Assembly: GCA_963728845.1 (NCBI GenBank)
Contig: CAVSLS010000057.1
Span: forward strand, 20,788 to 84,787
Reading direction: 5' to 3'
DNA from: an uncultured Acidimicrobiaceae bacterium
GTDB taxonomy: Bacteria; Actinomycetota; Acidimicrobiia; Acidimicrobiales; RAAP-2
DNA length: 64,000 nucleotides
The translations under genes were made by a program, and so were the position numbers. The notes under the pieces are model-generated. The model was given only the letters and a program-made list of their open reading frames with translations, was not told where the DNA came from and made no database searches. Shown here in pieces: positions 1-64,000 of this stretch. Positions within the stretch are counted from its first letter, which is position 1; each line of letters opens with the position of its first letter.

Positions 1-36
1 CATACGGTCACTGAAGTTGCGGCACGCACTGCCTGC

Positions 37-537
37 TTGGCCGCGGCGGTCCTCACCGTCCTGCTCGGGTCATCCGCCGCGCTCGCGTCGGCTGGTCACA
101 CCGGCTTCGGCTTCAATGCGCCGAACATCTCCGGTACCTCGGGTGCGGTCTTCCTGACCGGAGGGGGCGCCTTCGACTCCACATCAGGGTTCGTCCACTC
201 GGCTGGCGGCTTCAAGTGCACCTCCACAGTAAGCAGTGGCCCGCTCGCCGGATGCCAGGCAGGACAGGGCGTTCGTTGGGACACCGCCGCACTTCTGCGG
301 AGCACGCCGTTCAAGTGCACTGCCACCGATCCCTTGGGAGTCAAGACGGCGACCACCACCCAGGACACCGCCGTGTTGCGGGCCGACTTCTACCGAGCCG
401 GCGACGGGAACAACGAGTCGTTCACCGCCAACATGTTCGTCTCGACCGAGGACCTCGCTCCCGATGTCCCCGGCGTCCAGAATGCCTGGGTGCAAGGGGT
501 GGGCTGTGGGTCCGCAGTCGTGCACTTCAGCCACTGA
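37..537 (+). CDS. secreted protein of unknown function (the frame is open to the window start, so the true start may lie upstream)
   Basis: ORF 37..537. The N-terminus AAAVLTVLLGSSAALASA/GHTG resembles a Sec signal peptide with an AxA cleavage site. Several Cys in the mature part. Followed by a strong hairpin at 560..601. Confidence 0.55.
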   Translation: MAAAVLTVLLGSSAALASAGHTGFGFNAPNISGTSGAVFLTGGGAFDSTSGFVHSAGGFKCTSTVSSGPLAGCQAGQGVRWDTAALLRSTPFKCTATDPLGVKTATTTQDTAVLRADFYRAGDGNNESFTANMFVSTEDLAPDVPGVQNAWVQGVGCGSAVVHFSH

Positions 538-559
538 GGATCCCCGCATCATGGTGCTC

Positions 560-601
560 GCAGGTAGCTCCTGCCATCGCTGTCATGGCAGGAGCTACTG
601 C
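560..601 (+). terminator. long stem-loop after the secreted-protein gene
   Basis: gcag(g)tagctcctgccat (560..577) pairs with atggcaggagctactgc (585..601): about 17 bp with one bulge and a 7-nt loop. No U-tract. Confidence 0.5.
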
Positions 602-680
602 GCGTGACCACACCGCGCACGGGTTGATTCACTGCCCGCTCCCGATGTCCCATGACATCATTCACGAGGGGGCCCATTCA

Positions 681-723
681 GCGCGCTCGGAGGGATTCGA
701 ACCCCCAACCTTCTGATCCGTAG
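681..723 (-). repeat. orphan copy of the 3' half of tRNA-Arg (anticodon loop to discriminator); att-like direct repeat
   Basis: gcgcgctcggagggattcgaacccccaaccttctgatccgtag at 681..723 is identical to 6465..6507 (43/43, same orientation). Identity stops at 680/6464 and 724/6508. Confidence 0.9.
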
Positions 724-996
724 AGCGGTTCCGATCGTCCAGCCCGTGCCACTGAATCCATTTGACGAGTTGAGATCAGGTGCGGTGTCCATGCTGTGTT
801 ACTCATCATCAGTCGGTCCGCCGATTCGAGGAGCAACGTAGTAGCAAGATCCCACAACCGGATGGCTGCGACCGATACGACTGCTGATCCCGGGCACCGG
901 CATCACTGGAAGGCAATTGCTGTGGTCGGTTGGCCGGAGCGGAGCGCACACGCTGTTGCCCTTCCAGACCAGGGGAAAGACGACACGTTCGCTCGA

Positions 997-2412
997 TCAG
1001 TGGTCCGCCAGCGCTGCAGTGCCGATCGCATCCCCAAGCTCATCGAGAGCAGCGTGGAGTGCGTCGACGATCAGCCAGGGGTCGGGAACGCTGACCGGAG
1101 AGCCGAGCAGGGAGACACCCAGCGTTTGCTCGTAGCTCCAAGCAGTGATGTTGAGGCCGATCCCTTCGAGAATGGGACCCACCGAGTAGAGAGCTTCGAG
1201 CTCAATGGGACCAAAAAAGATCCGCTCCCGCGGTCCCGCGACGTTAGACAGCACCACGTTGAGGGGTGGGTGGACCCGGTCCGCTATATGGGACCGAGTC
1301 CAGAGCCGCACGGCCGAATGGTAGATCTGGGGCGGTACAAAATCGGCGCGCTGCTCAAAGAGCTCGTGGCCGAGCACGCTGCGAACTTCCTTGGAGGCTG
1401 CCGTCATGCTCCGGATATGCCCGAGGCGCTGCACTGGGTCGGCGATGTCGGTCCCGATGCTCACATAGAGGTTGTCGACTCGGTTGCCCGACATGCGGGC
1501 CACATTCGGGTCGGTCGAGACCGGGACGCTGGCGACGAGGGGGCGTGCGGGTAGTTCACCGCGGTCCAACAGGTAGCGACGCAACGCCCCCGCGCAGACG
1601 CACAAATAGACATCATTGAGAGTTGTGCCAGCGGTGCGCCGGATGGACTTGAGATCCTCGAGTGGGAGCCTGGTCATTGCAAACGTGCGATCGGAGGTAA
1701 GAGATACGTTGAACGACGTCTTTGGTATGTGGTGAAGAGGAAGAGGCGGCTTGACCGCGAAGCTGCGACGCATCGCTTCCGACGCTCGGCCCTGTCGCGC
1801 GGATTGCACCACAAACCGTGGCAGGCCTTTCCACCGGAGGACATGGTCGTGTGCCGCCATCCTCAGCAGCTCGCGACGCGTTGGGAGCGGCTCTGGACAC
1901 CACGTATCCACACTGGTCTCGCTTGACGGCTCGACGCCGGCGCCTTGCACCACGTTCTGGAGCAGAGCCACCACAGCGGACCCGTCGGCAACCGCATGGT
2001 GGATCTTCGCCACGACCGCGATGCGGCCGCCGTCAAACCCCTCCACGACCAACAACTCCCACAGGGGCCGATCGCGCGCCAGTGGGATGCCCGCGAAATC
2101 AGCCACCACGGCGGCGAGCTCGCGATCGCCCGCCTGGTCGGCGAGCACCCGGAGGCTGATGTGACGCTTCAGGTCGAACTGGGGATCCTCCACCCACACG
2201 GGATGACCGAGTCCCCACGGGACCGGCACGACCCGACGGCGGAACGGCGGGAGGCGGCAAAGTTGGTCCGCGAGGACGCCGGTCAGGGAGTCGAAGGAGA
2301 ATCCACCCTTCAGGGCAGAAACGTCGGCCACCACGACCTTCACCGTGTGCATGTGGGCCGTCGGTGTCTCGGAATAGAGGAATTTTGCGTCCAGCCCGGT
2401 CATCGTCTCCAT
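997..2412 (-). CDS. wax ester synthase/diacylglycerol acyltransferase (WS/DGAT)
   Basis: 471 aa. HHxxxDG active-site motif (KIHHAVADGSA). Typical N-terminus DAKFLYSETPTAHMH. Starts 3 nt after the stop of the upstream hydrolase gene. Confidence 0.9.
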   Translation of the reverse strand: METMTGLDAKFLYSETPTAHMHTVKVVVADVSALKGGFSFDSLTGVLADQLCRLPPFRRRVVPVPWGLGHPVWVEDPQFDLKRHISLRVLADQAGDRELAAVVADFAGIPLARDRPLWELLVVEGFDGGRIAVVAKIHHAVADGSAVVALLQNVVQGAGVEPSSETSVDTWCPEPLPTRRELLRMAAHDHVLRWKGLPRFVVQSARQGRASEAMRRSFAVKPPLPLHHIPKTSFNVSLTSDRTFAMTRLPLEDLKSIRRTAGTTLNDVYLCVCAGALRRYLLDRGELPARPLVASVPVSTDPNVARMSGNRVDNLYVSIGTDIADPVQRLGHIRSMTAASKEVRSVLGHELFEQRADFVPPQIYHSAVRLWTRSHIADRVHPPLNVVLSNVAGPRERIFFGPIELEALYSVGPILEGIGLNITAWSYEQTLGVSLLGSPVSVPDPWLIVDALHAALDELGDAIGTAALADH

Positions 2413-2415
2413 GCG

Positions 2416-3756
2416 TCAGCCTCGGAACTCGGGGGAACGGCTGGTCGAGACGTGACGCAGCGCGCTAATGAGAAAGTCCGTCACCTGTTTCGACCACAGG
2501 TAGCCCACGTGGCCCCCCGAATACCACGAGATGCGGGGCTGCTCCCAGTGCTCCCAGAGACGTTGGGCCTGATCCGGAAGGGCGAGCCGGTCGCCGTAGC
2601 CGGCGAAGATGAACCGGCCGTGCCTGGGCACCTTGGCCTCGAGGGAGAGGGGCGACACCACACGGTAGACGCTCTCCGCGGGGCCACCCATGATTTTATG
2701 CTCGATCGATCGGGCGCGGATGTCGTGGGGACTGTGTCGGTGGAACAGACCTGGGAAGTCCGAAACCGGGATGCCCGCCACGACGCCGTCGATGCCCTGT
2801 TCCAGACCGGCGAGGAGGGACACTGCGTACGCGCCCAGTGAGACGCCATAGAGGCTGATGGAGGTGGCTCCCTGCTGACGGATGCGAGTGATGAGGCGTC
2901 GGATGTCCCACACGGCCTGCGTCAGGCCGTGCACGGCGTTCATCAGCTCGAAGGAGAGGAACGGCTCCCCGCTCACCAGAGTGACGCGGCGGGGCCCATG
3001 AAGGGGCAACGCCGGGAGGGCCACGTTCATCCCCAGCTCGTGGTGGAGCCGGTTCATCTGGAGCCCCTGGAAGTCCATGAAGGGGAACCCCATGCAGAAG
3101 CCGTGCACGGCGATCACCCAGCGGCGGGGTCCGTCCGGGTGGCGAACGACGACGGCCGAGGCCGTCCGGTTCGGCTCGAACGCCATCCAGCGGTCGGCTC
3201 CCGGCTCGCCGGGATGGGGGGTGAACCCGCTGTCCCAGTCCCACCGGTCGTAATGCATCCCCATGGCCCATCCCCGGCTCGTCGTCACCCGGGATTCGAC
3301 GAGCGGCGGCGGGGTGCGGTGATAGGAACTGGGCTCCGCGATCCAACCCTCTCCTGCGTACAAGGATTCGGCCTCGGCGAGCTCGTTCGACACCCTCGCG
3401 TAGTCCCTGGCCAGCGGGAACCTGCGGGGCGTCATGGCCATGGCCAGCAGCGCCTCGTCCATCGCCACCTGTGCCGCGAGGCCGAGCGAGAGGTGCGGGG
3501 CCGGCACCGAGTCGCTCACTTCCCCGCTCAGCAACGCCGAACCCATGTAGTGCAGCGTGCGGGGCAGGGCGCGGGTCGCCCGGACGAGCGCGCGCCGATT
3601 CAAGAAGCCAGAAGCCGCTCGGAAGAGTCCGGTGACTCGATCGATCCCCGGCACCGAGATTCCCGGCCTGACGCTCGCGGACACGCTCTCGGTAGGGTCG
3701 ACTCCGCTCGCGGGGTTGACCCGTTCGCCGGTGGGATCGTGCGCAACCTCCCCCAT
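2416..3756 (-). CDS. alpha/beta-fold hydrolase
   Basis: GxSxG nucleophile elbow (YGVSLGAY) and an HGF oxyanion region (VIAVHGFCMG). I chose the ATG at 3756 because AAGGAGG lies 4 nt upstream. The longer track ORF (to 4290) overlaps the divergent acyl-CoA synthetase gene. Confidence 0.8.
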   Translation of the reverse strand: MGEVAHDPTGERVNPASGVDPTESVSASVRPGISVPGIDRVTGLFRAASGFLNRRALVRATRALPRTLHYMGSALLSGEVSDSVPAPHLSLGLAAQVAMDEALLAMAMTPRRFPLARDYARVSNELAEAESLYAGEGWIAEPSSYHRTPPPLVESRVTTSRGWAMGMHYDRWDWDSGFTPHPGEPGADRWMAFEPNRTASAVVVRHPDGPRRWVIAVHGFCMGFPFMDFQGLQMNRLHHELGMNVALPALPLHGPRRVTLVSGEPFLSFELMNAVHGLTQAVWDIRRLITRIRQQGATSISLYGVSLGAYAVSLLAGLEQGIDGVVAGIPVSDFPGLFHRHSPHDIRARSIEHKIMGGPAESVYRVVSPLSLEAKVPRHGRFIFAGYGDRLALPDQAQRLWEHWEQPRISWYSGGHVGYLWSKQVTDFLISALRHVSTSRSPEFRG

Positions 3757-3882
3757 CCGGCCTCCTTGCGTACCGTGGCGCCTCGACCCCGAAGAGGGGC
3801 CACGGCCACCGACTGTGATACTACGTCTGGCATCCTCATCGATGGCAGAGGCTGATGTCCCAAATCTGGACCGGGGAGTGCC

Positions 3883-5499
3883 GTGGAGTTCAACCTTGCC
3901 GATCTTTTCGAGAGCGTGGTCGACCGGGTCGGGGATCAGACGGCGATGGTGTCGGGCTCCCGACGGCTCAGCTACACCGAGCTGGACCGGCGGGCCAACC
4001 GGCTCGCCCACCACCTGGAGAGCGTCGGCGTCGGGTCCCGTGACACGGTAGGACTGCAGCTGGTCAACGGCACCGAGTACATCGAGAGCATGCTGGCGTG
4101 CTTCAAGATCCGTGCCGTGCCGGTCAACGTCAACTACCGCTATCTCGGAAGCGAGTTGGAGTATCTGTACGGTGACGCCGCGCTCGTGGGCCTCATCGCC
4201 CATGGCCGTTTCGCTCCAGCCGTGGAAGGGGCTCTGCACGCCATGTCCGAGTACCGGGCCGTGCTGCAGGTGTGTGAGCCGAGCGGTCATCCCCCGACCG
4301 TGGGTGAGGACTACGAGCGTGCTCTCGCATCAGCGCCCGACTCCCGCGGGTTCAGCCCGCGCCGCAGCGACGACCTTTACTGCGTCTACACGGGCGGCAC
4401 GACCGGCATGCCCAAGGGCGTGCTCTGGCGACACGACGACATCTTCTTCGCGGCCATGGGTGGCGGTGACCCATTTTCCTCGGGCAACCACATTGCCACC
4501 CCTGGCGAGCTTGTCACGCGGCTCCTGCATCCGGGCATCACTGCGCTTGCCATACCTCCGTTCATGCACGCGGCCGGACACTGGTTGGCGTTCTCGACGT
4601 TGTTCGGTGGCGGGACGGTCGTGACGACCGATGGAGGCGGCTTCGACGCAGCCGAGGTCTGGCGTCTGGTGGAGGCAGAGCGGGTCAACGCGATCGCCGT
4701 GGTGGGCGACGCCATGGTCCGGCCGCTGCTCGACGTGCTGGCCGCGCAACCCGATCGCTACGACCTCTCGTCGTTGATGGCCGTGGGGTCCGGAGGAGCA
4801 GTGCTTTCACCGTCCACAAAGGCACAGCTGGCCGAACTCCTCCCCGGTCGGATCGTCGCCGACAGATTCGGCTCGTCCGAGACTGGACAGGTCGGTGGTG
4901 AAATGCCTCCCGACGACCCGTTCGGGCCGCCACGACTGCGAGTTGACGACCGTACTGACGTGCTCGACGACGATCTGCGGCCTATCGCACCCGGATCCGG
5001 GGTGGTCGGACGTCTCGCCAGGGGCGGCCATGTCCCGATCGGCTACCTGGGCGATCCGCCCAAGTCCGCGACCACCTTCGTGGAGGCACGGGGCCAACGC
5101 TGGGCGCTGCCCGGTGACCTGGCGACGGTGGACACCGACGGGAGCATCGTTGTCCTCGGGCGAGGTTCACTCTGCATCAACACGGGCGGGGAGAAGGTCT
5201 TCCCCGACGAGGTGGAGGCCGCTCTGAAGGACGACCCCGCCGTCCGCGACGCCGTCGTCGTCGGCGCGCCCGACCCTCGCTTCGGTGAGCGTGTCGTCGC
5301 TCTGGTGCTGGCCCGGGCCGGGCACGAGATCAATCCGGAGGCTGTCCGCCAGCACGTCCATACCAGGGTGAGCGGCTTCAAGGTGCCCCGAGACATACTC
5401 GTCGTCGATCACATCGTTCGTTCGCCCAGCGGAAAGGCGGACTATCCCTGGGCCCAAGCGGTCGCCGAAGCGGCGCTACGAGACCGGGACGAGAAGTGA
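3883..5499 (+). CDS. acyl-CoA synthetase / AMP-dependent ligase (FadD-like)
   Basis: 538 aa. AMP-binding motif YTGGTTGMPKGV and a C-terminal SPSGKADY motif. GTG start preceded by GGGGAG. Confidence 0.9.
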   Translation: MEFNLADLFESVVDRVGDQTAMVSGSRRLSYTELDRRANRLAHHLESVGVGSRDTVGLQLVNGTEYIESMLACFKIRAVPVNVNYRYLGSELEYLYGDAALVGLIAHGRFAPAVEGALHAMSEYRAVLQVCEPSGHPPTVGEDYERALASAPDSRGFSPRRSDDLYCVYTGGTTGMPKGVLWRHDDIFFAAMGGGDPFSSGNHIATPGELVTRLLHPGITALAIPPFMHAAGHWLAFSTLFGGGTVVTTDGGGFDAAEVWRLVEAERVNAIAVVGDAMVRPLLDVLAAQPDRYDLSSLMAVGSGGAVLSPSTKAQLAELLPGRIVADRFGSSETGQVGGEMPPDDPFGPPRLRVDDRTDVLDDDLRPIAPGSGVVGRLARGGHVPIGYLGDPPKSATTFVEARGQRWALPGDLATVDTDGSIVVLGRGSLCINTGGEKVFPDEVEAALKDDPAVRDAVVVGAPDPRFGERVVALVLARAGHEINPEAVRQHVHTRVSGFKVPRDILVVDHIVRSPSGKADYPWAQAVAEAALRDRDEK

Positions 5500-5508
5500 A
5501 GAGACCGC

Positions 5509-6339
5509 TTAACCGAGAATCGGAAAGCGGCGTTCAGCTGCCAATCGATCGAGTGTCGTCTGCATCGTCCCGGTGAGCTCCTGGTAGCAGTCTCGAACGA
5601 TCATTTCGTCGTCAGCCGCGTCCGGCGCGTACCGCGACGACCAGTCCATCGGAGGACCCAGTTCCACGGTGATCTTCGCAGGAAGTGGGAACGTGGGAAT
5701 GCCCCCTGGCACGACACCAAAGGGGGGGCCCAGCACCAGGGGCATCACTTTGATACGGAACATGCGATCGAGCCTGAGCCACTTTGCGACGCGCTCACCT
5801 CGGGCGAGGACGACGAGTGCTTCGTGGGCGCCGACGGAGACAGCGGGGATCACGGGGACCCCTGTTCGCAATGCGAGACGAACCACGCCGAGGCGACCGC
5901 CGAACTCGATGCGGTTTCGCTCCCACCACGGCCGGAAGACCTCTGAGTCACCACCCGGGTAGTCGATCAGGATCCCTCCGCTGCGAAGAACCGCCTCCGC
6001 CGCGGCCGGCCCGGCTTCGACGGCACCGGCACGCTTCATGACAGGGCCCACCCCCGGAAGCCCCAAGAAGAACGAGTGGAAGAGTGCGTAGACAGGCTCG
6101 TCTTCGCCTCGCTCACGCCACCACGCCGTCAGCAGGACCGGTAGATCTGGCGGTGTCTGGCCACCAGAATGGTTCCCGACCACAAGGAAGGGTCCACGTC
6201 GGGGCAAATGCTCAAACCCCCGCACCTCTGGCCGGAAGTAGGACGCGTAGCGCTCCAGGACGGGTCGAACGGTACGGAGGAACGAGGGATCACGGGCAGA
6301 CCCGACGGGGGCCGGCGTGATGCTGTGGTCGTCCGCCAT
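5509..6339 (-). CDS. lysophospholipid/glycerolipid acyltransferase family protein (PlsC-like)
   Basis: VVGNHSGG and FPGG-like blocks (IDYPGGDSEVFRP) typical of the PlsC superfamily. ATG at 6339 chosen because the longer ORF runs into the tRNA gene. Confidence 0.7.
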   Translation of the reverse strand: MADDHSITPAPVGSARDPSFLRTVRPVLERYASYFRPEVRGFEHLPRRGPFLVVGNHSGGQTPPDLPVLLTAWWRERGEDEPVYALFHSFFLGLPGVGPVMKRAGAVEAGPAAAEAVLRSGGILIDYPGGDSEVFRPWWERNRIEFGGRLGVVRLALRTGVPVIPAVSVGAHEALVVLARGERVAKWLRLDRMFRIKVMPLVLGPPFGVVPGGIPTFPLPAKITVELGPPMDWSSRYAPDAADDEMIVRDCYQELTGTMQTTLDRLAAERRFPILG

Positions 6340-6465
6340 TCCCCAACTATGCACGTGATGCGGGTCGATGTCGGCTCGGAGCAGGCAGCTGCCTCTGTCG
6401 CGTGCGCCGGGATGGCCCTGCACGCCTGCGTTCAGCCGTCCACCCGATGGGGTCAAGGCACTCGG

Positions 6466-6539
6466 CGCGCTCGGAGGGATTCGAACCCCCAACCTTCTGA
6501 TCCGTAGTCAGATGCTCTAGTCCGTTGAGCTACGAGCGC
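6466..6539 (-). tRNA. tRNA-Arg (anticodon ACG)
   Basis: Hand-folded cloverleaf on the minus strand: acceptor GCGCTCG/CGAGCGC, D arm GCTC..GAGC, anticodon stem TCTGA/TCAGA with loop CTACGGA, T arm GGGGG-TTCGAAT-CCCTC. 74 nt, no encoded CCA. Confidence 0.9.
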
Positions 6540-6601
6540 TGGGTGAGACAGGACAGTGTACCGGAGCCCTGCCCCGGTTCCCGAGGCGTCGCCGCACCTG
6601 G

Positions 6602-7804
6602 TCAGACGGAGATCGGCAGCCTCGAGTAGCCGCGAACGGTGCTGGTGTAGAGGGGCACCGTGCCCTCCCGGTCGACCGACCATTCCGGGAACCGTTTGAA
6701 GGTCTCCTCGAGGGCGACCCGACCCTCCATGCGGGCGAGCGCCGCCCCCAGGCAGAAGTGGATGCCGTAGCCGAAGGACAGGTGGTGGTCGATGGTGCGG
6801 TGGATGTCGAAGCGATCCGCGTCGGGAAAGGCCCGTTCGTCGCGCCCGGCCGACCCGGTGATCATCACGACCTTGGAGTTGGCCGGGATCCTCTGCCCGT
6901 GAACCTCGACGTCCGCCGTGCACCACCGGCTCTGCACCGGCGAGGGGGCCTCGTAGCGGAGGAGCTCCTCCACGGCGTTCGGTATCAGGCTGGCGTCGGT
7001 GGCGAGCTCAGCCCGCTGCCCCGGGTTGTCGTCCAGGGTCAGGGCCGCCCAACCGAGCAGCCGGGCCACCGTCTCGGTCCCGGCGCTTCCGATCAGGAGG
7101 GCGAAGTTCGCCGCCTGCTCCATCGTGAGCCGACGCGGCTGGCCGTCCTCGTCGACGATCTCGCCGTTGAGGAGGTCCGTGAACATGTCGTCTCGTGGTG
7201 AAGTCTGCCGATCGGCAACCTGGGCCGTCACATACTCCATGAGCTTGCCCATGGCCTCGGCCGACACGTCGTTGTACATGCCCAGCTCGGGGTCGAGGTG
7301 GAAGCTCTCGTCGATCCAGCCCCGGACCATGTCCCGGTCCTCGGGCGGCACACCGAGCAACGCGGCGATGACATAGGCCGGGACGCGGGCGCCGAAGTCC
7401 TGCACGTAGTCGAACGAGCTCTTTCCGACCTGCGCGTCGAGCAGGCTCACGCAGAGGCCGCGGATATCCTGCTCGAGCAGTGCCATCCGCCGCGGTGTGA
7501 AGGCCTTGGAGACCAACCGGCGGTAGCGAGTGTGGTCGGGAGGGTCCATGAAGATCATGATCTCCATGGAGGTCGGCTCGGGACCGATCATCTCCATCAC
7601 CGTGCCGTGCGAGGAGCAGAAGGTCTGCGGATCGCGACTGAAGGCGTCCACGTCTGCGAAGCGGCTGACGGCGTAGAAGTCGAGATGGTCGTTGTAATAG
7701 AGCGGCGCCTCGTCGCGCAGGCGCCGCCAGATCGGGTGCGGGTCGACCTTGTACTTCTCATCGAGGGGATCCCAGGCGAGTGGTTCGGTGTCGAGCGCTG
7801 TCAC
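6602..7804 (-). CDS. cytochrome P450
   Basis: 400 aa. Heme-binding loop FGYGIHFCLGAALAR, EELLRY (ExxR) motif, AGTETV I-helix motif. Confidence 0.9.
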   Translation of the reverse strand: MTALDTEPLAWDPLDEKYKVDPHPIWRRLRDEAPLYYNDHLDFYAVSRFADVDAFSRDPQTFCSSHGTVMEMIGPEPTSMEIMIFMDPPDHTRYRRLVSKAFTPRRMALLEQDIRGLCVSLLDAQVGKSSFDYVQDFGARVPAYVIAALLGVPPEDRDMVRGWIDESFHLDPELGMYNDVSAEAMGKLMEYVTAQVADRQTSPRDDMFTDLLNGEIVDEDGQPRRLTMEQAANFALLIGSAGTETVARLLGWAALTLDDNPGQRAELATDASLIPNAVEELLRYEAPSPVQSRWCTADVEVHGQRIPANSKVVMITGSAGRDERAFPDADRFDIHRTIDHHLSFGYGIHFCLGAALARMEGRVALEETFKRFPEWSVDREGTVPLYTSTVRGYSRLPISV

Positions 7805-7816
7805 GGCGATCTTCTC

Positions 7817-8626
7817 TCAGACGGCGATATGGGACTCGTCCCAGAGCTTGATCCCGCCGAGGATGCCCGCCGTGTTGTCCACGACGGTGATCCGCTCGAG
7901 TACTTCGCCGAGGTCGCGCCGGTTGACGCGCTGCGCGTTGCCGCCGCCGATGTAGAGGTGGTCGAAGAAGGTCAGCGCATTGAAGTAGGCGATCATCTTG
8001 CGCACCCGCCCGTTCCACTTGTCGTCGCCGGCCTTCTTGCGCGCCGCCTCCCCGAGTTGCTCGTTGAAGTTCTCGCCCTTGCGGAATTCCAGGTGGGAGA
8101 ACTCCAGGTGAGGCAGCAGCCGGCCGCCCATGAAGAAGGCCGTGCCCACACCCGTGCCGAGCGTGACCACCGCCTCGAAGCCCTGGCCCTGCACCACCGC
8201 GAGGCCCTGGACGTCGGCGTCGTTGGCGACACGGCAGGGCTTGCCGATCGAGTGCGCCAGGGCGTGGGCCAGGTCGAAGCCCGACCAGGCCTTCACCAGC
8301 TCGGGAAGGACGGTGCTGCCGGGGCCCTTCTCGGTCACGAAGTGCGGAGCGCTGAGAACCTCACCGCTGCGGACCATGCCCGGAAAGCCGGCGGAGGTTC
8401 GGTCGGCTGTGGGGAGCTTGTCCGCCAAGCCGCTGAGCTGCTCGACCAAACGGTCGGGCGGCATGGGGTAGGTGGTGGCGATCTTGACCCGGTCGGCCAC
8501 GAACGCGCCGTCCTTGTCGAGCACGTCGGCCTTGAGCCCGGTGCCGCCGATGTCGATGCTCAGCGTGAAGGGACGGCGGTGCGCAGACGTGGTCGAGCTT
8601 TCGGTCACCGGAGGAACTGTAGCCAC
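7817..8626 (-). CDS. ppgK: ROK-family polyphosphate glucokinase-like sugar kinase
   Basis: 269 aa. N-terminal ATP-binding DIGGTGLK, followed by LGTGVGTA...EFSHLEF blocks collinear with PpgK. GTG start. Confidence 0.7.
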   Translation of the reverse strand: MATVPPVTESSTTSAHRRPFTLSIDIGGTGLKADVLDKDGAFVADRVKIATTYPMPPDRLVEQLSGLADKLPTADRTSAGFPGMVRSGEVLSAPHFVTEKGPGSTVLPELVKAWSGFDLAHALAHSIGKPCRVANDADVQGLAVVQGQGFEAVVTLGTGVGTAFFMGGRLLPHLEFSHLEFRKGENFNEQLGEAARKKAGDDKWNGRVRKMIAYFNALTFFDHLYIGGGNAQRVNRRDLGEVLERITVVDNTAGILGGIKLWDESHIAV

Positions 8627-8660
8627 GCGGTCAGATTCGGTCTCCGTGGAACCGGTCCCG

Positions 8661-9326
8661 TCATCCGAGAAGGACGTTGTGGATGATGGCGCGGAGCTGG
8701 TCCCCCAATTCTTCGTTGGTCTCCTCGGCGAAGGCCTCGCCGGAGAGGACGAGTCCCGAGAAGACCACGCCCACCGAGGCCGCCATCTTCACCCGGTCCG
8801 GGAAGGGGACCCGGGTGTCGGCCAGCACCCGTCGGAACTGGTTCTGGAAGTCCTCGTGCTCGGCGTCGTGGTCCTCCCGGTGCAGCTTCTCGAGGGCGGC
8901 CTGGTTCCGCTCGTGCATGAGGAAGATCTTGCGCTGGGCCAGCATCTGGTCGACGATGCCGTCGAGCAGCTCGCCCCACAGCTCGAGGGTGACCGGCCCC
9001 TCGGTCATGCGCAGCAGCGCCTCGCGGCCGAATTCGTGGATGCGCATGTGCAGCGCCAACAGGATGTCGTCCTTCGACTCGAAGTGGTAGTAGAGGGCTG
9101 CCTTGGTGACGCCCAGCTGCTCGGCGATCTGGCGCAGGCTGGTGCCGTCGAAGCCCTGCTCTATGAAGAGGTCGAGGGCCACATCGAGGATGCGCTCGCG
9201 GGTGTTGGGGTGGGCGGGGTCGGCAGCGGAGGCCACGCCCGGGCCCGGCTCGACGACGCTGCCGAGAAGCGGCTCTTCGTCTGGTTCTGCGTGATCTGGG
9301 TCTGCGTGCGCCGCGGTCTGGGACAT
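8661..9326 (-). CDS. TetR-family transcriptional regulator
   Basis: HTH region RERILDVALDLFIEQGFDGTSLRQIAEQLGVTKAALYYHF. Divergent from the ABC exporter gene at 9419. Confidence 0.85.
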   Translation of the reverse strand: MSQTAAHADPDHAEPDEEPLLGSVVEPGPGVASAADPAHPNTRERILDVALDLFIEQGFDGTSLRQIAEQLGVTKAALYYHFESKDDILLALHMRIHEFGREALLRMTEGPVTLELWGELLDGIVDQMLAQRKIFLMHERNQAALEKLHREDHDAEHEDFQNQFRRVLADTRVPFPDRVKMAASVGVVFSGLVLSGEAFAEETNEELGDQLRAIIHNVLLG

Positions 9327-9338
9327 TCGCCTCAACTC

Positions 9339-9410
9339 TACTTGACGGCAGGTAAGTAAGGTCCTACCATGCCTCATGCCTTAGCCGGAGAGTCTACTGA
9401 CCGACAGGTA
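9339..9410. promoter_or_regulatory. two copies of a 16-nt partly palindromic motif in the TetR/ABC divergent spacer (candidate operators)
   Basis: TACTTGACGGCAGGTA (9339..9354) and TACTGACCGACAGGTA (9395..9410) share 12/16 positions and have TAC..GTA ends. The second abuts the ABC gene's ribosome-binding site. Confidence 0.3.
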
Positions 9411-9418
9411 GGGAAGCT

Positions 9419-10477
9419 ATGGGACCTGAGCTGATGATCGAGGCCGAGGGGCTGACGAAGAGCTACGGCCAGACCCAGGCCCTGGCCGGGGTCGGCTTCT
9501 CGGTCCCCGCCGGCACGATCCTCGGGCTGCTCGGCCCGAACGGGGCAGGGAAGACGACGGCCGTGCGGATCCTGACCACGCTGGCGCTGCCCGATTCGGG
9601 ACGCGGCGCCGTGGCCGGCATCGACGTGGCCAAGCACCCCGGTGAGGTTCGGCGCCACATCGGCGTCGCCGCCCAGGACGCCACGTTGGATCCGCTCTTG
9701 ACGGGGCGCCAGAACCTGGTGCTGGTGGGCGAGCTCTCGGACATGGGCCGAGCCGCGTCGAAGTCCCGAGCGACCGAGCTCCTCGCCCAGTTCGAGCTGA
9801 CCGACGCCGCCGACCGTATCCTCAAGGGCTACTCGGGCGGCATGCGCCGGCGGCTGGACCTGGCCGCGTCGCTGATGACGCGACCCCCCGTGCTCTTCCT
9901 GGACGAGCCGACGACGGGATTGGACCCGACGAGCCGGCAGCGCGTGTGGGACGCCATCCGTGAGCTGCTCGGCGAAGGGGTCACGGTACTGCTGACGACG
10001 CAGTACCTGGAGGAGGCGGACGCACTGGCCCACCGCATCGTCGTCGTGGACCACGGCCTCGTCATCGCCAACGGCACACCCCAGGAGCTCAAGGAGGCGA
10101 GCCGGAGTGCCCGCGTCGAGGTCACGCTCCCGGCTCCGCACCCGGAGGCGGTTGGCGCGATGGCGCCGCTGGTCGCCGGTCCGGTCCACGTCAGTGAAGA
10201 TGGCCGGCGCCTGAGTGCCGGGGTGGACGCCGCACCGGGCCTGGCCACCTCGGTCGTACGTGCGCTGGACCAGGCGGGCGTACTGGTGGACAACATCGAG
10301 GTGCGCCAGCCGTCGCTCGACGACGTGTTCTTCTCGCTCACCGGCGGGCACATCGAAGGGGACGCCGAGGACGGGGACGGTGCCGCGAACGATGGGGTCG
10401 GGGATCGCACGATTGCGGCGGCGGATCCCGGCAGTGACGGCGGCGGCCGTCACGAGCTGGAAGGAGTGCGCGCATGA
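9419..10477 (+). CDS. ABC transporter ATP-binding protein (DrrA-like, ABC-2 exporter)
   Basis: Walker A GPNGAGKTT, signature YSGGMRRRL, Walker B LFLDEPTTGLD. Overlaps the permease start by 4 nt (ATGA). Confidence 0.9.
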   Translation: MGPELMIEAEGLTKSYGQTQALAGVGFSVPAGTILGLLGPNGAGKTTAVRILTTLALPDSGRGAVAGIDVAKHPGEVRRHIGVAAQDATLDPLLTGRQNLVLVGELSDMGRAASKSRATELLAQFELTDAADRILKGYSGGMRRRLDLAASLMTRPPVLFLDEPTTGLDPTSRQRVWDAIRELLGEGVTVLLTTQYLEEADALAHRIVVVDHGLVIANGTPQELKEASRSARVEVTLPAPHPEAVGAMAPLVAGPVHVSEDGRRLSAGVDAAPGLATSVVRALDQAGVLVDNIEVRQPSLDDVFFSLTGGHIEGDAEDGDGAANDGVGDRTIAAADPGSDGGGRHELEGVRA

Positions 10478-11331
10478 CGACGACCACGCTGACGTCGACG
10501 CCCGTCGGGGTCGGCCGCTCCCCCTCGTCCGGGGCCGTGTTCGGCTCACTTTGGGACATCTGGGCGATGACGCGACGCAACCTCGTGCACATCGCCCGGG
10601 AGCCGATGCAGCTGTCGGACGTGACGATCCAGCCCGTCCTCTTCACGGTGCTGTTCGTCTACATCTTCGGCGGCGCCATCGCCCTCCCCGGAGGCGGGAG
10701 CTACGTGGACTACCTCCTGGCAGGGATCCTTGCCCTCAACCTGGTCACCTCGGTCATGGGCACCGCCGTCGGACTGAGCACGGACCTGCACGAAGGAATG
10801 ATCGATCGCTTCCGCGCCCTGCCGATGTGGCGCTCGGCCGTCCTGGTCGGGCGTTCCATGGCCGATCTGCTGACCTCGCTCCTCTGCGCGCTCATCGTGG
10901 GGCTGACCGGGCTCGCCGTCGGATGGCGGCCGGGGGCCAACGACATCTCGGTCCTGGGCGGCTTCGCCCTGGTGATCCTCTTTGCCTACGCACTGACGTG
11001 GGTCGCTGCCTGCGTGGGGCTCAACGCCAAGAGCCCGGAGTCCGCCGCCTCCTTCGGCTTCATCGTCCTCTTCCCGTTGGCCTTCGTCTCCAACGCCATG
11101 GTGCCCACCCAGCACATGCCCGGGTGGCTACAGGCCATCGCCCAGTGGAACCCGGTGAGTGCCGTGTGCGCCGGGACGCGAGTGCTGTGGGGCAACCCGA
11201 ACCCCGCCGGTGCCATCCATGCCTGGCCTATGCAACATCCGATTGAGGCGTCGCTGATCTGGTCGGCGGTGATCATCGGGCTGGCCGCCCCGTTGGCGGC
11301 CCACTTCTTCAAGAAGCGGACGACGGAGTAG
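10474..11331 (+). CDS. ABC-2 type transporter permease (DrrB-like)
   Basis: 285 aa with about 6 hydrophobic segments. Translationally coupled to the ATPase gene. Confidence 0.85.
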   Translation: MTTTTLTSTPVGVGRSPSSGAVFGSLWDIWAMTRRNLVHIAREPMQLSDVTIQPVLFTVLFVYIFGGAIALPGGGSYVDYLLAGILALNLVTSVMGTAVGLSTDLHEGMIDRFRALPMWRSAVLVGRSMADLLTSLLCALIVGLTGLAVGWRPGANDISVLGGFALVILFAYALTWVAACVGLNAKSPESAASFGFIVLFPLAFVSNAMVPTQHMPGWLQAIAQWNPVSAVCAGTRVLWGNPNPAGAIHAWPMQHPIEASLIWSAVIIGLAAPLAAHFFKKRTTE

Positions 11332-11345
11332 CACCGAGGAGCGAG

Positions 11346-11375
11346 AGGACGCGGTGGAAGACGGCCCCGCGTCCT
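11346..11375 (+). terminator. stem-loop downstream of the ABC permease gene
   Basis: aggacgcgg (11346..11354) pairs with ccgcgtcct (11367..11375): 9-bp stem, 12-nt loop. Confidence 0.4.
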
Positions 11376-11397
11376 GGTCGTTCGGTAGCCTGCGTTC

Positions 11398-12810
11398 ATG
11401 ACGGCAGAACCCTGGCTCGGAGACGCCTGCTCCCTCGTCGACGCCTTCCGTGAGGGGAGGATCTCCCCCACCGAGGCCCTCGAGGGGTCGCTGGCGGCGA
11501 TCGCCGGCTCGAAGCTCAACGCCGTGTGCTTCGTCGACGAAGAGCGGGCGCGGGAGTCGGCGGCGGGCGCCGACGTCAACTTGCCCTTCGGCGGGGTGCC
11601 CGTCGGCATGAAGGAGCTCGACCCGGTCAAGGGCTGGCCACAGACGGAAGCCTCGCTGGTGTTCAAGGACCGCAGCGCGGACTACGACTCCACCATGACG
11701 GCCCGGCTCCGGGCGGCCGGTGCCGTGTTGGTCGGCCAGACAACGGCCTCGGAGTTCGGCGGCATCAACTGCACCTACACCCGGCTGCACGGCGCGACCT
11801 CGAACCCCTACGACCTCGAGCGCACACCCGGCGGCTCTTCGGGGGGCTCGGCCGCATCGGTCGCCGGCGGGCTCCTGCCGATCTGCACGGGCGGCGACGG
11901 CGGCGGCTCCATCCGGATCCCGGCCGGCTTCACGGGCCTCTTCGGCCTCAAGTCGACGTTCGGGCGGATCCCGAAGGGACCGAAGACCGAGATCGAGCCG
12001 CTCACCGCCGTCCTCGGGTGTCTGTCGCGCTCGGTGCGTGACACCGCCCGCTGGTTCGACGCCTGCAACGGCAGTGACGAGTATGACCCCTTCTCGCTGC
12101 CCCGGGTCGAGGGCTGGGAGGCCGGCCTCGGCCAGCAGGAGGTGCGGGGAAAGCGGGTGGCGGTGTCGGTCGACCTGGGTGCGGCCGTTGTGGCGTCTGC
12201 CGTCGGGGACAAGGTCGAGGAGGCGGCGGACCTGCTGATCAAGGACGCCGGGCTGACCCGGGTGGACGTGCCCATCGGGCTCCCGCGGGGCGGCCTGGAG
12301 TGGGCCCTCGCCGGCACGGCCAGCCTGCTCGTCGGCCTGGGCGACCTGTACCCCGGCTGCGAGTCCCAGCTCACGCCCGAGATCATGCTGGCGGCCAACA
12401 TCGCGACCAATCACTACGACGTCGACACCGCCATGAACATCGAGGCCTTCCGCCGGCAGATCATCGTGCAGACGGCACAGGTCTTCGAGCAGGTCGATTT
12501 CATCGTGTGTGCAACGAACCCCGACGTGGCCTTCGGCGCACAGGGGCCGATGCCGACGACGATCGACGGGATGGACCTCATCGCCGAACACGGGTTCGAG
12601 GCTGCGGTGGGGAACAACGGCGCCCTGACCATCCCCGCCAACACGACCGGGCACCCGGCCGTCGCGATCCCCATCGGGCTCGTCGACGACCTGCCGGTCT
12701 CTCTGCAGATCATCGGCCGCCGGCACGCCGAGCAGCTGTTGCTCGACTTGGCCCGCATCGTCGAGATCGAGCGACCGTGGCCCTTGGTGGCGCCCGGCGC
12801 CCCCACCTGA
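11398..12810 (+). CDS. amidase (amidase-signature family)
   Basis: 470 aa. GGSSGGSAASVAGG signature and a Ser-cisSer-Lys context. Confidence 0.9.
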   Translation: MTAEPWLGDACSLVDAFREGRISPTEALEGSLAAIAGSKLNAVCFVDEERARESAAGADVNLPFGGVPVGMKELDPVKGWPQTEASLVFKDRSADYDSTMTARLRAAGAVLVGQTTASEFGGINCTYTRLHGATSNPYDLERTPGGSSGGSAASVAGGLLPICTGGDGGGSIRIPAGFTGLFGLKSTFGRIPKGPKTEIEPLTAVLGCLSRSVRDTARWFDACNGSDEYDPFSLPRVEGWEAGLGQQEVRGKRVAVSVDLGAAVVASAVGDKVEEAADLLIKDAGLTRVDVPIGLPRGGLEWALAGTASLLVGLGDLYPGCESQLTPEIMLAANIATNHYDVDTAMNIEAFRRQIIVQTAQVFEQVDFIVCATNPDVAFGAQGPMPTTIDGMDLIAEHGFEAAVGNNGALTIPANTTGHPAVAIPIGLVDDLPVSLQIIGRRHAEQLLLDLARIVEIERPWPLVAPGAPT

Positions 12811-13037
12811 GCCAGACGTTCCGGGCCTCTTCCGCCCTTCGGCCTCCGCGTCACGCGGCCCGGGTCGCAACCAGGTCGCAATTCGACTGCAACCGCTGCC
12901 CAACGAAACGGCGCGGTGGTGACGACGCGCCGACAACGGCATCCCTCTGGCCTTGAGTTTTGGGGTTCCGTTGGGACGTTCTGTGACTTTTGATACCTGC
13001 GCTTCAACGACGGTTTGTCATACCCTGTCGGAGGCAC

Positions 13038-14546
13038 ATGGCGGAAGAGATGCTCTTCACAGTGGCCGGGTCCGTCGCGATGCCGGCGCAGATGATCTCG
13101 CTCGAAGAGGCGGGCCTCGAGGAACGCGCGGATCTCCAGGAATGGGTGCTCTCGAACCCCGCCATCCTCGGTCCCGCCGTCAAGGTGATCACCTTCGAAT
13201 TCGACGGACTGCCGGGCCCGGCCGGAGGAGGCCGGGACCGCATCACCGTGCTCGGCCTGGGGGCCGACGGGCGGTTGGTCATCGGAGAGCTGAAGAGCGG
13301 GCGGGCCCCGGACACCGAGGTCCATGCGATCAAGTACGCCGCCATGGCCAGCCGCACGCTCCCGGAGACGCTGGCCGACCACTACGCCCGCTTCCAGGCG
13401 CGGCTTCAGATGCCCGTCACGCCCGAGGAGGCACTGGCCGACCTCCAGGCGCACGCCCCCGACCTCTCGCAGGAGTCGCTCCGGCGTCCGCGCATCGTCC
13501 TGCTCGCCCGGGAATTCTCCCCCGTCGTCACCGCCAGCGTCGTCTGGCTCAGCGAGATGGGCCTCGACATCTCCCTCGTCCAGATCAGTGCCTTCCGCTC
13601 GTACGTCTACGGTCAGTTGGGCAGTGGCAACGTGCCCATGATCTCGGTGAGCCAGCTCTATCCGCTGCGCGAGATCGAGGAGTTCACCATCAGCCCCGAG
13701 CGCCAGCTGGCCAAGGAGATGGCCGAATCCCGCCGACGCGTGCAGGACGCCAGCACCGTTCGACGGCTCGTCACGGCCGAGACGGTCGCGGACGGGACGA
13801 TCTTCACCCTCAGCCCCCGCAGCGACCTCAGCTTCGACATGCGCAGTCAGCTCGAAGAGTGGCTGCACGCCGACCCGGCGCGCCGGACCGCACACTGGCA
13901 GAACAACCTCAACGCGCCGTTGGTGTGGGACGTCGACAAGACGGTGTACACGCCGGCGAGCCTCGTGCGCCACATCGTCGAGCAGGCCACCGGGGTCACG
14001 CGCGACTGGTTCGGCACCCAGTGGTGGCGCGACCCTGCCGGATGGACGCTCGTCGAGCTCGCCGGGCCGCTCATCGGCGGCAAGGGTGCCCTCTATCGCG
14101 ACTACTGGTCGCGCTGGCTCGAGAAGGTGCGTGTCGAGCACGGGCACTGGACCCAGATGTCCACGTTGCCGGCGCAAAACTTCATCACGCTTCCCTCCCC
14201 TATCAAGGGCACCCACTACGGACTGGCCTTCGCGGCGGGCGGGCGGCTGCGCTCGGACTTCTACGTCGACCTCGGCTCCCCCGAAGCCAGCGCCGCACAG
14301 TTCGAGGTCCTTCAATCACAGCAGCAATTGATCGAATCGGTCTACGGCGGCCCACTGTCGTGGGAGCGCCTCCCCGACCGTGGCGCCTACCGCATCGCCG
14401 ACTACAGCGAGGGCGAGGTCACCACGGTCGAGGACTACGCGTTCTACATCGACTGGATGATCGACGCCCAGGAGCGCCTGCGCCAGGCCGTCAATGCGGT
14501 CCTGCGCAGCGGCGAGCCGCCGGACGAACCGTTCGACCGCCGCTGA
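13038..14546 (+). CDS. NucS/DUF91-like PD-(D/E)xK nuclease-fold N-terminal domain fused to a DUF4268-like C-terminal domain
   Basis: ATG at 13038 with GGAGG 4 nt upstream. N-terminus ...DRITVLGLGADGRLVIGELK... fits a D..(E)xK nuclease core. The C-terminal about 150 aa (YWSRWLEKV...GLAFAAGGRLRSDFYVD...YGGPLSWERL) resembles DUF4268. Confidence 0.65.
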   Translation: MAEEMLFTVAGSVAMPAQMISLEEAGLEERADLQEWVLSNPAILGPAVKVITFEFDGLPGPAGGGRDRITVLGLGADGRLVIGELKSGRAPDTEVHAIKYAAMASRTLPETLADHYARFQARLQMPVTPEEALADLQAHAPDLSQESLRRPRIVLLAREFSPVVTASVVWLSEMGLDISLVQISAFRSYVYGQLGSGNVPMISVSQLYPLREIEEFTISPERQLAKEMAESRRRVQDASTVRRLVTAETVADGTIFTLSPRSDLSFDMRSQLEEWLHADPARRTAHWQNNLNAPLVWDVDKTVYTPASLVRHIVEQATGVTRDWFGTQWWRDPAGWTLVELAGPLIGGKGALYRDYWSRWLEKVRVEHGHWTQMSTLPAQNFITLPSPIKGTHYGLAFAAGGRLRSDFYVDLGSPEASAAQFEVLQSQQQLIESVYGGPLSWERLPDRGAYRIADYSEGEVTTVEDYAFYIDWMIDAQERLRQAVNAVLRSGEPPDEPFDRR

Positions 14547-14547
14547 G

Positions 14548-15399
14548 TCACGAGCTCTTCAGCTTCCAGACCGCCAGCGGCGCGAAGACCACGACCAGCC
14601 CGGCCGTCCACAACAACGATGGGACCAGGTAGTACGAGAGCGAGTGCCCGAGCAGCTGCTGGGCCGCGGGACCGCCGGTGAGCAGGCGCACCGTGTTGAT
14701 CATCTGTGTCATGGGTTGGTTGGTGGCGAAGGCCTGCATCCAGCCCGGCATCGTCGCCACCGGCACGTAGGCCGAGGAGACGAAGCTCAGCGGGAAGACG
14801 AGAAACGACAGGCTCTGCGCCGCCTGTGGGCTCCCGGCCGCCAGGCCCATGAAGATGAACATCCACACGAAGGCGAAGCCGTAGACGATGGTCAGGCCGA
14901 ACGCGGCCAGCGCCTCGCCGACGGAGCCACCGGTGCGGAAGCCGACGGCGAAACCGACCGCCGTCATGACCACGACGCCCCAGGCAACGAGCGCCGAGTC
15001 GGCACCGACCCGGCCGGTGATGATGGACAGGAGCCGGATCGGCAGGGAGCGCAGACGGTCGAACAGCCCGCCCTCCTGGTCGTCGGCCACGCCGCTCGCC
15101 GCGCTCATGCCCTGGAAGAGCACGCCGGTGACGACGAAGCCCGGCACCAAGAAGTCCACGTAGCTGAGGCTCCCGGTGTGGGCGATCGCGCCGCCGAAGA
15201 CGTAGCGGAAGATGAGGAGGAAGAGCACCCCCTGGGCGGTGCCCGCCACGATCAGGGCCGGGCTGCGGACGAATTTCTTGAGCGTCCGGCCGGCCACCTG
15301 GCTCGAGGCGACGAGATACGACGCTCCCTGGTTCGTCACCACCCCCGTGCGTCCGCTGCCCGCCTGGCGCGGCGGATCGAGAGTCAGGTCCATGGTCAT
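14548..15399 (-). CDS. ABC-2 type transporter permease (DrrB-like)
   Basis: ATG at 15399 (MTMDLTL...) overlaps the stop of the upstream ATPase gene (ATGA). Multi-pass hydrophobic protein, paralogous to 10474..11331. Confidence 0.85.
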   Translation of the reverse strand: MTMDLTLDPPRQAGSGRTGVVTNQGASYLVASSQVAGRTLKKFVRSPALIVAGTAQGVLFLLIFRYVFGGAIAHTGSLSYVDFLVPGFVVTGVLFQGMSAASGVADDQEGGLFDRLRSLPIRLLSIITGRVGADSALVAWGVVVMTAVGFAVGFRTGGSVGEALAAFGLTIVYGFAFVWMFIFMGLAAGSPQAAQSLSFLVFPLSFVSSAYVPVATMPGWMQAFATNQPMTQMINTVRLLTGGPAAQQLLGHSLSYYLVPSLLWTAGLVVVFAPLAVWKLKSS

Positions 15400-16364
15400 G
15401 CTGCGTCCTCCTTCGGAGTCGTGGTGGTCGTGGCGTGCCCGGTCAGGGCGAGGAACACCTCGTCGAGGGTGGGACGGCGGAGGGCGATGTCCTCCACGGG
15501 GACGGCGGCGTCGTCGAGGGCCCGGACGACGATGGGTAGCAGTCGCGAGCCGCTGGGTGCGGCGATGGAGCACCGCCGCGTCGCCGGGTCGGTGGCCGGC
15601 TCGGCCATGCCGAGCGACCCGAGCACCTCGGCCGCCCGCTGCATGGTGAGCAGGTCGGCGGTGTGCAGCTCGACCATGTCGGCACCAACCCGCGACTTCA
15701 GCTCGTCGGGCGTGCCCTGGGCGATCACGCGTCCTCCGTCGATGATGACGATGGACGACGCCAGGTGGTCCGCCTCGTCGAGGTACTGCGTCGTCAGCAC
15801 GACATCGGTCCCGGCCCAGCTCATCTCTCGGATGCCGTCCCACACCTCGTTGCGGCTCCCCGGATCGAGCCCGGTGGTCGGCTCGTCGAGGAGCAGGACG
15901 CGCGGGGAGCCGACGAGGCTCGCCCCGAGGTCGAGCCGCCGGCGCATCCCGCCGGAATAGGTCCGGACCTGGCGGTCGGCGGCCTCCACGAGATCCATCT
16001 GCTCGAGGATCCGCGCCGCGCTCTGCTTGGCCGCGCCGGCAGGCTGCCCGTAGAGGCGGGCCACCATGACCAGGTTCTCCCGGCCGGTCATCATCTCTTC
16101 GACCGCGGCCGACTGGCCGGCCAGGCCGATCATGCGCCGCACCGCCATCGCGTCGCGGACGGCGTCATGGCCGCCCACGAGCAATGACCCGCGGTCGGGC
16201 TGGAGCAGCGTCGCCACCATGCGGATGAACGTGGTCTTGCCCGCGCCGTTCGGCCCGAGGATGGCCACGGGTTTGCCCGCCGGCAGCGTGAGAGAGAAGT
16301 CGGACAGAGCCTGGACCTTCCCGAACTTCTTGCTGAGGCCGTCGGCCTCGATGAGCGCGTCCAT
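15396..16364 (-). CDS. ABC transporter ATP-binding protein (DrrA-like)
   Basis: Walker A GPNGAGKTT, signature YSGGMRRRL, Walker B LLLDEPTTGLD. Confidence 0.9.
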   Translation of the reverse strand: MDALIEADGLSKKFGKVQALSDFSLTLPAGKPVAILGPNGAGKTTFIRMVATLLQPDRGSLLVGGHDAVRDAMAVRRMIGLAGQSAAVEEMMTGRENLVMVARLYGQPAGAAKQSAARILEQMDLVEAADRQVRTYSGGMRRRLDLGASLVGSPRVLLLDEPTTGLDPGSRNEVWDGIREMSWAGTDVVLTTQYLDEADHLASSIVIIDGGRVIAQGTPDELKSRVGADMVELHTADLLTMQRAAEVLGSLGMAEPATDPATRRCSIAAPSGSRLLPIVVRALDDAAVPVEDIALRRPTLDEVFLALTGHATTTTTPKEDAA

Positions 16365-16473
16365 TGGCGCGCCTCCTTTCGTCGGAGAGCCCGCTCGACG
16401 GAGGTCGCCTACGCTCTTGGGTGCTGCCTCGGGCGAAGGCCCCTCGTGGGTCGGGCTCGTGGTTGTGTGGGCT

Positions 16474-16503
16474 CGGGGCCGCGTGGTGCAACACGCGGCC
16501 CCG
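16474..16503 (-). terminator. GC-rich stem-loop between the PadR gene and the ABC ATPase gene (terminator or attenuator)
   Basis: cggggccgcg (16474..16483) pairs with cgcggccccg (16494..16503): 10-bp stem, 10-nt loop. Confidence 0.3.
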
Positions 16504-16505
16504 GG

Positions 16506-17150
16506 TCATTCAAGGTTCGTGTCGAAGTTGAACTGCACCTCCTCGGGGTTGAAGCCTTCGGTGTGGAACATGCGCCACATGTCGAGCCCCTCGAGGGTGC
16601 CCGCGGTCATGTCGTCGACGAGGCCGTTGACGAACTTCAGCTCGGCGGCGAGCTGCTGCTCCTCGTACTCGGTCTCCAGCTCGAAGATCCGGGGCAACCC
16701 GGCCTCGTGCGCTGCCTTCATGGCGCTGCGGATGGCGACCACCTTCATCTTCAGCGCGTCGGCCCGCGCCCGAAGTGCCGCGAGGGCGTCGTCGGGATCG
16801 AGGGAAGGGATGAAGGAGAGACCCGCCATGAACGCCGGGTACTCCTTCGTGGGGACGCCGATGAGCTCGGTCATCCAGTCGTCCATCTCGCGCGACCCGT
16901 CGTCGGTGATCTCGTACACGGTGCGCTGGGGCCGCTTGCCCTCCCGCACGGTGCCGGTCGCCTTGATGAAACCCTTCTTCTCGAGCACCTCGACCACGGC
17001 GTAAAGGGAGCCGTAATTGAGGCGGACGCTCTCCTGTTTGGCCCGCTGGCGCAGGGTCTGGGCCACCTCGTAGGGGTGCATGGGCTTCTCGTAGAGGCAG
17101 ACCAGCACCGCCAGGGCGAGGGGGTTGGAGCGGGACCATCGTGGTGGCAT
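16506..17150 (-). CDS. PadR-family transcriptional regulator
   Basis: Winged-helix region LALAVLVCLYEKPMHPYEVAQTL...NYGSLYAVVEVLEKKGFI. First gene of a PadR plus ABC-2 exporter unit. Confidence 0.9.
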   Translation of the reverse strand: MPPRWSRSNPLALAVLVCLYEKPMHPYEVAQTLRQRAKQESVRLNYGSLYAVVEVLEKKGFIKATGTVREGKRPQRTVYEITDDGSREMDDWMTELIGVPTKEYPAFMAGLSFIPSLDPDDALAALRARADALKMKVVAIRSAMKAAHEAGLPRIFELETEYEEQQLAAELKFVNGLVDDMTAGTLEGLDMWRMFHTEGFNPEEVQFNFDTNLE

Positions 17151-17168
17151 CGACTCATAGTATTCGAT

Positions 17169-17196
17169 TCAGAGTAATCTGTAAAGAGTGCTCTGA
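17169..17196. promoter_or_regulatory. inverted repeat in the AT-rich region upstream of the PadR gene (candidate operator/promoter)
   Basis: TCAGAG-N16-CTCTGA within an unusually AT-rich stretch directly upstream of the PadR start. Confidence 0.25.
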
Positions 17197-17351
17197 GACG
17201 AATCTTCTGACTCGTGTGGCCTCCAATTAGACGTCTCCCCGGAGCTACGTCACGCACGCTCGCCAAGCAAGCACGCGGGCGATCGGGCCCGGAAAAGTGT
17301 GTCCGTGACCCAGCCAACCGTCACACCCTGCCGACCAAAGTGAGAGAAGGT

Positions 17352-17383
17352 CAGGACCCGCAGGCTGATGCCGGCGGGTCCTG
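17352..17383 (-). terminator. stem-loop downstream of the membrane-protein gene
   Basis: caggacccgc (17352..17361) pairs with gcgggtcctg (17374..17383): 10-bp stem, 12-nt loop. Confidence 0.45.
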
Positions 17384-17406
17384 GGGGTCTTCGAGCCCGG
17401 GAGGAC

Positions 17407-17937
17407 TCAGGCGATGGCCGGGGACCGGAGCAGCCCGCCCCGCTCGATGACGGCGCCAGAGCGGCGGGCCTTGATGTACAGGCCAGCCGTCCGGGTGGAC
17501 ACCTCGGCCATGGCCATGAGGATGAACGCCGTGGCCCAGACCGAACCCGAGGTGATGGCGTGGGCGGCGCTGAACCGGGCGACGGCCGGTGCGCCGCCGT
17601 GGCTGACCCACAGCGAGAAGCCGACCCGTGCGCCGATGCCGGCCACCCACAAGACGGCGGCCAGGGCGCCCGCCTTGGCGAAGGCGCCGGCGCCGTCGCG
17701 GCCAACCGTCGTGGCCAGTGCGGCCAGGGCCCCCAAGATGGCGCCGAACGCCGTGCCGCCGACCACGAGCACGAGGTCGTTGCCGGCGGTCGGGATGCCG
17801 TGAAGGATGCTGGTGCAGACCCAGATCGTCACGACGAGGGGGAACACCAGGCGGGCCTTGGTCACCTTGTGGCCCCGGACCTGCAGGACCACCAGACCGA
17901 CCAGGAAGAGGTTGAGGAGGTATTCGGCGAGTGTCAT
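17407..17937 (-). CDS. integral membrane protein, function unknown
   Basis: 176 aa with 4-5 hydrophobic helices. Start context and coding-like composition; no recognisable catalytic motif. Confidence 0.65.
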   Translation of the reverse strand: MTLAEYLLNLFLVGLVVLQVRGHKVTKARLVFPLVVTIWVCTSILHGIPTAGNDLVLVVGGTAFGAILGALAALATTVGRDGAGAFAKAGALAAVLWVAGIGARVGFSLWVSHGGAPAVARFSAAHAITSGSVWATAFILMAMAEVSTRTAGLYIKARRSGAVIERGGLLRSPAIA

Positions 17938-18329
17938 ACCTTCAGTGTCTGCCTCGACGGGCGCCCCTGCGTCAGCCCAGGGGTGGACCTTTGGGTGGAT
18001 CCCGTCTCCACCTCTTCTGGGGCGCCCAGATCGGCCGGGTGCGACTCCGTGGTCGCCCGGGACGGCTTCGTGGCCGAAGAGATCAGCCGGCAGAGGAGAT
18101 CAACAGCCCGAAGATCTGACATTTCCTTCCCGAGGGTGTCGATATCCCCTCCCCTCGTTCGACGTCCGGTCGCCAGCGCGACGCAACGCCCCGACGAACA
18201 AGGAGGAGCATCACCATGCGGCCCACTGTCCAGCCGGTCCAAACCGGAGCCCAACAGGGAACCATCCCCCCCGATCCCGTTCTCCCGGGCTGGTCCCCGG
18301 GGTCACAGCGTCTCGGTAGGGTCCGGCGC

Positions 18330-19317
18330 ATGACCACTCCCACCGAGGCAATCGCCACCGAAGGGCTGGTGCGGCAGTTCGGCGAGGCCGTCGCGGTCGA
18401 CCACGTCGATCTCCACATCCGTCCCGGTGAGATCTACGGCTTTCTCGGTCCCAACGGGGCCGGGAAATCGACGACCGTGCTCATGCTGTGCACCCTGCTG
18501 GCGCCCACCGGCGGGCCGTGCCACCGTGGCCGGGCACGACGTGGTCACCGAGCCCGGGAGGGTGCGCCTCAACATCGGCGCCGCGCTGCAGGAGGCCTCG
18601 CTCGATCCGCTGCAGACCGGCATCGAGCTGCTTCGCCTCCAGGGGCGCCTCTACGGCCTCTCCCGCAAGGAGATCGACAAGCGCGTGGAGGACCTGGCCT
18701 CGCTCATCGACATCGGGGACGCCCTCGGCCGGCGCATCGGCACGTACTCGGGCGGCATGAAGCGGCGACTCGATCTCGCCGCCGCCCTCGTGCACAACCC
18801 GACCGTCCTGTTCCTCGACGAGCCGACCACCGGGCTCGACCCCGTGAGCCGGCTCGCCGTCTGGGCCGAGGTGCGGCGGCTCAACCGTGAGCTGGGCATG
18901 ACGATCTTTCTCACCACCCAGTACCTCGAGGAGGCCGACGAACTGGCCCATCGGGTGGGCATCATCGACGGCGGTCGCATCGTGGCCGAGGGCACCCCGA
19001 ACGAGCTGAAGCAGGCCATCGGGACCGACGTGATCATCGCCCGGGTCGACGGCGAAGCCGCCGTCGTCCTGCCCCTCATCCAACAGGTCGAGGGGGTGCT
19101 GAGCGTCGAGGCGCACGGCAACGAGCTCCTCGTCGCCAGTGCCAACGGTTCGGCGGCGATCAGCCCGGTCGCCGTCGCCCTGGCTCGGCACTCGGTCCAG
19201 GTGCGCGACCTCACCCTGCGCACGCCGACGCTCGACGACGTGTTCCTCGAGCTGACGGGCACGCACATCGAGCGCGGGGAGAGGGCCGACGAGGAGAGGG
19301 AGGAGGTGTCGGTATGA
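18330..19317 (+). pseudogene. ABC transporter ATP-binding protein (DrrA-like) with a +1 frame change (pseudogene or assembly indel)
   Basis: The first frame reads MTTPTEAIATEGLVRQFG..GPNGAGKSTTVLMLCTLLAPTGG. The expected continuation RATVAGHDVV..YSGGMKRRL..LFLDEPTTGLD is in the +1 frame. The junction is at 18513..18517 (gggCcgt). The gene end overlaps the permease start (ATGA). Confidence 0.8.
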
Positions 19318-20150
19318 CGACCACGACGCTCGACGAAATGGCGGTACCCGGCGGCGCTCCCCCCACCATCCGGGCGAGGCCGGCGGGCTTCCTCCACGAC
19401 CTGACCTCCATCGCGGGCCGCGCGCTGCGGGGCGTCCCCCGGGACATCGCCACCGTCATCCCGCCGATCTTCATCGCCCTGTTCTTCTTCGTGGTCAACA
19501 TCGCCACGCTCAAGAAGCTCGCCGGTGAGGTGCCCGGACTCGACTACAACGCCTTCCAGATGGCGACGGCCATACTGCTCGGCGTCACGGGCGTCTCCCG
19601 CGCCGGATCGCTCGTGCTCGACATTCAGGACAAGTACTTCGACCGCCTGCTCCTGACCCCGGTGCGGCGCACCGCCATCCTGATCGGCCACATGGCGGCC
19701 GACATGGGCGTGGCGGCCGCGCTGACGGTGCCGATCATCGTGCTCGGGCTGATCCTCGGTGTGCGCTTCGAGGGGGGACCCCTCGGCATCGTCGCCTTCA
19801 TCGCCGTGGCGTCGCTCTGGAGCCTGGCGTTCGCCGGCTTCGGCTACGCCATCGCGCTCAAGACCGGCAACCCGGCGGCGGTCAATTCGACCTTCCTGTT
19901 GTTCTTCCCGTTCCTGTTCCTGACCACGGCCTACGTGCCGCGCCAGGAGCTGGCGGGATGGCTGAACACCGTGGCGGGGTTCAACCCGGTCACCTACATC
20001 CTCGCCGGCCTGCGCTCGGTCGATCAGTCCGCCGGTTGGCACTGGACCGAGCTCGGCCAGGCCCTGCTCGCCATCGGCGTCGTCGGCGCGATCAGCATGT
20101 CGCTCTGCTTCGCCGCCCTGCGGGGTCGGATCAAGCGGGGTGCCAACTGA
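19314..20150 (+). CDS. ABC-2 type transporter permease
   Basis: 278 aa multi-pass protein, translationally coupled to the upstream ATPase gene. Confidence 0.85.
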   Translation: MTTTTLDEMAVPGGAPPTIRARPAGFLHDLTSIAGRALRGVPRDIATVIPPIFIALFFFVVNIATLKKLAGEVPGLDYNAFQMATAILLGVTGVSRAGSLVLDIQDKYFDRLLLTPVRRTAILIGHMAADMGVAAALTVPIIVLGLILGVRFEGGPLGIVAFIAVASLWSLAFAGFGYAIALKTGNPAAVNSTFLLFFPFLFLTTAYVPRQELAGWLNTVAGFNPVTYILAGLRSVDQSAGWHWTELGQALLAIGVVGAISMSLCFAALRGRIKRGAN

Positions 20151-20191
20151 GGTCGGCGCCCCTGGTCCGCCAGTCCGACGCCTGTCAGGCT

Positions 20192-20821
20192 GTGGGCGTG
20201 GACCCGGCGGAGAGCATCGACGCGCACCAGCACGACCACCCAGCCGGGAACGGGCCGTTCCAGGGCCTCACCGGTTACCTCGTCGGCCTGAGCTTCCTGT
20301 TCAGTCGCAAGAAGGATGCCCGGCTGGCCAGCGACCTCACCGGGGTGAGAGCCGGCGACGACGTGGTCGACATCGGCTGCGGCCCCGGGGTGGCGCTGCG
20401 CGAGGCCCGACGCCGGGGCGCCACCTGCACGGGTGTGGACCCGGCGCCGGCGATGCTCCGGCTCGGCCGGATGGTCTCGAGCCGCGACATCACCTACGTC
20501 GAGGGCACCGCCGAGGCACTCCCCCTGCCCGACGGATCCGCTTCGGTGGCCTGGTCGCTGGCGACGGCCCACCACTGGGCCGACGTGGCCCAGGGACTCG
20601 CCGAAGCCCGGCGGGTCCTCCAGCAGGGCGGACGGCTGTTGATCCTCGAGCACCACTCGGCCCCGGGCGCGAAGGGCCACGCCAGGCACGGATTGACGGA
20701 CGAGCAGGCCGCGGCCTTCGCCGCCGCCTGCAGCGCGGCCGGGTTCGCCGACGTGCGCGTCGAGGAGCACGAGGGCAGGCGCGGACCGGCGCTCGCCGTG
20801 CTGGCCGTCCGCCCCCACTGA
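20192..20821 (+). CDS. class I SAM-dependent methyltransferase
   Basis: SAM motif I VVDIGCGPGVAL and post-I/II blocks (DGSASVAWSLATAHHW, LQQGGRLLILEH). The GTG start at 20192 or 20198 is inferred; the upstream part of the track ORF overlaps the permease gene. Confidence 0.7.
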   Translation: MGVDPAESIDAHQHDHPAGNGPFQGLTGYLVGLSFLFSRKKDARLASDLTGVRAGDDVVDIGCGPGVALREARRRGATCTGVDPAPAMLRLGRMVSSRDITYVEGTAEALPLPDGSASVAWSLATAHHWADVAQGLAEARRVLQQGGRLLILEHHSAPGAKGHARHGLTDEQAAAFAAACSAAGFADVRVEEHEGRRGPALAVLAVRPH

Positions 20822-20889
20822 TCCGGGCCCACTGGACGACTCGCCCCAGCCGAAGACTGGGCCATCGCGGGCGCATAACCTCCACTGAC

Positions 20890-21699
20890 GTGGCCCCCGC
20901 CGTCGTCCACGTCGCGCCGCACCCCGACGACGAGGCGGTCGGCTGCCCGGGTGCGCTCCTCCACCTCCGGGATCGGGGCTGGACCGTCGTCAGCGTCATC
21001 GCCAGCCTCGGGTTCAGCGGGCAGTGGGATCGCCGCCACGCTGAATCCGAGGAAGCCGCACGCCGGGCCGGCTTCGTGCCCGTCTTCGTGGACCCGCCCC
21101 TCAACCTCGACCTCGACGCCGACCGGGACCTCGCCACTCGCCGCATCGCGAACGAGCTGCCGGCGATCGTGAAGGAGCACGGCGCGTCCATCGTCGTCTC
21201 CCCTTCTCCCCATGACGTGCACCACGGCCACGAGGCCGTCGGCCGCGGTGTCCAGCGCGCCATGGCCGTGCTGCCTCCCACGCTGCGATGGTGGATGTGG
21301 GGCGTGTGGGGCGACCTCCCGGCGCCCAACGTCTTCTACGGGTTCGACCACACGATGCTCGAGCGCGCCCTGCACGTCCTCGAGGCCTACGCCGGCGAGC
21401 TGGAACGCAACGACTACCGGCCGTATCTCGCCGGGCGGGCCAGCGCGAACGCCGTGCTGGGCTCCGAGCGCGTCTTCGGCTTCGGGTCCCCTGCGGCCAG
21501 CGCCCTCCCGTTCGCGGAGCTGCTCACGGAGGTGCGCCTGCTCGACGGGCGGTTCATGGCCTCCCAGCCCCACCTCCTCGATGAAGGCGGCGAGCTCACA
21601 CTGGCGTACGACGCCGACCTCACGGCCTGGCTCGACTCGCCCAGCGTGCACGAGCTCGTGGGCTACATCCGCGAGATCCGCGCCGAGACTGCGACGTGA
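20890..21699 (+). CDS. PIG-L/LmbE-family N-acetylglucosaminyl deacetylase
   Basis: VHVAPHPDDEAVG zinc-binding motif near the N-terminus and a later HxxH-type site (SPHDVHHGHEAV). GTG start inferred. Confidence 0.7.
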   Translation: MAPAVVHVAPHPDDEAVGCPGALLHLRDRGWTVVSVIASLGFSGQWDRRHAESEEAARRAGFVPVFVDPPLNLDLDADRDLATRRIANELPAIVKEHGASIVVSPSPHDVHHGHEAVGRGVQRAMAVLPPTLRWWMWGVWGDLPAPNVFYGFDHTMLERALHVLEAYAGELERNDYRPYLAGRASANAVLGSERVFGFGSPAASALPFAELLTEVRLLDGRFMASQPHLLDEGGELTLAYDADLTAWLDSPSVHELVGYIREIRAETAT

Positions 21700-21706
21700 A
21701 GGCGGC

Positions 21707-22534
21707 GTGACGACGATCCCCACGCTGACGCCCGAGCTCGTCGAGGCCTTCCGGCGCGACGGGTTCGTGATGGTGCCGGATCTCCTGAGCGCCGACGAGG
21801 TTGTGCGCTTCGGGGCGGCGGTCGACGAGGCCGTGGCCCGGCGCGGCCGGTACGACACCCGCACACTGGCCCAGAAGTCGCACTACGAGCAGAGCTTCAC
21901 GCAGTGCCAGAACCTGTGGGAGGACTGCCCCGACGTCCGCCCGCTCACGTTCCATCCCGTCGTCGCCGAAACGGCGGCCCGACTGCTCGGGGTCGACGCC
22001 GTCCGGATCTGGCACGACCAGGCGCTCTACAAGGAGGCGGGCGGGCGCGAGACCGATCCGCACCAAGACCAGCCCTATTGGCCGATCGTCGAAACCGACA
22101 CGATCACCGCGTGGATCCCCTTCGACGGCTCGACGCTGGAGAGCGGCGCCATGGGCTACCTGCCCGGCAGCCACCGTCTTGGAGTGCGTGAGTTCGTCGA
22201 CATCTTCTCCGGCTGCGGCGAGGACCCGCTCACCCGACGCGAGCTCGAAGGGATGACGCCCGTGTTCGTCGAGGTCCCGCCGCGCTCGGTGGCCTTCCAC
22301 CACGGCCTCACCTTCCACTTGGCCAAGCCGAACACGACCGCTACCGTCCGTCGGGTGCACACCGCGATCTACTTCGCCGACGGCTCCACCCGGGGCGAAG
22401 GGCGCTTCCCGCATCCGTCGGTCGAACGGGCCGGGATCGCCGTGGGTGCGGTCATCGCCAGCGACGTCACGCCGATCGCCTGGCCCCGTCCCGACGGTCA
22501 CCCGCCCCCACCACCCGCGGAGCCGATGGCATGA
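21707..22534 (+). CDS. phytanoyl-CoA dioxygenase (PhyH) family Fe(II)/2-oxoglutarate oxygenase
   Basis: HxD facial triad (DPHQDQPYW) and a distal His (FHHGLTFH). GTG at 21707, 8 nt after the LmbE stop. Confidence 0.8.
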   Translation: MTTIPTLTPELVEAFRRDGFVMVPDLLSADEVVRFGAAVDEAVARRGRYDTRTLAQKSHYEQSFTQCQNLWEDCPDVRPLTFHPVVAETAARLLGVDAVRIWHDQALYKEAGGRETDPHQDQPYWPIVETDTITAWIPFDGSTLESGAMGYLPGSHRLGVREFVDIFSGCGEDPLTRRELEGMTPVFVEVPPRSVAFHHGLTFHLAKPNTTATVRRVHTAIYFADGSTRGEGRFPHPSVERAGIAVGAVIASDVTPIAWPRPDGHPPPPPAEPMA

Positions 22535-23328
22535 GCGGCGGTGTGCTGACGGACGAGCAGCGCGCGTCATGGACGCAGCGGGGCTTCTTCCGCATCGGAG
22601 GCTTCGCACCACCGGAGACGTGCGAGGCCATGCTGTCCCGGGTGACCCGTGTGGTGCGGGACCCGGACCTCGCCACCGCCCTCGGAGTCAAGGTGGTACC
22701 AGAGAGCAACAAGGCCGGCATTGCGGTGGCCAACCCCGAGGACGGCGTCTCGAAGATCTTCAAGCTGCACCGCGACTCCGTCTTCGCCGACTTCGCGGAC
22801 TCCGCCGAGGTCGTCGACGCGGTCGCGGAGCTCATCGCACCCGACATCGACGTGTTCTTGTCCCAGTTCATCTTCAAGACGGCGGGCGCCTGGGGACAAC
22901 CCTGGCACCAGGACTCCTTCTACTTCCCCTTCGAACCCGCCCGCCCGGTGGTCGGCGTGTGGCTGGCCGTCACCGAGGCGACACTGGTCAACGGCTGCCT
23001 GCATGTGCTGCCCCGTTCGCACAACGGGCCGGTGCGCACCCACGTCCCGGATCGCCGTCCCGGCGCCAACTACGGCTACTTCGAGATCGTCGACCACGAC
23101 ATGACGGCCTCCGAGCCCGTGCTCATGGACCCTGGTGACCTCCTGGTCTTCGACAGCCACTTGATGCACTGCTCGACGGACAACGAGTCGGCGGGCATCC
23201 GCGCCGCCATGGTGTACCACTACGCCGCGGCGGGGACGGTGGACCACACCGAGGAGTACTTCCCGACCGTGAACGACTGGGTGCCGGCGCGCCGGGGCGG
23301 ACGGCCGACGGTGCCCCAGGCCGCCTGA
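22531..23328 (+). CDS. PhyH-family Fe(II)/2-oxoglutarate oxygenase (second paralogue)
   Basis: PWHQDSFYF (HxD) and SHLMHCS motifs. Start overlaps the upstream stop (ATGA). Confidence 0.85.
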   Translation: MSGGVLTDEQRASWTQRGFFRIGGFAPPETCEAMLSRVTRVVRDPDLATALGVKVVPESNKAGIAVANPEDGVSKIFKLHRDSVFADFADSAEVVDAVAELIAPDIDVFLSQFIFKTAGAWGQPWHQDSFYFPFEPARPVVGVWLAVTEATLVNGCLHVLPRSHNGPVRTHVPDRRPGANYGYFEIVDHDMTASEPVLMDPGDLLVFDSHLMHCSTDNESAGIRAAMVYHYAAAGTVDHTEEYFPTVNDWVPARRGGRPTVPQAA

Positions 23329-23341
23329 GGGACGCCGGTCC

Positions 23342-24379
23342 GTGCCACTGAAATTCGATGCCATGCTGCCAGCCCAGCCCTTGCGCCAGGCGGCCGAGCT
23401 CGGGCGCCGGGCGGCGGCCGCCGGGCTGTCGGGGCTGGTGGTGACCGAGGCGGGTCGTACGGCGTACCTCACCTGCGGCGCGCTGGTGGTGGCGGCCGAC
23501 ATCGACGTGCTGACGGGCATCGCCGTCGCCTTCCCGCGCAGCCCCATGGTCACGGCGGCCACGGCGTGGGAGCTGGCCGAGGCGAGCGGGGGGCGCTTCC
23601 GCCTCGGTCTCGGCGCCCAGGTGCGGGCCCACATCCAGCGCCGCTACGGCTCGGAGTTCGATCACCCCGGGCCGCGGCTGCGCGAGTACGTGATCGCGGT
23701 GAAGGCGATCTTCGAGTCCTTCCGCGAGGGGGCGCCGCTGGCGGTGGAGGGCGAGTACTACAACCTCTCGCTGTTGCCGCCCACGTGGTCGCCCGGACCC
23801 ATCGACTGTCCGAATCCGCCCGTCGACGTCGCGGCGGTGAACCCCTGGATGCTCCGCATGGCCGCGGAGGCGGCCGACGGCGTGCACGTCCACCCGCTGA
23901 ACACACCCACCTACCTGGAGGAGACGGTGCTACCCAACCTGGAGAAGGGCGCGGCACGCTCGGGACGCAGCGTGAACGACCTCGAGGTCGTCGTGCCGGC
24001 CTTCCTCGTCGTGGGCGACACCGACGTCGAGCGTCATGGCTGGCGGGAGCGGGCACGCATGCAGGTGGCGTTCTACGGGTCGACACCCAACTACGCGTTC
24101 ATCTTCGAGCAGCTCGACCGGGAGGGAACGACCGACCTCATCCGCGAGCGCCAGCGGGCGGGTGACCTCCCCGGCATGGCGGCGGTCATCGATGACGACC
24201 TGCTCAAGCACTTCGTCACCGAGGGGTCGTGGGACGACATCGCCGCGACGATCGTGGACAAGTACGACGGGATCGCGACCCGGGTCGTCAGCTACTTCAC
24301 GGGTTCCGACGTCGTCGCCGACGCCGACGCGTTCGAGCGCTGGGGGGACCTGGCCCGTCAGGTGGTGGCCCTCTCCTAA
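23342..24379 (+). CDS. luciferase-like monooxygenase (LLM) class, probably an F420-dependent oxidoreductase
   Basis: 345 aa. TIM-barrel LLM blocks (RFRLGLGAQV, HVHPL..., VAFYGSTPNY). Confidence 0.8.
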   Translation: MPLKFDAMLPAQPLRQAAELGRRAAAAGLSGLVVTEAGRTAYLTCGALVVAADIDVLTGIAVAFPRSPMVTAATAWELAEASGGRFRLGLGAQVRAHIQRRYGSEFDHPGPRLREYVIAVKAIFESFREGAPLAVEGEYYNLSLLPPTWSPGPIDCPNPPVDVAAVNPWMLRMAAEAADGVHVHPLNTPTYLEETVLPNLEKGAARSGRSVNDLEVVVPAFLVVGDTDVERHGWRERARMQVAFYGSTPNYAFIFEQLDREGTTDLIRERQRAGDLPGMAAVIDDDLLKHFVTEGSWDDIAATIVDKYDGIATRVVSYFTGSDVVADADAFERWGDLARQVVALS

Positions 24380-24407
24380 CCGAACGCTCGGGACTCTTTC
24401 CTACGAA

Positions 24408-24437
24408 CCGCGGCGGAGAATCCGCGGGTGGCCTTTT
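24408..24437 (+). terminator. stem-loop with a T-run after the LLM gene
   Basis: ccgcgg (24408..24413) pairs with ccgcgg (24422..24427), followed by gtggccTTTTcc. Confidence 0.4.
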
Positions 24438-24698
24438 CCGGACTTCTTCAGCTCCTCCGGCTTGTCGGGCTCCTCGGGCTCGACGCCACCCCTGGGCGTT
24501 GTCCACGATCCCTCCGATCTACGAGGGATCCCCCATGCAATTTGCGAGGGAATTCCAGGCTATTGGTGCGGGGGTCGAGGCGGAGGCGGTAGAAAGGAGG
24601 TTCGCCGCCGTGGCGAGGCGGAGCGATGCCGGCAGAAGAGTATTCTGAACTTCCTTTTCGGACGAGGACGCGTGAGCGAGGAAGGACGTGCGGTGGGG

Positions 24699-25007
24699 AT
24701 GCAGTTGAAGGCAGGGACGAGGCTGCGGAGCGCAACCGACGCCTGCGAGGTCGTCGTGGTGCGGACACCAGGTGAGGAGCCCGTCGACTTGCGCTGCGGG
24801 GGGCACCCCATGGTGGCCGCCGACGCCGAGGTGACGCCACAGAGCGCCGAAGCCGGCTTCGAAGAGGGTACGCAGCTGGGCAAGCGGTACGCCGACGAGG
24901 AGCTCGGCCTGGAGGTGCTGTGCACGAAGGCCGGGGAAGGTTCGCTCTCGGTGGGCGAGACCCCGCTCGCCGTCAAGGGCGCCAAACCCCTGCCCGCCTC
25001 GGACTGA
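24699..25007 (+). CDS. small conserved hypothetical protein (about 100 aa) preceding the AMP-ligase gene
   Basis: ATG at 24699 (alternative GTG at 24672) with GAGGAAGGA upstream. Sequence MQLKAGTRLRSATDACEVVVVR..LGKRYADEELGLEVLCTKAG..KPLPASD. Coding-like composition, 31 nt upstream of the ligase gene. Confidence 0.55.
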   Translation: MQLKAGTRLRSATDACEVVVVRTPGEEPVDLRCGGHPMVAADAEVTPQSAEAGFEEGTQLGKRYADEELGLEVLCTKAGEGSLSVGETPLAVKGAKPLPASD

Positions 25008-25038
25008 GCGCGCCCGTACCGGAGGAGGTTCCCGCTCC

Positions 25039-26541
25039 GTGAACATCGCCATGCTGCTCGAGATGGCGGCCGAGGGCGACCCTGACCGCATCGTCCTCGG
25101 CTCGCACGACGGCGGCATCAGCGCCGCCGAGCTCCTCGAGCGGGCGAAGCGGGCCGCCGTCTACTTCGAGAAGAGCGGGGCCGAGGTCGTCGGCTACTTC
25201 GGGCTGAACTCCGACGTCTTGCCGGTGGCGTTGTTCGGTGCCGCGCTGGCGGGCGTGCCGTTCTCGCCGATCAACTACCGGGCCCCGGACGAGCAGCTGC
25301 ACGGGATCCTGGGGCGGGTCGCCGGCGGCCTGATGATCGCCGACGACGACGAAGTCGAGCGGCTGCGGGCGTGCGGCGCCGAGCACGTGGTGACGAAGGA
25401 AGAGTTCGCCGCGGCCATCGCCGAACCGGTCACGGGCGAACATCAATTCGTCGACCCTGAGGAGATCGCCGTGCTGCTCTTCACCAGCGGCACGACGTCA
25501 GAACCCAAGGCTGCAGTGCTGCGCCACCGGCATCTCGTCTCCTACATCATCTCGAGCGTCGAGTTCTTGGGGTGCGCGCCAGACGAGGCCCAGTTGATCT
25601 GCGTGCCGCCGTACCACATCGCCGGGATGGCGGCGGTGTTGAGCTCCCTGTACGCGGGGCGGCGCATGATGTACCTGCCGGCGTTCGAGGCCGCCTCCTG
25701 GGTCCGGTTGGCCACCTCCGAGCGGATCACGCACGCCATGGTCGTGCCGACCATGCTCGGGCGCATCCTGCAGGCCGTCGAGGACGCCGGGGTGGAGCCG
25801 CCGGCGCTGCGCCACCTCTCCTACGGCGGTGGGCGGATGCCGCTCGAGCTCGTGGAGCGCACGTTGCGCGACCTGCCCCACGTCGACCTGGTCAATGCCT
25901 ACGGGTTGACCGAGACGTCGTCGACGATCGCCATGCTGACGCCCGACGACCATCGTGAGGCCTTCGCCAGCGCCGACCCGGCGGTGCGGGCGCGGCTCGG
26001 GTCGGTGGGGCGTCCCCTGCCGTCCCTCGAGGTGGAGGTGCGCGGCACCGATGAAGCCGTCCTGCCGCCGGGCGAGAAGGGCGAGATCTGGGTGCGGGGC
26101 GAGCAGGTCGCAGGCGAATACTTGGGGCGTTCGGTGCTCGATGAGGAGGGGTGGTTCCGCACCCGGGACGCGGGGTGGTTCGACGAGCACGGCTTCTTGT
26201 TCGTGGAGGGCCGGCTGGACGACGTCATCGTGCGGGGCGCCGAGAACATCTCGCCGGGCGAGATCGAAGAGGTGCTGCAGGCGCACCCGGGCGTGACCGA
26301 GGCCGCCGTCATCGGCATCCCCGACACCGAGTGGGGTGAAGCGGTGGCGGCCGTCGTGGTGCTGCGGCCCGGCGCATCGGTCACCGAGGACGCGCTGCAA
26401 GGGTGGGTGCGAGAACGGCTGCGCTCGACGAAGACCCCCGTCGTCGTGGAATTCCGGGACGAGTTGCCCTACTCGCCGACCGGGAAGCTCCTACGGCGGG
26501 TGCTACGCGCCGAGCTGGCGGGCCGGGGCGAGCCCGCCTGA
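25039..26541 (+). CDS. AMP-dependent synthetase/ligase (acyl-CoA synthetase family)
   Basis: 500 aa. FTSGTTSEPKAA, YGLTETS, GEIWVRG and PTGKLLRR motifs. GTG start. Confidence 0.9.
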   Translation: MNIAMLLEMAAEGDPDRIVLGSHDGGISAAELLERAKRAAVYFEKSGAEVVGYFGLNSDVLPVALFGAALAGVPFSPINYRAPDEQLHGILGRVAGGLMIADDDEVERLRACGAEHVVTKEEFAAAIAEPVTGEHQFVDPEEIAVLLFTSGTTSEPKAAVLRHRHLVSYIISSVEFLGCAPDEAQLICVPPYHIAGMAAVLSSLYAGRRMMYLPAFEAASWVRLATSERITHAMVVPTMLGRILQAVEDAGVEPPALRHLSYGGGRMPLELVERTLRDLPHVDLVNAYGLTETSSTIAMLTPDDHREAFASADPAVRARLGSVGRPLPSLEVEVRGTDEAVLPPGEKGEIWVRGEQVAGEYLGRSVLDEEGWFRTRDAGWFDEHGFLFVEGRLDDVIVRGAENISPGEIEEVLQAHPGVTEAAVIGIPDTEWGEAVAAVVVLRPGASVTEDALQGWVRERLRSTKTPVVVEFRDELPYSPTGKLLRRVLRAELAGRGEPA

Positions 26542-26577
26542 GGCAGGCCGGCCGGGGTGTCGGTTCCCACCCCGGAC

Positions 26578-27450
26578 TCAGTGCGGGTAGTACAGCGGCG
26601 TGTCCTCGCCCACTACCAACTGGCGCAGACCCTCGGGCGCCACGAACTGGTGGTCGGCCACCCCGGTCCCCGAGAGTCCGAGCTGCAGGACTCCGCAGCG
26701 CTTGGTCCCGATCGTCGCCTGCCACGAGTCAGGCAGCGCGGCCCACGTGGTCGGGGCCCAGACATGGGCCGTGCCGTCGAGCTCGAGGGTCCGGTACTGG
26801 TGCACGTGGCCGCTCACGACGAGCCGAAGGCGACGGTCCTCGGCGAGCAGTCCGCGCAGGCGGTCGCGGGCCGGCGACGGCACGAACCGGACACCCGGCG
26901 CATCGGCGAGCTCCGTGTCGGTTGCGTCGATCGGCTTGTGGGAGACGAACAGCAACGGGCGCAGCCGGGTGGCCGCGGCGGCCAGGACCTCCTCCAACCA
27001 GACCCACTGCTCGTCTTCCGCTGGCAGGCCCGAGCCGAACAGCTGTGCGTTGACGCCCACCAGCTCCCAGCCCTCGACGTCGCGTGTCCACCAGGGTGGA
27101 CCCACGGCTCGGGTCCAGTTCGCGAGGTTCTCCTCGGTCACGTCGCCGACGGCGTCACCCCCGGGGATCGGGTTGTCCCCTATGTCGTGATTGCCGGGAA
27201 CCGCGACCCACGGTGCCGGCGAGAGCCGGCCGAGCTGCTCCCCCGCGTAGTCGAGGTCCTCGGCGTCGTTCTCACCGTCGAGCGACAGGTCGCCGACGTG
27301 GACCACGAGGTCGGGTCGGGTGCGATGGACGTGGTCGACGACGGCCGACCAGTTGCGCTCCGCTTCGAGCGCTCGCCCGGACAGGTGGCTGTCCGAGACC
27401 ACGACCAGCTGTGCCGCCGCCGCTGCGGCGGGCCTAGGCAGGGTCCCCAC
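26578..27450 (-). CDS. metallophosphoesterase
   Basis: Calcineurin-like motifs VVVSDSHL, HVGDLSLDG, VPGNHD, VSGHVH. Confidence 0.85.
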   Translation of the reverse strand: MGTLPRPAAAAAAQLVVVSDSHLSGRALEAERNWSAVVDHVHRTRPDLVVHVGDLSLDGENDAEDLDYAGEQLGRLSPAPWVAVPGNHDIGDNPIPGGDAVGDVTEENLANWTRAVGPPWWTRDVEGWELVGVNAQLFGSGLPAEDEQWVWLEEVLAAAATRLRPLLFVSHKPIDATDTELADAPGVRFVPSPARDRLRGLLAEDRRLRLVVSGHVHQYRTLELDGTAHVWAPTTWAALPDSWQATIGTKRCGVLQLGLSGTGVADHQFVAPEGLRQLVVGEDTPLYYPH

Positions 27451-27894
27451 CCCGATGGGCCGGGTTGGTCCGGCTCGGGCCGGCGCTCCAGCCGACGAGC
27501 CTCGTCACGTCCAGACAGACGACAGCGGCGAACTCGGTGCCACGGTACTGCGGGTACTTCTCGCGCAGCGCGTGCTCGCAGTCCTCGCGGTGTTGCCTGC
27601 TGATGTCACGATCCGGGCGCCGCAGGAGGTGCCGCGCACCCACCACAGGCGCGACCAGTCGCCGGGGTCCCAATGCTCGCAGAGCAGGGTCGCCGCGGCG
27701 TCATGATCGAGGTTGCGCAGACGCCCCAGCTCGGTCGTCTCTTTCGCCTTGACCCGGTCGACCGGGGTCACGACGGTCCCGCAGACGACGGAGAAGCAGA
27801 CCGGCACGGCGTCGATGCGCTGTTGGCGGTTCGACGTGCACAAGATGCCGTGGTCAGCGGCACGGAGGTGCCGCCAGTTGTCGTCGTCGGTCAT
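27434..27894 (-). pseudogene. PPOX-class (pyridoxamine-5'-phosphate-oxidase fold), probably an F420-dependent enzyme, with a frame change
   Basis: The N-terminal frame reads MTDDDNWRHLRAADHGILCT..VPVCFSV..DWSRLWWVRG..ARIV. The family-typical C-terminus DISRQHREDCEHALREKYPQYRGTEFAAVVCLDVTRLVGWSA is in another frame. The junction is near 27606..27612. Confidence 0.6.
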
Positions 27895-27904
27895 TCGCAC
27901 CCTG

Positions 27905-28285
27905 CTACCCCTCCGCGGCGAAGCGCTCCCAGGCCGACTGGCGCGTGATGCCCAGGGAGTCGCCGATCTGCGCCCAGGTGGCACCAAGCGTGCGGGCGCG
28001 GCGCACCCAGCCGAGGAGGCTCTCTTCGACCTGGGCCTGCGCACGGGCCACGTTGGGGAGGTTGGCCAACGCCGCATCGAGCGAGTCGGTCAGCTCCCAG
28101 GGCAAGAGCCGGGGCTCGCGATCTCCCGCGGGAAGGTCGCTGATGATCTGGCGACACAGGTCGATGCAGCCGTCACAGACGAAGACGGCGGGACCGGCCA
28201 CGAGGGCCTTCACTTCGGTGTTCGGCTTCAGGCAGAAGGAGCAGCAGGCGATGACGTCCTTCTCTTCGGCGTCGGGGGCCGTCAC
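27905..28285 (-). CDS. ClpX-type C4 zinc-finger protein with a C-terminal helix-turn-helix-like segment
   Basis: [30 protein letters not shown] matches the ClpX N-terminal Zn-binding motif. The C-terminus [26 protein letters not shown] looks like an HTH. Confidence 0.7.
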
Positions 28286-28396
28286 GCGGATTCGGCCTCC
28301 GCGGACGGGGTGTCTCCCGCAAAACTGTCAACAAACTCGTTGAGAGTGTTCAGAGAGCCCTCACCCCTCGGTCCCGGCTTCCGCTCCTGCTTCGTT

Positions 28397-28433
28397 GTCA
28401 GGGTTCACCTTACTGTGTCAAGGCAACCCTGAC
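28397..28433 (-). terminator. stem-loop downstream of the second P450 gene
   Basis: gtcagggtt (28397..28405) pairs with aaccctgac (28425..28433): 9-bp stem, 19-nt loop, no U-tract. Confidence 0.3.
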
Positions 28434-28481
28434 AAGAGTGCCGTCGCCGATCCACTCCGCCGGTCTGGCCCGTCGTGTGGG

Positions 28482-29683
28482 TCAGGGCACGACGACCGGC
28501 AGGCTCTCCACCCGCGCACGGTCGAGGTGTGGGCCTGGACGGCCTGGTCCCAGTCCACCTCCCAGATGGGGAAGCGCCGGAGGACCTCCTCGAGGGCGAT
28601 GCGGCCCTCGAGCCGGGCCAGGTGACTGCCGAGGCAGAAGTGGATGCCGTAGCCGAAGGCAAGATGCTGCTCCACCGTGCGGTGGATGTCGAAGCGGTCC
28701 GGTTCAGGGAACTTGCGCTCGTCCCGGTTGGCGGCGCCGTTCATGAGCAGCAACACGCTGCCTGCGGGCACGGTCCGGTCGTAGTGCTCCACCTCCTCGG
28801 TCACGAACCTGGCCTGCACCGGTGACGGCGACTCGAAGCGCAGGAGCTCGTCGATGGCCCCCGTGATCAGGCTCGGGTCGTCCGCCAGCTCCCGGCGCTG
28901 GTCCGGGTGCTCGGCCAGCAACTTGCCGGCCCAGCCGATGAGCCGCGTCGTCGTCTCGTTGCCGGCACCGGCCAGCAAGCCGACGTACCCGAGCACCTCC
29001 GCTCGGGTCAGTGTCCTGGTCGCGCCGGTCGTGTCCACGAACTCGGCCTGCAGCAGCTTGGTCATCAGGTCGTCGGAGGGATGCTCCGCCCGCCACTCGA
29101 TGTACTCGGCGAACCCGTCGCCGCCGACGGACGCGAGGTCCTGCTGCGGGGTGGGGGCGCTCCCCTCCTCGAGGCGCAGGGACTTGTCGAGGCGGTCCCG
29201 GATCGCCACTTGGTCCTCCTCGGGGATACCCAGCAGCATGCCGATGACCCGCATCGGCATCTCGGCGGCCAGATCGTGGATGAAGTCGAAGCGCCCGGCA
29301 CCGACCAGCGGGTCCAGGGTCCGGCTGCAGAAGCGGCGCACCTCCGGCTCGATGGCGTTCATCGCCCTCGGCGTGAACACCCGGCTCAAGAGGCTCCGGT
29401 GCTCGTCGTGGGCGGGCGGATCCTCGAAGAGGATCGAGCCCGGAGGGATCTCCAAGCCGCTCTTGATCAGCTCGAGCACGGATCCCTTCCCCGAGATGTA
29501 GGTCTTCCAGTCGGCCAATCCGCGCCGGACGTCCTCGAAGCGGCTCAGGGCGTAGAAGTCGTGTTGTTCGTTGTAGTAGAGGGGTGCCTCGTCGCGCATC
29601 CGTTTCCAGACCGGGTACGGGTCCGCGTCGATATCGAAGTCGTACGGGTCGTAGTACAGCTCCATGCCCGCCGACGTGGTCAC
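28482..29683 (-). pseudogene. cytochrome P450 (paralogue of 6602..7804) with a 1-nt frame change nine codons before the stop
   Basis: FGYGIHFCLGSHLARLEG heme loop. The frame reads ..TSTVRGW, then an Arg/Ser-rich tail. Shifting one base at about 28507..28513 gives ESLPVVVP-stop (compare the paralogue's ending TSTVRGYSRLPISV). Confidence 0.8.
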
Positions 29684-29746
29684 GGAGAACCCTCCCCTTC
29701 GATTCGTCCGCTCATCTCTCCTCCAGCTCGGTTCATGTCGATCGGG

Positions 29747-30511
29747 TCAGAAGCTGCGGCAGTAGACCGTGTCCATCTTCTGGGTCCGTGGCCGCGTGAC
29801 GATGAAGAGGTGGACGTCGCCGATCGCCTCCACCTCTTGACCCGCGTGGCGCCCGATGGCCTGGTTCAAGAGGCCGAGCTCCGTCCAGCGTGCGTGGGCG
29901 GCCGCGGCGTGCCCCGGATCCCAGTCCCAGTCGGTCGACCCCATGCCGGCCCCCTGGGCCGTGCCCTGGACCACGGTGGTGACCCTGATGTCGTCGTCGC
30001 GCACTTCGAGAGCGAGCACCACGCCGAACGCCTCCAGTGCGGCCTTGCTGGCCACGTACATCGACAGCATCGGGAAGGGGTGCAACGTGGACTCGCTCGA
30101 GGTGTTGACGATGTCGCCGCCGCCGGCAGAGCGCAGGAGGGGGATGGCTGCCCGCGACGTGTACACCGGACCCATGAGGTTGGTCGCGAGCTGCCGCTCG
30201 ATGTCGCTGTCGCTCAGGAGCTCGACCGGGCAGGGGCGGTACACGGCGGCATGGTTGACCAGCACGTCCAGCTTGCCGAACCGCCGCCCGATCTCGTCGA
30301 AGGCGGCTCGCACGCTGTCAGGGTCGCCGACGTCGGTGGCGAGGGGGAACGCCGACGGGCCGAGCCCCTCGGCGACCTGTTCCAAGCGGGCCTTGTTGCG
30401 CGCCAGCATGACCACCGCGGCCCCTTCTGCGAGGAAGCGCGTCACGATGCCGAGCCCGGACCCTGCCGAGGCGCCCGTGACGACCGCGACCTTGCCGTCG
30501 AGAGCGCCCAT
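29747..30511 (-). CDS. short-chain dehydrogenase/reductase (SDR)
   Basis: TGASAGSGLG cofactor motif and YxxxK (YVASKAAL). Confidence 0.9.
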   Translation of the reverse strand: MGALDGKVAVVTGASAGSGLGIVTRFLAEGAAVVMLARNKARLEQVAEGLGPSAFPLATDVGDPDSVRAAFDEIGRRFGKLDVLVNHAAVYRPCPVELLSDSDIERQLATNLMGPVYTSRAAIPLLRSAGGGDIVNTSSESTLHPFPMLSMYVASKAALEAFGVVLALEVRDDDIRVTTVVQGTAQGAGMGSTDWDWDPGHAAAAHARWTELGLLNQAIGRHAGQEVEAIGDVHLFIVTRPRTQKMDTVYCRSF

Positions 30512-30664
30512 GATCAGCCCTGGGTGAGGCGTTCGACCTCGCTGAGGACGGCGAGCCCGTGGTGGTCCTGCGCCCGGCCCGGCTGGGTGTCGCTCACGGG
30601 GCCGATTGTCCCACGCCGGCAGCCATCCTCGGGCCGGAGGGCCTCGTTTCGCAGCCTCCCGCGG

Positions 30665-32314
30665 TCACTTGACCGCCACCTCGACGATCTTGACGACGAC
30701 CAGGGCCAGTGCGACGACGAGGTAGCCGCGCAGCGCGATGAGACCGAGCTTGCGCTGGCGCGACATCGCGGGGCGCGCCAGCCGGGCCAGGGGCGGCATC
30801 CGCCAGGTGTCGCGGTGCAAGGTCTCGGCCAGCACGTCGTCCACCCTGACCTCGTGGCGGTGCCGACGGCCCTGGATCAGCAGGAAGGCGCCGAGGACCA
30901 GGCCGCTCACCGTGCCCACCGCCATCACGGCAAGGATCTGCGAGCCCGTGATGGCGGGAAACAGCACGCTGGCCGTCAGGATGACCGACAGGATCACCAG
31001 GACCCAGATGATGACCCCGGTCACGATGTTGAGCTTCCTGCCGTTGACCCAGGGCCCGAGCACGGCCCTGTCGTTGCACAGGATGGCCAGGAACACGACG
31101 GCGCTGGGCAGGAGGACGCCGGCCAGCACCTGCACGCCAAGCGTCAAGAGGCCAAGCGGCACCCGGGGGATGAGCACCAACGCAGCTGCCAGCGCAATGA
31201 GCGCGGCGTAGCAGGCGTAGAACCCCTTGGCCTGGGTCACGGGCCGGTGCAGGGAGTGCCTCTGGTTCAACACGTCGCTCGTGGCGTAGGCGGTGGCCAG
31301 CCCGACGGCGGCGGCTCCGATGATGGCGGCGTCGATCAGGGCGATGGCGAACAGGTCCCCTACCGTGCGCGACACGTAGGTGGCGAGCCCATGGGCGACC
31401 CCTCCCGCGTCGGTGAAGTGCCCGAAGCCCGGGGTGTGGGCGAAGGCAGCAGCCGAGAAGCCCATGATCGCCACGGCGCCGACGACCACCAGGGCGATGC
31501 CGATGACGAGGTCGACACGCTCGTAGTTGATCCACCGCGGCGTGATGCGCTTGTCGATGATGTACGACTGCTGGAAGAACAGCTGCCACGGGGCCACTGT
31601 CGTGCCGACGATGCCGATGACCAGCAGCATCACCGAGGACAGTGGTGCGCCGTGGGGGATGCGGGGCACGACGAAGTCGTGGGCCACCTGCCCGATCGGC
31701 GGGTGCACCATGAGCACGAGGGGGACCAGCAGGAGCGAGCCGACGACGAGCATCAAGCAGAGCCGCTCGAAGCGCCGGAAGCTCCCCGTGCTCACCGCGC
31801 CGACGATGGCCACCGCGGCGACGATCACCGAGGGGACCTTGGGCAGCCCGAGGTAGGGGACGGCCAAGGAGATGCCGATGAACTCGGTGACGATGGTCAG
31901 CGCGTTCAACAGGAACAGGTCGACGACGCTGAACGCGCCCCAGAACTTGCCGAAGCGCTCGAGGATGAGCCGGGCGTGTCCAACGCCGGTGACAGCGCCG
32001 AGGCGCAGCACCATGTCCTGGCATACGTAGAGCACCGGGATCAACAGGCCGAGCGTCCACACGAGGTGGGTGCCGAAGTTCTGGCCGGCCTGGCCGTAGG
32101 TCGAAAAGGCGCCGGCGTCGTTGTCGCCGACCATCACGATGAGCCCCGGCCCGACGATGGCGAGCAGGGTCTTGAGCTTGAGCGAAAGCCTCGGGCGGGC
32201 TGCCGTGTCGCCGTACGCGATGGTGCCGAGGGCGCCGTTGATGTGGCCGACGTGGGCGTCGTCGATGACGGCGGCGCCCCGGCGCGGTGGTGCAAGGTGG
32301 GTGAAGTTCTCCAT
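30665..32314 (-). CDS. NRAMP-family divalent metal cation transporter with a C-terminal extension
   Basis: ATG at 32314 with AAGGAG upstream. GPGLIVMVGDNDAGAFSTYGQAG and later NRAMP blocks. About 11-12 hydrophobic segments. Confidence 0.8.
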   Translation of the reverse strand: MENFTHLAPPRRGAAVIDDAHVGHINGALGTIAYGDTAARPRLSLKLKTLLAIVGPGLIVMVGDNDAGAFSTYGQAGQNFGTHLVWTLGLLIPVLYVCQDMVLRLGAVTGVGHARLILERFGKFWGAFSVVDLFLLNALTIVTEFIGISLAVPYLGLPKVPSVIVAAVAIVGAVSTGSFRRFERLCLMLVVGSLLLVPLVLMVHPPIGQVAHDFVVPRIPHGAPLSSVMLLVIGIVGTTVAPWQLFFQQSYIIDKRITPRWINYERVDLVIGIALVVVGAVAIMGFSAAAFAHTPGFGHFTDAGGVAHGLATYVSRTVGDLFAIALIDAAIIGAAAVGLATAYATSDVLNQRHSLHRPVTQAKGFYACYAALIALAAALVLIPRVPLGLLTLGVQVLAGVLLPSAVVFLAILCNDRAVLGPWVNGRKLNIVTGVIIWVLVILSVILTASVLFPAITGSQILAVMAVGTVSGLVLGAFLLIQGRRHRHEVRVDDVLAETLHRDTWRMPPLARLARPAMSRQRKLGLIALRGYLVVALALVVVKIVEVAVK

Positions 32315-32332
32315 GGCGGTCTCCTTGTGCGA

Positions 32333-32399
32333 GGAGAACGCTTCTTCGACCGTCGGCCGCCATGACGGGAGTCGGCAGACGGCCGGGGAAGGGTTCTCC
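32333..32399 (-). promoter_or_regulatory. stem-loop in the NRAMP 5' leader, immediately upstream of the SD
   Basis: On the mRNA strand, GGAGAAC (32399..32393) pairs with GTTCTCC (32339..32333), enclosing 53 nt with internal CCGTC/GACGG pairing. The 3' arm ends 6 nt before AAGGAG. Confidence 0.25.
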
Positions 32400-32696
32400 G
32401 TCTCGATGCTGGAAGGTCGAGCGGATCCGAGACACCACGGAGGTGCGTCGGAAAGGGGCAAAGGACCTGCGAAACGCAGGCAGCGCAGGTGGCATGCACC
32501 TGCGGGGGACCCCGGCGGCGGCTCCTGACTCAGCGGGGAGCTAGTTCAGGCGGGAAGCGACGCCGGGGCACGGCTGTGGGGGCTGGCAACTATGAGGTTC
32601 TGAGCTCATGACCGGCCCTCCTTTCACGCTGTACGACAGGGCGTCGCCCACAGTGTACCCGGGCCCGGCCCGGTTTCGTGGCCGGCCCCCGACGAG

Positions 32697-34131
32697 CTAA
32701 TCGGCGAGGCGCAGCGGGTACGACGCGGCTGCGACGTCGAGGATCTCCGCCCGGTCCTGCTCCAGGAGATACGTGGCATCGATGGCGGCGTCGAGGGCGG
32801 ACTCGAACCGCGCCAAGTAGTCCGCCTCGCCCCCCGGGTACAAGGCGGCCAGCTCGGCTTCGTCGAAGGGCACGGTCCGGCCGAAGAGCACCGCGAAGGA
32901 CTCCCCGCGCTGCCCCAGGCCCGAGAGCACGGCGCTCGGCACGTCCACCCATGGCGTCCGAATGCCGCCCAGCAGCGTTGCCCCGGTCGTCGAGGCGATA
33001 GCCGGTGCCCGCGTCATCGAGTCGGAGCCGCGGCGCGCTCGGTGGTGCCATGCCGTCGGTGGCCCACTGACCGAGGTGCCACAACGCGGCCTGCGCCACA
33101 TAGTGCTGCTGGGGCCCGGCGTTGATCGGCGATGCCGTCCGGCCGATCATCAGGTTCGTGGTCGGGCGCAACAGCTCGGCCAGGCGCTCCCCGCTCAGGC
33201 TGCCGTCGTCGCGACGACCGGCGCTGACCGTGTAGGTGTCGGCGTGCGCCGCGCCGGCCATCTCCCAGACGCGGACGTGGTCCGCGTCTGGCTGCTCGGC
33301 CAGCCCGCCGCCGAGCAGGATCACGTCGGTCTCGCTCTGCAGGACCAGCACCGGGACCCTGGCGTCCTCGCGGATGCGCTCGCCCTTGGCCGAGATGGCA
33401 CGGGTGGCGGCTGTCAGGCCCCCACCCCGGGCGCTGGGCACGAACACCCCGTCGATGGCGACGCCGACGCCGGGCCGCCCGTGCACGAAGAAGCCGTCGA
33501 ACACGCGGGCGTGGTGGTCGATCGCGTTGATGTAGGTGACCAGGCAGGCCGCAGACTGTGACTCGCCCGCCGCCAACACGTGCTCGGCGACCAGGCCGGC
33601 ACCCAACGGGTTCTCGCCCGCCGGTAGCCGTAGCAACGCGCCCACTTGGGAGAACATGTCGAACGACCACGCATCGCCGGGGTGGTCGAGCTCGCCGTAG
33701 CGCTCCGGTGCGAGCAGCTTGAGGTGGATGCCCTCGACGAACCCTCCGCCGTCGATGCCGACCTTCTGCGCGGACACGCCGACCCAGGCGTGGCCTTCGG
33801 CGGCGACGTGCCGATGGAAGAACCCCCAGTCGGGCGCGGCGTCGATGCCCGCGGAGACGTTGTGCCACTCCACGACCACCGTCCCGCTGAAGCGGGCCGG
33901 GTCCGACGGCCGCCGCACGACGAAGCGGGTCCGGAAGGGTGCCGCCGGCCCCGGGGTCACGTCCCAGCGGCCGTCCCGGCCGCGCTCGCCTTGCAGCTCG
34001 TAGGAGGTCGCCGCGCCCTGGAGGGCGTACTCCGCCTCCGTGTAGCCGAGCACGGCCAGGTCGTAGTCCCGCATGATGTCCGGCGCCGCACCGGGCATCT
34101 CCCGGAACGAGGCACGCCCTGTCGTGGTCAT
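32697..34131 (-). pseudogene. alpha/beta hydrolase domain protein (about 480 aa family) with a frame change
   Basis: ATG at 34131 with GGGAGGG upstream. The frame reads ..GYRLDDRGNAAG, then an Arg-rich tail. The conserved continuation GGIRTPWVDVPSAVLSGLGQ..YPGGEADYLARFESALD is in a second frame ending at 32697. The junction is near 32971..32985. Confidence 0.7.
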
Positions 34132-34262
34132 CGTCACCCTCCCGATCGGGACGGTGGACCGGCCCGGCTCGCCCTGAGCTGCCACATCAGGATACTTTTC
34201 GACGCCGGGAGCCCGAGCACGTCAGAGAGACGTCAGAGGCGCCCCAGAGAGAGGAACACGCC

Positions 34263-35021
34263 GTGGAGATCAAGGGAAAGAAGGCCGTCATCGCGGGGGG
34301 AGCCTCCGGCATGGCCAGAGCCACCGCCGAGCTCCTGCACCAGCGGGGGGCCGACGTCGCCATCCTCGACCTGCCGACCTCGGCCGGCGCCGAGGTCGCC
34401 AAGGAGCTCGGCGGCACGTTCCACGAAGTCGACGTGCTCGACGAGCAGCAGGTCGAGTCCGCGCTGGCCGACGCCGTCGCCGCGCTCGGCGGCCTGCACA
34501 TCGCGGTCAACACGGCGGGAGGAGGCCAGGCCAAGCGGACCCTCACCAAGGAGGGGCCGCACCCGCTCGGCGAATTCCGGCGCATGATTGAGCTGAACCT
34601 CATCGGCACGTTCAACCTCAACCGGTTGGAGGCCTTCCACATGTCGGGCAACGAGCCCGAGGACGGCGAGCGCGGCGTCATCATCGACACCGCGTCGATC
34701 GCCGCCTTCGAAGGTCAGATCGGGCAGGTGGCCTACACGGCGGCCAAGGCCGGCATCGTGGGCATGACGCTGACCATGGCCCGTGATCTCGGCAGCCTGG
34801 GCATCCGGGTCCTGACGATTGCGCCCAGCCTGTTCAGCACCGGACTGACCGAAGGCATCCCGGACGAGTTCGCCGACGTCCTCACGAAGGACGCCGCCTT
34901 CCCCAAGCGCATGGGGCGCCCCGGGGAGTACGCCAAGCTCGCCGTCGCGATCGTCGAGAACCCGATGCTGAACGGCTCTTGCATCCGCCTGGACGCCGGG
35001 CAGCGCTTCGCGCCGAAGTAG
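34263..35021 (+). CDS. SDR-family 3-hydroxyacyl-CoA dehydrogenase-like oxidoreductase
   Basis: GGASGMARA cofactor motif and YTAAKAGIVG catalytic motif. Confidence 0.9.
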   Translation: MEIKGKKAVIAGGASGMARATAELLHQRGADVAILDLPTSAGAEVAKELGGTFHEVDVLDEQQVESALADAVAALGGLHIAVNTAGGGQAKRTLTKEGPHPLGEFRRMIELNLIGTFNLNRLEAFHMSGNEPEDGERGVIIDTASIAAFEGQIGQVAYTAAKAGIVGMTLTMARDLGSLGIRVLTIAPSLFSTGLTEGIPDEFADVLTKDAAFPKRMGRPGEYAKLAVAIVENPMLNGSCIRLDAGQRFAPK

Positions 35022-35039
35022 CCGGTTCGCGGCGGCGCG

Positions 35040-36065
35040 GTGGGCTCCACGGACCTTCAACTCCAGGTCGACGTCACCGAGGCGGCGGACCTGGGCGAGC
35101 CGGCGTACGTCGCGCTGACAGTCACCGTCCCCGACGCGCTCGTGACCGATCCGATCGTGTGCTTCGCCAAGCCGGGTGCGGGTTATTCGCGGCGCTACTA
35201 CACCGAAGACCTGCCCGGCCCCGCCTCGGGGGCCCAGGCCGCCTGGCACGCAGAGCGGGGCTGGGTGTTCGTCTCGGTCGACCATCTCGGCGTGGGCGAA
35301 AGCTCCCAGCACGACTCCGAACGGCTGACGTACACCCCGGTGGTGGCGGCGAGTCAGGCCGCCGAAGCCGAGGTGCTGCAGCAGCTCTCGGCGGGCACCC
35401 TTGTCGAAGGGCTCCCGAAGGTCGAGCGCCCGGTGACCATCGGCATCGGGCAGTCGATGGGCGGCAGCCTGACGGTGGTGCAACAGGGGCGCTACCACGG
35501 CTACGACGGCATCGCCGTGCTGGGCTACAGCGCCGTGCACACCCACCCGCCCACCGCGCCGGGCACGCCGCCGCTCGTGATGGCGTGGATGCCCCGCGAC
35601 GCCGTGCCCTCCGACGGCATCGTCACCAACGGGCCGGCGCTGGCCGAGCTCGACCCTGCGACCGCTCCGGGCCCCGCGGCCATGGCCTGGGGTTTCCACT
35701 ACGACGACGTCGATCCCGAAACGGTCCGGCGTGACCTCCATGACTTCCCGGCGCGCCGGGGCGACGTGCCGCCGTGGGGCTCGGGCACCGTGCCGATGAC
35801 CGTCGCACTGTGGTGCGTCACCCCGGGCGGCGTCGCGGCGGAGGCGGCGGCCGTCCGCTGCCCGGTCCTGGTGGCCCTCGGCGAGCGCGACGTGCTGGCC
35901 GATCCGCGGGGCGAGCCGCGGGCCTACCTGTCGTCCCCGAGCGTGGACCTCTTCATCTGTCCGAGAATGGCGCACATGCACAACTTCGCCGGCACACGGA
36001 AGCTGTTCTGGCGGCGTATCGAGACCTGGGCGGACTGGGTGCGGGCCGGACGGGGCGAGGACTGA
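35040..36065 (+). CDS. alpha/beta hydrolase
   Basis: GxSxG (GIGQSMGGS) and a C-terminal Asp/His region (GERDVLADP .. MAHMHNF). GTG start. Confidence 0.7.
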   Translation: MGSTDLQLQVDVTEAADLGEPAYVALTVTVPDALVTDPIVCFAKPGAGYSRRYYTEDLPGPASGAQAAWHAERGWVFVSVDHLGVGESSQHDSERLTYTPVVAASQAAEAEVLQQLSAGTLVEGLPKVERPVTIGIGQSMGGSLTVVQQGRYHGYDGIAVLGYSAVHTHPPTAPGTPPLVMAWMPRDAVPSDGIVTNGPALAELDPATAPGPAAMAWGFHYDDVDPETVRRDLHDFPARRGDVPPWGSGTVPMTVALWCVTPGGVAAEAAAVRCPVLVALGERDVLADPRGEPRAYLSSPSVDLFICPRMAHMHNFAGTRKLFWRRIETWADWVRAGRGED

Positions 36066-36072
36066 TGGGCTG

Positions 36073-36987
36073 ATGGAGCTCGACCTCGCCGAGGACCTCC
36101 CGGACCTGTTGACACTCGAGCGTGTCGACCGTGACCTCTTCCGGGGGCGCAACGCCAACTACGGGCCGCGCCAGACCCTCTACGGCGGGCAGGTGGCGGC
36201 GCAGTGCCTGCTCGCCGCGGCGGCCACCGTCGAGCCGGACCGGCTCCCCCACTCCCTGCACGGCTACTTCCTCCGGGCCGGGCGCAGCGACGTGCCGGTG
36301 ATCCTCGAAGTCGACCGCGACCGGGACGGGCGTTCCTTCTCGGCCCGCCACGTCGTCGCCGTCCAGGAGGGCGAGGTCATCTTCTCCATGATCACCTCGT
36401 TCCACGCCGAGGGCGACGGCGGGCACTTCGACGATGCGCCCCGGCGCACGACCCCCGAACCCGAGGACACCCCCAAGGCCGCATGGACCCCGCTCCTCCA
36501 GGTGCGCGAGGTCGCGCCGACGGACTTCCTCAGGGGCGTCTTCACCGACTGCCTATGGGTGCGCTCCGCGGCCTCGCTCGGCGCGGACCCGCTCATGCAA
36601 CGGGCCGGGCTCACCTACCTGTCCGACCTCGGCACTGGCTTCGGTCAGCAGCACAGGTCGCTCATCGGTCGCGGCGGCCCGAGCATCGACCACTCTCTCT
36701 GGTTCCACGAGGACATCCGGGCCGACGACTGGGTGCTCGTCGACCTGCGCCCGGTCAAGGCCCGCAGTGCACGGGGCACGTACCACGGCTCGCTGCGGAA
36801 CCGCCAGGGCGTGCTCGGGGCGACGCTCTACCAGGAGCAGCTGCTGCTCCCGGGGTCGATGAGCGACGCCGAGTCGCCGGTCACCGGGAAGGTGGTGCCG
36901 GTAGGCCGCGAGGCGGGCGACTTCGCCGCGACGCGGCGTGCGCACTCGGAGCATCCAGCCGGTCGTGAGGACCGCCCGGGACAATAG
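36073..36987 (+). CDS. tesB: acyl-CoA thioesterase II (double hot-dog fold)
   Basis: LYGGQVAAQCL, HSLHGYFLRAG and DRDGRSFSARHV blocks typical of TesB. Confidence 0.8.
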   Translation: MELDLAEDLPDLLTLERVDRDLFRGRNANYGPRQTLYGGQVAAQCLLAAAATVEPDRLPHSLHGYFLRAGRSDVPVILEVDRDRDGRSFSARHVVAVQEGEVIFSMITSFHAEGDGGHFDDAPRRTTPEPEDTPKAAWTPLLQVREVAPTDFLRGVFTDCLWVRSAASLGADPLMQRAGLTYLSDLGTGFGQQHRSLIGRGGPSIDHSLWFHEDIRADDWVLVDLRPVKARSARGTYHGSLRNRQGVLGATLYQEQLLLPGSMSDAESPVTGKVVPVGREAGDFAATRRAHSEHPAGREDRPGQ

Positions 36988-37003
36988 AGGATACCTTTTG
37001 GAC

Positions 37004-39159
37004 ATGCCGATCGCCATCACCGAAGACCACCGCGCCCTGGGGCAGACCGCCTCGGACTTTCTCGCCAAACGCGACGCCCGAGGGGCCGCCCGGGCCCTAC
37101 TCGAGGCCGAGGCCGAAGGCCTCCCGCCGTTCTGGGGCGACCTGGCCGCCCTCGGGTGGTTGGGCCTGCACCTGCCCGAGGCACGGGGCGGCTCGGGCTT
37201 CGGTCTCCCCGAGCTCGTCATCGTGGTCGAAGAGCTCGGCCGCGCCGTGACGCCCGGGCCCTTCGTGCCCACCGTGATCGCCAGCGCGGTCATACACGCG
37301 GCCGGGTCCGAGGAGCTGGCGGGGCGCCTGCTGTGCGGCCTGGCCGACGGATCGGTGCTCGGCGGCGTGGCGGTGTCGTCCGATGTCACGGTGCGGGGCG
37401 GGCGGGGCACCGGGACGGCGCCGGCCGTGCTGGGCGGCGGCCTGGCCCACGTGCTCGTCCTGCCGGCGGGTGAAGACGCCGTCGTGGTCGACGTGGCCGC
37501 GGACGGCGTCACGGTCGACGTGCCCGCCAACCTCGACCCGACCCGCCGCGCGGCCCGGGTGACGCTCGACGGCGCGCCCGTGGAGGTGATCCCAGGCGGG
37601 CGGCGCATCCTCGTCGACCTGGCGCGTCTCCTCGTGGCGGCGGAGTGCACCGGCGTGGCGATTGAGTGCACCGAGCAGGCCGCGGCCTACGCCAAGGTGC
37701 GCGTGCAGTTCGGCCGCCCCATCGCCACGTTCCAGGCCGTCAAGCACCACTGCGCCAACATGCTCGTCGCGTGCGAGCTCGCCACTGCGGCGGTGTGGGA
37801 CGCCGCCCGGGCGGCCGACGAGGGCGGCGACCAGCTCTCGTACGCCGCCGCCATGGCCGCCGCACTGGCATTGGGCGCCGGTGACGAGTGCGCGCAGCTC
37901 AACATCCAGGTGCACGGCGGTATCGGGTTCACCTGGGAGCACGACGCGCACCTCTATCTCCGCCGCGCCACGGCGCTCGAGGCGGTGGTCGACGCCGAGG
38001 CCGCCGCGCTCGACGTCACCGACTTCGCCCGCCGGGGCGTACGCCGGACGCGCACCGTCGACCTGCCGCCCGAGGCCGAGCCGATGCGCGCCGAGGTGCG
38101 CGCCTTTGCCGAGGGGGTGCGGGGCCTCGATGCGGACGGTCAGCGTGACGCCCTGATCGAGACCGGCTACGTCATGCCGCACTGGCCCAAGCCGTGGGGA
38201 CGCGACGCCGGCGCTGTCGAGCAGCTCGTGATAGAGCAGGAGTTCAAGGCGGCCGGGATCACGCGGCCCCAGTACATGATCACCGGCTGGGTGATCCTCA
38301 CCCTCGTTCAGCACGCGAGCGAGGACCAGGTGGCCCGTTGGGTCATGCCGGCCCTGCGCCAGGAGGTCATCTGGTGCCAGCTCTTCAGCGAGCCCGACGC
38401 TGGCAGCGACGCCGCCGGTGTCAAGACCAGGGGGACCCGGGTCGAAGGCGGCTGGCTGGTCAACGGCCAGAAAGTGTGGACCAGTGGCGCGCACTACGCC
38501 GGCTTCGGCCTCGCCACCATCCGGACCGACCCCGGGGTCCCCAAGCACGACGGCATCACCACCATGGTCATCGACATGCACGCCGACGGTGTGGAGGTGC
38601 GCCCGCTCAAGATGGTGACGGGCCAGTCGGAGTTCAACGAGGTCTTCTTCAACGACGTCTTCGTGCCGGACGACGACGTGGTGGGGCCGGTCAACGCCGG
38701 CTGGACCGTGGCCCGGGCGACCCTGGGCAACGAGAGCGTGTCCATCGGGGGCGGCCAGGGGGCGCGGCCATGCCGGTCGACATGGTCATCGCGCCGTTCG
38801 ACGCCCACCCCGAGCGGCTGGCGGGTGGGGCGGGGCGGGTGGGCCGTCACATCGCGCGCAGCGAGGCGATGGCGGTGCTCAACATGCGCAGCGCCCACCG
38901 CGCCGTCGAGGGTCGTGGGCCGGGGCCCGAGGGCAACGTCACCAAGCTGGTGCTCTCGGAGATCGGGCACGAGGCTGCCGCCATCATGGCCGCCCTCGGC
39001 GGGCCCGACACTGCCTACGTGGACGGCGCCGGCGCGATCACCGCGCTGATGGTGCTCATGCACCGCGGCATGTCCATCGCCGGCGGGACGTCGGAGATCA
39101 AGCGCAACCAGATCGGCGAGCGCATCCTCGGTCTGCCGCGGGATCCGCTGATCAATTAA
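37004..39159 (+). pseudogene. two-module acyl-CoA dehydrogenase (FadE-like, about 718 aa) with a frame change
   Basis: ATG at 37004. The frame reads ..NESVSIGGGQG, then a Pro/Arg-rich tail. The conserved C-terminus AAMPVDMV..LSEIGHEAA..MSIAGGTSEIKRNQIGERILGLPRDP is in another frame ending at 39159. The junction lies in the G-run at about 38755..38765. Confidence 0.85.
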
Positions 39160-39201
39160 CCTTCCGTGGCCACGGCGCGACCCGCGCGGCGTCGTCCCGT
39201 C

Positions 39202-39672
39202 CTACTTCGTCGTCGGCGCCGCGTAGGTCGTGTCGGGCGAGCGCCAGTCCACGGACACGAAGCGGTGGGCGATCAGCCACCGGTCGCCCACCGGGACCAG
39301 ACGGTCGCGGTAGCGCCCCATGTGGTCGAGCCCGATCTCCGTGAAGACGGTGAAGTAGCTGGCGACGGTGGCCTCCGCCGGCGTCACGGCCTCGAATCTG
39401 ACATTGGTCACGCTGTGGCGGACGACCCGCCGCGGACGTCCGTCGTCCACCGCGCCGGCGGCCTGTCGCACCCGCGTCGCCTCGCCTGTGCCGCCGAACC
39501 GCTCCATGATCGCGGCGCGGCCCCGCACCGGCGCGGCACCGCGGATCTCGAGCACGCCGTCCTCGCAGAACGCGGCGGCGAACTCCTCGAGTAGATACCG
39601 ATCGCCGGCGTGGGTGTACTGGGCCAGGGTGTCCCGGCAGGCCTCGCGGGCCGTGAGTTCCCAGAGCTCCAT
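39202..39672 (-). CDS. NTF2-like (SnoaL-like) domain protein
   Basis: 156 aa. ELTAREACRDTLAQYTHAGDRYLLEEFAAAFCEDGVLE is typical of the SnoaL_4/NTF2 fold. Confidence 0.7.
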   Translation of the reverse strand: MELWELTAREACRDTLAQYTHAGDRYLLEEFAAAFCEDGVLEIRGAAPVRGRAAIMERFGGTGEATRVRQAAGAVDDGRPRRVVRHSVTNVRFEAVTPAEATVASYFTVFTEIGLDHMGRYRDRLVPVGDRWLIAHRFVSVDWRSPDTTYAAPTTK

Positions 39673-39702
39673 AATCCCGGCCCGGCCTTCGCTCTCGGAC
39701 GG

Positions 39703-40497
39703 CTAGCGAACGGTCGGGGGCTCGGGGCGCCGGTTGCGAAAGGTTTCCTGCCCTTGTCCGAGCGCCTCGACACTCATGGCGAGGTTCAAGAAGACGTTGC
39801 CGAGCTCGGTGACCTGACCGGCTCGGACGTCGCGAATGGCCCATATCGTCCGCAGGGAGGCCTGGACCGCGGCCGGGGGTTGCGCGGCGATCGTGGCGGC
39901 GACGCCGCGTGCCACAGCGGAGAGCTCGCCGGCCGGCACCACCTGCGTGACCATGCCCATCATCTCGGCCTTGCGGGCCGAGATCCGTTCGTGCGTGCCC
40001 ATCAGGGTCATCCGCATGAGATCCCCGAAGGGCATCCGCGACGCCATCAGAGCCGGCTCGAAGACAGCCGGCATGCCGTAGGTCACGTGGGGGTCGAAGA
40101 ACGTCGCGTTCTCCGAGGCGATGATGAAGTCCGACTCCCCGAGAAGGTAGAAGGCGCCACCGGCCGCCATCCCGTTCACTGCGGCGATGACCGGCTTCCA
40201 CAAACCCTGGCTGCGCGGGCCGATGTTCTTGCCGGGGTCCTCGTAGGTATACGGGTCGAAGTAGTACTCGGCCTCGGTGGTGGGCACCTCGCCCCGGTCG
40301 ATGCCCGTGCAGAAGGCCCGCTCGCCGGCTCCGGTCAGTACGACCGCCCGCACGGCGTCATTGCCTCGCAGGGACCGCCACACCTCCCTGAGCTCTCGCT
40401 GCATCGTCTCGTTGAAGGCGTTGTGCACCTCCGGACGATTCAGCGTCACCACGGCGACACCCTCCGATTCCTCGTACTCCAGCGTGTCGAGCTGCAT
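39703..40497 (-). CDS. enoyl-CoA hydratase/isomerase (crotonase)
   Basis: VAVVTLNRPEVHNAF .. VVLTGAGERAFCTGID oxyanion-hole motifs. Confidence 0.9.
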   Translation of the reverse strand: MQLDTLEYEESEGVAVVTLNRPEVHNAFNETMQRELREVWRSLRGNDAVRAVVLTGAGERAFCTGIDRGEVPTTEAEYYFDPYTYEDPGKNIGPRSQGLWKPVIAAVNGMAAGGAFYLLGESDFIIASENATFFDPHVTYGMPAVFEPALMASRMPFGDLMRMTLMGTHERISARKAEMMGMVTQVVPAGELSAVARGVAATIAAQPPAAVQASLRTIWAIRDVRAGQVTELGNVFLNLAMSVEALGQGQETFRNRRPEPPTVR

Positions 40498-40603
40498 GCG
40501 TCCTCCGTTTCACGCCGCCCCTGGTCGGCAACGATCGTGGCCACCGACGGGGGCAACGTGCCCTACCCGTCTGTCGGAGCCGGGCCTCATAGAGTGCCTC
40601 CCC

Positions 40604-42535
40604 ATGGCTGATCCCCGCAACGACCGGGCCACCTCCGTGTGGCACCTGTTGATCGGCCGGCCGCGGTCGGCGCGGGGCACGGGCAAGGAACGGATCACTC
40701 CGGTCGAGGGACTCTCCGCGCTCTCGCTTGACGCCCTCACGTCGGTGGCCTACGGGCCCGAGGCCATCATCCTCGTGCTGGCGGTGGCCGGCGCGGGCGC
40801 CCTGCACCTCGTCCTGCCCATCACGATCGCCATCGTCGTCCTCCTGGCCATCCTCGTCTTCTCCTACCGCCAGGTCATCGACGCCTACCCGATGGGCGGC
40901 GGGGCCTACGCCGTCTCCCGCGCCAACCTCGGGACGCACACCAGCCTCGTCGCCGCCGCGGCGCTGGTCGTCGACTACACGCTCACCGTCGCCGTCTCCA
41001 TTGCCGCCGGCGTCGCCTCGCTGCAGTCCGCCTTCCCCTCCCTCGACGGGGCCACCATCCCGCTCTGCCTGGGGATCCTCCTCTTCATCACCCTGCTCAA
41101 CCTCCGCGGCCTGGGAGAGACGGCACGGGCCTTCCTGCTGCCCACGATGGTCTTCATCGTCGGGCTGCTCGCCATCATCGCGGTCGGTCTCATTCACCCC
41201 CTCGGCCTGAACGAAGCGCCCCTCGGCACGTCGCAACTCCCCACGACCGGTCTCAAGGCGGTCACGTTCCTCCTCGTCCTCAAGGCCTTCTCCGCCGGGT
41301 GCAGCGCCCTGACCGGCGTCGAGGCCATCGCCAACGGTGTCCCGCTGTTCCGCGAACCCCGGACGGTCCGGGCCAAACGCACCGAGATGCTGCTCGGCCT
41401 CATCCTCGGCGCCATGCTGCTCGGACTGGCCGTCCTCGCCAAGCGCTGGCAGATCGGGCCCCGTAGCGGCCAGACCGTGCTGAGCCAGATCATGGCGATG
41501 TCGGTCGGGCGGGGGTGGGCCTACTACATCGTGTCGATCACCATCACCATCGTGCTGGCGCTCGCGGCCAACACGTCCTTCGGCGGACTCCCCGTGCTGG
41601 CCAGCCTGGTGGCGCGGGACAACTACCTGCCCCACCTCTTCACCATGCGGGGCGACCGCCAGACCTTCGCCAACGGCATCGTGGTGCTCGCCCTCCTGGC
41701 GGGAGCGCTCCTGGTCGCGGTGGGGGGCAACACGAACACCCTGATCCCTCTCTTCGCCATCGGGGTGTTCATCGGCTTCACGCTGTCGCAGACCGGACTC
41801 GTGGTGCACTGGCGCAAGACCCGGCCGCCGGGTTGGCGGCGCCGCGCCGTCATCAACGGGGTGGGCGCGTGCATCACCGCCATCGCCACCATCGTCTTCT
41901 TGGTCTCGAAGTTCACCGAGGGGGCCTGGGTGGTCGTGATCGCCATCCCGGCCTTCATCGTCCTCTTCCTCCGCATCCACGCCTACTACGACCGCGCCGG
42001 CAGGGCGCTGGCGATCGACAAGACGCCGCCAAAGCCCGAACCCAAGCACACGATCGTCATCGTGCCGGTCAACCGCGTCTCACTCCTCACCGAGCACGCC
42101 CTGTGCGAGGCGGCGTCCTTGGGGCAGGAGGTGATCGCGGTGACGGTCGTCCTGCGCGGTGGCGACGACGCCGCGCACGACGCCGAGAGGCTCCGGCGCC
42201 AGTGGCGGAGGTGGGATCCGGGCCTGCCCCTGAAGGTGCTCCACACCGACTACGCGTCCGTGGTCCAGCCGATCGTCGCCTTCATCGACGAGATCCGCGA
42301 CGAGCACCCCGACGATCAGCTCGTCGTGCTCATCCCCGTCATCCGGCCCGACAAGTGGCGCTACCGGATCCTGCACAACCAGCTCGACCTCGTGCTCTCG
42401 AGCGCACTCCGCTGCCGCTTCGACGTCATCGTCGCCCGGGTCACCATGCCGATCCACCTCGCCGGGCACCACGACGACCCACCGGAGGCGTCGACCGAGC
42501 CGCGCCTGCAGCCGTCGCCCCCTCCCGCCCGGTGA
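40604..42535 (+). CDS. APC-superfamily amino acid/polyamine permease with a cytoplasmic C-terminal domain
   Basis: ATG at 40604. About 12 hydrophobic segments followed by an about 200-aa soluble tail. Confidence 0.8.
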   Translation: MADPRNDRATSVWHLLIGRPRSARGTGKERITPVEGLSALSLDALTSVAYGPEAIILVLAVAGAGALHLVLPITIAIVVLLAILVFSYRQVIDAYPMGGGAYAVSRANLGTHTSLVAAAALVVDYTLTVAVSIAAGVASLQSAFPSLDGATIPLCLGILLFITLLNLRGLGETARAFLLPTMVFIVGLLAIIAVGLIHPLGLNEAPLGTSQLPTTGLKAVTFLLVLKAFSAGCSALTGVEAIANGVPLFREPRTVRAKRTEMLLGLILGAMLLGLAVLAKRWQIGPRSGQTVLSQIMAMSVGRGWAYYIVSITITIVLALAANTSFGGLPVLASLVARDNYLPHLFTMRGDRQTFANGIVVLALLAGALLVAVGGNTNTLIPLFAIGVFIGFTLSQTGLVVHWRKTRPPGWRRRAVINGVGACITAIATIVFLVSKFTEGAWVVVIAIPAFIVLFLRIHAYYDRAGRALAIDKTPPKPEPKHTIVIVPVNRVSLLTEHALCEAASLGQEVIAVTVVLRGGDDAAHDAERLRRQWRRWDPGLPLKVLHTDYASVVQPIVAFIDEIRDEHPDDQLVVLIPVIRPDKWRYRILHNQLDLVLSSALRCRFDVIVARVTMPIHLAGHHDDPPEASTEPRLQPSPPPAR

Positions 42536-42583
42536 TCGCCGTCACCGACGCCGGTCAGCTCGTTGCCCGGCTGCGTCCTGTGC

Positions 42584-43375
42584 TCAACGACCCTTCCAGA
42601 CCGGATCGCGCTTCTCGATGAAGGCCGTCGCACCCTCCTTGGCATCCTCGCTGCCGAAGACCTTCGGCTGCCACTCGGCGGCGAGCGCGCGTGCCCTCTC
42701 GAGGTCGGTCGATGCGGTACGCACGAGCTCCTTGGTGGCCCGCAAGGCGAGCGGCCCGTTGCGCGCGATGCGCTCGGCCAGTGCCACCGCAGCGTCGAGC
42801 ACCTCGCTCGGCGGCACGACCTGGTTGATCAGCCCCAGCGAGAGGGCGCGCCCGGCGTCAATGGGATCACCCGTCAACGTCAGCTCCAGGGCAACGGCCA
42901 GCGGGATGCGCGTGCTGACGAACACGCCGCCCCCCGCGGCAAAGAGCCCCCGCTTCACCTCGGGCACACCGAACGAGGCGGCCTCCGACGCCACGACGAC
43001 GTCGCACCCGAGCAGCAGCTCGAATCCCCCGGCCACCGCCGTCGCGTTGGCCGCGCCGACGATCGGAACTCCGATGTCCCCTTGCGTGAAACGAGTGAAG
43101 CCCTTCATGCCCTCGGGGTCGCCGCCCAGTGCGCCGCCCTCGGCGAACGCGCGCAGGTCCATGCCGGCGCAGAACGCCTTCTCGCCTGTACCCGTCAGCA
43201 CGACAGCCCGGACATCGGGGTCGTCCTCTGCCTCCAGCATGCCGAGACCGATGGCCGTGAGCAGCTCGGGGTTCAGCGCATTGCGCGCCGCGGGACGGTT
43301 GAGCCGCAAGACGGCCACCGCCCCGCGCCGCTCCTTCACGAGGACCGGCTCGGGCTTCTCCTCCGTGTCGCTCAT
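42584..43375 (-). CDS. enoyl-CoA hydratase/isomerase
   Basis: ATG at 43375 with GAGGAAGG upstream. LRLNRPAARNAL .. VVLTGTGEKAFCAGMDL. Confidence 0.9.
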   Translation of the reverse strand: MSDTEEKPEPVLVKERRGAVAVLRLNRPAARNALNPELLTAIGLGMLEAEDDPDVRAVVLTGTGEKAFCAGMDLRAFAEGGALGGDPEGMKGFTRFTQGDIGVPIVGAANATAVAGGFELLLGCDVVVASEAASFGVPEVKRGLFAAGGGVFVSTRIPLAVALELTLTGDPIDAGRALSLGLINQVVPPSEVLDAAVALAERIARNGPLALRATKELVRTASTDLERARALAAEWQPKVFGSEDAKEGATAFIEKRDPVWKGR

Positions 43376-43505
43376 CAGGCCACGACCTTCCTCTCTCACG
43401 CGTCTCTCGTCATCGCAATGTAGGGCATGGCTGCACATGCCCGCCGGGAGCATGCGCCATCCGCTCCAGCGATAGGTTGGTCCGACGAGGACGAACGAGG
43501 AGCGC

Positions 43506-44348
43506 ATGGCAGACGTCGGAGCAACCTCGGCGGCATCGGCCGCCGGCCAAGAGCCCGTGATCCTCGTCGATGTCACGGACCAGATCGGCACCATCACGCT
43601 GAACCGGCCGGCCCGGCGCAACGCGTTGAACGGCGAGCTGATCGCCGCCCTCGACGACGCCGTCCGCCGGATGGCCGAGGACCCCGACGCCAAGGTGGTC
43701 GTCCTCACCGGAACCGCACCCGGCGGCGGTCACGGTGGCTTCTGCTCAGGCGGTGACATCAAGTCCACCGTCGGCCGCGGCGAAGCCGGCAGCGAGAAGG
43801 CCGTCCCCGCTGACGCGTTGGCGGGTGACCTGTCCCGCCACGACCTGCACGCAGCCATGCTCTTGCACCTCATGCCCAAGCCGACGATCGCCATGGTGGG
43901 CGGGCCGGCCGTCGGGGCCGGGTGCAGCCTCGCCGCTGCCTGCGACCTGCGCTTCGCCTCCGAGGAGGCCGTGTTCGCCACGAACTTCACGCCCAACGGA
44001 TTGTCGGGCGACTACGGGGGTTCGTTCTTCTGGACGCGCATCGGCGGGACGGCACTGGCCCGCCGCCTCTACTTCTTGAACGAGAGGATCTCGGCCGCCC
44101 GGGCCATGGAGCTCGGCATGGTCCACGCCGTCCTCCCGCCGCACGAGCTGCGTGCCCACACCTACGAGATCGCCAACGAACTGGCCCGCACGCCCGCCGC
44201 GCTGCTGGCGCTCGTCAAGGACAACCTCACCGCCGCCGAGGACGAGGTGGAGCGACGGCGCTGGCTCTTCGCCCACGAGGCCGAGAACCAGCGCAGTTCG
44301 AGCAAGGCCGTGCCCAAAGAACGGAAATCGGCTCCGCCGAAGAGCTGA
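43506..44348 (+). CDS. enoyl-CoA hydratase/isomerase family protein
   Basis: ITLNRPARRNALN .. VVLTGTAPGGGHGGFCSGGD. Confidence 0.85.
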   Translation: MADVGATSAASAAGQEPVILVDVTDQIGTITLNRPARRNALNGELIAALDDAVRRMAEDPDAKVVVLTGTAPGGGHGGFCSGGDIKSTVGRGEAGSEKAVPADALAGDLSRHDLHAAMLLHLMPKPTIAMVGGPAVGAGCSLAAACDLRFASEEAVFATNFTPNGLSGDYGGSFFWTRIGGTALARRLYFLNERISAARAMELGMVHAVLPPHELRAHTYEIANELARTPAALLALVKDNLTAAEDEVERRRWLFAHEAENQRSSSKAVPKERKSAPPKS

Positions 44349-44664
44349 CGCCGCGTCCCGCGGGACCAGGGCGCCCGATCCTGCGCCGCGCGGCCGGCTA
44401 CTTGCCCGTGTGGGTGACGGTGCTGACCTGCCCCGGCGCGGCAGCGTTCGAGTGCAGAGCCCCGCTGGCTGAGGCCAGCGGCCCGCTCCACACGGCGATC
44501 GTGGCCGCAACGGAGCACAAGATGCCGGCGGCGATCGCTCTACCCCTGTGGTTCCGCATGGGCCCAGTGTTGCAGCGAGATATGTGGAACAGGCCAGGGG
44601 AAGATAAGAAGACTCGAAGAGTCGGGTTGCGGCTCGAGAGTGTGCGGCCGGGACTGACGGGCGA

Positions 44665-46105
44665 TCAGCTCATCTGGCCGCCGCCGGCCTGGAGGTGGCG
44701 GCGCATCCGGTGGCGCGCCCGCTCCCGGTCGCCCGACGCAATGGCGGTGGCGATGCCCTCGTGCGCGCGGAGGACCTCTACGCTGACCCGAGGGGGGTCC
44801 TTCGGGGCCGGGCGCTCCAGCTGGTGCAGAGGGCTCAAGCGGATCAGCACGAGGGCGACCAGGTCCAGGGCCCGGTTGTGGGCGGTCGCCGCGACGGCCG
44901 CGATGCAGGTCGTGGACCGACTCGACCCCCGCGGCCCACGCGGCATCGGTGCCGCTCTGTTCGCGCACCAGCGCACGGCGCAGGAGCTCGGCGCCTTCGG
45001 CATCGATGCGCTGCGCGGCGAGGCCTGCGGTCGCGACCTCGACACCGGTCCGCAGCTCGGCCAGCTCGGACAGCTGCATCCCGTGGCGGGCCAGGTAGAT
45101 GGCCGCCGTCTCGGTCACGGCGTCGGCGCTCGGAGCCATGACGAAGAGGCCACCGCCAGGCCCGCGGCGCATGCGGGCAATGTGGTGGTGTTCGAGGAGC
45201 CGGACCGCCTCGCGCAAGAGCGCGCGGCTCACACCCGCGCGCGCGATCAGCTCGGACTCCGTCCCCACCAGGTCCCCCGGTTGGAGGTTCTCGGTCACCA
45301 CGGTCCGGGTGATGCGTCGTGCGACCGCTCCAGCCCCCTTGCCCAGGGCCGAATCGGCCAGGAGCACCGAGACCGGGAGCACCTGGCTCGTGGAGCGGCG
45401 TTGGCGGAAGACGCCGACCTCCGCCTGGAGGTGCCTTCGCATGCGAGTGCGGGCCAGTCTCGGGTCGCCGGCCATCACGGCCTCCGCGATCCCGGCGTGG
45501 GCGTGTTCCGTCTCACGGCTGGGGGCCCGGCCCGCCCTCGCCCGCTCCGACGAGAAGAGAAGCGCCACCTCGTTGAAGACGTCGACGAACAACTCGAGGC
45601 CCGCATTCCGGCTGATGGAGGCCACCAGGGCGTGCAGGTCGGGGGGATCGCTGCGTGGCTCGACCGGTTTGTGATCGGCGACCTGCCCGAGCTCGGCCAG
45701 ATCGGCCTCGTCGGTCCGCTCGGCCGCCAGCGCGCAGGCCATCTCCTCCAAGATGATGCGGGTCTCGCAGATCTCGTCCAGCGTGGCGCCGACCCGGCGG
45801 AGATAGAGGACCACCGCGTCGCTGACCGCGCCGACCGTGGGCTCGGCGACGACGAGGCCGCCGCCTGGACCGCGGCGGGTGCGGGCGACCCCCTGATGCT
45901 CCACGAGCCGGACCGCCTCGCGGAAGACGGCGCGGCTGACGCGGTAGCGCACGAGCAGGTCCGCCTCGGAGCCGAGCACCTCGCCCACCGGCCAACCCAG
46001 TGTCAGCACGTCTTCGACGATGAGGTCCGCAACCTTCGCCGCCCGCTTGGCGTGCAGCTCGGCGCCCGGGCGCGACACGACGTGCGCGGCCGACGACGTC
46101 GTCAT
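44665..46105 (-). pseudogene. single-chain tandem GntR/FadR-type regulator (two HTH+FCD modules) with a frame change in the second FCD domain
   Basis: Module 1: ..LGSEADLLVRYRVSRAVFREAVRLVEHQGVARTRRGPGGGLVV. Module 2: ..VGTESELIARAGVSRALLREAVRLLEHHHIARMRRGPGGGLFV. The frame reads ..ESVHDLH, then a Pro/Gly/Arg tail. The continuation AAVAATAHNRALDLV..HEGIATAIASGDRERARHRMRRHL is in a second frame ending at 44665. The junction is near 44898..44905. Confidence 0.8.
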
Positions 46106-46184
46106 CCGTCGAGCCTATCCGGGACGAACAGATTCATAGCCCCCCTGAGCTGCGCCTTCGCCAATAGAGTGGTCCGAAAGGTGC

Positions 46185-46194
46185 GGTGCGCACC
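46185..46194. promoter_or_regulatory. perfect 10-bp palindrome in the GntR/DUF2889 divergent spacer (candidate operator)
   Basis: GGTGCGCACC is its own reverse complement and contains the GT..AC core favoured by GntR-family proteins. Confidence 0.25.
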
Positions 46195-46242
46195 CGCAGC
46201 GGCGTACCATGAAAACATGATTTGCGAAGCGGGTACCCCGCC

Positions 46243-47235
46243 ATGGCGTCGCTGAGTCCCCCTCCCTCGGACCCCGCCGCCAAGCCCCCGCAGCGCCGCC
46301 CCGGCTCCGTCCGGCGCACCTCGACCGTGCTCATGTCCTGGCCCGACGGCCTGGGCACCGACCTCCACCTCGAGGGACGGGCACGCGACCTCCTGACGCC
46401 TCGGTCCGGGGCGGCCGTGGTCGTCAACCATGCGGAACTCGACGCGGTGACCGGCCGTTCCCGCGACATCCAGCGGCTCGCCGCGGATCCCCCCGCAGAG
46501 GGCCTGGAACGCCTCGTCGGGCGTCACGCCGGCGGCGGGCTGCGCTCGGCCATCGCCGAGGAGCTGCCGGGCGAGGTCGCCGGCGGCACACCCCTGCACC
46601 TCCTCCTCGACGACCTGGCCGGCGCCACGCTCATCTCCGGCTTCGTCTTCGTCCGCTGGATGGACCAGATCCCCGAGATGCGCGAGCGGTTGGCCAAGGT
46701 CCCGGGGCGGAGCATGGTCGACATCTGTGCGGGCTTCCGCGCCGGCTCGAGCGCGCTGGCGAGCGACGGCTCCATCGTCCACCGCCAGAACACGGCCCGC
46801 GCGGGCCCGCTGGGCGATCCGGCCGACCCCGTCGGGTGGCACGAGCTGGACGACCCGGCGCCGCCGGCTATGCGGCGCGCCCGTCGCATCGACGTGTGGG
46901 GCGACGGCGACGTCCTGGAGATCGACGCCATGTTCCGCGACAGCTCCTGGGACCCCGACGGCGGGGAGATCGTCGTCCACGAGTACCAGATCCTCGGGCA
47001 GGCGGACCGGGCGTCGGGCGTGCTGCGCTGGGTCACGGCGGTGCCCCGCGTGCTCCCCTACGCCGAGTGCCCGGGAGCGGCGCCCAACGCATCGTGGTTG
47101 GCGGGCACCGAGCTGCGGGCCATGCGCACCGAGGTGCTGGAGCGGCTGCGGGCCACCGACTGTTGCACGCACCTCAACGACGGGCTGCGCTCGCTGGCCG
47201 AGGTGCCCGTGCTCGCCGAGTCGCTGCCCGACTAG
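46243..47235 (+). CDS. DUF2889-like protein
   Basis: About 330 aa. Blocks RRTSTV..., GGTPLHLLLDDL, ECPGAAPNA and CTHLND resemble DUF2889. Divergent from the GntR regulator gene. Confidence 0.6.
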   Translation: MASLSPPPSDPAAKPPQRRPGSVRRTSTVLMSWPDGLGTDLHLEGRARDLLTPRSGAAVVVNHAELDAVTGRSRDIQRLAADPPAEGLERLVGRHAGGGLRSAIAEELPGEVAGGTPLHLLLDDLAGATLISGFVFVRWMDQIPEMRERLAKVPGRSMVDICAGFRAGSSALASDGSIVHRQNTARAGPLGDPADPVGWHELDDPAPPAMRRARRIDVWGDGDVLEIDAMFRDSSWDPDGGEIVVHEYQILGQADRASGVLRWVTAVPRVLPYAECPGAAPNASWLAGTELRAMRTEVLERLRATDCCTHLNDGLRSLAEVPVLAESLPD

Positions 47236-47271
47236 CCGGTTCGCCCAGGGGTCACGCAGGGAGGGAACACG

Positions 47272-47940
47272 ATGACCGAGACAGGCAAGGCCGAGACCGC
47301 CGGCAGCGGCATCAGGCTCCCGACCCGGGCCGGGCGGCCTCGGCGTTACGAGTCCGGGGACGAGCTGCGCATCCTGCTCGATGCGGCGCTCGTCGTCATG
47401 GAGCGCAATGGCTACGCCGATGCGTCGGTGGCCGACATCTTGTGCGAGGCCGACCTCTCGACCCGCTCGTTCTACCGGCACTTCGGGTCCAAGGACCAGC
47501 TGCTGTGCGCGCTGTTCCGCCGGGAAGCCGAAGCGGCGACGGCGCGGCTGCGGGCCAAGGTGGCCGCCGCCAGTGACCCGTTGTCCGCGCTCCACGCCTG
47601 GATCGACGAGATCCTCAGCTTCGGCCATCACCGCACGAAGGCCGCTCGGGCCACGGTGCTCGGCTCTCCCGGCGCCATGAAGGCGGAGGGCTACGCGGAC
47701 GAGATGCGCCGCGCCGCCGCTCTGGTGATGGCACCGCTCGTGACCCTGCTCGCCGACGGTGCCGTGGACGGCTCGTTCCCCCTGGCCGATCCCGCGGCGG
47801 ACGCGCCGCTGATTCAATCGGTGGCCTGGGCCGCCGCCGGGCTCAACCCGACGCGGCAGGCAGCAACGGCGCAGGCGCAGGCGACGCGCCAGGTGCGCTC
47901 GTTCTGCGAGCGCGCGTTGGGGGCGGACCCGCAGCGCTGA
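47272..47940 (+). CDS. TetR-family transcriptional regulator
   Basis: GGGAGGGA SD. HTH region LLDAALVVMERNGYADASVADILCEADLSTRSFYRHF. Confidence 0.85.
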   Translation: MTETGKAETAGSGIRLPTRAGRPRRYESGDELRILLDAALVVMERNGYADASVADILCEADLSTRSFYRHFGSKDQLLCALFRREAEAATARLRAKVAAASDPLSALHAWIDEILSFGHHRTKAARATVLGSPGAMKAEGYADEMRRAAALVMAPLVTLLADGAVDGSFPLADPAADAPLIQSVAWAAAGLNPTRQAATAQAQATRQVRSFCERALGADPQR

Positions 47941-47967
47941 CGCTGGGGGGTCGGCCATAGGCGCCGC

Positions 47968-49053
47968 TCACGCGGAGGCGGACCGGTCCGTGAGCGACCA
48001 CAACGCCGGCTCGCCGTCCTCCACCTGCACCACGCCCTCGATCTCGAGCGCGCGGAGATGTGAGACCGTTTCGCCGACGGCGGCGCGACGCATGAAGCCC
48101 GCGATGTCGTCCCACGAGCGGGACCACTTCATGTGCGACGCGATGTCCCAGGCCGTGTGCGGCCCCTCACGAAGCATGGCGATGATCTCGGCGAAGCGGT
48201 CCCGGTGGTGCTGTCGCAGCTCCTGGAGCCGAGCCCGCAGGTCGTCGAAGCGGTACTCGTGCGCCGGCAGCACCTCGCGCACCTCGTAGGGTTCGAGCTT
48301 GTCGAGCGACGCCAGATAGTCGCCCAGTGGATTCGCCCCGGCCTGGGGGTGGAACGGAATGTTCGGTGTGATGCGGGGCAGCACGTGGTCGCCCGAGAGC
48401 ATCAGCGACTGGCTCGACTCGTAGAAGCACAGATGCCCGGGCGAGTGGCCCGGCGTCCAGATGGCGGTGAGGTCCCAGCCCGGAACCTCGGGGCGTGCCC
48501 CGTCCTCGAGGAGCACGTCGGGGAGGACGGGGTCGACCAACGGCAGGACCGGCATGGCGGCGTTGCGCAGGGGTTCGAGCTCCTCAGCCGGTGCCCCCAT
48601 CCGGCGCAGCGCGGCCGCCACCCGGTTGAGCAGGTCCTCGGGCTCGTCGTAGCGGTCGTGGATCAGCTCGGCGTCGGCGGGGTGCAGGGAGATCCAGGCG
48701 CCCGAGGCCTCACGGATCCGGCCGGCCAACCCGTAGTGATCCGGGTGGATGTGGGTCACCAGCACACCCTGGACGTCGCCGATGGCGCAGCCGACCTCCT
48801 CCATGCCGCTCCGCAGCGCGCCGAAGGCGTCGTCGGTATTCCACCCGGCGTCGATCAGGTAGGGGCCGCGGTCCGTCTCGAAGAGGTACACGAGCACGTA
48901 GCGCAGCGAGTTGTTGGGGAGGGGCACCGGAATGCTCCAGAGCCCCGGCCTCACCTTCTCGACCCCGGGGAAGGGGTCGTTGGCCGCCTCAGCCCCCCGG
49001 GCGCGTTGCGCGTGGGGCGGGGCCTGATGTTCGTGGCGCGACGTCGAGGTCAT
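47968..49053 (-). CDS. MBL-fold metallo-hydrolase with a C-terminal winged-helix-like tail
   Basis: THIHPDHYG (HxHxDH) motif and later TPGHSPGH. Confidence 0.85.
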   Translation of the reverse strand: MTSTSRHEHQAPPHAQRARGAEAANDPFPGVEKVRPGLWSIPVPLPNNSLRYVLVYLFETDRGPYLIDAGWNTDDAFGALRSGMEEVGCAIGDVQGVLVTHIHPDHYGLAGRIREASGAWISLHPADAELIHDRYDEPEDLLNRVAAALRRMGAPAEELEPLRNAAMPVLPLVDPVLPDVLLEDGARPEVPGWDLTAIWTPGHSPGHLCFYESSQSLMLSGDHVLPRITPNIPFHPQAGANPLGDYLASLDKLEPYEVREVLPAHEYRFDDLRARLQELRQHHRDRFAEIIAMLREGPHTAWDIASHMKWSRSWDDIAGFMRRAAVGETVSHLRALEIEGVVQVEDGEPALWSLTDRSASA

Positions 49054-49174
49054 GGCTGTCCTTGCGGCTCGCGCCGGAGCCCCGGTCCACGCTCGGCAAT
49101 ACGGTTCCGCATGATCTCGGTCGGTCCTCCTGCGATGGTGTGGGCCCGAGCGTAAAGGACGGCGTCCCGCCGGC
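49050..49174 (-). pseudogene. relic of the C-terminal about 40 residues of an acyl-CoA dehydrogenase
   Basis: Minus-strand translation RRRDAVLYARAHTIAGGPTEIMRNRIAERGPGLRREPQGQP-stop resembles the ACAD C-terminus (compare MSIAGGTSEIKRNQIGERILGLPRDP at 39 kb). Its TGA overlaps the MBL ATG (ATGA). An in-frame stop lies just upstream, and no ACAD body is present. Confidence 0.5.
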
Positions 49175-49235
49175 GCCCATTGTCGTCTCGTCGCACCTGC
49201 CGCAAAGAGGACACTTTACTCAGCGGTCGAGGCGC

Positions 49236-50213
49236 TCAGCGCTCCAACACGTCCACCAGTCCCCACGCGTGGGCCGTCGCCGCGTCGACGGTGCATCCGG
49301 AGAACGCGAGCCAGGCCGTGCGGAGGCGGCCGATGCGCCGGGGCAGGCTGACGGTGCCGCCGGCGCCGGGAACCAGACCGAGACCGATCTCGGGCAGCGA
49401 GATCTGCGTGTCGCGCTCGGCCACCACGGTGTCGGTGAACGCGGCGAGCTCGATGCCGGACCCCACACACGCCCCGTGGATGTAGGTCACGGTGTCCTTG
49501 TTCAGGCGGGACAGCGTGCGCGCCACGCTGCGCTGCAGCCGGATCAGGTGGGCGGTCGCCGGGTCGGACCGGGAACCGAACTCGTCGAGGTCACCGCCCG
49601 CGCAGAAGGCCCTCCCCTCCCCGCGCAGCTCGACGCGCGTGATGCTCGGGTCGGCCCCCGCCACCGTGAGCGCCTCGACCAGCTCGTCGCGCATCTGGGC
49701 GTCCAGGGCGTTGAGACGGCGAGGCCGGGTGAGGGTGACGGTGAGGGTGGCGCCGTCGCGCTGCATGGCCACCCGCGGGCTCCCGTCCCGGTCACTGCGC
49801 GCCGGGTGCGCGGCACGCCAGGCCGCGAACTCGGGCCCCGACTGCAGGACCGAATAGGCGGTGGACTCGGCCACCAGGCCGTCGCCGACGGACAAACGAT
49901 GTTGCCCGCGCAACAACAAGGCCAGCGTGGTGCCGGTGATGGGGCGCGTGGCCAGGTTCTCCTCAATCCGGCCCAGCGCCGGGTCGCCCTCTTCGACGAC
50001 CACGTCGCACAGGTTCAGCCACGGATCGCCGACCGCACCACGGGTCACCCCGACGACGACGTAGGGCAGGCTCGCCCTCCGCTCGTCCGGCACCTCGCCG
50101 GGTGCGGGCATCCCTTCCGTCAGGGCGACCATCACGGCGCCACTGCGTTCGGGGCCGATGTCGCTGCGCAGCTCGGCGAGGAGTGCTTCGGCACTGAGGA
50201 GGTCGAGGATCAA
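49236..50213 (-). CDS. enoyl-CoA hydratase/isomerase family protein with an N-terminal extension
   Basis: LTVTLTRPRRLNALD .. LRGEGRAFCAGGDL. Confidence 0.8.
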   Translation of the reverse strand: MILDLLSAEALLAELRSDIGPERSGAVMVALTEGMPAPGEVPDERRASLPYVVVGVTRGAVGDPWLNLCDVVVEEGDPALGRIEENLATRPITGTTLALLLRGQHRLSVGDGLVAESTAYSVLQSGPEFAAWRAAHPARSDRDGSPRVAMQRDGATLTVTLTRPRRLNALDAQMRDELVEALTVAGADPSITRVELRGEGRAFCAGGDLDEFGSRSDPATAHLIRLQRSVARTLSRLNKDTVTYIHGACVGSGIELAAFTDTVVAERDTQISLPEIGLGLVPGAGGTVSLPRRIGRLRTAWLAFSGCTVDAATAHAWGLVDVLER

Positions 50214-50232
50214 ATGACGTTACCGTGCCGGC

Positions 50233-51417
50233 GTGGACGATCACCGGTTGGCGCGTTGGGCGGCCAGCGGCGCGATGGCGTTGACCGGGCGCCCGGACGA
50301 ACCGCTCGGTCCGCCCGAGCGCCTGGTCGAGGGCGTCGAGCGCCTGGCGCACGCCTTCCCGCGACTGGACCCGCTCACCATCCTCGGCGAGCGGGCCGCG
50401 CTGATGGGGCTGTGGCGGCGCGGCACCACGAGCTGCGGCGGCAGTTGCCGCCTCTTCCCGGCCGGCGACGAGTGGCTGGCAGTTTCGCTCCCGCGGGCCG
50501 AAGACATGGAACTCGTGCCGGCCTGGCTCGAGCTCGATGACGCGCCTCGGACAGGTCCCGCCACCTGGTCCGCCATCGGCGGGACCGTGGTGACACGGGA
50601 TCCCGCGGCACTGGTCGAGCGCGCTGCGGTGCTCGGCCTCCCGGTGACCCGGCTCGGCGAAGCAGCGGACGCGACTGCGGTCGTGGCGGAGCGTCTGGGC
50701 GAGGCGCCGGCCACGGAGGTGGGGGGCCTGCTCGTCGTCGACCTCTCCGCCCTGTGGGCCGGTCCACTCTGTGGGGACCTGCTGGCTGGCGCCGGGGCCA
50801 CGGTCGTGAAGGTGGAGTCGATCAGTCGCCCCGACGGGGCCCGGCGCGGTGCGGCCGCGTTCTTCGACCTCCTGAACTGGCGCAAGCGCTCCGTTGCCCT
50901 CGATCTGCAGAGCGGCGAAGGCACCCGCCTCCTGCGTGCGTTGGTCCGGCGGGCGGACATCGTGATTGAGGCCAGCCGGCCACGCGCGCTGGCCCAATTC
51001 GGCATCAGCGCGCGCGACGTGGTCCGAGAGGGCGGCCCGCAGGTGTGGATCTCCATCACGGGGCACGGGCGCGCCGGCGCAGCGGCCAACCGCGTCGCCT
51101 TCGGTGACGACGCGGCGGTGGCCGGCGGTCTGGTGGCCTGGGCGGGGGCGACGCCGATGTTCTGCGCGGACGCCGTCGCCGATCCGCTCACCGGGCTGTC
51201 GGCGGCCAGCGCGTGCCTCGACACGCTGGCCGGGGGCGGACGCTGGCTCCTCGACGTCTCGATGGCGGGCGTGTGCGCCGGCCTGGCCGGTCCGACGTTG
51301 CCGGTCGCACCGGAGACGGTGGTCGCCGACCCGCGGGCACGGGTGGCGGGCCGACGGGCCCCCCAGCTGGGCGCCGACACGGTTCGGGTGCTGGAAGTCA
51401 TGGACCTCGAGGCATGA
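50233..51417 (+). CDS. CoA-transferase family III (CaiB/BaiF-like)
   Basis: VVDLSALWAGPLCGDLLAGAGATVVKVES motif. GTG start. Confidence 0.8.
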   Translation: MDDHRLARWAASGAMALTGRPDEPLGPPERLVEGVERLAHAFPRLDPLTILGERAALMGLWRRGTTSCGGSCRLFPAGDEWLAVSLPRAEDMELVPAWLELDDAPRTGPATWSAIGGTVVTRDPAALVERAAVLGLPVTRLGEAADATAVVAERLGEAPATEVGGLLVVDLSALWAGPLCGDLLAGAGATVVKVESISRPDGARRGAAAFFDLLNWRKRSVALDLQSGEGTRLLRALVRRADIVIEASRPRALAQFGISARDVVREGGPQVWISITGHGRAGAAANRVAFGDDAAVAGGLVAWAGATPMFCADAVADPLTGLSAASACLDTLAGGGRWLLDVSMAGVCAGLAGPTLPVAPETVVADPRARVAGRRAPQLGADTVRVLEVMDLEA

Positions 51418-51495
51418 GGCGGGCCGCCTCGGCCGTCGCCGTCGCTACCATGACGCCGTGACCTCGTCGTGCCGGAGCCCGGGGCGAGGCTTCGC

Positions 51496-51915
51496 ATGAC
51501 GGCCGTCGCACCCCGCGTCACGCCGCCCCTCGATGACGGCAACCGGGAGTTCTGGACCTCCGGTGCCACCGGGGAGCTGCGCCTGCCACGCTGTGCCGCC
51601 TGCGACCGGTGGAACTTTCCGCCCTCGTTGCACTGTCCGGACTGCGGCGGTGTCGCAGCCTATGCGCCGCTCAGCGGTCGCGGCCGCGTGTTCACCTACA
51701 CGGTGAACCATCACCGCTTCCATCCCGACGTCCCGGTGCCCTACGTGATCGCCATCGTCGAGCTCGCCGAGCAGGACGGGCTCCGGTTCACCACCGACAT
51801 CGTGCACTGTCCGGTCGAGGACGTCGCCATCGGCCTGCCGGTACGTGTCGTCTTCGAGCAGCAGGGCGATGTCTTCGTGCCCCTGTTCGAGCCCGATCCC
51901 GACGGGCGGACGTGA
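51496..51915 (+). CDS. DUF35 OB-fold/Zn-ribbon protein (thiolase-associated)
   Basis: CxxC..CxxC rubredoxin-like ribbon (CAACDRWNFPPSLHCPDCGG) followed by an OB-fold segment. 4 nt upstream of the thiolase-like gene. Confidence 0.8.
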   Translation: MTAVAPRVTPPLDDGNREFWTSGATGELRLPRCAACDRWNFPPSLHCPDCGGVAAYAPLSGRGRVFTYTVNHHRFHPDVPVPYVIAIVELAEQDGLRFTTDIVHCPVEDVAIGLPVRVVFEQQGDVFVPLFEPDPDGRT

Positions 51916-51919
51916 GCCG

Positions 51920-53072
51920 GTGACGCAGGAGCAACGGGTGAGGGGGGCTCTCATCTCCGGCATCGGGATGTCACGGATCGGGCGCAAGACCGGCATGGAA
52001 GCCCTGGAGCTCACGACGGAGTCGTCGCGGTCCGCCATGGCCGACGCCGGTGTCACGCCGTCGGACATCGACGGCATCGCCACCATCGGCGACACGCCGC
52101 TCGCCGTCGCCGCCGAGACGCTCGGCATCTCCCCGACGTGGACCGGCGGGTCGATGGGCTACTACGGGCTCCTGACGCCGGTCGTCGACGCCTGCATAGC
52201 CGTGGCACGCGGGGCGGCGCGCCATGTCATCGTGTACCGCACCGTGAACATGATCGGCGGCGAGGCGAGGGTGGAACGCTCGGCGGGCGGCCCGATGGAG
52301 GCCCCACCGGCCATGCGCGACATCACCCGCATCCTGACCATGCACGCCTACTCGGCCTCGAACTGGTTGGCCATGCACCTGCGGCGCCACATGCACCTCT
52401 ACGGCACGACGCGGGAGCAGATCGGTTGGCTCGCCATCAACAGCAGGCGCAATGCGGCGCTCAATCCGGACGCGGTCTATCGGAACCCGATCACGATGGA
52501 GGAGTACCTCTCGGCCCGCATGATCTCCGAGCCCTTCGGGCTCTTGGACTGTGACGTGCCCGTCGACGGTGCCATCGCCGTCGTCGTGTCGGGCGCCGAA
52601 CATGCCGACGCCTGCGCGCACCCCGTGCGCGTCGACGCCGTTGGGGGATCCGACGGCGCCGGGGGGTGGGATCAACGCCCCGACTACCCGAAGATGGCGT
52701 CGACCGACGCAGCACGTGAGATGTGGAACGCGACCGATCTCCGCCCCGCCGACGTGGATCTGGCCGAGCTCTACGACGGCTTCACCTTCTTGACCATGGC
52801 CTGGTTGGAGGCCCTGGGGTTCTGCGCCGATGGTGAGTCCGGGCCCTTCTTGGAGGGCGCGTCACGCATCGCCCTGGGTGGTGCGCTGCCCCTCAACACC
52901 TACGGTGGCCAGCTCTCCGCCGGCCGCATGCACGGCTACTGGGTGCTCCACGAGGCCTGCCTGCAGCTGCGCGGCGAGGCGGGGCGCGCGCCAGGTGCCC
53001 GGTCGGCCCGAGGTCGCGGTCGTGTCGAACGGGGGAGGGCCTATCGCCGGATGCATGCTCTTGACGCGGTGA
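51920..53072 (+). pseudogene. thiolase-like lipid-transfer protein (Ltp/SCP-x type) with a frame change
   Basis: ISGIGMSRIGRK.. N-terminus. The frame reads ..HEACLQLRGEAG, then an Arg-rich tail. The expected ending ARQVPGRPEVAVVSNGGGPIAGCMLLTR is in the next frame. The junction lies in the G-run near 52976..52985. Confidence 0.8.
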
Positions 53073-53093
53073 ACCGGGAGCGCGGGTGATCGC

Positions 53094-53690
53094 ATGACCG
53101 CGCCCGAGCGAACTGCGCTGCTGTTCGTCGAGTGCCAGCGCGGCGTGGTGGGGGATCTGTCCGTGCTCCCCGCCCTGGCCGAGTCCGCTCGCCCCGCGCT
53201 GGCCTCCATGGGCCGCCTGGCCGCCGGCGCCCGCGGTGCCGGAGTCCAGGTGGCCCACCTGACCTACCTGCCGGCCGCCGGCGGGCGCACGGCGAACCGC
53301 CGGGCCCCGCTCATGCGCGCCACCGCCTCGACGGCGGAGTGGAGCGACTCGCATCCCGCGGCCCAGGTCGTCCCCGAGATCGGGGTGGCACCGGGCGACC
53401 TGGTGTTCCCGCGGCGCCAGGGCATCTCACCCGTGCATCGCACCGAGGTGCTGGCCGTCTTGCGCAACATGGGCGTCGAGGAGGTGGTGGTGGCCGGCGT
53501 GTCGACCAACCTCGCCGTCGTCCTGGTGGCCGTGGGCGCCGCCGACGAGGACTTCGCCGTGACCATCCCGGCGGACGCCGTGGTCGGCACCCCGGCCGAG
53601 CACCATGCCTCGGTCCTCGCCCACAGCCTGGCTCCCGTGGCCCGCCTGGTCACCGTCGACGTGCTGTTGGCCGAGTGGCCCGTCGGCTGA
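53094..53690 (+). CDS. isochorismatase-family cysteine hydrolase
   Basis: 198 aa. LLFVECQRG..., a catalytic-Cys-region analogue (VVVAGVSTNLAV) and overall isochorismatase-like order. Confidence 0.75.
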   Translation: MTAPERTALLFVECQRGVVGDLSVLPALAESARPALASMGRLAAGARGAGVQVAHLTYLPAAGGRTANRRAPLMRATASTAEWSDSHPAAQVVPEIGVAPGDLVFPRRQGISPVHRTEVLAVLRNMGVEEVVVAGVSTNLAVVLVAVGAADEDFAVTIPADAVVGTPAEHHASVLAHSLAPVARLVTVDVLLAEWPVG

Positions 53691-53694
53691 TCCC

Positions 53695-55170
53695 TCAGGC
53701 GAGGGGCCAGGCGATGGCCTTCGTCTCGACGTACTGCTCAAACCCCTCGGGGCCGCACTGGCGGCCGATGCCACTGTCCTTGTAGCCGCCGTAGGGCGAG
53801 TCCGCCCCGTACCACATGCCGCCGTTGACGCTGATGGACCCGGTCCGGATCCGCCGCGCGATCGCGGTGGCCCGCTCCTCCGACTCCGAGAACACCCCGC
53901 CGGAGAGCCCGTAGCGGGACTCGTTGGCGATGCGCACGGCGTCGTCGTCGTCCTCGTAAGGGATGACGCAGAGCACGGGACCGAAGATCTCCTCCCGTGC
54001 GATGGTCATGGCGTTGTCCACGTCGACGAAGAGGGTGGGCTCCACGTACCAGCCCTTGGGGAGGTGGGCCGGCCGGCCGCCGCCGTGGACGAGCTTCGCC
54101 CCCTCCTCTTGGCCCTTCTGTATGTAGCCGAGCACACGGTCGCGCTGGCGGGCGCTCACGAGCGGGCCCATGAGCACCCCGTCGTCGGTCGGGTCGCCGT
54201 AGGGAACCGTGCCCATGGCGGCAGTGATGAGCTCCACCCCCTCGTCGTAGCGCGACCGCGGGAGGAGCATCCGTGTCTGCATGGCACACCCCTGACCGCT
54301 GTGCACGCATACCATGGAGCCCCCGGGCACCACGGAGGCGAAGTCGGCGTCGTCGCAGACGATCATGGCCGACTTGCCCCCGAGCTCCAGGAAGACACGC
54401 TTGAGCGTCGCTGCGCCCTTCTCCATGATGCGCTTTCCGGTCGCGGTCGAGCCCGTGAACGAGATCATGTCGACGTCCGCGGAGAGGGTGAGCTCCTCGC
54501 CGACCAGGTGGTCCGAGGAGGTGACGACGTTGACGACACCGGGCGGGATATCGGTCTTCTCGGCCACCAGTCGTCCCAGGCGGGTCGCGTTCCACGGGGT
54601 GTCCGGCGCCGGCTTGAGGACGACCGTATTGCCGGTGGCGAGGATGGGACCGATCTTGTTCAGCGTGACCTCGACGGGGTAGTTCCACGGCACGATGGCG
54701 CCGATGACGCCCATGGGCTCCTTGCGGACGGCGCGCCGGCTCGCCGAGCCCATGAGGTTCGAGTCGGCGAGCGCACGCTCGAACGGGAATTCGTCGATCA
54801 TCTTCGCCGGGTATCGCAGCGCGTCGTCGAGGGGCCAGTCGACCTGGGCTGCGAAGGTCAGGATGCGAGGCGTCCCCACCTCGGCGACCACCTCGTCGCG
54901 CAGCTCCTCACGTTCGGACTCGAGCGCCTCCTGCAGCTGCTCCAGGCAGCGCTTGCGCAGCGCGCGGTCTGTCGACCAGTCGGAGCGGTCGAAGGCGTCG
55001 CGGGCCGCCGCGATGGCCCGCCGCATGTCCTCGGCCGACGCGTCGGCCACCTCGCCGAGCACCTCTTCGGTCGCGGGATTGACGTTGTCGAAGCGCTTCT
55101 CCGAGGCGGCCTCGACCAGCTCGCCCCCGATGAGCATGCGGACCTCACCGCGACCACCCTGGCTGGACAT
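53695..55170 (-). CDS. NAD(P)-dependent aldehyde dehydrogenase
   Basis: 491 aa. FLELGGKSA (catalytic Glu), SGQGCAMQ (catalytic Cys) and EEIFGPV motifs. Confidence 0.9.
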   Translation of the reverse strand: MSSQGGRGEVRMLIGGELVEAASEKRFDNVNPATEEVLGEVADASAEDMRRAIAAARDAFDRSDWSTDRALRKRCLEQLQEALESEREELRDEVVAEVGTPRILTFAAQVDWPLDDALRYPAKMIDEFPFERALADSNLMGSASRRAVRKEPMGVIGAIVPWNYPVEVTLNKIGPILATGNTVVLKPAPDTPWNATRLGRLVAEKTDIPPGVVNVVTSSDHLVGEELTLSADVDMISFTGSTATGKRIMEKGAATLKRVFLELGGKSAMIVCDDADFASVVPGGSMVCVHSGQGCAMQTRMLLPRSRYDEGVELITAAMGTVPYGDPTDDGVLMGPLVSARQRDRVLGYIQKGQEEGAKLVHGGGRPAHLPKGWYVEPTLFVDVDNAMTIAREEIFGPVLCVIPYEDDDDAVRIANESRYGLSGGVFSESEERATAIARRIRTGSISVNGGMWYGADSPYGGYKDSGIGRQCGPEGFEQYVETKAIAWPLA

Positions 55171-55386
55171 GCTTCGACCCCCTTCGGATCCGCTGGAATC
55201 CCCCTTGGCGGCGAGGCTACGGACTCCCGGTTCGGGTGGTCAAGACGCACGGTCCGTCGACGCCGGGTGACCGGTCCGGAGAAAGCCGGAGAAGTTCGCC
55301 CGCCGTGTCGATTTCGCCCTGGCCCGTTCGACGCTCTGCCAGAGTGAGGCGACGGACGCCTCACGGAGCAGAAAGGGAGCACCATC

Positions 55387-55725
55387 ATGCGATTCCTCGG
55401 ATACACCCTCGCCAACGAGGCCGAGCTGCCGACCGAGCCCCCGCCCCCCGAGTTGTACGAGAGGATGGGCACGTTCGTGGAGGGAGCCACCAAGGCCGGC
55501 GTCATCGTCGCCACCGGCGGCATCGCCCCCACGTCCGAGGGCGCCAAGATCGCCCTCAAGGACGGCGAGTTCACCGTCGTCGACGGACCCTTTGCCGAGG
55601 CCAAGGAGCTCGTCGGCGGCTGGGCGCTGATGGAGTGCCGCGACAGGGACGAGGCAATCGAGTGGTCCAAGCGTTTCCTCGCCGTGCTGGGCGAGGGTGA
55701 GGTCCGCGTCCGCCCCTGCATGTGA
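55387..55725 (+). CDS. YciI-family protein
   Basis: 112 aa. DGPFAEAKELVGGWALMECRDRDEAIEW is typical of the YCII-related domain. AAGGGAG SD. Confidence 0.85.
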   Translation: MRFLGYTLANEAELPTEPPPPELYERMGTFVEGATKAGVIVATGGIAPTSEGAKIALKDGEFTVVDGPFAEAKELVGGWALMECRDRDEAIEWSKRFLAVLGEGEVRVRPCM

Positions 55726-55788
55726 GGCAGAGCGGGAATCGCTCGATTGGCCGGGTGGTCGAAACGGCGGGATGGTTGAATCGGTGGC

Positions 55789-57109
55789 GTGCCGGCCACC
55801 GATTCGACCGCCGCCATCGAGGCGGTCTACCGGATTGAGTTCCCGCGTGTCGTCGCCACCCTCGCCCGCCGCGTCGGCGACATCGGGCTGGCCGAGGACC
55901 TGGCCCAGGAGGCGCTGGTCGATGCCCTGCGCCAGTGGCCCCGGGACGGCACCCCGGCAAATCCGGGTGCGTGGCTGACCGCCGTCGGCAAGCGGAAGGC
56001 GATCGACCTCTTCCGCCGCGACCGCACGCTGGCGGCAAAGTACGCGCGGGTGGGTCGTGCGCTCGAGTCCGACGGCCCGGCCGGGGTGGAGGCGCTGGCC
56101 GACGTCGAATCGGAGGAGGAGATCCAAGACGACCAGCTCCGTCTCATCTTCGTCGCGTGCCATCCGCTCTTGTCCGTGCCGGCCCGCGTCGCGCTCACCC
56201 TGCGCCTCGTCGGGGGCCTCACCGTGCCCGAGATCGCACGGGCCTACGTCGTCCCCGAGCCCACCATCGCCCAGCGGATCGTCCGCGCCAAGAAGACGGT
56301 CGCCAAGGCCGGCGTCCCCTTCGAGGTGCCGAGCGGTGACGACCGCTCCGCCCGGCTCGGGGCGGTGCTCGAGGTCGTCTACCTGATTTTCAACGAGGGT
56401 TACTCGGCCACGTCCGGCGAGGACTGGCTGCGCCCCGAGCTGTGCGCGGAAGCCCTCCGGCTGGGTCGGATCCTCTCCTCCCTGGCGCCCGAAGAGGCCG
56501 AGGTGCACGGACTGGTCGCCTTGATGGAGTTCCACTCCTCGCGCCTGCGCGCCCGCACCGGCCCCGCCGGCGCTCCCGTCCTTCTCTTGGACCAGGATCG
56601 ACGCACGTGGGACCGCCTCCTCATCAACCGGGGCAGCGCGGCGTTGACCCGGGCGGAGGCCCTCGGCCCGACCAAGGGGCCCTACACGTTGCAAGCCGCG
56701 ATCGCAGCGTGCCACGCGCGGTCGTTCCGGCCCGAGGAGACGGACTGGGCGCAGGTCGTGACGCTCTACGGCGAGTTGGCTCGCCGCCGCGCCGTCGCCC
56801 ATCGTCGAACTGAACCGGGCCGTCGCCATCTCCATGGTTTCGGGCCCCGGTCCCGCGCTCAATCTGGTGGACCAACTCGTCGAGACCGGGACGCTCGAGC
56901 GCTACCACCTCCTCTACAGCGTGCGGGGCGACCTCCTGGACAAGCTGGGGCGCCCCGCCGAGGCGGCCGCTGAGTTCGAGCGCGCCGCGGGCCTGGCGAC
57001 GAACACGCCGGAGCGGGACCTCTCCGAGCAGCGCGCCCGTGCCAGCCGCGCCCGCGCCGCCGGGGGGTCGACCGGTGCCCAGGCCGTCACGGGTGGTGTC
57101 GCCGGCTGA
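55789..57109 (+). pseudogene. ECF-like sigma-70 family factor with a long C-terminal TPR-like domain (YciI-associated type), with a frame change
   Basis: Region 2 (DLAQEALVDALRQWP..NPGAWLTAVGKRKAIDLFRR) and region 4 (LTLRLVGGLTVPEIARAYVVPEPTIAQRIVRAKK). The frame reads ..LYGELARR, then a junk tail. The continuation PSPIVELNRAVAISMVSGP..YHLLYSVRGDLL is in the next frame. The junction is near 56781..56793. Confidence 0.8.
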
Positions 57110-58542
57110 GCCGACTCCGCCGACTCGTCGAGAACCACGGTCGCAGCAGAATCCGGGCCGGCGGCAGCGTGCCGTAGACCAGGACGCCGCGGCCCTGAGG
57201 CAGGCAGCGCAGCTCTTCGGGGGGCAGCAGCCGGCGCAGCCCGGTCGTCGACGTCGTGGAGCGTCGGCCCGAGGGGTCGCGGGTCACCGAGGGAAGGGTG
57301 ACCTCCTCGTCGCCAATGAGACGGCTCGCATACTCCAGGGTGTCGGGGTCGGCGATGCCGGGCAGGAACAGCTTGGCCCGGTGGTTGTTGAGGACGGTCG
57401 GGCGCGCGCGCACCGTAGCGTCCCCTGACCTGGGCCAGGTCCTGCCAAATGGTCACCAGCTGGACCCCGTGCGACGCGCAGGTGGCGGCCAGCCCGTCGA
57501 GCTCGGGCAGCGGCGCGATGTGGGCCGCCTCGTCGAGCACGACGAGCAGCGGGGGGTCGAGCGCCTTTCCCGCACGCGTGGCCCGTGTGAATGCGTGCGC
57601 GAGGACCTGCTGGGTGAGGGCCGAGAAGTAACCGCGCAGCCGGCGCTGGTCGTGGGCGGGGGCGCACAGGTACACCGTGTGGGGACCATGGAGCAGGCAA
57701 TCCGGCTCGAAGAGGTCGGGCACCCTCGCACCGGGCCACGGAGGGGTGAAGGGGGCCAACACCGTCTCGGCGGTCGTGGCGACGGAGCTGCGCGTGCGCT
57801 CGTCGCGGCACCAGGTGGCGCGCGCCGCGTCGAGGGCCTCCGGTGTCGCCCGCCGCTCCAGGATGCCGGCCACCTCAGCGACTTCCTGCGTGTCGACCCA
57901 GCGCACGACATCGGCCATGGTGCGACGGTCGAGCATCGCTGCGTGGAGGAGGGGTGCCAGCATCTTGGCCGCCGTGGCGTACCAGAAGTCGCCGTCGGGG
58001 GTCGACCCGTCCGCTTTTGCTGCGTCGCAGAGGTCGGCCGCGACCCGACAGGACCGATGCCACTCGGCGCAGCCGGTGAGCGGTGACCACGTGCTGGCTC
58101 GTGCGCCCGTGCAGCCGGTCGGATCGATGCACCACACCCGGCCGCGGCGCGCCCGGGCACCGAGCGTGTGGCGCAAGAGGTCGCTCTTGACGCTGGCGGC
58201 CACCACCGGACCACGCCAGCCGAGGATGGCCGGCACGGCCAGGCTCGTCGTCTTCCCGCTCTGGGTCGGGCCGACGACGACGAGGGACTGGGCCCGCTCG
58301 GCGGCGACACCGGCGGGACGGACGACGCCCGGGACCACACCGAGGAGGAGCCGGCCGGCCGGGGGAGCCTCCGCCTTGACGAGGAGCGGACGAAGGTTTC
58401 GCCGCGTCGCCCAGCGGGCGCCCCGCCGCGCGGGGCGGCGTCGCGTCCTCGTCCCCGGCCGCGCGGCCTCTCGGTACGACATGGCGGCCAGCAGCGCGCC
58501 GGCGAGGGCGACCGGCACGGCAGCTGCCGCGACGTCCACCAC
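57087..58542 (-). pseudogene. type IV secretion coupling protein (VirD4/TraG/TraD-like ATPase) with a frame change
   Basis: Walker A VVGPTQSGKTTS, Walker B LLVVLDEAAHI. The frame reads ..IWQDLAQVRGRYGARA, then junk. The continuation PTVLNNHRAKLFLPGIADPDTLEYASRLIG..RPWF is in another frame. The junction lies in the gcgcgcgcg repeat at 57399..57411. GTG start 4 nt after the upstream stop. Confidence 0.8.
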
Positions 58543-58545
58543 CGT

Positions 58546-59857
58546 CTAGCGGCCCGTCATGGCGGCGTCGGTGTCGACGATGCGTCGCTCGAGCGCACTG
58601 AGGCGGTGCTGCACCAAGAACGAGCGTTGGCCCACCTTCCACAAGGCGATGCCCCGCCGCAGCTGAGGCAGCAGGTCGGCCTCGGTGTGCGACAGCGACA
58701 GCAACTCTGCCGCGGTGTCGAGCTCGCCGGGCGACTGCGCGTAGACGACCCGCGTCTCGGAATCCGAGAGCAGTCCCTGGGCCAGCGCCACCTGCTCGGA
58801 GTCCGACGCGCCGACGGAGCGCAGGTCCGACACCCGATGCAGGACGGCCACGTTGGAGACGCCGAAGGCGCGGGAGAGCTTCCAAGAGGACTGCAACCAG
58901 CGGGCGACGCCCAGGTTCGACAGGATCGCCCACGCCTCGTCGACCACCAGGAAGAACTGACCCCGACCGCTCGGCGCGGCGCCGGTCGGTCACCGCCGTC
59001 CGGGTCAGCGCCGCCTGCAGCCAGGCGGTGGCACAGGCCATCAGCACGCCGAGCGCGGCCGACGAGTACAGCGCGGACAGATCGAGCACGACCAGCGGTG
59101 CCGAGAGGTCCAGGCCCGGTGTCGTCGGACCGTCGAACATGCCGCAGAGGTCGCCGTGCACCAGCCGGCGCAGCTCGAGGGCGACGTCGCGCCCGTCCTC
59201 GAGCAGCGTGCGGCGCTCCGTGCGCAGCGACCGCGCCGCCTCCTCGCTCGGGGAGAGCAGCGCCTCCACCACCATCGGCACGGTGGGGGCGCCGTCGACC
59301 GCTCCGGCGTCGAGGAGCGCCGCACCCAATGCGGCGCGCTCGCGCGGCAGCAGGCTCCGCCCCAGGCAGGCGCTGGCCAGCGACGCCAGGAGCTCGGTCC
59401 GGCGCCGCCCCGTCGCGTCGGGCCCCCTGTGCTCGTCGTCGGGTCCCGGGTCGAGCGGGTTCAACCGGATGGCACCGCCGGGACGGAGGGCCACCGGGCG
59501 GACGCCCCAGGCATCGGCCAGGTCGGCGTACTCGCCCTTGGGGTCGACCACCCAGGCCCGGCGGCCGAAGACGGCCTGTCGCCACAGGAACGTCTTGACG
59601 AAGGAGCTCTTGCCCCGCCCGATCTGGCCGAACACGACCATGTTCGGGTTCGACACCACGCCGGCGTCGTAGAGCTCGAAGGGATCGAACACGAACGAGC
59701 CCCCGAGCAGGTCGTCCCCGATGACGACGCCGCGCCGGCCCAGGCCGGCCTCGGCGATGAAGGGGTACGCCGCGCCGAGGTTGCGCGTCGTGACCTGGTG
59801 GGCCGGCAGGCGCGGGCTGCGAGCGGACACGCCGGGGAACGGTCGGGCCCGCCACAC
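58546..59857 (-). pseudogene. VirB4-like conjugative ATPase (short actinobacterial type) with a frame change
   Basis: Walker A VFGQIGRGKSSF. The frame reads ..TDRRRAERSGS, then junk. The continuation QFFLVVDEAWAIL (Walker B)..VSNVAVLHRVSDL is in another frame. The junction is near 58950..58965. GTG start at 59857. Confidence 0.8.
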
Positions 59858-59894
59858 CCGGGCGTCAGGACGTCCGCAGCGGGCTCATAACGTG

Positions 59895-60365
59895 ATGAGC
59901 GTGGCGGCACCGGTCATCGACTACCGACACGGCTTTCACTTCGACCTCTCCCCCGAGCAGCTCTGGGAGCGGATAGAGGAGGTCGACCAGTTCGAGCGCT
60001 GGTGGCCCTGGCTCTCCGAATGCGAGCTCGAGGGCAACGGGCTGGCCAAGGGGTCGGTCCTGCACGGGGTGGTCGCGCCGCCCCTTCCCTACCGCATGCG
60101 GCTCCGCGTCGAGTTGGGCGAATGCGTCCGGCCGCACTCCATCGACGCCACCATCGGAGGGGACCTGACCGGCGTGGCGGGGCTCAGCCTGCGCCCCGGG
60201 GAGGGCGGCACCTGGGCCGAGGTGTCGTGGCACGTCGAGATGCGCCAGCCGGCCATGCGGCTGGCCAGCCGGTTCGGTCATCCCCTCTTGCAGTGGGGAC
60301 ACGACCGGGTGGTCGAGATCACGGTGGCCGGCTTCCGCAGGAGACTCAAGGCAGCCGACACCTGA
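59895..60365 (+). CDS. SRPBCC (START/polyketide-cyclase-like) family protein
   Basis: 156 aa. FHFDLSPEQLWERIEEVDQFERWWPWL is typical of the SRPBCC fold. Only 37 bp (59858..59894) separate it from the divergent VirB4-like gene. Confidence 0.75.
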   Translation: MSVAAPVIDYRHGFHFDLSPEQLWERIEEVDQFERWWPWLSECELEGNGLAKGSVLHGVVAPPLPYRMRLRVELGECVRPHSIDATIGGDLTGVAGLSLRPGEGGTWAEVSWHVEMRQPAMRLASRFGHPLLQWGHDRVVEITVAGFRRRLKAADT

Positions 60366-60366
60366 C
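60315..60366 (+). repeat. direct repeat copy 1 (the native 3' end of the SRPBCC gene)
   Basis: gagatcacGgtggccggcttccgcaggagactcaaggcagccgacacCtgac. Matches 61296..61347 at 50/52 positions. Confidence 0.9.
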
Positions 60367-60680
60367 TCTGACTAATGGCGCCCGGTGTCCATCCAGCGGT
60401 GGGCGAAAGCGCGGGAACGGACTCCGGTCGGCCCCCTGCCTCTGAACAGCACCACAGCACCATCGGGGCACTCTTCCCAACCGCCGCAACCCGATCGCCA
60501 TCCGTCAGCAATACCGTGCTGTCCGTTTTGGCACACCGGAGTAAGTCCAGGCGTTTCCGGGCGCCGTCGTCGGAGACCGACAAGACTGCTCCCAGTAGAG
60601 GAGCGACCCGTCACTGAGTTGGCCGACGCCCGAGGGACGAGTACGAGGGGCGGGACGCTAGGTCCAGAGAGGTGAGCACG

Positions 60681-61028
60681 ATGAGCAATAAAGAGGCGGT
60701 GCCTGAAACGAAAGGCGTCACGGCGGAGTTACTTACAACCGTTGACCTTGGCCCTGAGATCGAGGGAATGACGGGGCGTCAACTTCGAATGCGTATGTTC
60801 ACCTTCGAGCCGGGAGCCGTCTTCGGCCCGATTCACGACCATAAGGACAGACCAGGCATCGTCTACATACTGCAGGGAACGATCACTGACCACCGAAATG
60901 GAGCCGCTACGGACTATGGGCCGGGAGTGGGCTGGCCCGAGGACAGGAACACCACCCACTGGCTTGAGAACAGAGGAACGGTTCCGGCGGTGGAGATTTC
61001 GGTCGATATCGACCGGCTTGCCCAATAG
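60681..61028 (+). CDS. cupin-domain protein
   Basis: ATG at 60681 (AGAGAGG 9 nt upstream; the track starts at GTG 60672). FEPGAVFGPIHDHKDRPGIVYILQG..NTTHWLEN fits the cupin_2 G(X)5HxH..H pattern. Visibly more AT-rich than its neighbours. Confidence 0.8.
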   Translation: MSNKEAVPETKGVTAELLTTVDLGPEIEGMTGRQLRMRMFTFEPGAVFGPIHDHKDRPGIVYILQGTITDHRNGAATDYGPGVGWPEDRNTTHWLENRGTVPAVEISVDIDRLAQ

Positions 61029-61295
61029 GTCACCCCCCTGCCCCTTTACGCCTGGGTTAGTGACGCAGTGTTGTCTCGGACTCGGCAGGTTGGTCGACTT
61101 GCCGGTAAGGCGAGTATCCGGAACCGCAACCCGCGAGGGTCGAAGGCTGAAAGCAGGTAGTAGACCCGATGTCGCACCAACACCCTCACCTCAGGGTGTA
61201 CCAGTACGCCGCACCGGCACGGTGGAGCAGGGAGACAGGTCGAATCCCCTGATAATCCCTGTTCAGGGTGTGGGATACCCCGCCGTAGAGTCGTT

Positions 61296-61347
61296 GAGAT
61301 CACCGTGGCCGGCTTCCGCAGGAGACTCAAGGCAGCCGACACGTGAC
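61296..61347 (+). repeat. direct repeat copy 2 (orphan duplicate of the SRPBCC 3' end including the stop codon)
   Basis: gagatcacCgtggccggcttccgcaggagactcaaggcagccgacacGtgac. Read in the SRPBCC frame, it still encodes EITVAGFRRRLKAADT-stop. Both differences are synonymous Thr codons. Confidence 0.9.
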
Positions 61348-61403
61348 ATAACTTGGAACGATGCAGTGTGCGTGCGAGTGGAGCGTCAGGTCTCTGAGGA
61401 CCG

Positions 61404-61874
61404 ATGGACAGTGACGACGGTGCCGCCGTCGGGCGGCTGATCGCCAAAGACGAGATCATCGATCTCGTCCATCGCTATTCGTACTGCGTCGACCACAGGC
61501 TGTACGACGAGGTCGTGGAACTATTCACCGAGGACTGCGTGGTCGACTACGGACCGGAATATCGCACCGTGCGATCCAGGGCTGGTCTCCGGCGGATGTT
61601 CGGAAATCCTGAGGGGGGATTTATTGCAACGAGCCACCACAATGCGAACGTCCTCGTCACGTTCGAGGACCTCGATCATGCGTCCGTGCGCACATCCGTG
61701 TACGCCTGGCATCAGCGGTCCGACGGGGTCACACCCCGCTTGTGGGGCTACTACCACGACTCCGTCGTCCGTCATCCCGACGGATGGCGCATTGCCGAGC
61801 GGCGGCTTCGGACTCTGGGGGCCGAGAATTGGAATGCGGTGATGCGATCGGCTTTCGAAGACGAAGCTCCGTAG
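61404..61874 (+). CDS. NTF2-like (SnoaL_4-type) protein
   Basis: DEIIDLVHRYSYCVDHRLYDEVVELFTEDCVVDYG .. SHHNANVLVTF is typical of the family. Confidence 0.75.
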   Translation: MDSDDGAAVGRLIAKDEIIDLVHRYSYCVDHRLYDEVVELFTEDCVVDYGPEYRTVRSRAGLRRMFGNPEGGFIATSHHNANVLVTFEDLDHASVRTSVYAWHQRSDGVTPRLWGYYHDSVVRHPDGWRIAERRLRTLGAENWNAVMRSAFEDEAP

Positions 61875-61946
61875 TCAGCAGCCCGTCAGCATCCGGGTGA
61901 GTTCTGATGGCCGGGTCGCAATCGGTGAAAGCGGCCAGGATCAGAC

Positions 61947-62246
61947 TTGCGCAGATCATCTCTGGACCTATCCTCGCTGGCGGTGGATGAAGTCGAACCC
62001 CCACCGGGTAACCCGTTATCTGTGAGAGGTCGTCTCCGCGTGGGCGACCGAGGCAAGGAACTGGCGGCCGGACTTGTGCAGCGAGCGTTTGCCAAAGGCC
62101 AGCTCTCCAAAGATGAGTTGGACAACCGCCTATCCGTTGTGCTCGAGGCCCGCGTAGGCGACGACCTGAGACCGGCGCTCGACGACCTGAAGGAATACCA
62201 ATTGGTACGAGTAAACCCACGGATGTGGGCGTACTGGCTGGATTGA
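61947..62246 (+). CDS. DUF1707-domain protein, apparently truncated (start uncertain; GTG at 62022 possible)
   Basis: LRVGDRGKELAAGLVQRAFAKGQLSKDELDNRLSVVLEARVGDDLRPALDDL matches the DUF1707 pattern. No downstream domain follows before the stop. Confidence 0.5.
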   Translation: MRRSSLDLSSLAVDEVEPPPGNPLSVRGRLRVGDRGKELAAGLVQRAFAKGQLSKDELDNRLSVVLEARVGDDLRPALDDLKEYQLVRVNPRMWAYWLD

Positions 62247-62268
62247 CTTTTCAAGTCCGGGTGGACTC

Positions 62269-63024
62269 TTAGCCGAGCCGCGCCACCGCGAGCGCGGCGG
62301 CCAGCAGGACGACGGCCCAGGCCATGGCCCGCAACGCGTGCTCGAGCGGGGCCAGCAGCGCCGGGCGGTCGATCGCCTGCCGCGCGCCGTCGGACAAGGA
62401 CAGCACCCCGCTGACGTCGACAGCCCGGCGGCGGAGCATCCGGGCCGGGGTGCTCAAGGCGCGCTGCGCCAGTGACAGGAGGAGCGCCCCGACCGCTGCG
62501 AGCGCTGGCGCGAGCGCCAGCGTCCCGGTCTGGGCCACGTACGCGGTCACCACGGGGAAGGCACCCCAGCTGGCGGCAAACCCCACGTCGTTGTGGATGA
62601 TCCCTCCGAGGACCTCGAAGTTGTACCCGACCACGAGTACGGGTCCGAGCACGAGGAACGGGACCAACACCCATCCGACCTGGACCACCCCGGCCACGCC
62701 GAGGACCAGGGCGCCCACGAGTCCCACCACGGCCGCGCCCACGAGAGCGGGCGCGGGGATGTGCGTGCGGAGCGGCCGGCCGTGCAGCTCGTCGAGCGCG
62801 TGCGCCGCCACGCCGACCGCCAGGAAGAAGGCGAGGAGCGTCGCGATCAGTCGCGTCGTGTTGACCACCGGCGCCAGGCAGGCCCCGATGACCACGTAGG
62901 CCAGGTGCCAGGCCGTGTACGGAGGGTGGAGCAACGTCCACCAGTCCCGCCAGCCACCTGGGCGGGCGGCGTAGTAGGCCGGACGTTCCTGGGACGGCCG
63001 GTCTCGGGGCGCTGCCTCAGCCAC
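62269..63024 (-). CDS. integral membrane protein, function unknown
   Basis: 251 aa with about 7 hydrophobic segments. GTG start overlaps the methyltransferase stop by 8 nt, suggesting an operon. Confidence 0.7.
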   Translation of the reverse strand: MAEAAPRDRPSQERPAYYAARPGGWRDWWTLLHPPYTAWHLAYVVIGACLAPVVNTTRLIATLLAFFLAVGVAAHALDELHGRPLRTHIPAPALVGAAVVGLVGALVLGVAGVVQVGWVLVPFLVLGPVLVVGYNFEVLGGIIHNDVGFAASWGAFPVVTAYVAQTGTLALAPALAAVGALLLSLAQRALSTPARMLRRRAVDVSGVLSLSDGARQAIDRPALLAPLEHALRAMAWAVVLLAAALAVARLG

Positions 63025-63751
63025 TGCGGCGACGCCCCCACATGACGAGGCCGCCGCCGAGGCTCATCCGCCGCACGCCGACGTCGACCAGTCCGGCCCT
63101 GCCCCAGGCCTCGACCGTCCAGTCGAGCGGATAGCGCTGGTAGTGCGCCGAGATGTTGGGTCCGAGGAACCGGCCGACCTCCAGCCATTCCCGGCCCCCC
63201 GTGACGAGCCCACCGACCGGGAGGACGAGCCTCGTGTAGCCCCACCACCAGAACCGCCAGAAGCGGCTCTGCGGGAGCAGGAACTCCAGGTTGGCCACCA
63301 CGCCTTCGGGCTTCACCACCCGGGCGAGCTCGCGCAGCGTCGCCCCGGGATCGTCGACGTAGCGCAGCAGATAGGTGAAGGTGAGTGCGTCGAAGGTCGC
63401 ATCAGCGAACGGCAGCTGCTCGCCCCGGCCCGCGATCAATCGGACCCGGTCGGCCATCGCCCGTCCGGCGACGTTCCGCTGGCCCTGGCGCAGCATCTCG
63501 AGCGTCAGGTCGACCCCGACCACGTCGGCGCGCGTGCGCTGCGCGATCTGCAAGGAGACGCCGGCCGGCCCACACGCCACGTCGAGCACCAGCGCCGGAT
63601 CCTCCGGCACGATGTGATCGATCATGGCGCGGCGCCAGCGGCCGTTCTGGCCCATGGACAACACTTCGGCCAGCCGGTCGTAGCGTGCCGGGAGCGGGGA
63701 GAAGAGCTGCTGGGCGAACCGGTTGAGTTCGTTCGGCGCCCGTGTCTCCAT
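63017..63751 (-). CDS. class I SAM-dependent methyltransferase (UbiE/MenG-like)
   Basis: VLDVACGPAGVS motif I, DALTFTYLLRYV, LRELARVVKPEG. GAGGAGG SD. Confidence 0.85.
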   Translation of the reverse strand: METRAPNELNRFAQQLFSPLPARYDRLAEVLSMGQNGRWRRAMIDHIVPEDPALVLDVACGPAGVSLQIAQRTRADVVGVDLTLEMLRQGQRNVAGRAMADRVRLIAGRGEQLPFADATFDALTFTYLLRYVDDPGATLRELARVVKPEGVVANLEFLLPQSRFWRFWWWGYTRLVLPVGGLVTGGREWLEVGRFLGPNISAHYQRYPLDWTVEAWGRAGLVDVGVRRMSLGGGLVMWGRRRSG

Positions 63752-63810
63752 TCCGCCTCCTCAGGTGTGAGGATCTCACCGTAGACGGTCGACGTTCGAA
63801 GGGAGCCGAC

Positions 63811-64000
63811 GTGGGTGCGAGGCGCTTTGACGTGCTCGTCGTGGGAGCCGGCCCGGCGGGGAGCACCGCCGCGCTCGTGCTCGCCCGCGCCGGCGCCCGG
63901 GTCGGCCTGGTGGACAAGGCGCACTTCCCGCGGGACAAGGCGTGCGGGGACCTCATCGGGCCGCGGGGCCTGCAGGTGCTCGCCGACCTCGGGGTGCCCG
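63811..64000 (+). CDS. FAD-dependent geranylgeranyl-reductase-family oxidoreductase (5' part; continues beyond the window)
   Basis: GTG at 63811 with GAAGGGAG upstream. Translation VGARRFDVLVVGAGPAGSTAALVLARAG..DKACGDLIGPRG shows the GxGxxG FAD fold. Confidence 0.7.
   Translation, partial: MGARRFDVLVVGAGPAGSTAALVLARAGARVGLVDKAHFPRDKACGDLIGPRGLQVLADLGVP

Follow-up and report, generated by a model that had tools for sequence, protein, structure and literature searches.

Integrative elements of the pSAM2 and SLP1 type (AICEs), like other tRNA-linked islands, insert into the 3' ends of tRNA genes by means of a tyrosine integrase. They carry int next to the att site and usually also xis, rep and tra genes.

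CIMEs are defined by the retention of attL and attR and the absence of the genes for integration, excision and transfer (PMC5704250). Both these cis-mobilizable elements and the tandem accretion of ICEs and IMEs at a single att site are described for the ICESt1/ICESt3-related islands of Streptococcus thermophilus and, as cited in the same source, for the Streptomyces toxicogenic region. Cis-mobilisation of CIMEs has been demonstrated by experiment. Gene clusters that combine WS/DGAT with an AGPAT/PlsC-like acyltransferase and an acyl-CoA synthetase are reported from Acidimicrobiales, Rhodococcus and marine metagenomes in the accessible part of PMC10351704, which mentions no association with a tRNA att site.

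Here we describe such a lipid gene cluster at a tRNA gene, within a 64,000-nt stretch of DNA ('the window') from an uncultured Acidimicrobiaceae bacterium. The segment 724–6464, at the 3' end of tRNA-Arg(ACG), is probably an integrative island that has decayed and now corresponds to a CIME. The features of the locus are listed in Table 1. Labels of the form Lnnn (L010, L081, L177 and so on) denote loci or genomes of related bacteria.

Table 1. Features of the tRNA-Arg(ACG) island and its flanks (window coordinates)
Feature	Position	Strand	Evidence
Gene F, 3' part, ~190-aa secreted protein; chromosomal flank outside attR	1..537	+	Orthologues in relatives
Perfect 14-bp inverted repeat after F stop (GTAGCTCCTGCCAT ... 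ATGGCAGGAGCTAC)	564..598	.	Read from sequence
attR core, copy of last 43 nt of tRNA-Arg(ACG)	681..723	-	43/43 versus 6465–6507
attR arm, putatively element-derived (P-type): Z (724–747) and Y1 (748–850)	724..850	-	Homology to arms in L081 and L171
Spacer between arm and WS/DGAT stop codon; no recognisable gene remnant	851..996	.	L177 match
WS/DGAT (wax ester synthase / diacylglycerol acyltransferase), HHAVADG motif	997..2412	-	PF03007 + PF06974; TIGR02946
Alpha/beta-fold hydrolase, GVSLG nucleophile elbow (GxSxG)	2416..3756	-	Homologue names; motif
Acyl-CoA synthetase (FadD-like)	3883..5499	+	PF00501 + PF13193; NF005863
PlsC-like acyltransferase	5509..6342	-	PF01553, E 1.7e-9
PlsC-like upstream region, abutting tRNA; 19-nt motif TTGACCCCATCGGGTGGAC	6343..6464	-	Motif at 6438–6456, minus strand
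Intact tRNA-Arg(ACG); its 3' 43 nt (6465–6507) are the attL core	6464..6539	-	ARAGORN; RF00005 68 bits (6466–6539)
Cytochrome P450 (6602–7804) and ROK-family protein (7817–8626); conserved flank, tRNA 5' side	6602..8626	-	Pfam; synteny

The tRNA-Arg(ACG) repeat and its chromosomal setting

The island is bounded by two identical 43-nt segments in the same orientation, and our comparison reproduces this repeat as it had been described in an earlier, sequence-only reading of the window. ARAGORN and Rfam both call the tRNA. The repeat starts with the first anticodon-loop base of tRNA-Arg(ACG) and reaches the 3' end of the gene, and on the strand of the tRNA the island follows on its 3' side. The statement that identity ends sharply on both sides needs amendment on the outer side, where four of the next six bases match (675–723 versus 6459–6507, 47/49). 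Dispersal of the repeat is not seen within the 64-kb window, which contains only these two copies with up to three mismatches allowed, whereas shuffled sequences are expected to contain none.

Both outer flanks of the island are conserved chromosomal genes. The order ROK–P450–tRNA-Arg is shared by ~20 related genomes, with 70–94% amino acid identity for the P450. At the other end, orthologues of F (90–92% identity) in L168–L171 and L177 always follow a TetR gene (-) and an ECF sigma gene (+), and the region downstream of F varies among relatives. The inverted repeat that follows F is kept in L168, L169 and L177 and probably forms the F terminator hairpin; a simple terminator scan leaves it uncalled because a T run is absent.

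The tRNA-Arg(ACG) locus is an integration hotspot. The ~20 relatives vary in what follows the tRNA on its 3' side. In at least 11 of them the ORF nearest the tRNA on that side encodes a tyrosine integrase, and these integrases belong to three families that share less than 30% identity. A complete element in L017 (integrase, primase-helicase, PIN and HTH_17) is flanked by 44-bp repeats whose limits match those of the repeat in the window; the two copies are 5.7 kb apart. The integrases of L010, L172 and L174, the three genomes examined for this family, are 78–79% identical to one another; each is located at tRNA-Arg(ACG), with three to four copies of TGCTACT(G) beside it. Elements of the L010 family are longer than 10 kb. 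Tandem accretion is evident in L170, where the arm of one element is followed by the 43-mer and then by the integrase of another, and L081 probably represents a tandem junction.

None of the ~20 Acidimicrobiaceae relatives carries the four lipid genes within 10 kb downstream of the tRNA at this locus. This distribution, the 43–44-bp core that also bounds the L017 integrase element, the hotspot and the chromosomal flanks all favour the attL/attR footprint proposed in the sequence-only reading. The empty site that such a footprint predicts, with F directly followed by tRNA-Arg–P450, was not found among L001–L080, L168–L171 and L177; F-side relics in L171, L177 and L170 imply such an adjacency but do not display it.

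Island contents and distribution of the lipid module

The non-coding segment at the attR end (724–996) is AT-richer than its surroundings, as noted previously, with a GC content of 59% versus 70% for the window. The Z part of the arm is identical at 23 of 24 positions in both L081 and L171, and Y1 is 71% identical to its counterpart in L171 and visibly similar to that in L081. A pair of putative arm-type sites lies at 828–846 (reverse complement, TTGCTCCTC plus TGCTACT). TGCTACT occurs twice in the whole window, and similar site pairs, 11 nt apart, are found in each of the arms of the window, L081 and L171. The adjoining spacer resembles L177 alone; at the matching position, just beyond WS/DGAT, L081 contains a truncated HTH_17/Xis-like relic that is homologous to Xis from the elements in L010 and L170.

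The tRNA-proximal end of the island is different. No TGCTACT arm sites are present in 6343–6464, unlike the same side of intact elements, and the conserved module block begins at ~6434 in most relatives. The module's upstream region starts no more than ~30 nt from the tRNA end, suggesting that the presumed deletion on this side ended very near the tRNA. The 19-nt motif is located 8 nt beyond the end of tRNA-Arg(ACG) in the window. In 2.5 Mb of sequence it has only four occurrences and one variant, all 8–9 nt past a tRNA-derived core.

The absence of integrase, excisionase and replication genes, reported in the sequence-only reading, is upheld by a Pfam scan, which detects no PF00589 integrase among the four island genes, and by tblastn. 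Eight integrases from the same att site of relatives have no match in 538–1000 or 6340–6470, so that neither spacer yields an integrase remnant, and they produce only noise against the 64-kb window (best E 0.05). Within the island, no Xis, integrase or replication remnant is detectable and no relic of a conjugation module was seen. The case for origin from a full element therefore rests on the arm and on the relatives.

The interior comprises the four genes listed earlier from sequence, and the Pfam and profile matches agree with those assignments. Family membership predicts a neutral-lipid (wax ester / triacylglycerol) pathway. The WS/DGAT scores 398 bits against TIGR02946 (cut-off 310) and retains the catalytic HHxxxDG motif; the acyl-CoA synthetase scores 661 bits against NF005863 (cut-off 543). 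The PlsC-like protein reads NHSGGQTPPD, a spacing that differs from the canonical NHxxxxD. The hydrolase, a probable lipase or esterase, has zero matches in a Pfam scan, a weak match to the RcgR family and more than 1000 homologues, some of which are named alpha/beta or dienelactone hydrolases by their sources.

By tetranucleotide composition, no other 5.7-kb stretch of the window deviates as much as the island (3.3 SD), which has a GC content of 66% versus 70%; the module has 64–66% GC in every host context. It is present in 79 metagenomic loci at 70–94% nucleotide identity, mostly without the Arg 43-mer, and occupies at least eight different contexts among relatives at 84% identity or more. 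Homology to these other contexts extends no further than the WS/DGAT stop codon on one side and ~6374–6434 on the other, so that its limits are not the att cores. Judged by this distribution, the module is a conserved Acidimicrobiales gene cluster and not an exotic import.

The module also recurs beside other tRNA sequences. In L094 the 3' part of tRNA-Gly(GCC) is directly repeated on the two sides of the module (45/46, 8.3 kb apart), and L084 shows the upstream copy only; in L092/L093 the module lies between tRNA-Met(CAT)-type fragments; and it adjoins tRNA fragments in L081, L088, L090 and L109. Three lineages thus have the module between direct repeats of tRNA-Arg, -Gly and -Met, never with an integrase. 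Relic islands linked to tRNAs are already known; unusual here is that, among related bacteria, one cargo is found between repeats that derive from three different tRNAs. The idea of a lipid cassette travelling with tRNA-targeted islands gains unexpected support from these three cases.

Origin of the island

We infer the following history, and with it the identity of the integrase that made the junctions, the sequence of events and any mobility at the present day. A tyrosine integrase from the L010/L172/L174 family would have recombined the attP of an element with the tRNA next to F. Integration would have regenerated the tRNA with the attL core and left the 43-bp copy and an element arm at the far end (attR, 681–850). 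Later losses would have removed the integrase and the arm next to it, along with Xis and replication genes if there were any, leaving the four-gene neutral-lipid module as the remainder. Decay from an ICE or IME is a possible derivation, for which support comes only from the homologous arm with its putative arm-type sites and from the Xis relic beside the module in L081. The island would now be inherited vertically and be unable to move alone; excision might occur only with a cognate integrase and excisionase supplied in trans, for example from an element in tandem at the same tRNA.

An indication of vertical inheritance comes from L177, in which the F–43mer–Z–Y junction recurs at 92% identity and runs into the end of WS/DGAT, with 41/43 matches in the 43-mer. 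This argues that the island was inherited and not freshly moved, and it appears to be fixed in at least two lineages. Of the two alternatives offered in the sequence-only reading, loss of mobility genes is the better fit, given this junction and the tRNA-proximal side without arm-type sites. Points that weigh against decay from a full element are the lack of integrase, Xis or replication remnants in the interior, a module that begins so near the tRNA on the side devoid of arm-type sites, and the empty site that was not found.

A functioning cargo-only unit, excised as a circle between the 43-mers by an integrase and Xis from elsewhere or from a tandem element and re-integrated at tRNA-Arg in other cells, is an unlikely alternative. 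In its favour, the window has two perfect cores, integrases of the cognate type are frequent in the population, and the module occupies at least eight contexts among relatives. In addition, L081 shows precisely the junction, Z–43mer–PlsC upstream, that an excised circle or a tandem array should produce, with a module 94% identical to that of the window. The arm–43mer–module segment of L081 lies between the copies of a diverged 2.7-kb duplication, as would follow from Campbell-type insertion of a circle. However, the similarity of L081 to the window is clearly lower in the Y arm than in the module, which fits accretion of a different, related element better than insertion of the same circle. 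The L177 lineage shares the F-side junction at ~8% divergence, indicating that the junction is stable; at this divergence the L177 comparison gives an estimate of about 1 in 5 for a 43-mer remaining perfect by chance, so perfect cores are no proof of recent use. Integrases of the lambda type need arm-type sites, as lambda Int does, and these are missing from the attL side; moreover, the 64 kb contain no integrase, and no direct sign of movement was found. A broader version of this idea, which we consider speculative and doubtful, is that integrase-less islets sharing the 19-nt motif (TTGaCCCnnnnGGGTGGAC, 8–9 nt past the core) may occupy several tRNA 3' ends in Acidimicrobiales and be moved by the integrases of resident elements, with a storage-lipid pathway as parasitic passenger.

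The att scar and the lipid genes could also be unrelated. In that case an older island would have decayed to attL and attR, and homologous or illegitimate recombination would afterwards have put the module in place of its interior, or the two events came in the opposite order; the module would never have been cargo. As a conserved cluster of the lineage, the module could have entered an older island by such a non-site-specific route. The many loci without the Arg 43-mer and the homology limits inside the att cores agree with this, as does L171, in which the same F–43mer–arm junction, now decayed, encloses entirely different genes. Recurrence of the module between tRNA-Gly and tRNA-Met repeats and beside further tRNA fragments is nevertheless hard to explain without a link to integrating elements, and we regard unrelated origins as improbable. 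An artefact, with the second 43-mer created by misassembly or belonging to a dispersed repeat, is scarcely credible: the window is probably from a metagenome-assembled genome and no other record has exactly its WS/DGAT protein, but an independent assembly (L177) reproduces the left junction (F–43mer–arm–WS/DGAT end), L081 reproduces the right one (43mer–PlsC upstream), and the window has two copies where none is expected.

Relation to described elements

As a probable decayed island, the locus provides a clean, well-bounded case in which a housekeeping-type pathway (fatty-acid activation and wax-ester/TAG storage) resides in the flexible genome, here that of an uncultured lineage of soil actinobacteria. 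If passenger mobility is real, the capacity to store carbon would be traded horizontally in Acidimicrobiales, and the tRNA-Arg(ACG) site, with at least three integrase families, would offer a natural system for accretion and for cis and trans mobilisation outside Firmicutes and Streptomyces. If the pattern reflects only repeated island decay around a conserved cluster, it is an ordinary genomic scar.

The lipid genes resemble the clusters of PMC10351704 in bringing together a WS/DGAT, a PF01553 acyltransferase and a PF00501 synthetase; relative to the clusters described there, ours adds the Pfam-orphan alpha/beta hydrolase and has no HAD-fused AGPAT.

Like a CIME, the island has attL and attR, has no genes for integration, excision or transfer, and occupies a site used by elements with integrases of the same specificity (L010, L172, L174, L017 and others). 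Tandem arrays occur at the site in the relatives L170 and, probably, L081, and are not seen in the window. Unlike described CIMEs, the island is known from sequence alone, its host is an uncultured Acidimicrobiaceae bacterium, and its cargo is a neutral-lipid pathway in place of restriction, resistance or toxin genes. It differs from pSAM2/SLP1-type elements in having no int, xis, rep or tra, and shares with tRNA-linked islands the anticodon-loop-to-3'-end repeat, the regenerated tRNA and a hotspot used by multiple integrase families; on the attR side it also has putative arm-type sites near the core.

The tRNA-Arg repeat and its chromosomal flanks

The segments at 681–723 and 6465–6507 are identical (43/43) and in the same orientation, within a wider match of 47/49 (675–723 versus 6459–6507). 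The repeat extends from the first base of the anticodon loop to the 3' end of tRNA-Arg(ACG), and its second copy lies 5.78 kb farther 3' on the tRNA's strand. Even with three mismatches allowed, the 43-mer is present at only two sites in the 64 kb, compared with none expected from shuffled sequences, and is not dispersed within the window. This identity, ARAGORN, Rfam and the gene calls agree with the description of the repeat, tRNA and four-gene content in the sequence-only reading. A T-arm-like 11-mer, GGTTCGAGTCC, lies outside called tRNAs at 32799 (minus strand) and could be a chance match within a gene or another att relic.

Coordinates of the att-related features and lipid genes (L numbers denote loci of relatives)
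Feature	Location	Strand	Remarks
Secreted-protein gene F, partial	window 1–537		~190 aa
WS/DGAT	window 997–2412	minus	PF03007 + PF06974; TIGR02946 above cut-off; HHAVADG motif
Alpha/beta hydrolase	window 2416–3756	minus	Pfam-orphan; GVSLG elbow
Acyl-CoA synthetase	window 3883–5499	plus	NF005863 above cut-off
Acyltransferase	window 5509–6342	minus	PF01553
tRNA-Arg(ACG)	window 6464–6539	minus	ARAGORN, sole tRNA found in window; Rfam 68 bits
19-nt motif TTGaCCCnnnnGGGTGGAC	window 6438–6456	minus	
19-nt motif TTGaCCCnnnnGGGTGGAC	L081 3226		
19-nt motif TTGaCCCnnnnGGGTGGAC	L017 17573		outside attR
19-nt motif TTGaCCCnnnnGGGTGGAC	L109 5788		
Variant of TTGaCCCnnnnGGGTGGAC	L088 ~1990		
tRNA-Gly(GCC) repeats	L094 2050–2100, 10375–10425		
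tRNA-Met(CAT)-type fragments	L092 1750–1790, 11059–11100		
tRNA-Met(CAT)-type fragment	L093 9443–9484		

Orthologues of F (90–92% identity) are always located behind a TetR gene (minus strand) and an ECF sigma factor gene (plus strand), a constancy indicating that F is chromosomal. With F on one side and the P450–ROK genes on the 5' side of the tRNA, both flanks are chromosomal and the island (724–6464) is therefore an insertion relative to them. The independent assembly L177 aligns with window 1–1017 at 92% identity and contains F, a hairpin, a 43-mer copy (41/43), the same arm beside the core and the 3' end of the WS/DGAT gene. In L171, F is followed by a decayed 43-mer, the same arm to window 846 and then unrelated genes. 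The insertion is common to at least one further lineage, ~8% diverged. The chance of an unchanged 43-mer at that divergence is roughly 0.2 by our estimate, so the perfect repeat is no proof of recent activity.

L170 has F and, at a distance of 5.7 kb, a perfect 43-mer. A truncated integrase of the L018 type lies on one side of this copy (L170 15285–18536); the opposite side carries GATTGCCAA arm sites of a different element family, together with an HTH_17 Xis gene and an IS3-family insertion, an arrangement that marks a tandem-accretion junction. An empty site of the kind envisaged in the sequence-only reading, in which an intact tRNA-Arg comes immediately after F, was found neither among the P450 loci (compared with the F protein and window 1–1000) nor in the contexts of F orthologues.

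Integrative elements at tRNA-Arg and the attR arm

Relatives were collected by a scan with the adjacent P450 gene (6602–7804), taking one genome per species; the matches are Acidimicrobiaceae MAGs from soil and peat. Some 20 of these genomes keep the ROK–P450–tRNA-Arg order with an identical 43-mer inside the tRNA, and the DNA behind the tRNA varies genome by genome. Not one of the four lipid genes is present in the 10 kb downstream of the tRNA in any of these ~20 loci. At least 11 loci have a tyrosine integrase gene (PF00589 and/or its N-terminal domains) as the ORF immediately behind the tRNA. These integrases form three families with <30% identity between families, and a family-specific short motif (GACCCTA, TGGCAATC, GTGAGAAC or TGCTACT) is repeated 3–4 times in the stretch separating the tRNA from the int start. 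L017 contains a complete small element encoding an integrase, an AEP-primase/helicase, PIN and HTH_17. It is enclosed by a 44-bp direct repeat whose limits coincide with those of the window repeat and whose copies are 5.7 kb apart. The integrases and the L017 element together indicate that tRNA-Arg is a genuine, heavily used attB with the 43-mer as its core. The compact L017 element occupies 11843–17563, and its 789-aa AEP (TOTE-type) primase is a fusion with an SF2 helicase.

The integrases of L172, L174 and L010, the last on contig CAVUYE010000002.1, share 78–79% mutual identity and are found in three different chromosomal contexts, all at tRNA-Arg(ACG), each with 3–4 copies of TGCTACT(G) in the interval from tRNA to int. 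The elements of this L010 family exceed 10 kb, and the 10-kb flanks of the three loci contain no attR of an intact element. Their cargo at tRNA-Arg comprises defence and anti-defence genes, including an MmeI-type restriction-modification enzyme, T5orf172 and SSB in L172 (12308–20184) and RadC, BglII, MT-A70, SMODS, SSB and ArdC in L174 (11399–17623).

The AT-richer sequence at window 724–850 is homologous to the sequence beside the 43-mer in L171 and in L081, a locus that carries the lipid module. Its first segment, Z (724–747), is 23/24 identical in L081 (3150–3173) and in L171 (~10700). The remainder, Y1 (748–850), is 71% identical to L171 and visibly similar to L081, at a level clearly below that of the module. 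Homology stops just past a pair of sites at 828–846 (reverse complement of TTGCTCCTC, TGCTACT) spaced 11 nt apart; TGCTACT is found just twice in the entire window. Because copies of TGCTACT lie beside the L010, L172 and L174 integrases, 724–850 is a candidate for the integrase-distal attP arm of an L010-family element, kept as attR. Z is near-invariant in three lineages, in contrast to the decayed 43-mer beside it in L171 and to the following 100 nt, where L171 matches the window at only ~70%; this suggests that Z is under constraint. The Z–43-mer junction had no matches in a viral_contigs scan.

Eight integrases encoded at this att site gave only noise as queries against 538–1000 and 6340–6470, as did a Xis (HTH_17) query against 538–1000. 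The lack of an integrase noted for the islet extends to the whole window, where no integrase homologue is found.

The lipid module beside other tRNA fragments

The four-gene block recurs in 79 metagenomic loci and several contigs at 70–94% nucleotide identity and is a conserved Acidimicrobiales cluster. Homologues of the hydrolase number more than 1000 (62–95% identity); an exact look-up of the window WS/DGAT returned no identical record. Among relatives at ≥84% nucleotide identity, the module has at least eight different arrangements of neighbours, none of which is present in the window. Homology to other contexts stops at the WS/DGAT stop codon (~995) and at ~6374–6434, not at the att cores. 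Module GC is 64–66% in every context, compared with 70% in the rest of the window, and the island is the window's most deviant 5.7-kb stretch by tetranucleotides (3.3 SD). In L084, a partial tandem duplicate of the hydrolase 3' end and WS/DGAT (8415–10446), 88% identical to window 3024–995, lies directly behind the module.

In L094, the module is bracketed by 46-nt direct repeats (45/46) of the tRNA-Gly(GCC) 3' part, 8.3 kb apart; L084 has only the upstream tRNA-Gly copy (~203). In L092 and L093, two tRNA-Met(CAT)-type fragments enclose the module along with genes for a TPP enzyme and an FAD oxidoreductase, and in L090 both Met fragments (2718–2746 and 7263–7311) are upstream of the module. 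Orphan tRNA fragments also adjoin the module in L090/L145, L088 and L109. No integrase is encoded in any of these module intervals or in that of L081. The fragments were located by regular expression and BLAST, the partial tRNAs of L084, L085, L090 and L092 being unreported by Rfam in E-value mode. The heptamer ATCCCAC is repeated in the arms beside the Met fragments, and Rfam weakly matches L090 13951–14018 (minus strand) to the ASdes sRNA, with 35.5 bits against a gathering score of 40 (E 1.7e-4).

The 19-nt motif TTGaCCCnnnnGGGTGGAC is positioned 8–9 nt after the 3' end of cores derived from three different tRNAs. It has no further occurrence in 2.5 Mb beyond the five tabulated, and integrase-encoding elements at the same tRNA-Arg lack it. 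The island into which it points contains the lipid module in all but one of the five. A weak similarity of window 6430–6464 to the outer flank of the L017 attR, which could have pointed to a native trailer, is superseded by this discrete motif at several tRNA types.

Origin of the island

Most simply, and probably, the island is a decayed integrative island of the cis-mobilizable element (CIME) type that was made by the L010 family and is now vertically inherited. An L010-family integrase would have formed its att junctions, the integration genes would then have been lost with attL and attR kept, and the island would since have been passed on by vertical inheritance. The attL/attR scar of the sequence-only reading stands, as does, as the most likely course, an element that lost its mobility genes; mobilization in trans is unproven.

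That the island is instead an active cargo-only unit is doubtful, and L081 offers the best support for it. This locus is 94% identical to window 981–6507 and lacks a tRNA, and its order is arm with Z, 43-mer and then the same PlsC upstream region, the junction to be expected of an excised circle of the window island or of the accretion of a second element next to it. Just past WS/DGAT in this locus lies a truncated HTH_17/Xis relic with homology to the Xis proteins encoded by the L010 and L170 elements. A diverged direct duplication of 2.7 kb (L081 1–2730 and 12675–15703, 86–94% identical), encoding a patatin, a 315-aa protein and DUF5995, flanks the arm, 43-mer, lipid module, Xis relic, CDO_I/rhodanese, SPW and 233-aa genes. 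This layout would fit a Campbell-type circle insertion as well as a tandem of two related elements. The assembly is not taken to be circular or concatemeric, since the duplication copies diverge into different sequence after DUF5995. Against activity, the attL side has no arm sites, the L081 arm is far less similar to the window arm than the module is, and the junction is stable across two lineages.

Entry of the module into an older att scar by other recombination is improbable, given that repeats from three kinds of tRNA flank the module in different lineages. An assembly artefact is unlikely: independent assemblies reproduce both junctions, one in L081 and the other in L177. The reading of the module as a native tRNA-Arg neighbour, with L081 as attR plus chromosome, is rejected for the window, where the module lies between conserved chromosomal flanks (F and P450–ROK) and two cores.

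CIMEs are defined by retention of attL and attR after loss of the integration genes (PMC5704250), and the window island likewise keeps both sites without such genes. The module resembles WS/DGAT clusters reported from Actinomycetota (PMC10351704). A CIME-like tRNA island is thus of a known kind and its lipid cargo is unusual; the recurrence of the module at tRNA att sites is an additional comparative pattern.

Follow-up and report, generated by a model that had tools for sequence, protein, structure and literature searches.

The locus considered here raises the question of why the 3′ end of a protein-coding gene should be present twice, in the same frame, on either side of an unrelated gene. 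Within the window, that is, the whole 64-kb stretch of DNA that was analysed, positions 60315–60366 and 61296–61347 are direct repeats identical at 50 of 52 nucleotides. A repeat search extended the pair to 58 nt (60309–60366 and 61290–61347, 54 of 58 identical, 981-bp spacing), by far the strongest repeat within 58–64 kb. No match like that of the 52-nt pair was recovered from 100 dinucleotide-preserving shuffles of the window, so that zero such matches are expected by chance, and the repeat pair noticed in an earlier reading of the sequence alone is real. The first copy comprises the final 16 codons and TGA of an SRPBCC (Polyketide_cyc2) gene on the forward strand (59895..60365; 156 codons; Pfam E 7e-12), and the second, read in the same frame, encodes EITVAGFRRRLKAADT followed by a stop. 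As that reading had stated, and as can be read off directly, the mismatches at 60323 (G/C) and 60362 (C/G) are both synonymous third positions of Thr codons. The 58-nt version has two further mismatches, 60311 and 60314, which fall in the third position of Val codons and are likewise synonymous.

The DNA between the copies holds a single Cupin_2 ORF (60672/60681–61028) with 305 nt and 267 nt on its sides, and in these flanks neither a convincing ORF nor a recombinase was found. The sequence-only reading had described the cupin gene as AT-richer. The low-GC tract (~61 % against ~72 % GC) does not end at the second repeat copy; it runs from 60367 to ~62260 and takes in a SnoaL_4 and a DUF1707 gene.

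That the gene end was simply duplicated in tandem at this spot, or that the assembly is at fault, had been named in the same reading as the outcome that would overturn its proposal of an integrated element. The source of the window does resemble an error-prone long-read MAG, and the neighbouring TraG-like and VirB4-like genes are frameshifted. Against this, the intervening DNA is of foreign composition and is not a copy of anything nearby, and the same architecture was found in independent assemblies from other samples (L002, L108, L003, L004 and others; orthologous loci are given L numbers throughout). A duplication or artefact is hardly credible, and both are excluded by this composition and by the independent assemblies.

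Empty and occupied sites in related genomes

Comparison of orthologous SRPBCC loci, which the sequence-only reading had proposed, recovered both empty and occupied sites. Species-representative genomes were scanned with the SRPBCC protein, giving at least 80 orthologous loci with a best identity of 91–92 %, nearly all of them in MAGs of uncultured Acidimicrobiaceae/Acidimicrobiales; about 90 Acidimicrobiaceae assemblies were compared. The SRPBCC gene normally ends in ...RRRIERA-stop and abuts a convergent membrane-protein gene. At empty sites the membrane-protein homology starts no more than 60 bp from the SRPBCC stop (33 of the 51 loci keeping that gene), and a UbiE/MenG-type methyltransferase gene comes after the membrane-protein gene in those loci. 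Three empty loci were read directly (L001, L005 and L006). They end ...GGCTTCCGG CGC CGG ATC GAA CGC... (in longer form ...GTGGTCGAGATCACCGTGGCCGGCTTCCGG CGC CGG ATC GAA CGC..., encoding VVEITVAGFRRRIERA-stop) and abut the convergent gene, with overlapping stop codons of the SRPBCC and membrane-protein genes in L001 and L006.

One 29-bp core, GTGGTCGAGATCACSGTGGCCGGCTTCCG, is where foreign DNA (~61 % GC) was found in the window and in 13 or more relatives. The occupied loci (the window, L002, L003, L004, L048, L064, L065, L082/L085, L108 and others) switch from the native sequence right after ...TTCCG to CAGGAGACTCAAGGCAGCCGACACCTGA, which encodes RRLKAADT-stop, and then to a conserved non-coding left arm. 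The far end of the inserts consists of a right arm (...GGTCGAATCCCCTGATAATCCCTGTTCAGGGTGTGGGATACCCCGCCGTAGAG), a second 29-bp core, a native-type tail and the membrane-protein gene, and this order in L003, L004, L048 and L065 is the classical attL/attR layout. The core occurs once in the empty sites (L001, L005, L006) and at both insert ends in L003, L004, L048, L065 and L108, the same five loci in which native tails of the RRRIER-stop type were found at attR. An intact array is present in L108, where attL, a 1200-bp cassette, a junction, a 1353-bp cassette and attR with a native tail are followed by the membrane-protein gene, so that all three junctions can be seen in one locus.

The attL/attR anatomy of the inserts is the standard one for elements that integrate site-specifically into a gene end and bring a replacement tail. 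The earlier proposal of an element integrated in the SRPBCC gene at its 3′ end, with the repeats as its att-type junctions, is borne out by the layout in relatives, as is the proposal that the element brings a replacement gene end (RRLKAADT-stop at attL, RRRIERA-stop in empty sites). The att site itself is shorter than the 52 bp first proposed: it is resolved into the 29-bp core common to empty sites and a 28-nt tail borne by the element. The repeat looks 52–58 bp long in the window because both copies also carry the element-type tail. Polymorphisms in the core give conflicting signals on where the crossover falls: the window and L002 point to the 3′ edge of the core, and L108 disagrees.

In a tree built from the flanking UbiE and membrane proteins, the occupied loci are spread over at least four clades and interleaved with empty ones; the nearest neighbour of the window, L001, is empty. 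The conserved tail RRRL[KENG]xA[DG]T was present in 13 of the best 120 SRPBCC protein clusters, in hosts whose SRPBCC proteins are 70–92 % identical to the query, and native tails vary freely among these 120 clusters.

Organization of the locus in the window

The elements of the occupied site can be followed along the forward strand of the window. The last nine codons and stop of the SRPBCC gene are element-derived (RRRLKAADT-stop, against RRRIERA-stop in empty-site orthologues). The first repeat copy, which had been taken for the real end of the gene, does form the last 16 codons of the ORF, but it is not the original end, its tail being of the element type. The only part of it that is also present in empty sites is the attL core, GTGGTCGAGATCACGGTGGCCGGCTTCCG (60309..60337).

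Cassette A extends over 60338–61318 (981 bp) and carries the cupin gene as cargo. Its left arm (60338..60465) is made up of the substitute gene tail (60338–60365) and ~100 bp of conserved non-coding sequence, CTCTGACxAATGGCGyCyGGTGGACATCCAGCGGTGGGC...CCTGCCTC; the arm is 76–97 % conserved in L002, L003, L004, L023, L048, L064, L082 and L108, where it lies beside unrelated cargo. The cargo module (60466..61031) consists of the cupin gene (Cupin_2, E 1e-9; start at GTG 60672 or ATG 60681, end at 61028) and ~200 bp of its own upstream DNA. The conserved block of the right arm, GGCACGGTGGAGCAGGGAGACAGGTCGAATCCCCTGATAATCCCTGTTCAGGGTGTGGGATACCCCGCCGTAGAG (61216..61289), could be aligned with the right ends of 10 other inserts carrying different cargo. 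The arm motifs are GGYCGAATCCCCTGRTNATC and AATGGCGTCTGGTGGACATCCAGCGGTGG.

The second core copy (61290..61318) is a hybrid A/B junction, and the order right arm, core, element tail, left arm was found again in L002 (11382–11441) and L108 (2570–2627). With a right arm before it and an element-type tail after it, the second repeat copy is therefore the junction of two head-to-tail units. Beyond it lies cassette B (61319..62268; GC ~0.61), older and decayed, which begins with the second copy of the substitute tail (61319–61346), the former gene end, and carries the SnoaL_4 (61404–61874) and DUF1707 (61947–62246) genes identified by Pfam. In the window, cassette B lacks its right end, attR and a 36-bp stretch of the left arm. 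The ancestral right flank follows on the reverse strand (62269..63751), with a 251-aa membrane protein (62269–63024), whose stop codon overlaps the SRPBCC stop in empty sites, and a UbiE/MenG-type methyltransferase (63017–63751).

The sequence-only reading had proposed testing whether the second copy and the DNA downstream of it are the ancestral context. Read against the relatives, that copy is instead the gene end as it stood before cassette A arrived, joined to a second, older and decayed cassette. Neither the native tail (RRRIERA-stop) nor attR is present in the window, and the layout of the other occupied sites marks both as deleted.

We consider it likely that positions 60309–62268 are a two-unit tandem array of small, non-autonomous integrative cassettes, inserted site-specifically at the 29-bp core in the last codons of the SRPBCC gene. 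A free cassette would comprise an attP-like region of ~250 bp (right arm, core, substitute tail and left arm) and 0.4–1.5 kb of cargo. Its integration would join the cassette tail (RRLKAADT-stop) to the gene and push the previous tail downstream. Under this scheme cassette B, with its SnoaL_4 and DUF1707 genes, would have been the first to arrive, and the 981-bp cassette A with its cupin gene would have integrated later at the gene-proximal site. The second repeat copy would then be the tail of B, once the gene end, fused to the right arm of A; B would subsequently have decayed and the native attR been deleted.

The array shared by the window and L002 is the one case that allows relative ages to be compared. 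L002 has both cassettes and retains the 36-bp segment of the B left arm; it also has 0.6 kb more DNA and, at 12908–12933, a degenerate attR of native type. Cassette A is 95–98 % identical between the two, including its non-coding DNA, and B and the flanks are 89–93 % identical, so that the younger-looking cassette is the one adjoining the gene. This suggests that cassette A may be younger than the split of the two hosts. The suggestion is weakened by the borders of the high-identity block, which are not sharply set at the att sites (the left arm is only ~90 % identical), and by the strong purifying selection that acts on the cupin gene everywhere.

The fuzzy borders of this block would also fit an explanation without any site-specific recombinase, namely a homologous-recombination hot spot at which arrays spread through the conserved SRPBCC and membrane-gene flanks or through the arms. 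The flanks are 85–93 % conserved among relatives, and contigs assembled from short reads frequently break at the site, as would also suit a hot spot. Homologous recombination may indeed spread existing arrays, but it cannot create the anatomy of the junctions. Unrelated cargos share an identical junction at the nucleotide level at ...TTCCG; the 29-bp core is duplicated, the tail is replaced at attL and the native tail displaced at attR; and the head-to-tail junctions run right arm, core, tail, left arm. A hot spot as the sole explanation is accordingly regarded as very unlikely.

The cassette family and its possible recombinase

The 981-bp unit is no isolated case and belongs to a family at the same site in many relatives. 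Each insert has the substitute gene tail RRLKAADT-stop, a conserved left arm of ~100 bp, variable cargo and a conserved right arm of ~75–110 bp. Arms are shared by 19 cassettes from 16 loci, and common cargo was found in two pairs only (window/L002 and L003/L007), giving at least 15, and about 17, unrelated cargo sets on either strand. These include cupin, SnoaL_4, DUF1707, CDF cation efflux, acyltransferase_3, methyltransferase, CMD, HTH, ArsR, LEH, TetR and AHSA1 genes, among others. Most units are 0.6–1.6 kb long, and at least 12 independent ones keep both arms and hold one or two genes. Genes for alpha/beta-hydrolases, an ECF sigma factor and a cyclase-STAND protein are present in larger inserts at this site.

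All cargo is 59–65 % GC whatever the GC content of the host, and the GC3 of the window cargo is 0.65–0.75 (cupin 0.67), against ~0.9 in host genes. The cupin gene with ~200 bp of upstream DNA also occurs in the absence of arms or core, in L110 (88.7 % nucleotide identity), where the module sits between two IS110 transposase genes, and in L111 (79 %). Cargo and arms are therefore separable modules.

A site-specific origin does not in itself require a dedicated cassette system. The units could be CIME relics of integrase-bearing islands or prophages, from which all but some cargo has been lost. By definition CIMEs have attL and attR at their ends and no genes for integration or transfer, and the formation of CIMEs with subsequent accretion has been documented (PMC5704250). 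They are regarded as ICEs or IMEs that have decayed, and they lie next to an autonomous element related to them. Decay is evident at this site: in the window, arm sequence and attR are gone from B, and attR is degenerate in L082/L085 and L002. Larger inserts, of 2.2–5.1 kb, are also present there in L007, L008, L071 and L077. Random deletion should, on the other hand, remove an arm or leave integrase fragments, and the 12 or more independent units of 0.6–1.6 kb retain both arms, with no integrase or integrase fragment in ~100 loci. The uniform ~61 % GC across unrelated cargo genes is also at odds with an origin as relics. Decayed islands are on balance an unlikely source of the family, and small integrative cassettes remain the preferred reading.

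From their comparative anatomy we infer that the cassettes are mobile and that their recombinase is encoded elsewhere and acts in trans, carrying out integration and presumably excision too. The enzyme is probably a tyrosine integrase, since ~100 bp on each side of the core are conserved without covariation, like protein-binding arm sites. The arms fit protein-binding DNA rather than RNA, being conserved without compensatory changes and matching no Rfam family. The motif GGAGAC / GCAGGrG occurs in the right arm and also opens the left arm, which ends with an inverted copy of it; this recurrence may mark putative arm-type binding sites.

Several other candidates for the nature of the junction were rejected. 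Rfam gave nothing relevant in 58–64 kb at E≤1, and the only tRNA found by ARAGORN was a tRNA-Arg at 6464–6539; the T-loop look-alike GGTCGAATCC in the right arm is not a tRNA. A structured RNA or attC-like hairpin in the arms was not upheld, RNAalifold showing almost no compensatory changes and the ssDNA fold z-score being only −1.8. When aligned with the part of the gene that precedes the core, the right arm scored at the shuffle mean, and an origin as a diverged copy of that sequence was rejected. A promoter and terminator scan gave nothing above shuffles.

The 981-bp unit had been described as lacking a recombinase, and motif and Pfam scans agree. A crude motif scan for tyrosine and serine recombinases in the window and 80 loci (±10 kb) returned one spurious match only, and no tyrosine recombinase is present in the 64-kb window. 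Pfam searches of the cargo, of the large inserts in L007 and L008 and of the window ORFs beside the tRNA-Arg gene gave P450 and acyltransferase domains and no integrase. Among the 25 most recurrent Pfam families listed for 118 flank ORFs from 16 occupied loci there was no recurrent recombinase family, and the gene tables of contigs with element-tailed SRPBCC proteins likewise held no recombinase.

For mobile forms, the right-arm motif had no match in viral contigs and 21 in a single scan of metagenome contigs, of which only L082 and L085 were real, both at the same site with a decayed attR. The search for further copies suggested by the sequence-only reading thus recovered arms at the known site only, with no second copy of the arms elsewhere in the 64-kb window. 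The attP-like junction had no BLAST match in plasmids or phages, and the window SRPBCC and cupin proteins have no exact match on record. Together, the viral contigs, plasmids, phages, one metagenome motif scan and ~100 loci yielded neither a recombinase nor a free attP, and no circular form or autonomous relative either.

A broader interpretation, which we put forward tentatively as a possibility, is that Acidimicrobiaceae may possess a gene-capture platform analogous to the integron. This would consist of a pool of ~1-kb cassettes of ~61 % GC, each with a complex attP-type site of ~250 bp and a substitute tail, and of a dedicated recombinase, encoded elsewhere in the genome, for inserting and stacking them at the 3′ end of a single conserved SRPBCC gene. 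If the units are truly mobile at ~1 kb, they would offer a poorly studied soil lineage a compact way of moving accessory genes one at a time on units that carry no recombinase, with a fixed target and a gene repaired by its replacement tail. Through the conserved arms the cassette pool could be catalogued directly in metagenomes and the recombinase sought; such an enzyme would be a candidate tool for integrating DNA site-specifically in high-GC actinobacteria. If the units are only decayed islands, the locus would still be a clean natural case of elements accreting in tandem at a protein-coding gene end.

Comparison with known systems

The sequence-only reading had not recognized the unit as any described cassette type, and searches of the literature returned general analogues only; neither these nor the phage and plasmid searches gave an account of this cassette format, and the literature gave none of this att site. 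The locus appears to represent tandem accretion of integrative elements at a gene end, in a cassette format for which we found no description.

Compared with an integrase-type genomic island, the att repeats sharing the attB core and the restored target gene are present and a recombinase gene next to att is absent. The prophages phage 21 and e14, which integrate in icd, have their own integrase next to the att site and bring a diverged substitute 3′ end of the gene. The cassettes resemble them in that a substitute 3′ end keeps the target gene intact after integration, and differ in having no integrase. A MITE or mobile insertion cassette was rejected, with no inverted repeat between the ends, few shared inverted k-mers, and all copies at one site with a gene-derived 29-bp repeat. 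IMEX elements integrate at the chromosomal dif through a dif-like 28-bp site with a conserved XerD arm of the type TTATGTnAAnT; by eye the core GTGGTCGAGATCACCGTGGCCGGCTTCCG has no such arm, and it lies inside coding sequence.

Tycheposons, like other tyrosine-integrase islands, pile up at the ends of tRNA genes; they are defined by integrase and replication modules and range from several kb to 20 kb. As in the cassettes, integration is repeated at one gene end, newcomers push older units inward and partial gene-end copies are left between them (bioRxiv 10.1101/2020.12.28.424599). The cassettes differ from tycheposons in having neither an integrase nor a replication module and in targeting a protein-coding gene.

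Integron cassettes share more of the format, being ~1 kb, mostly single-gene, recombinase-less and diverse in cargo, and stacked at one chromosomal site. As in integron arrays, the younger-looking unit is nearest the fixed site, an observation made in the window/L002 array only. IntI, attI and Pc are not beside the array, whose neighbours are the SRPBCC, VirB4-like, membrane-protein and UbiE genes. Hairpins of the attC type with GTTRRRY cores are also absent, the junction being a 29-bp coding core with no covariation-supported hairpin in the arms. In contrast to integron cassettes, the core lies inside coding sequence, a replacement gene tail and ~100-bp arms are present, and the cargo is found on either strand with its own upstream DNA. 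To our knowledge, no classical integrons have been reported in Actinomycetota. The locus resembles an integron array in concept and is not a member of the integron family.

CIMEs, and tandems of ICEs and IMEs accreted at one att site, are also similar: att sites flank them, the units follow one another head to tail where a target gene has its 3′ end, and a hybrid att site separates each from the next. CIMEs also share the lack of integration and transfer genes. They differ from the cassettes in two respects: no autonomous relative of the cassettes was found (~100 loci, viral contigs, plasmids, phages and one metagenome scan), and the cassettes are uniformly tiny, mostly of one or two genes, with both arms kept, a pattern more suggestive of a designed cassette format than of debris.

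SCC and pseudo-SCC elements of staphylococci integrate at the 3′ end of rlmH (orfX), a protein-coding gene, with gene-end direct repeats between stacked units, and their composite arrays include recombinase-less units that depend on a recombinase in trans. They are moved by the Ccr large serine recombinases, have repeats of ~15–18 bp and measure 3–60 kb. The cassettes share with them the protein-coding 3′ end as target, the gene-end repeats between stacked units and the lack of a recombinase; they differ in their 29-bp core, their ~1-kb units, the phylum of their hosts and the absence of any Ccr-like gene among those seen. On these likenesses, CIMEs and recombinase-less SCC elements would appear to be the closest known counterparts of the cassettes.

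Insertions on both sides of the SRPBCC gene

An element held in common, with approximately 82% nucleotide identity, was found in two relatives, at positions 10444-15470 of locus L007 and 1006-4256 of locus L003. In this element, a coiled-coil ORF of 66-72 aa adjoins the right arm of the cassette family. The two loci differ in the placement of a 2-kb block carrying an NTP_transf_5 gene, which in L003 lies downstream of attR, the far cassette end with the native tail, but in L007 lies between the SRPBCC gene and the element. The SRPBCC gene of L007 has a native-type end. Relative to L003, L007 has the layout that would remain if one of two element copies had been excised.

The cassettes are not the only insertions around this gene. 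In contig L102/L103 (JGI Ga0683294_0000631), the SRPBCC orthologue P0008 (10001-10462) has its tail swapped within the 29-bp att core (…EITV, then RSLPPDFGYRG). The sequence 3' of P0008 is an island spanning 8 kb or more, with glycosyltransferase and ABC-transporter genes and without the family arms, and is an insertion of another kind at the same spot as the cassettes. A 4.4-kb insertion, absent from the window, was also observed in relative L002 (5572-10001), where it separates the VirB4-like gene from the start of the SRPBCC gene. Judged by eye, its ORFs include an ECF sigma factor-like one, a CYTH-like one and one of 158 aa with no assigned type. The insertion marks a second variable spot, across the SRPBCC gene from the cassettes.

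Within the cassette left arm of L064, a 13-bp tandem duplication was observed at 10470-10510 (GGTGGACATCCAGC GGTGGACATGCAGC GGTGG), the sort of repeated unit that would be expected of a putative protein-binding site.

The cupin outside the cassettes

A cupin with 92% protein identity to the window cupin, and with the same upstream DNA, was found within the region 4168-7453 of L110, an unrelated contig, where two IS110-family (DEDD) transposase genes flank it, one on each side. More than 6000 close homologues exist for the cupin, which is thus a small gene that has travelled very widely.

Base composition and contig ends

Further tracts of the window below 65.5% GC were noted at 201-2700 (GC minimum 0.60) and in about ten shorter stretches, such as 5301-5900, 7201-8100 and 16801-17500. 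Several contigs encoding an element-tailed SRPBCC (L114, L115-L117) stop within 1.4 kb 3' of the gene, L114 within approximately 150 bp. Such breaks can occur where an assembler encounters repeated or population-variable sequence.

The type-IV-secretion-like neighbourhood

Upstream of the SRPBCC gene, the TraG/VirD4-like and VirB4-like genes of the window (56914-59857, minus strand) are each broken over two reading frames. Both halves of the VirB4-like gene share one frame in L006, and in L102 each of the two genes is called as one ORF (485 and 427 aa). Either the split genes are pseudogenes, or the breaks stem from indel errors in long reads; in the latter case, caution is due for single-base differences in the rest of the window.

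The trio of SRPBCC, membrane-protein and UbiE genes is flanked by type-IV-secretion-like genes, with VirD4 and VirB4 on one side and TrbL_3/EccE-like on the other. This setting, seen in the window (56914-59857), recurs in several relatives (such as L108, 9573-11426, and L109, 8732-10100), and looks like a chromosomal gene order that has been conserved, not like an ICE.
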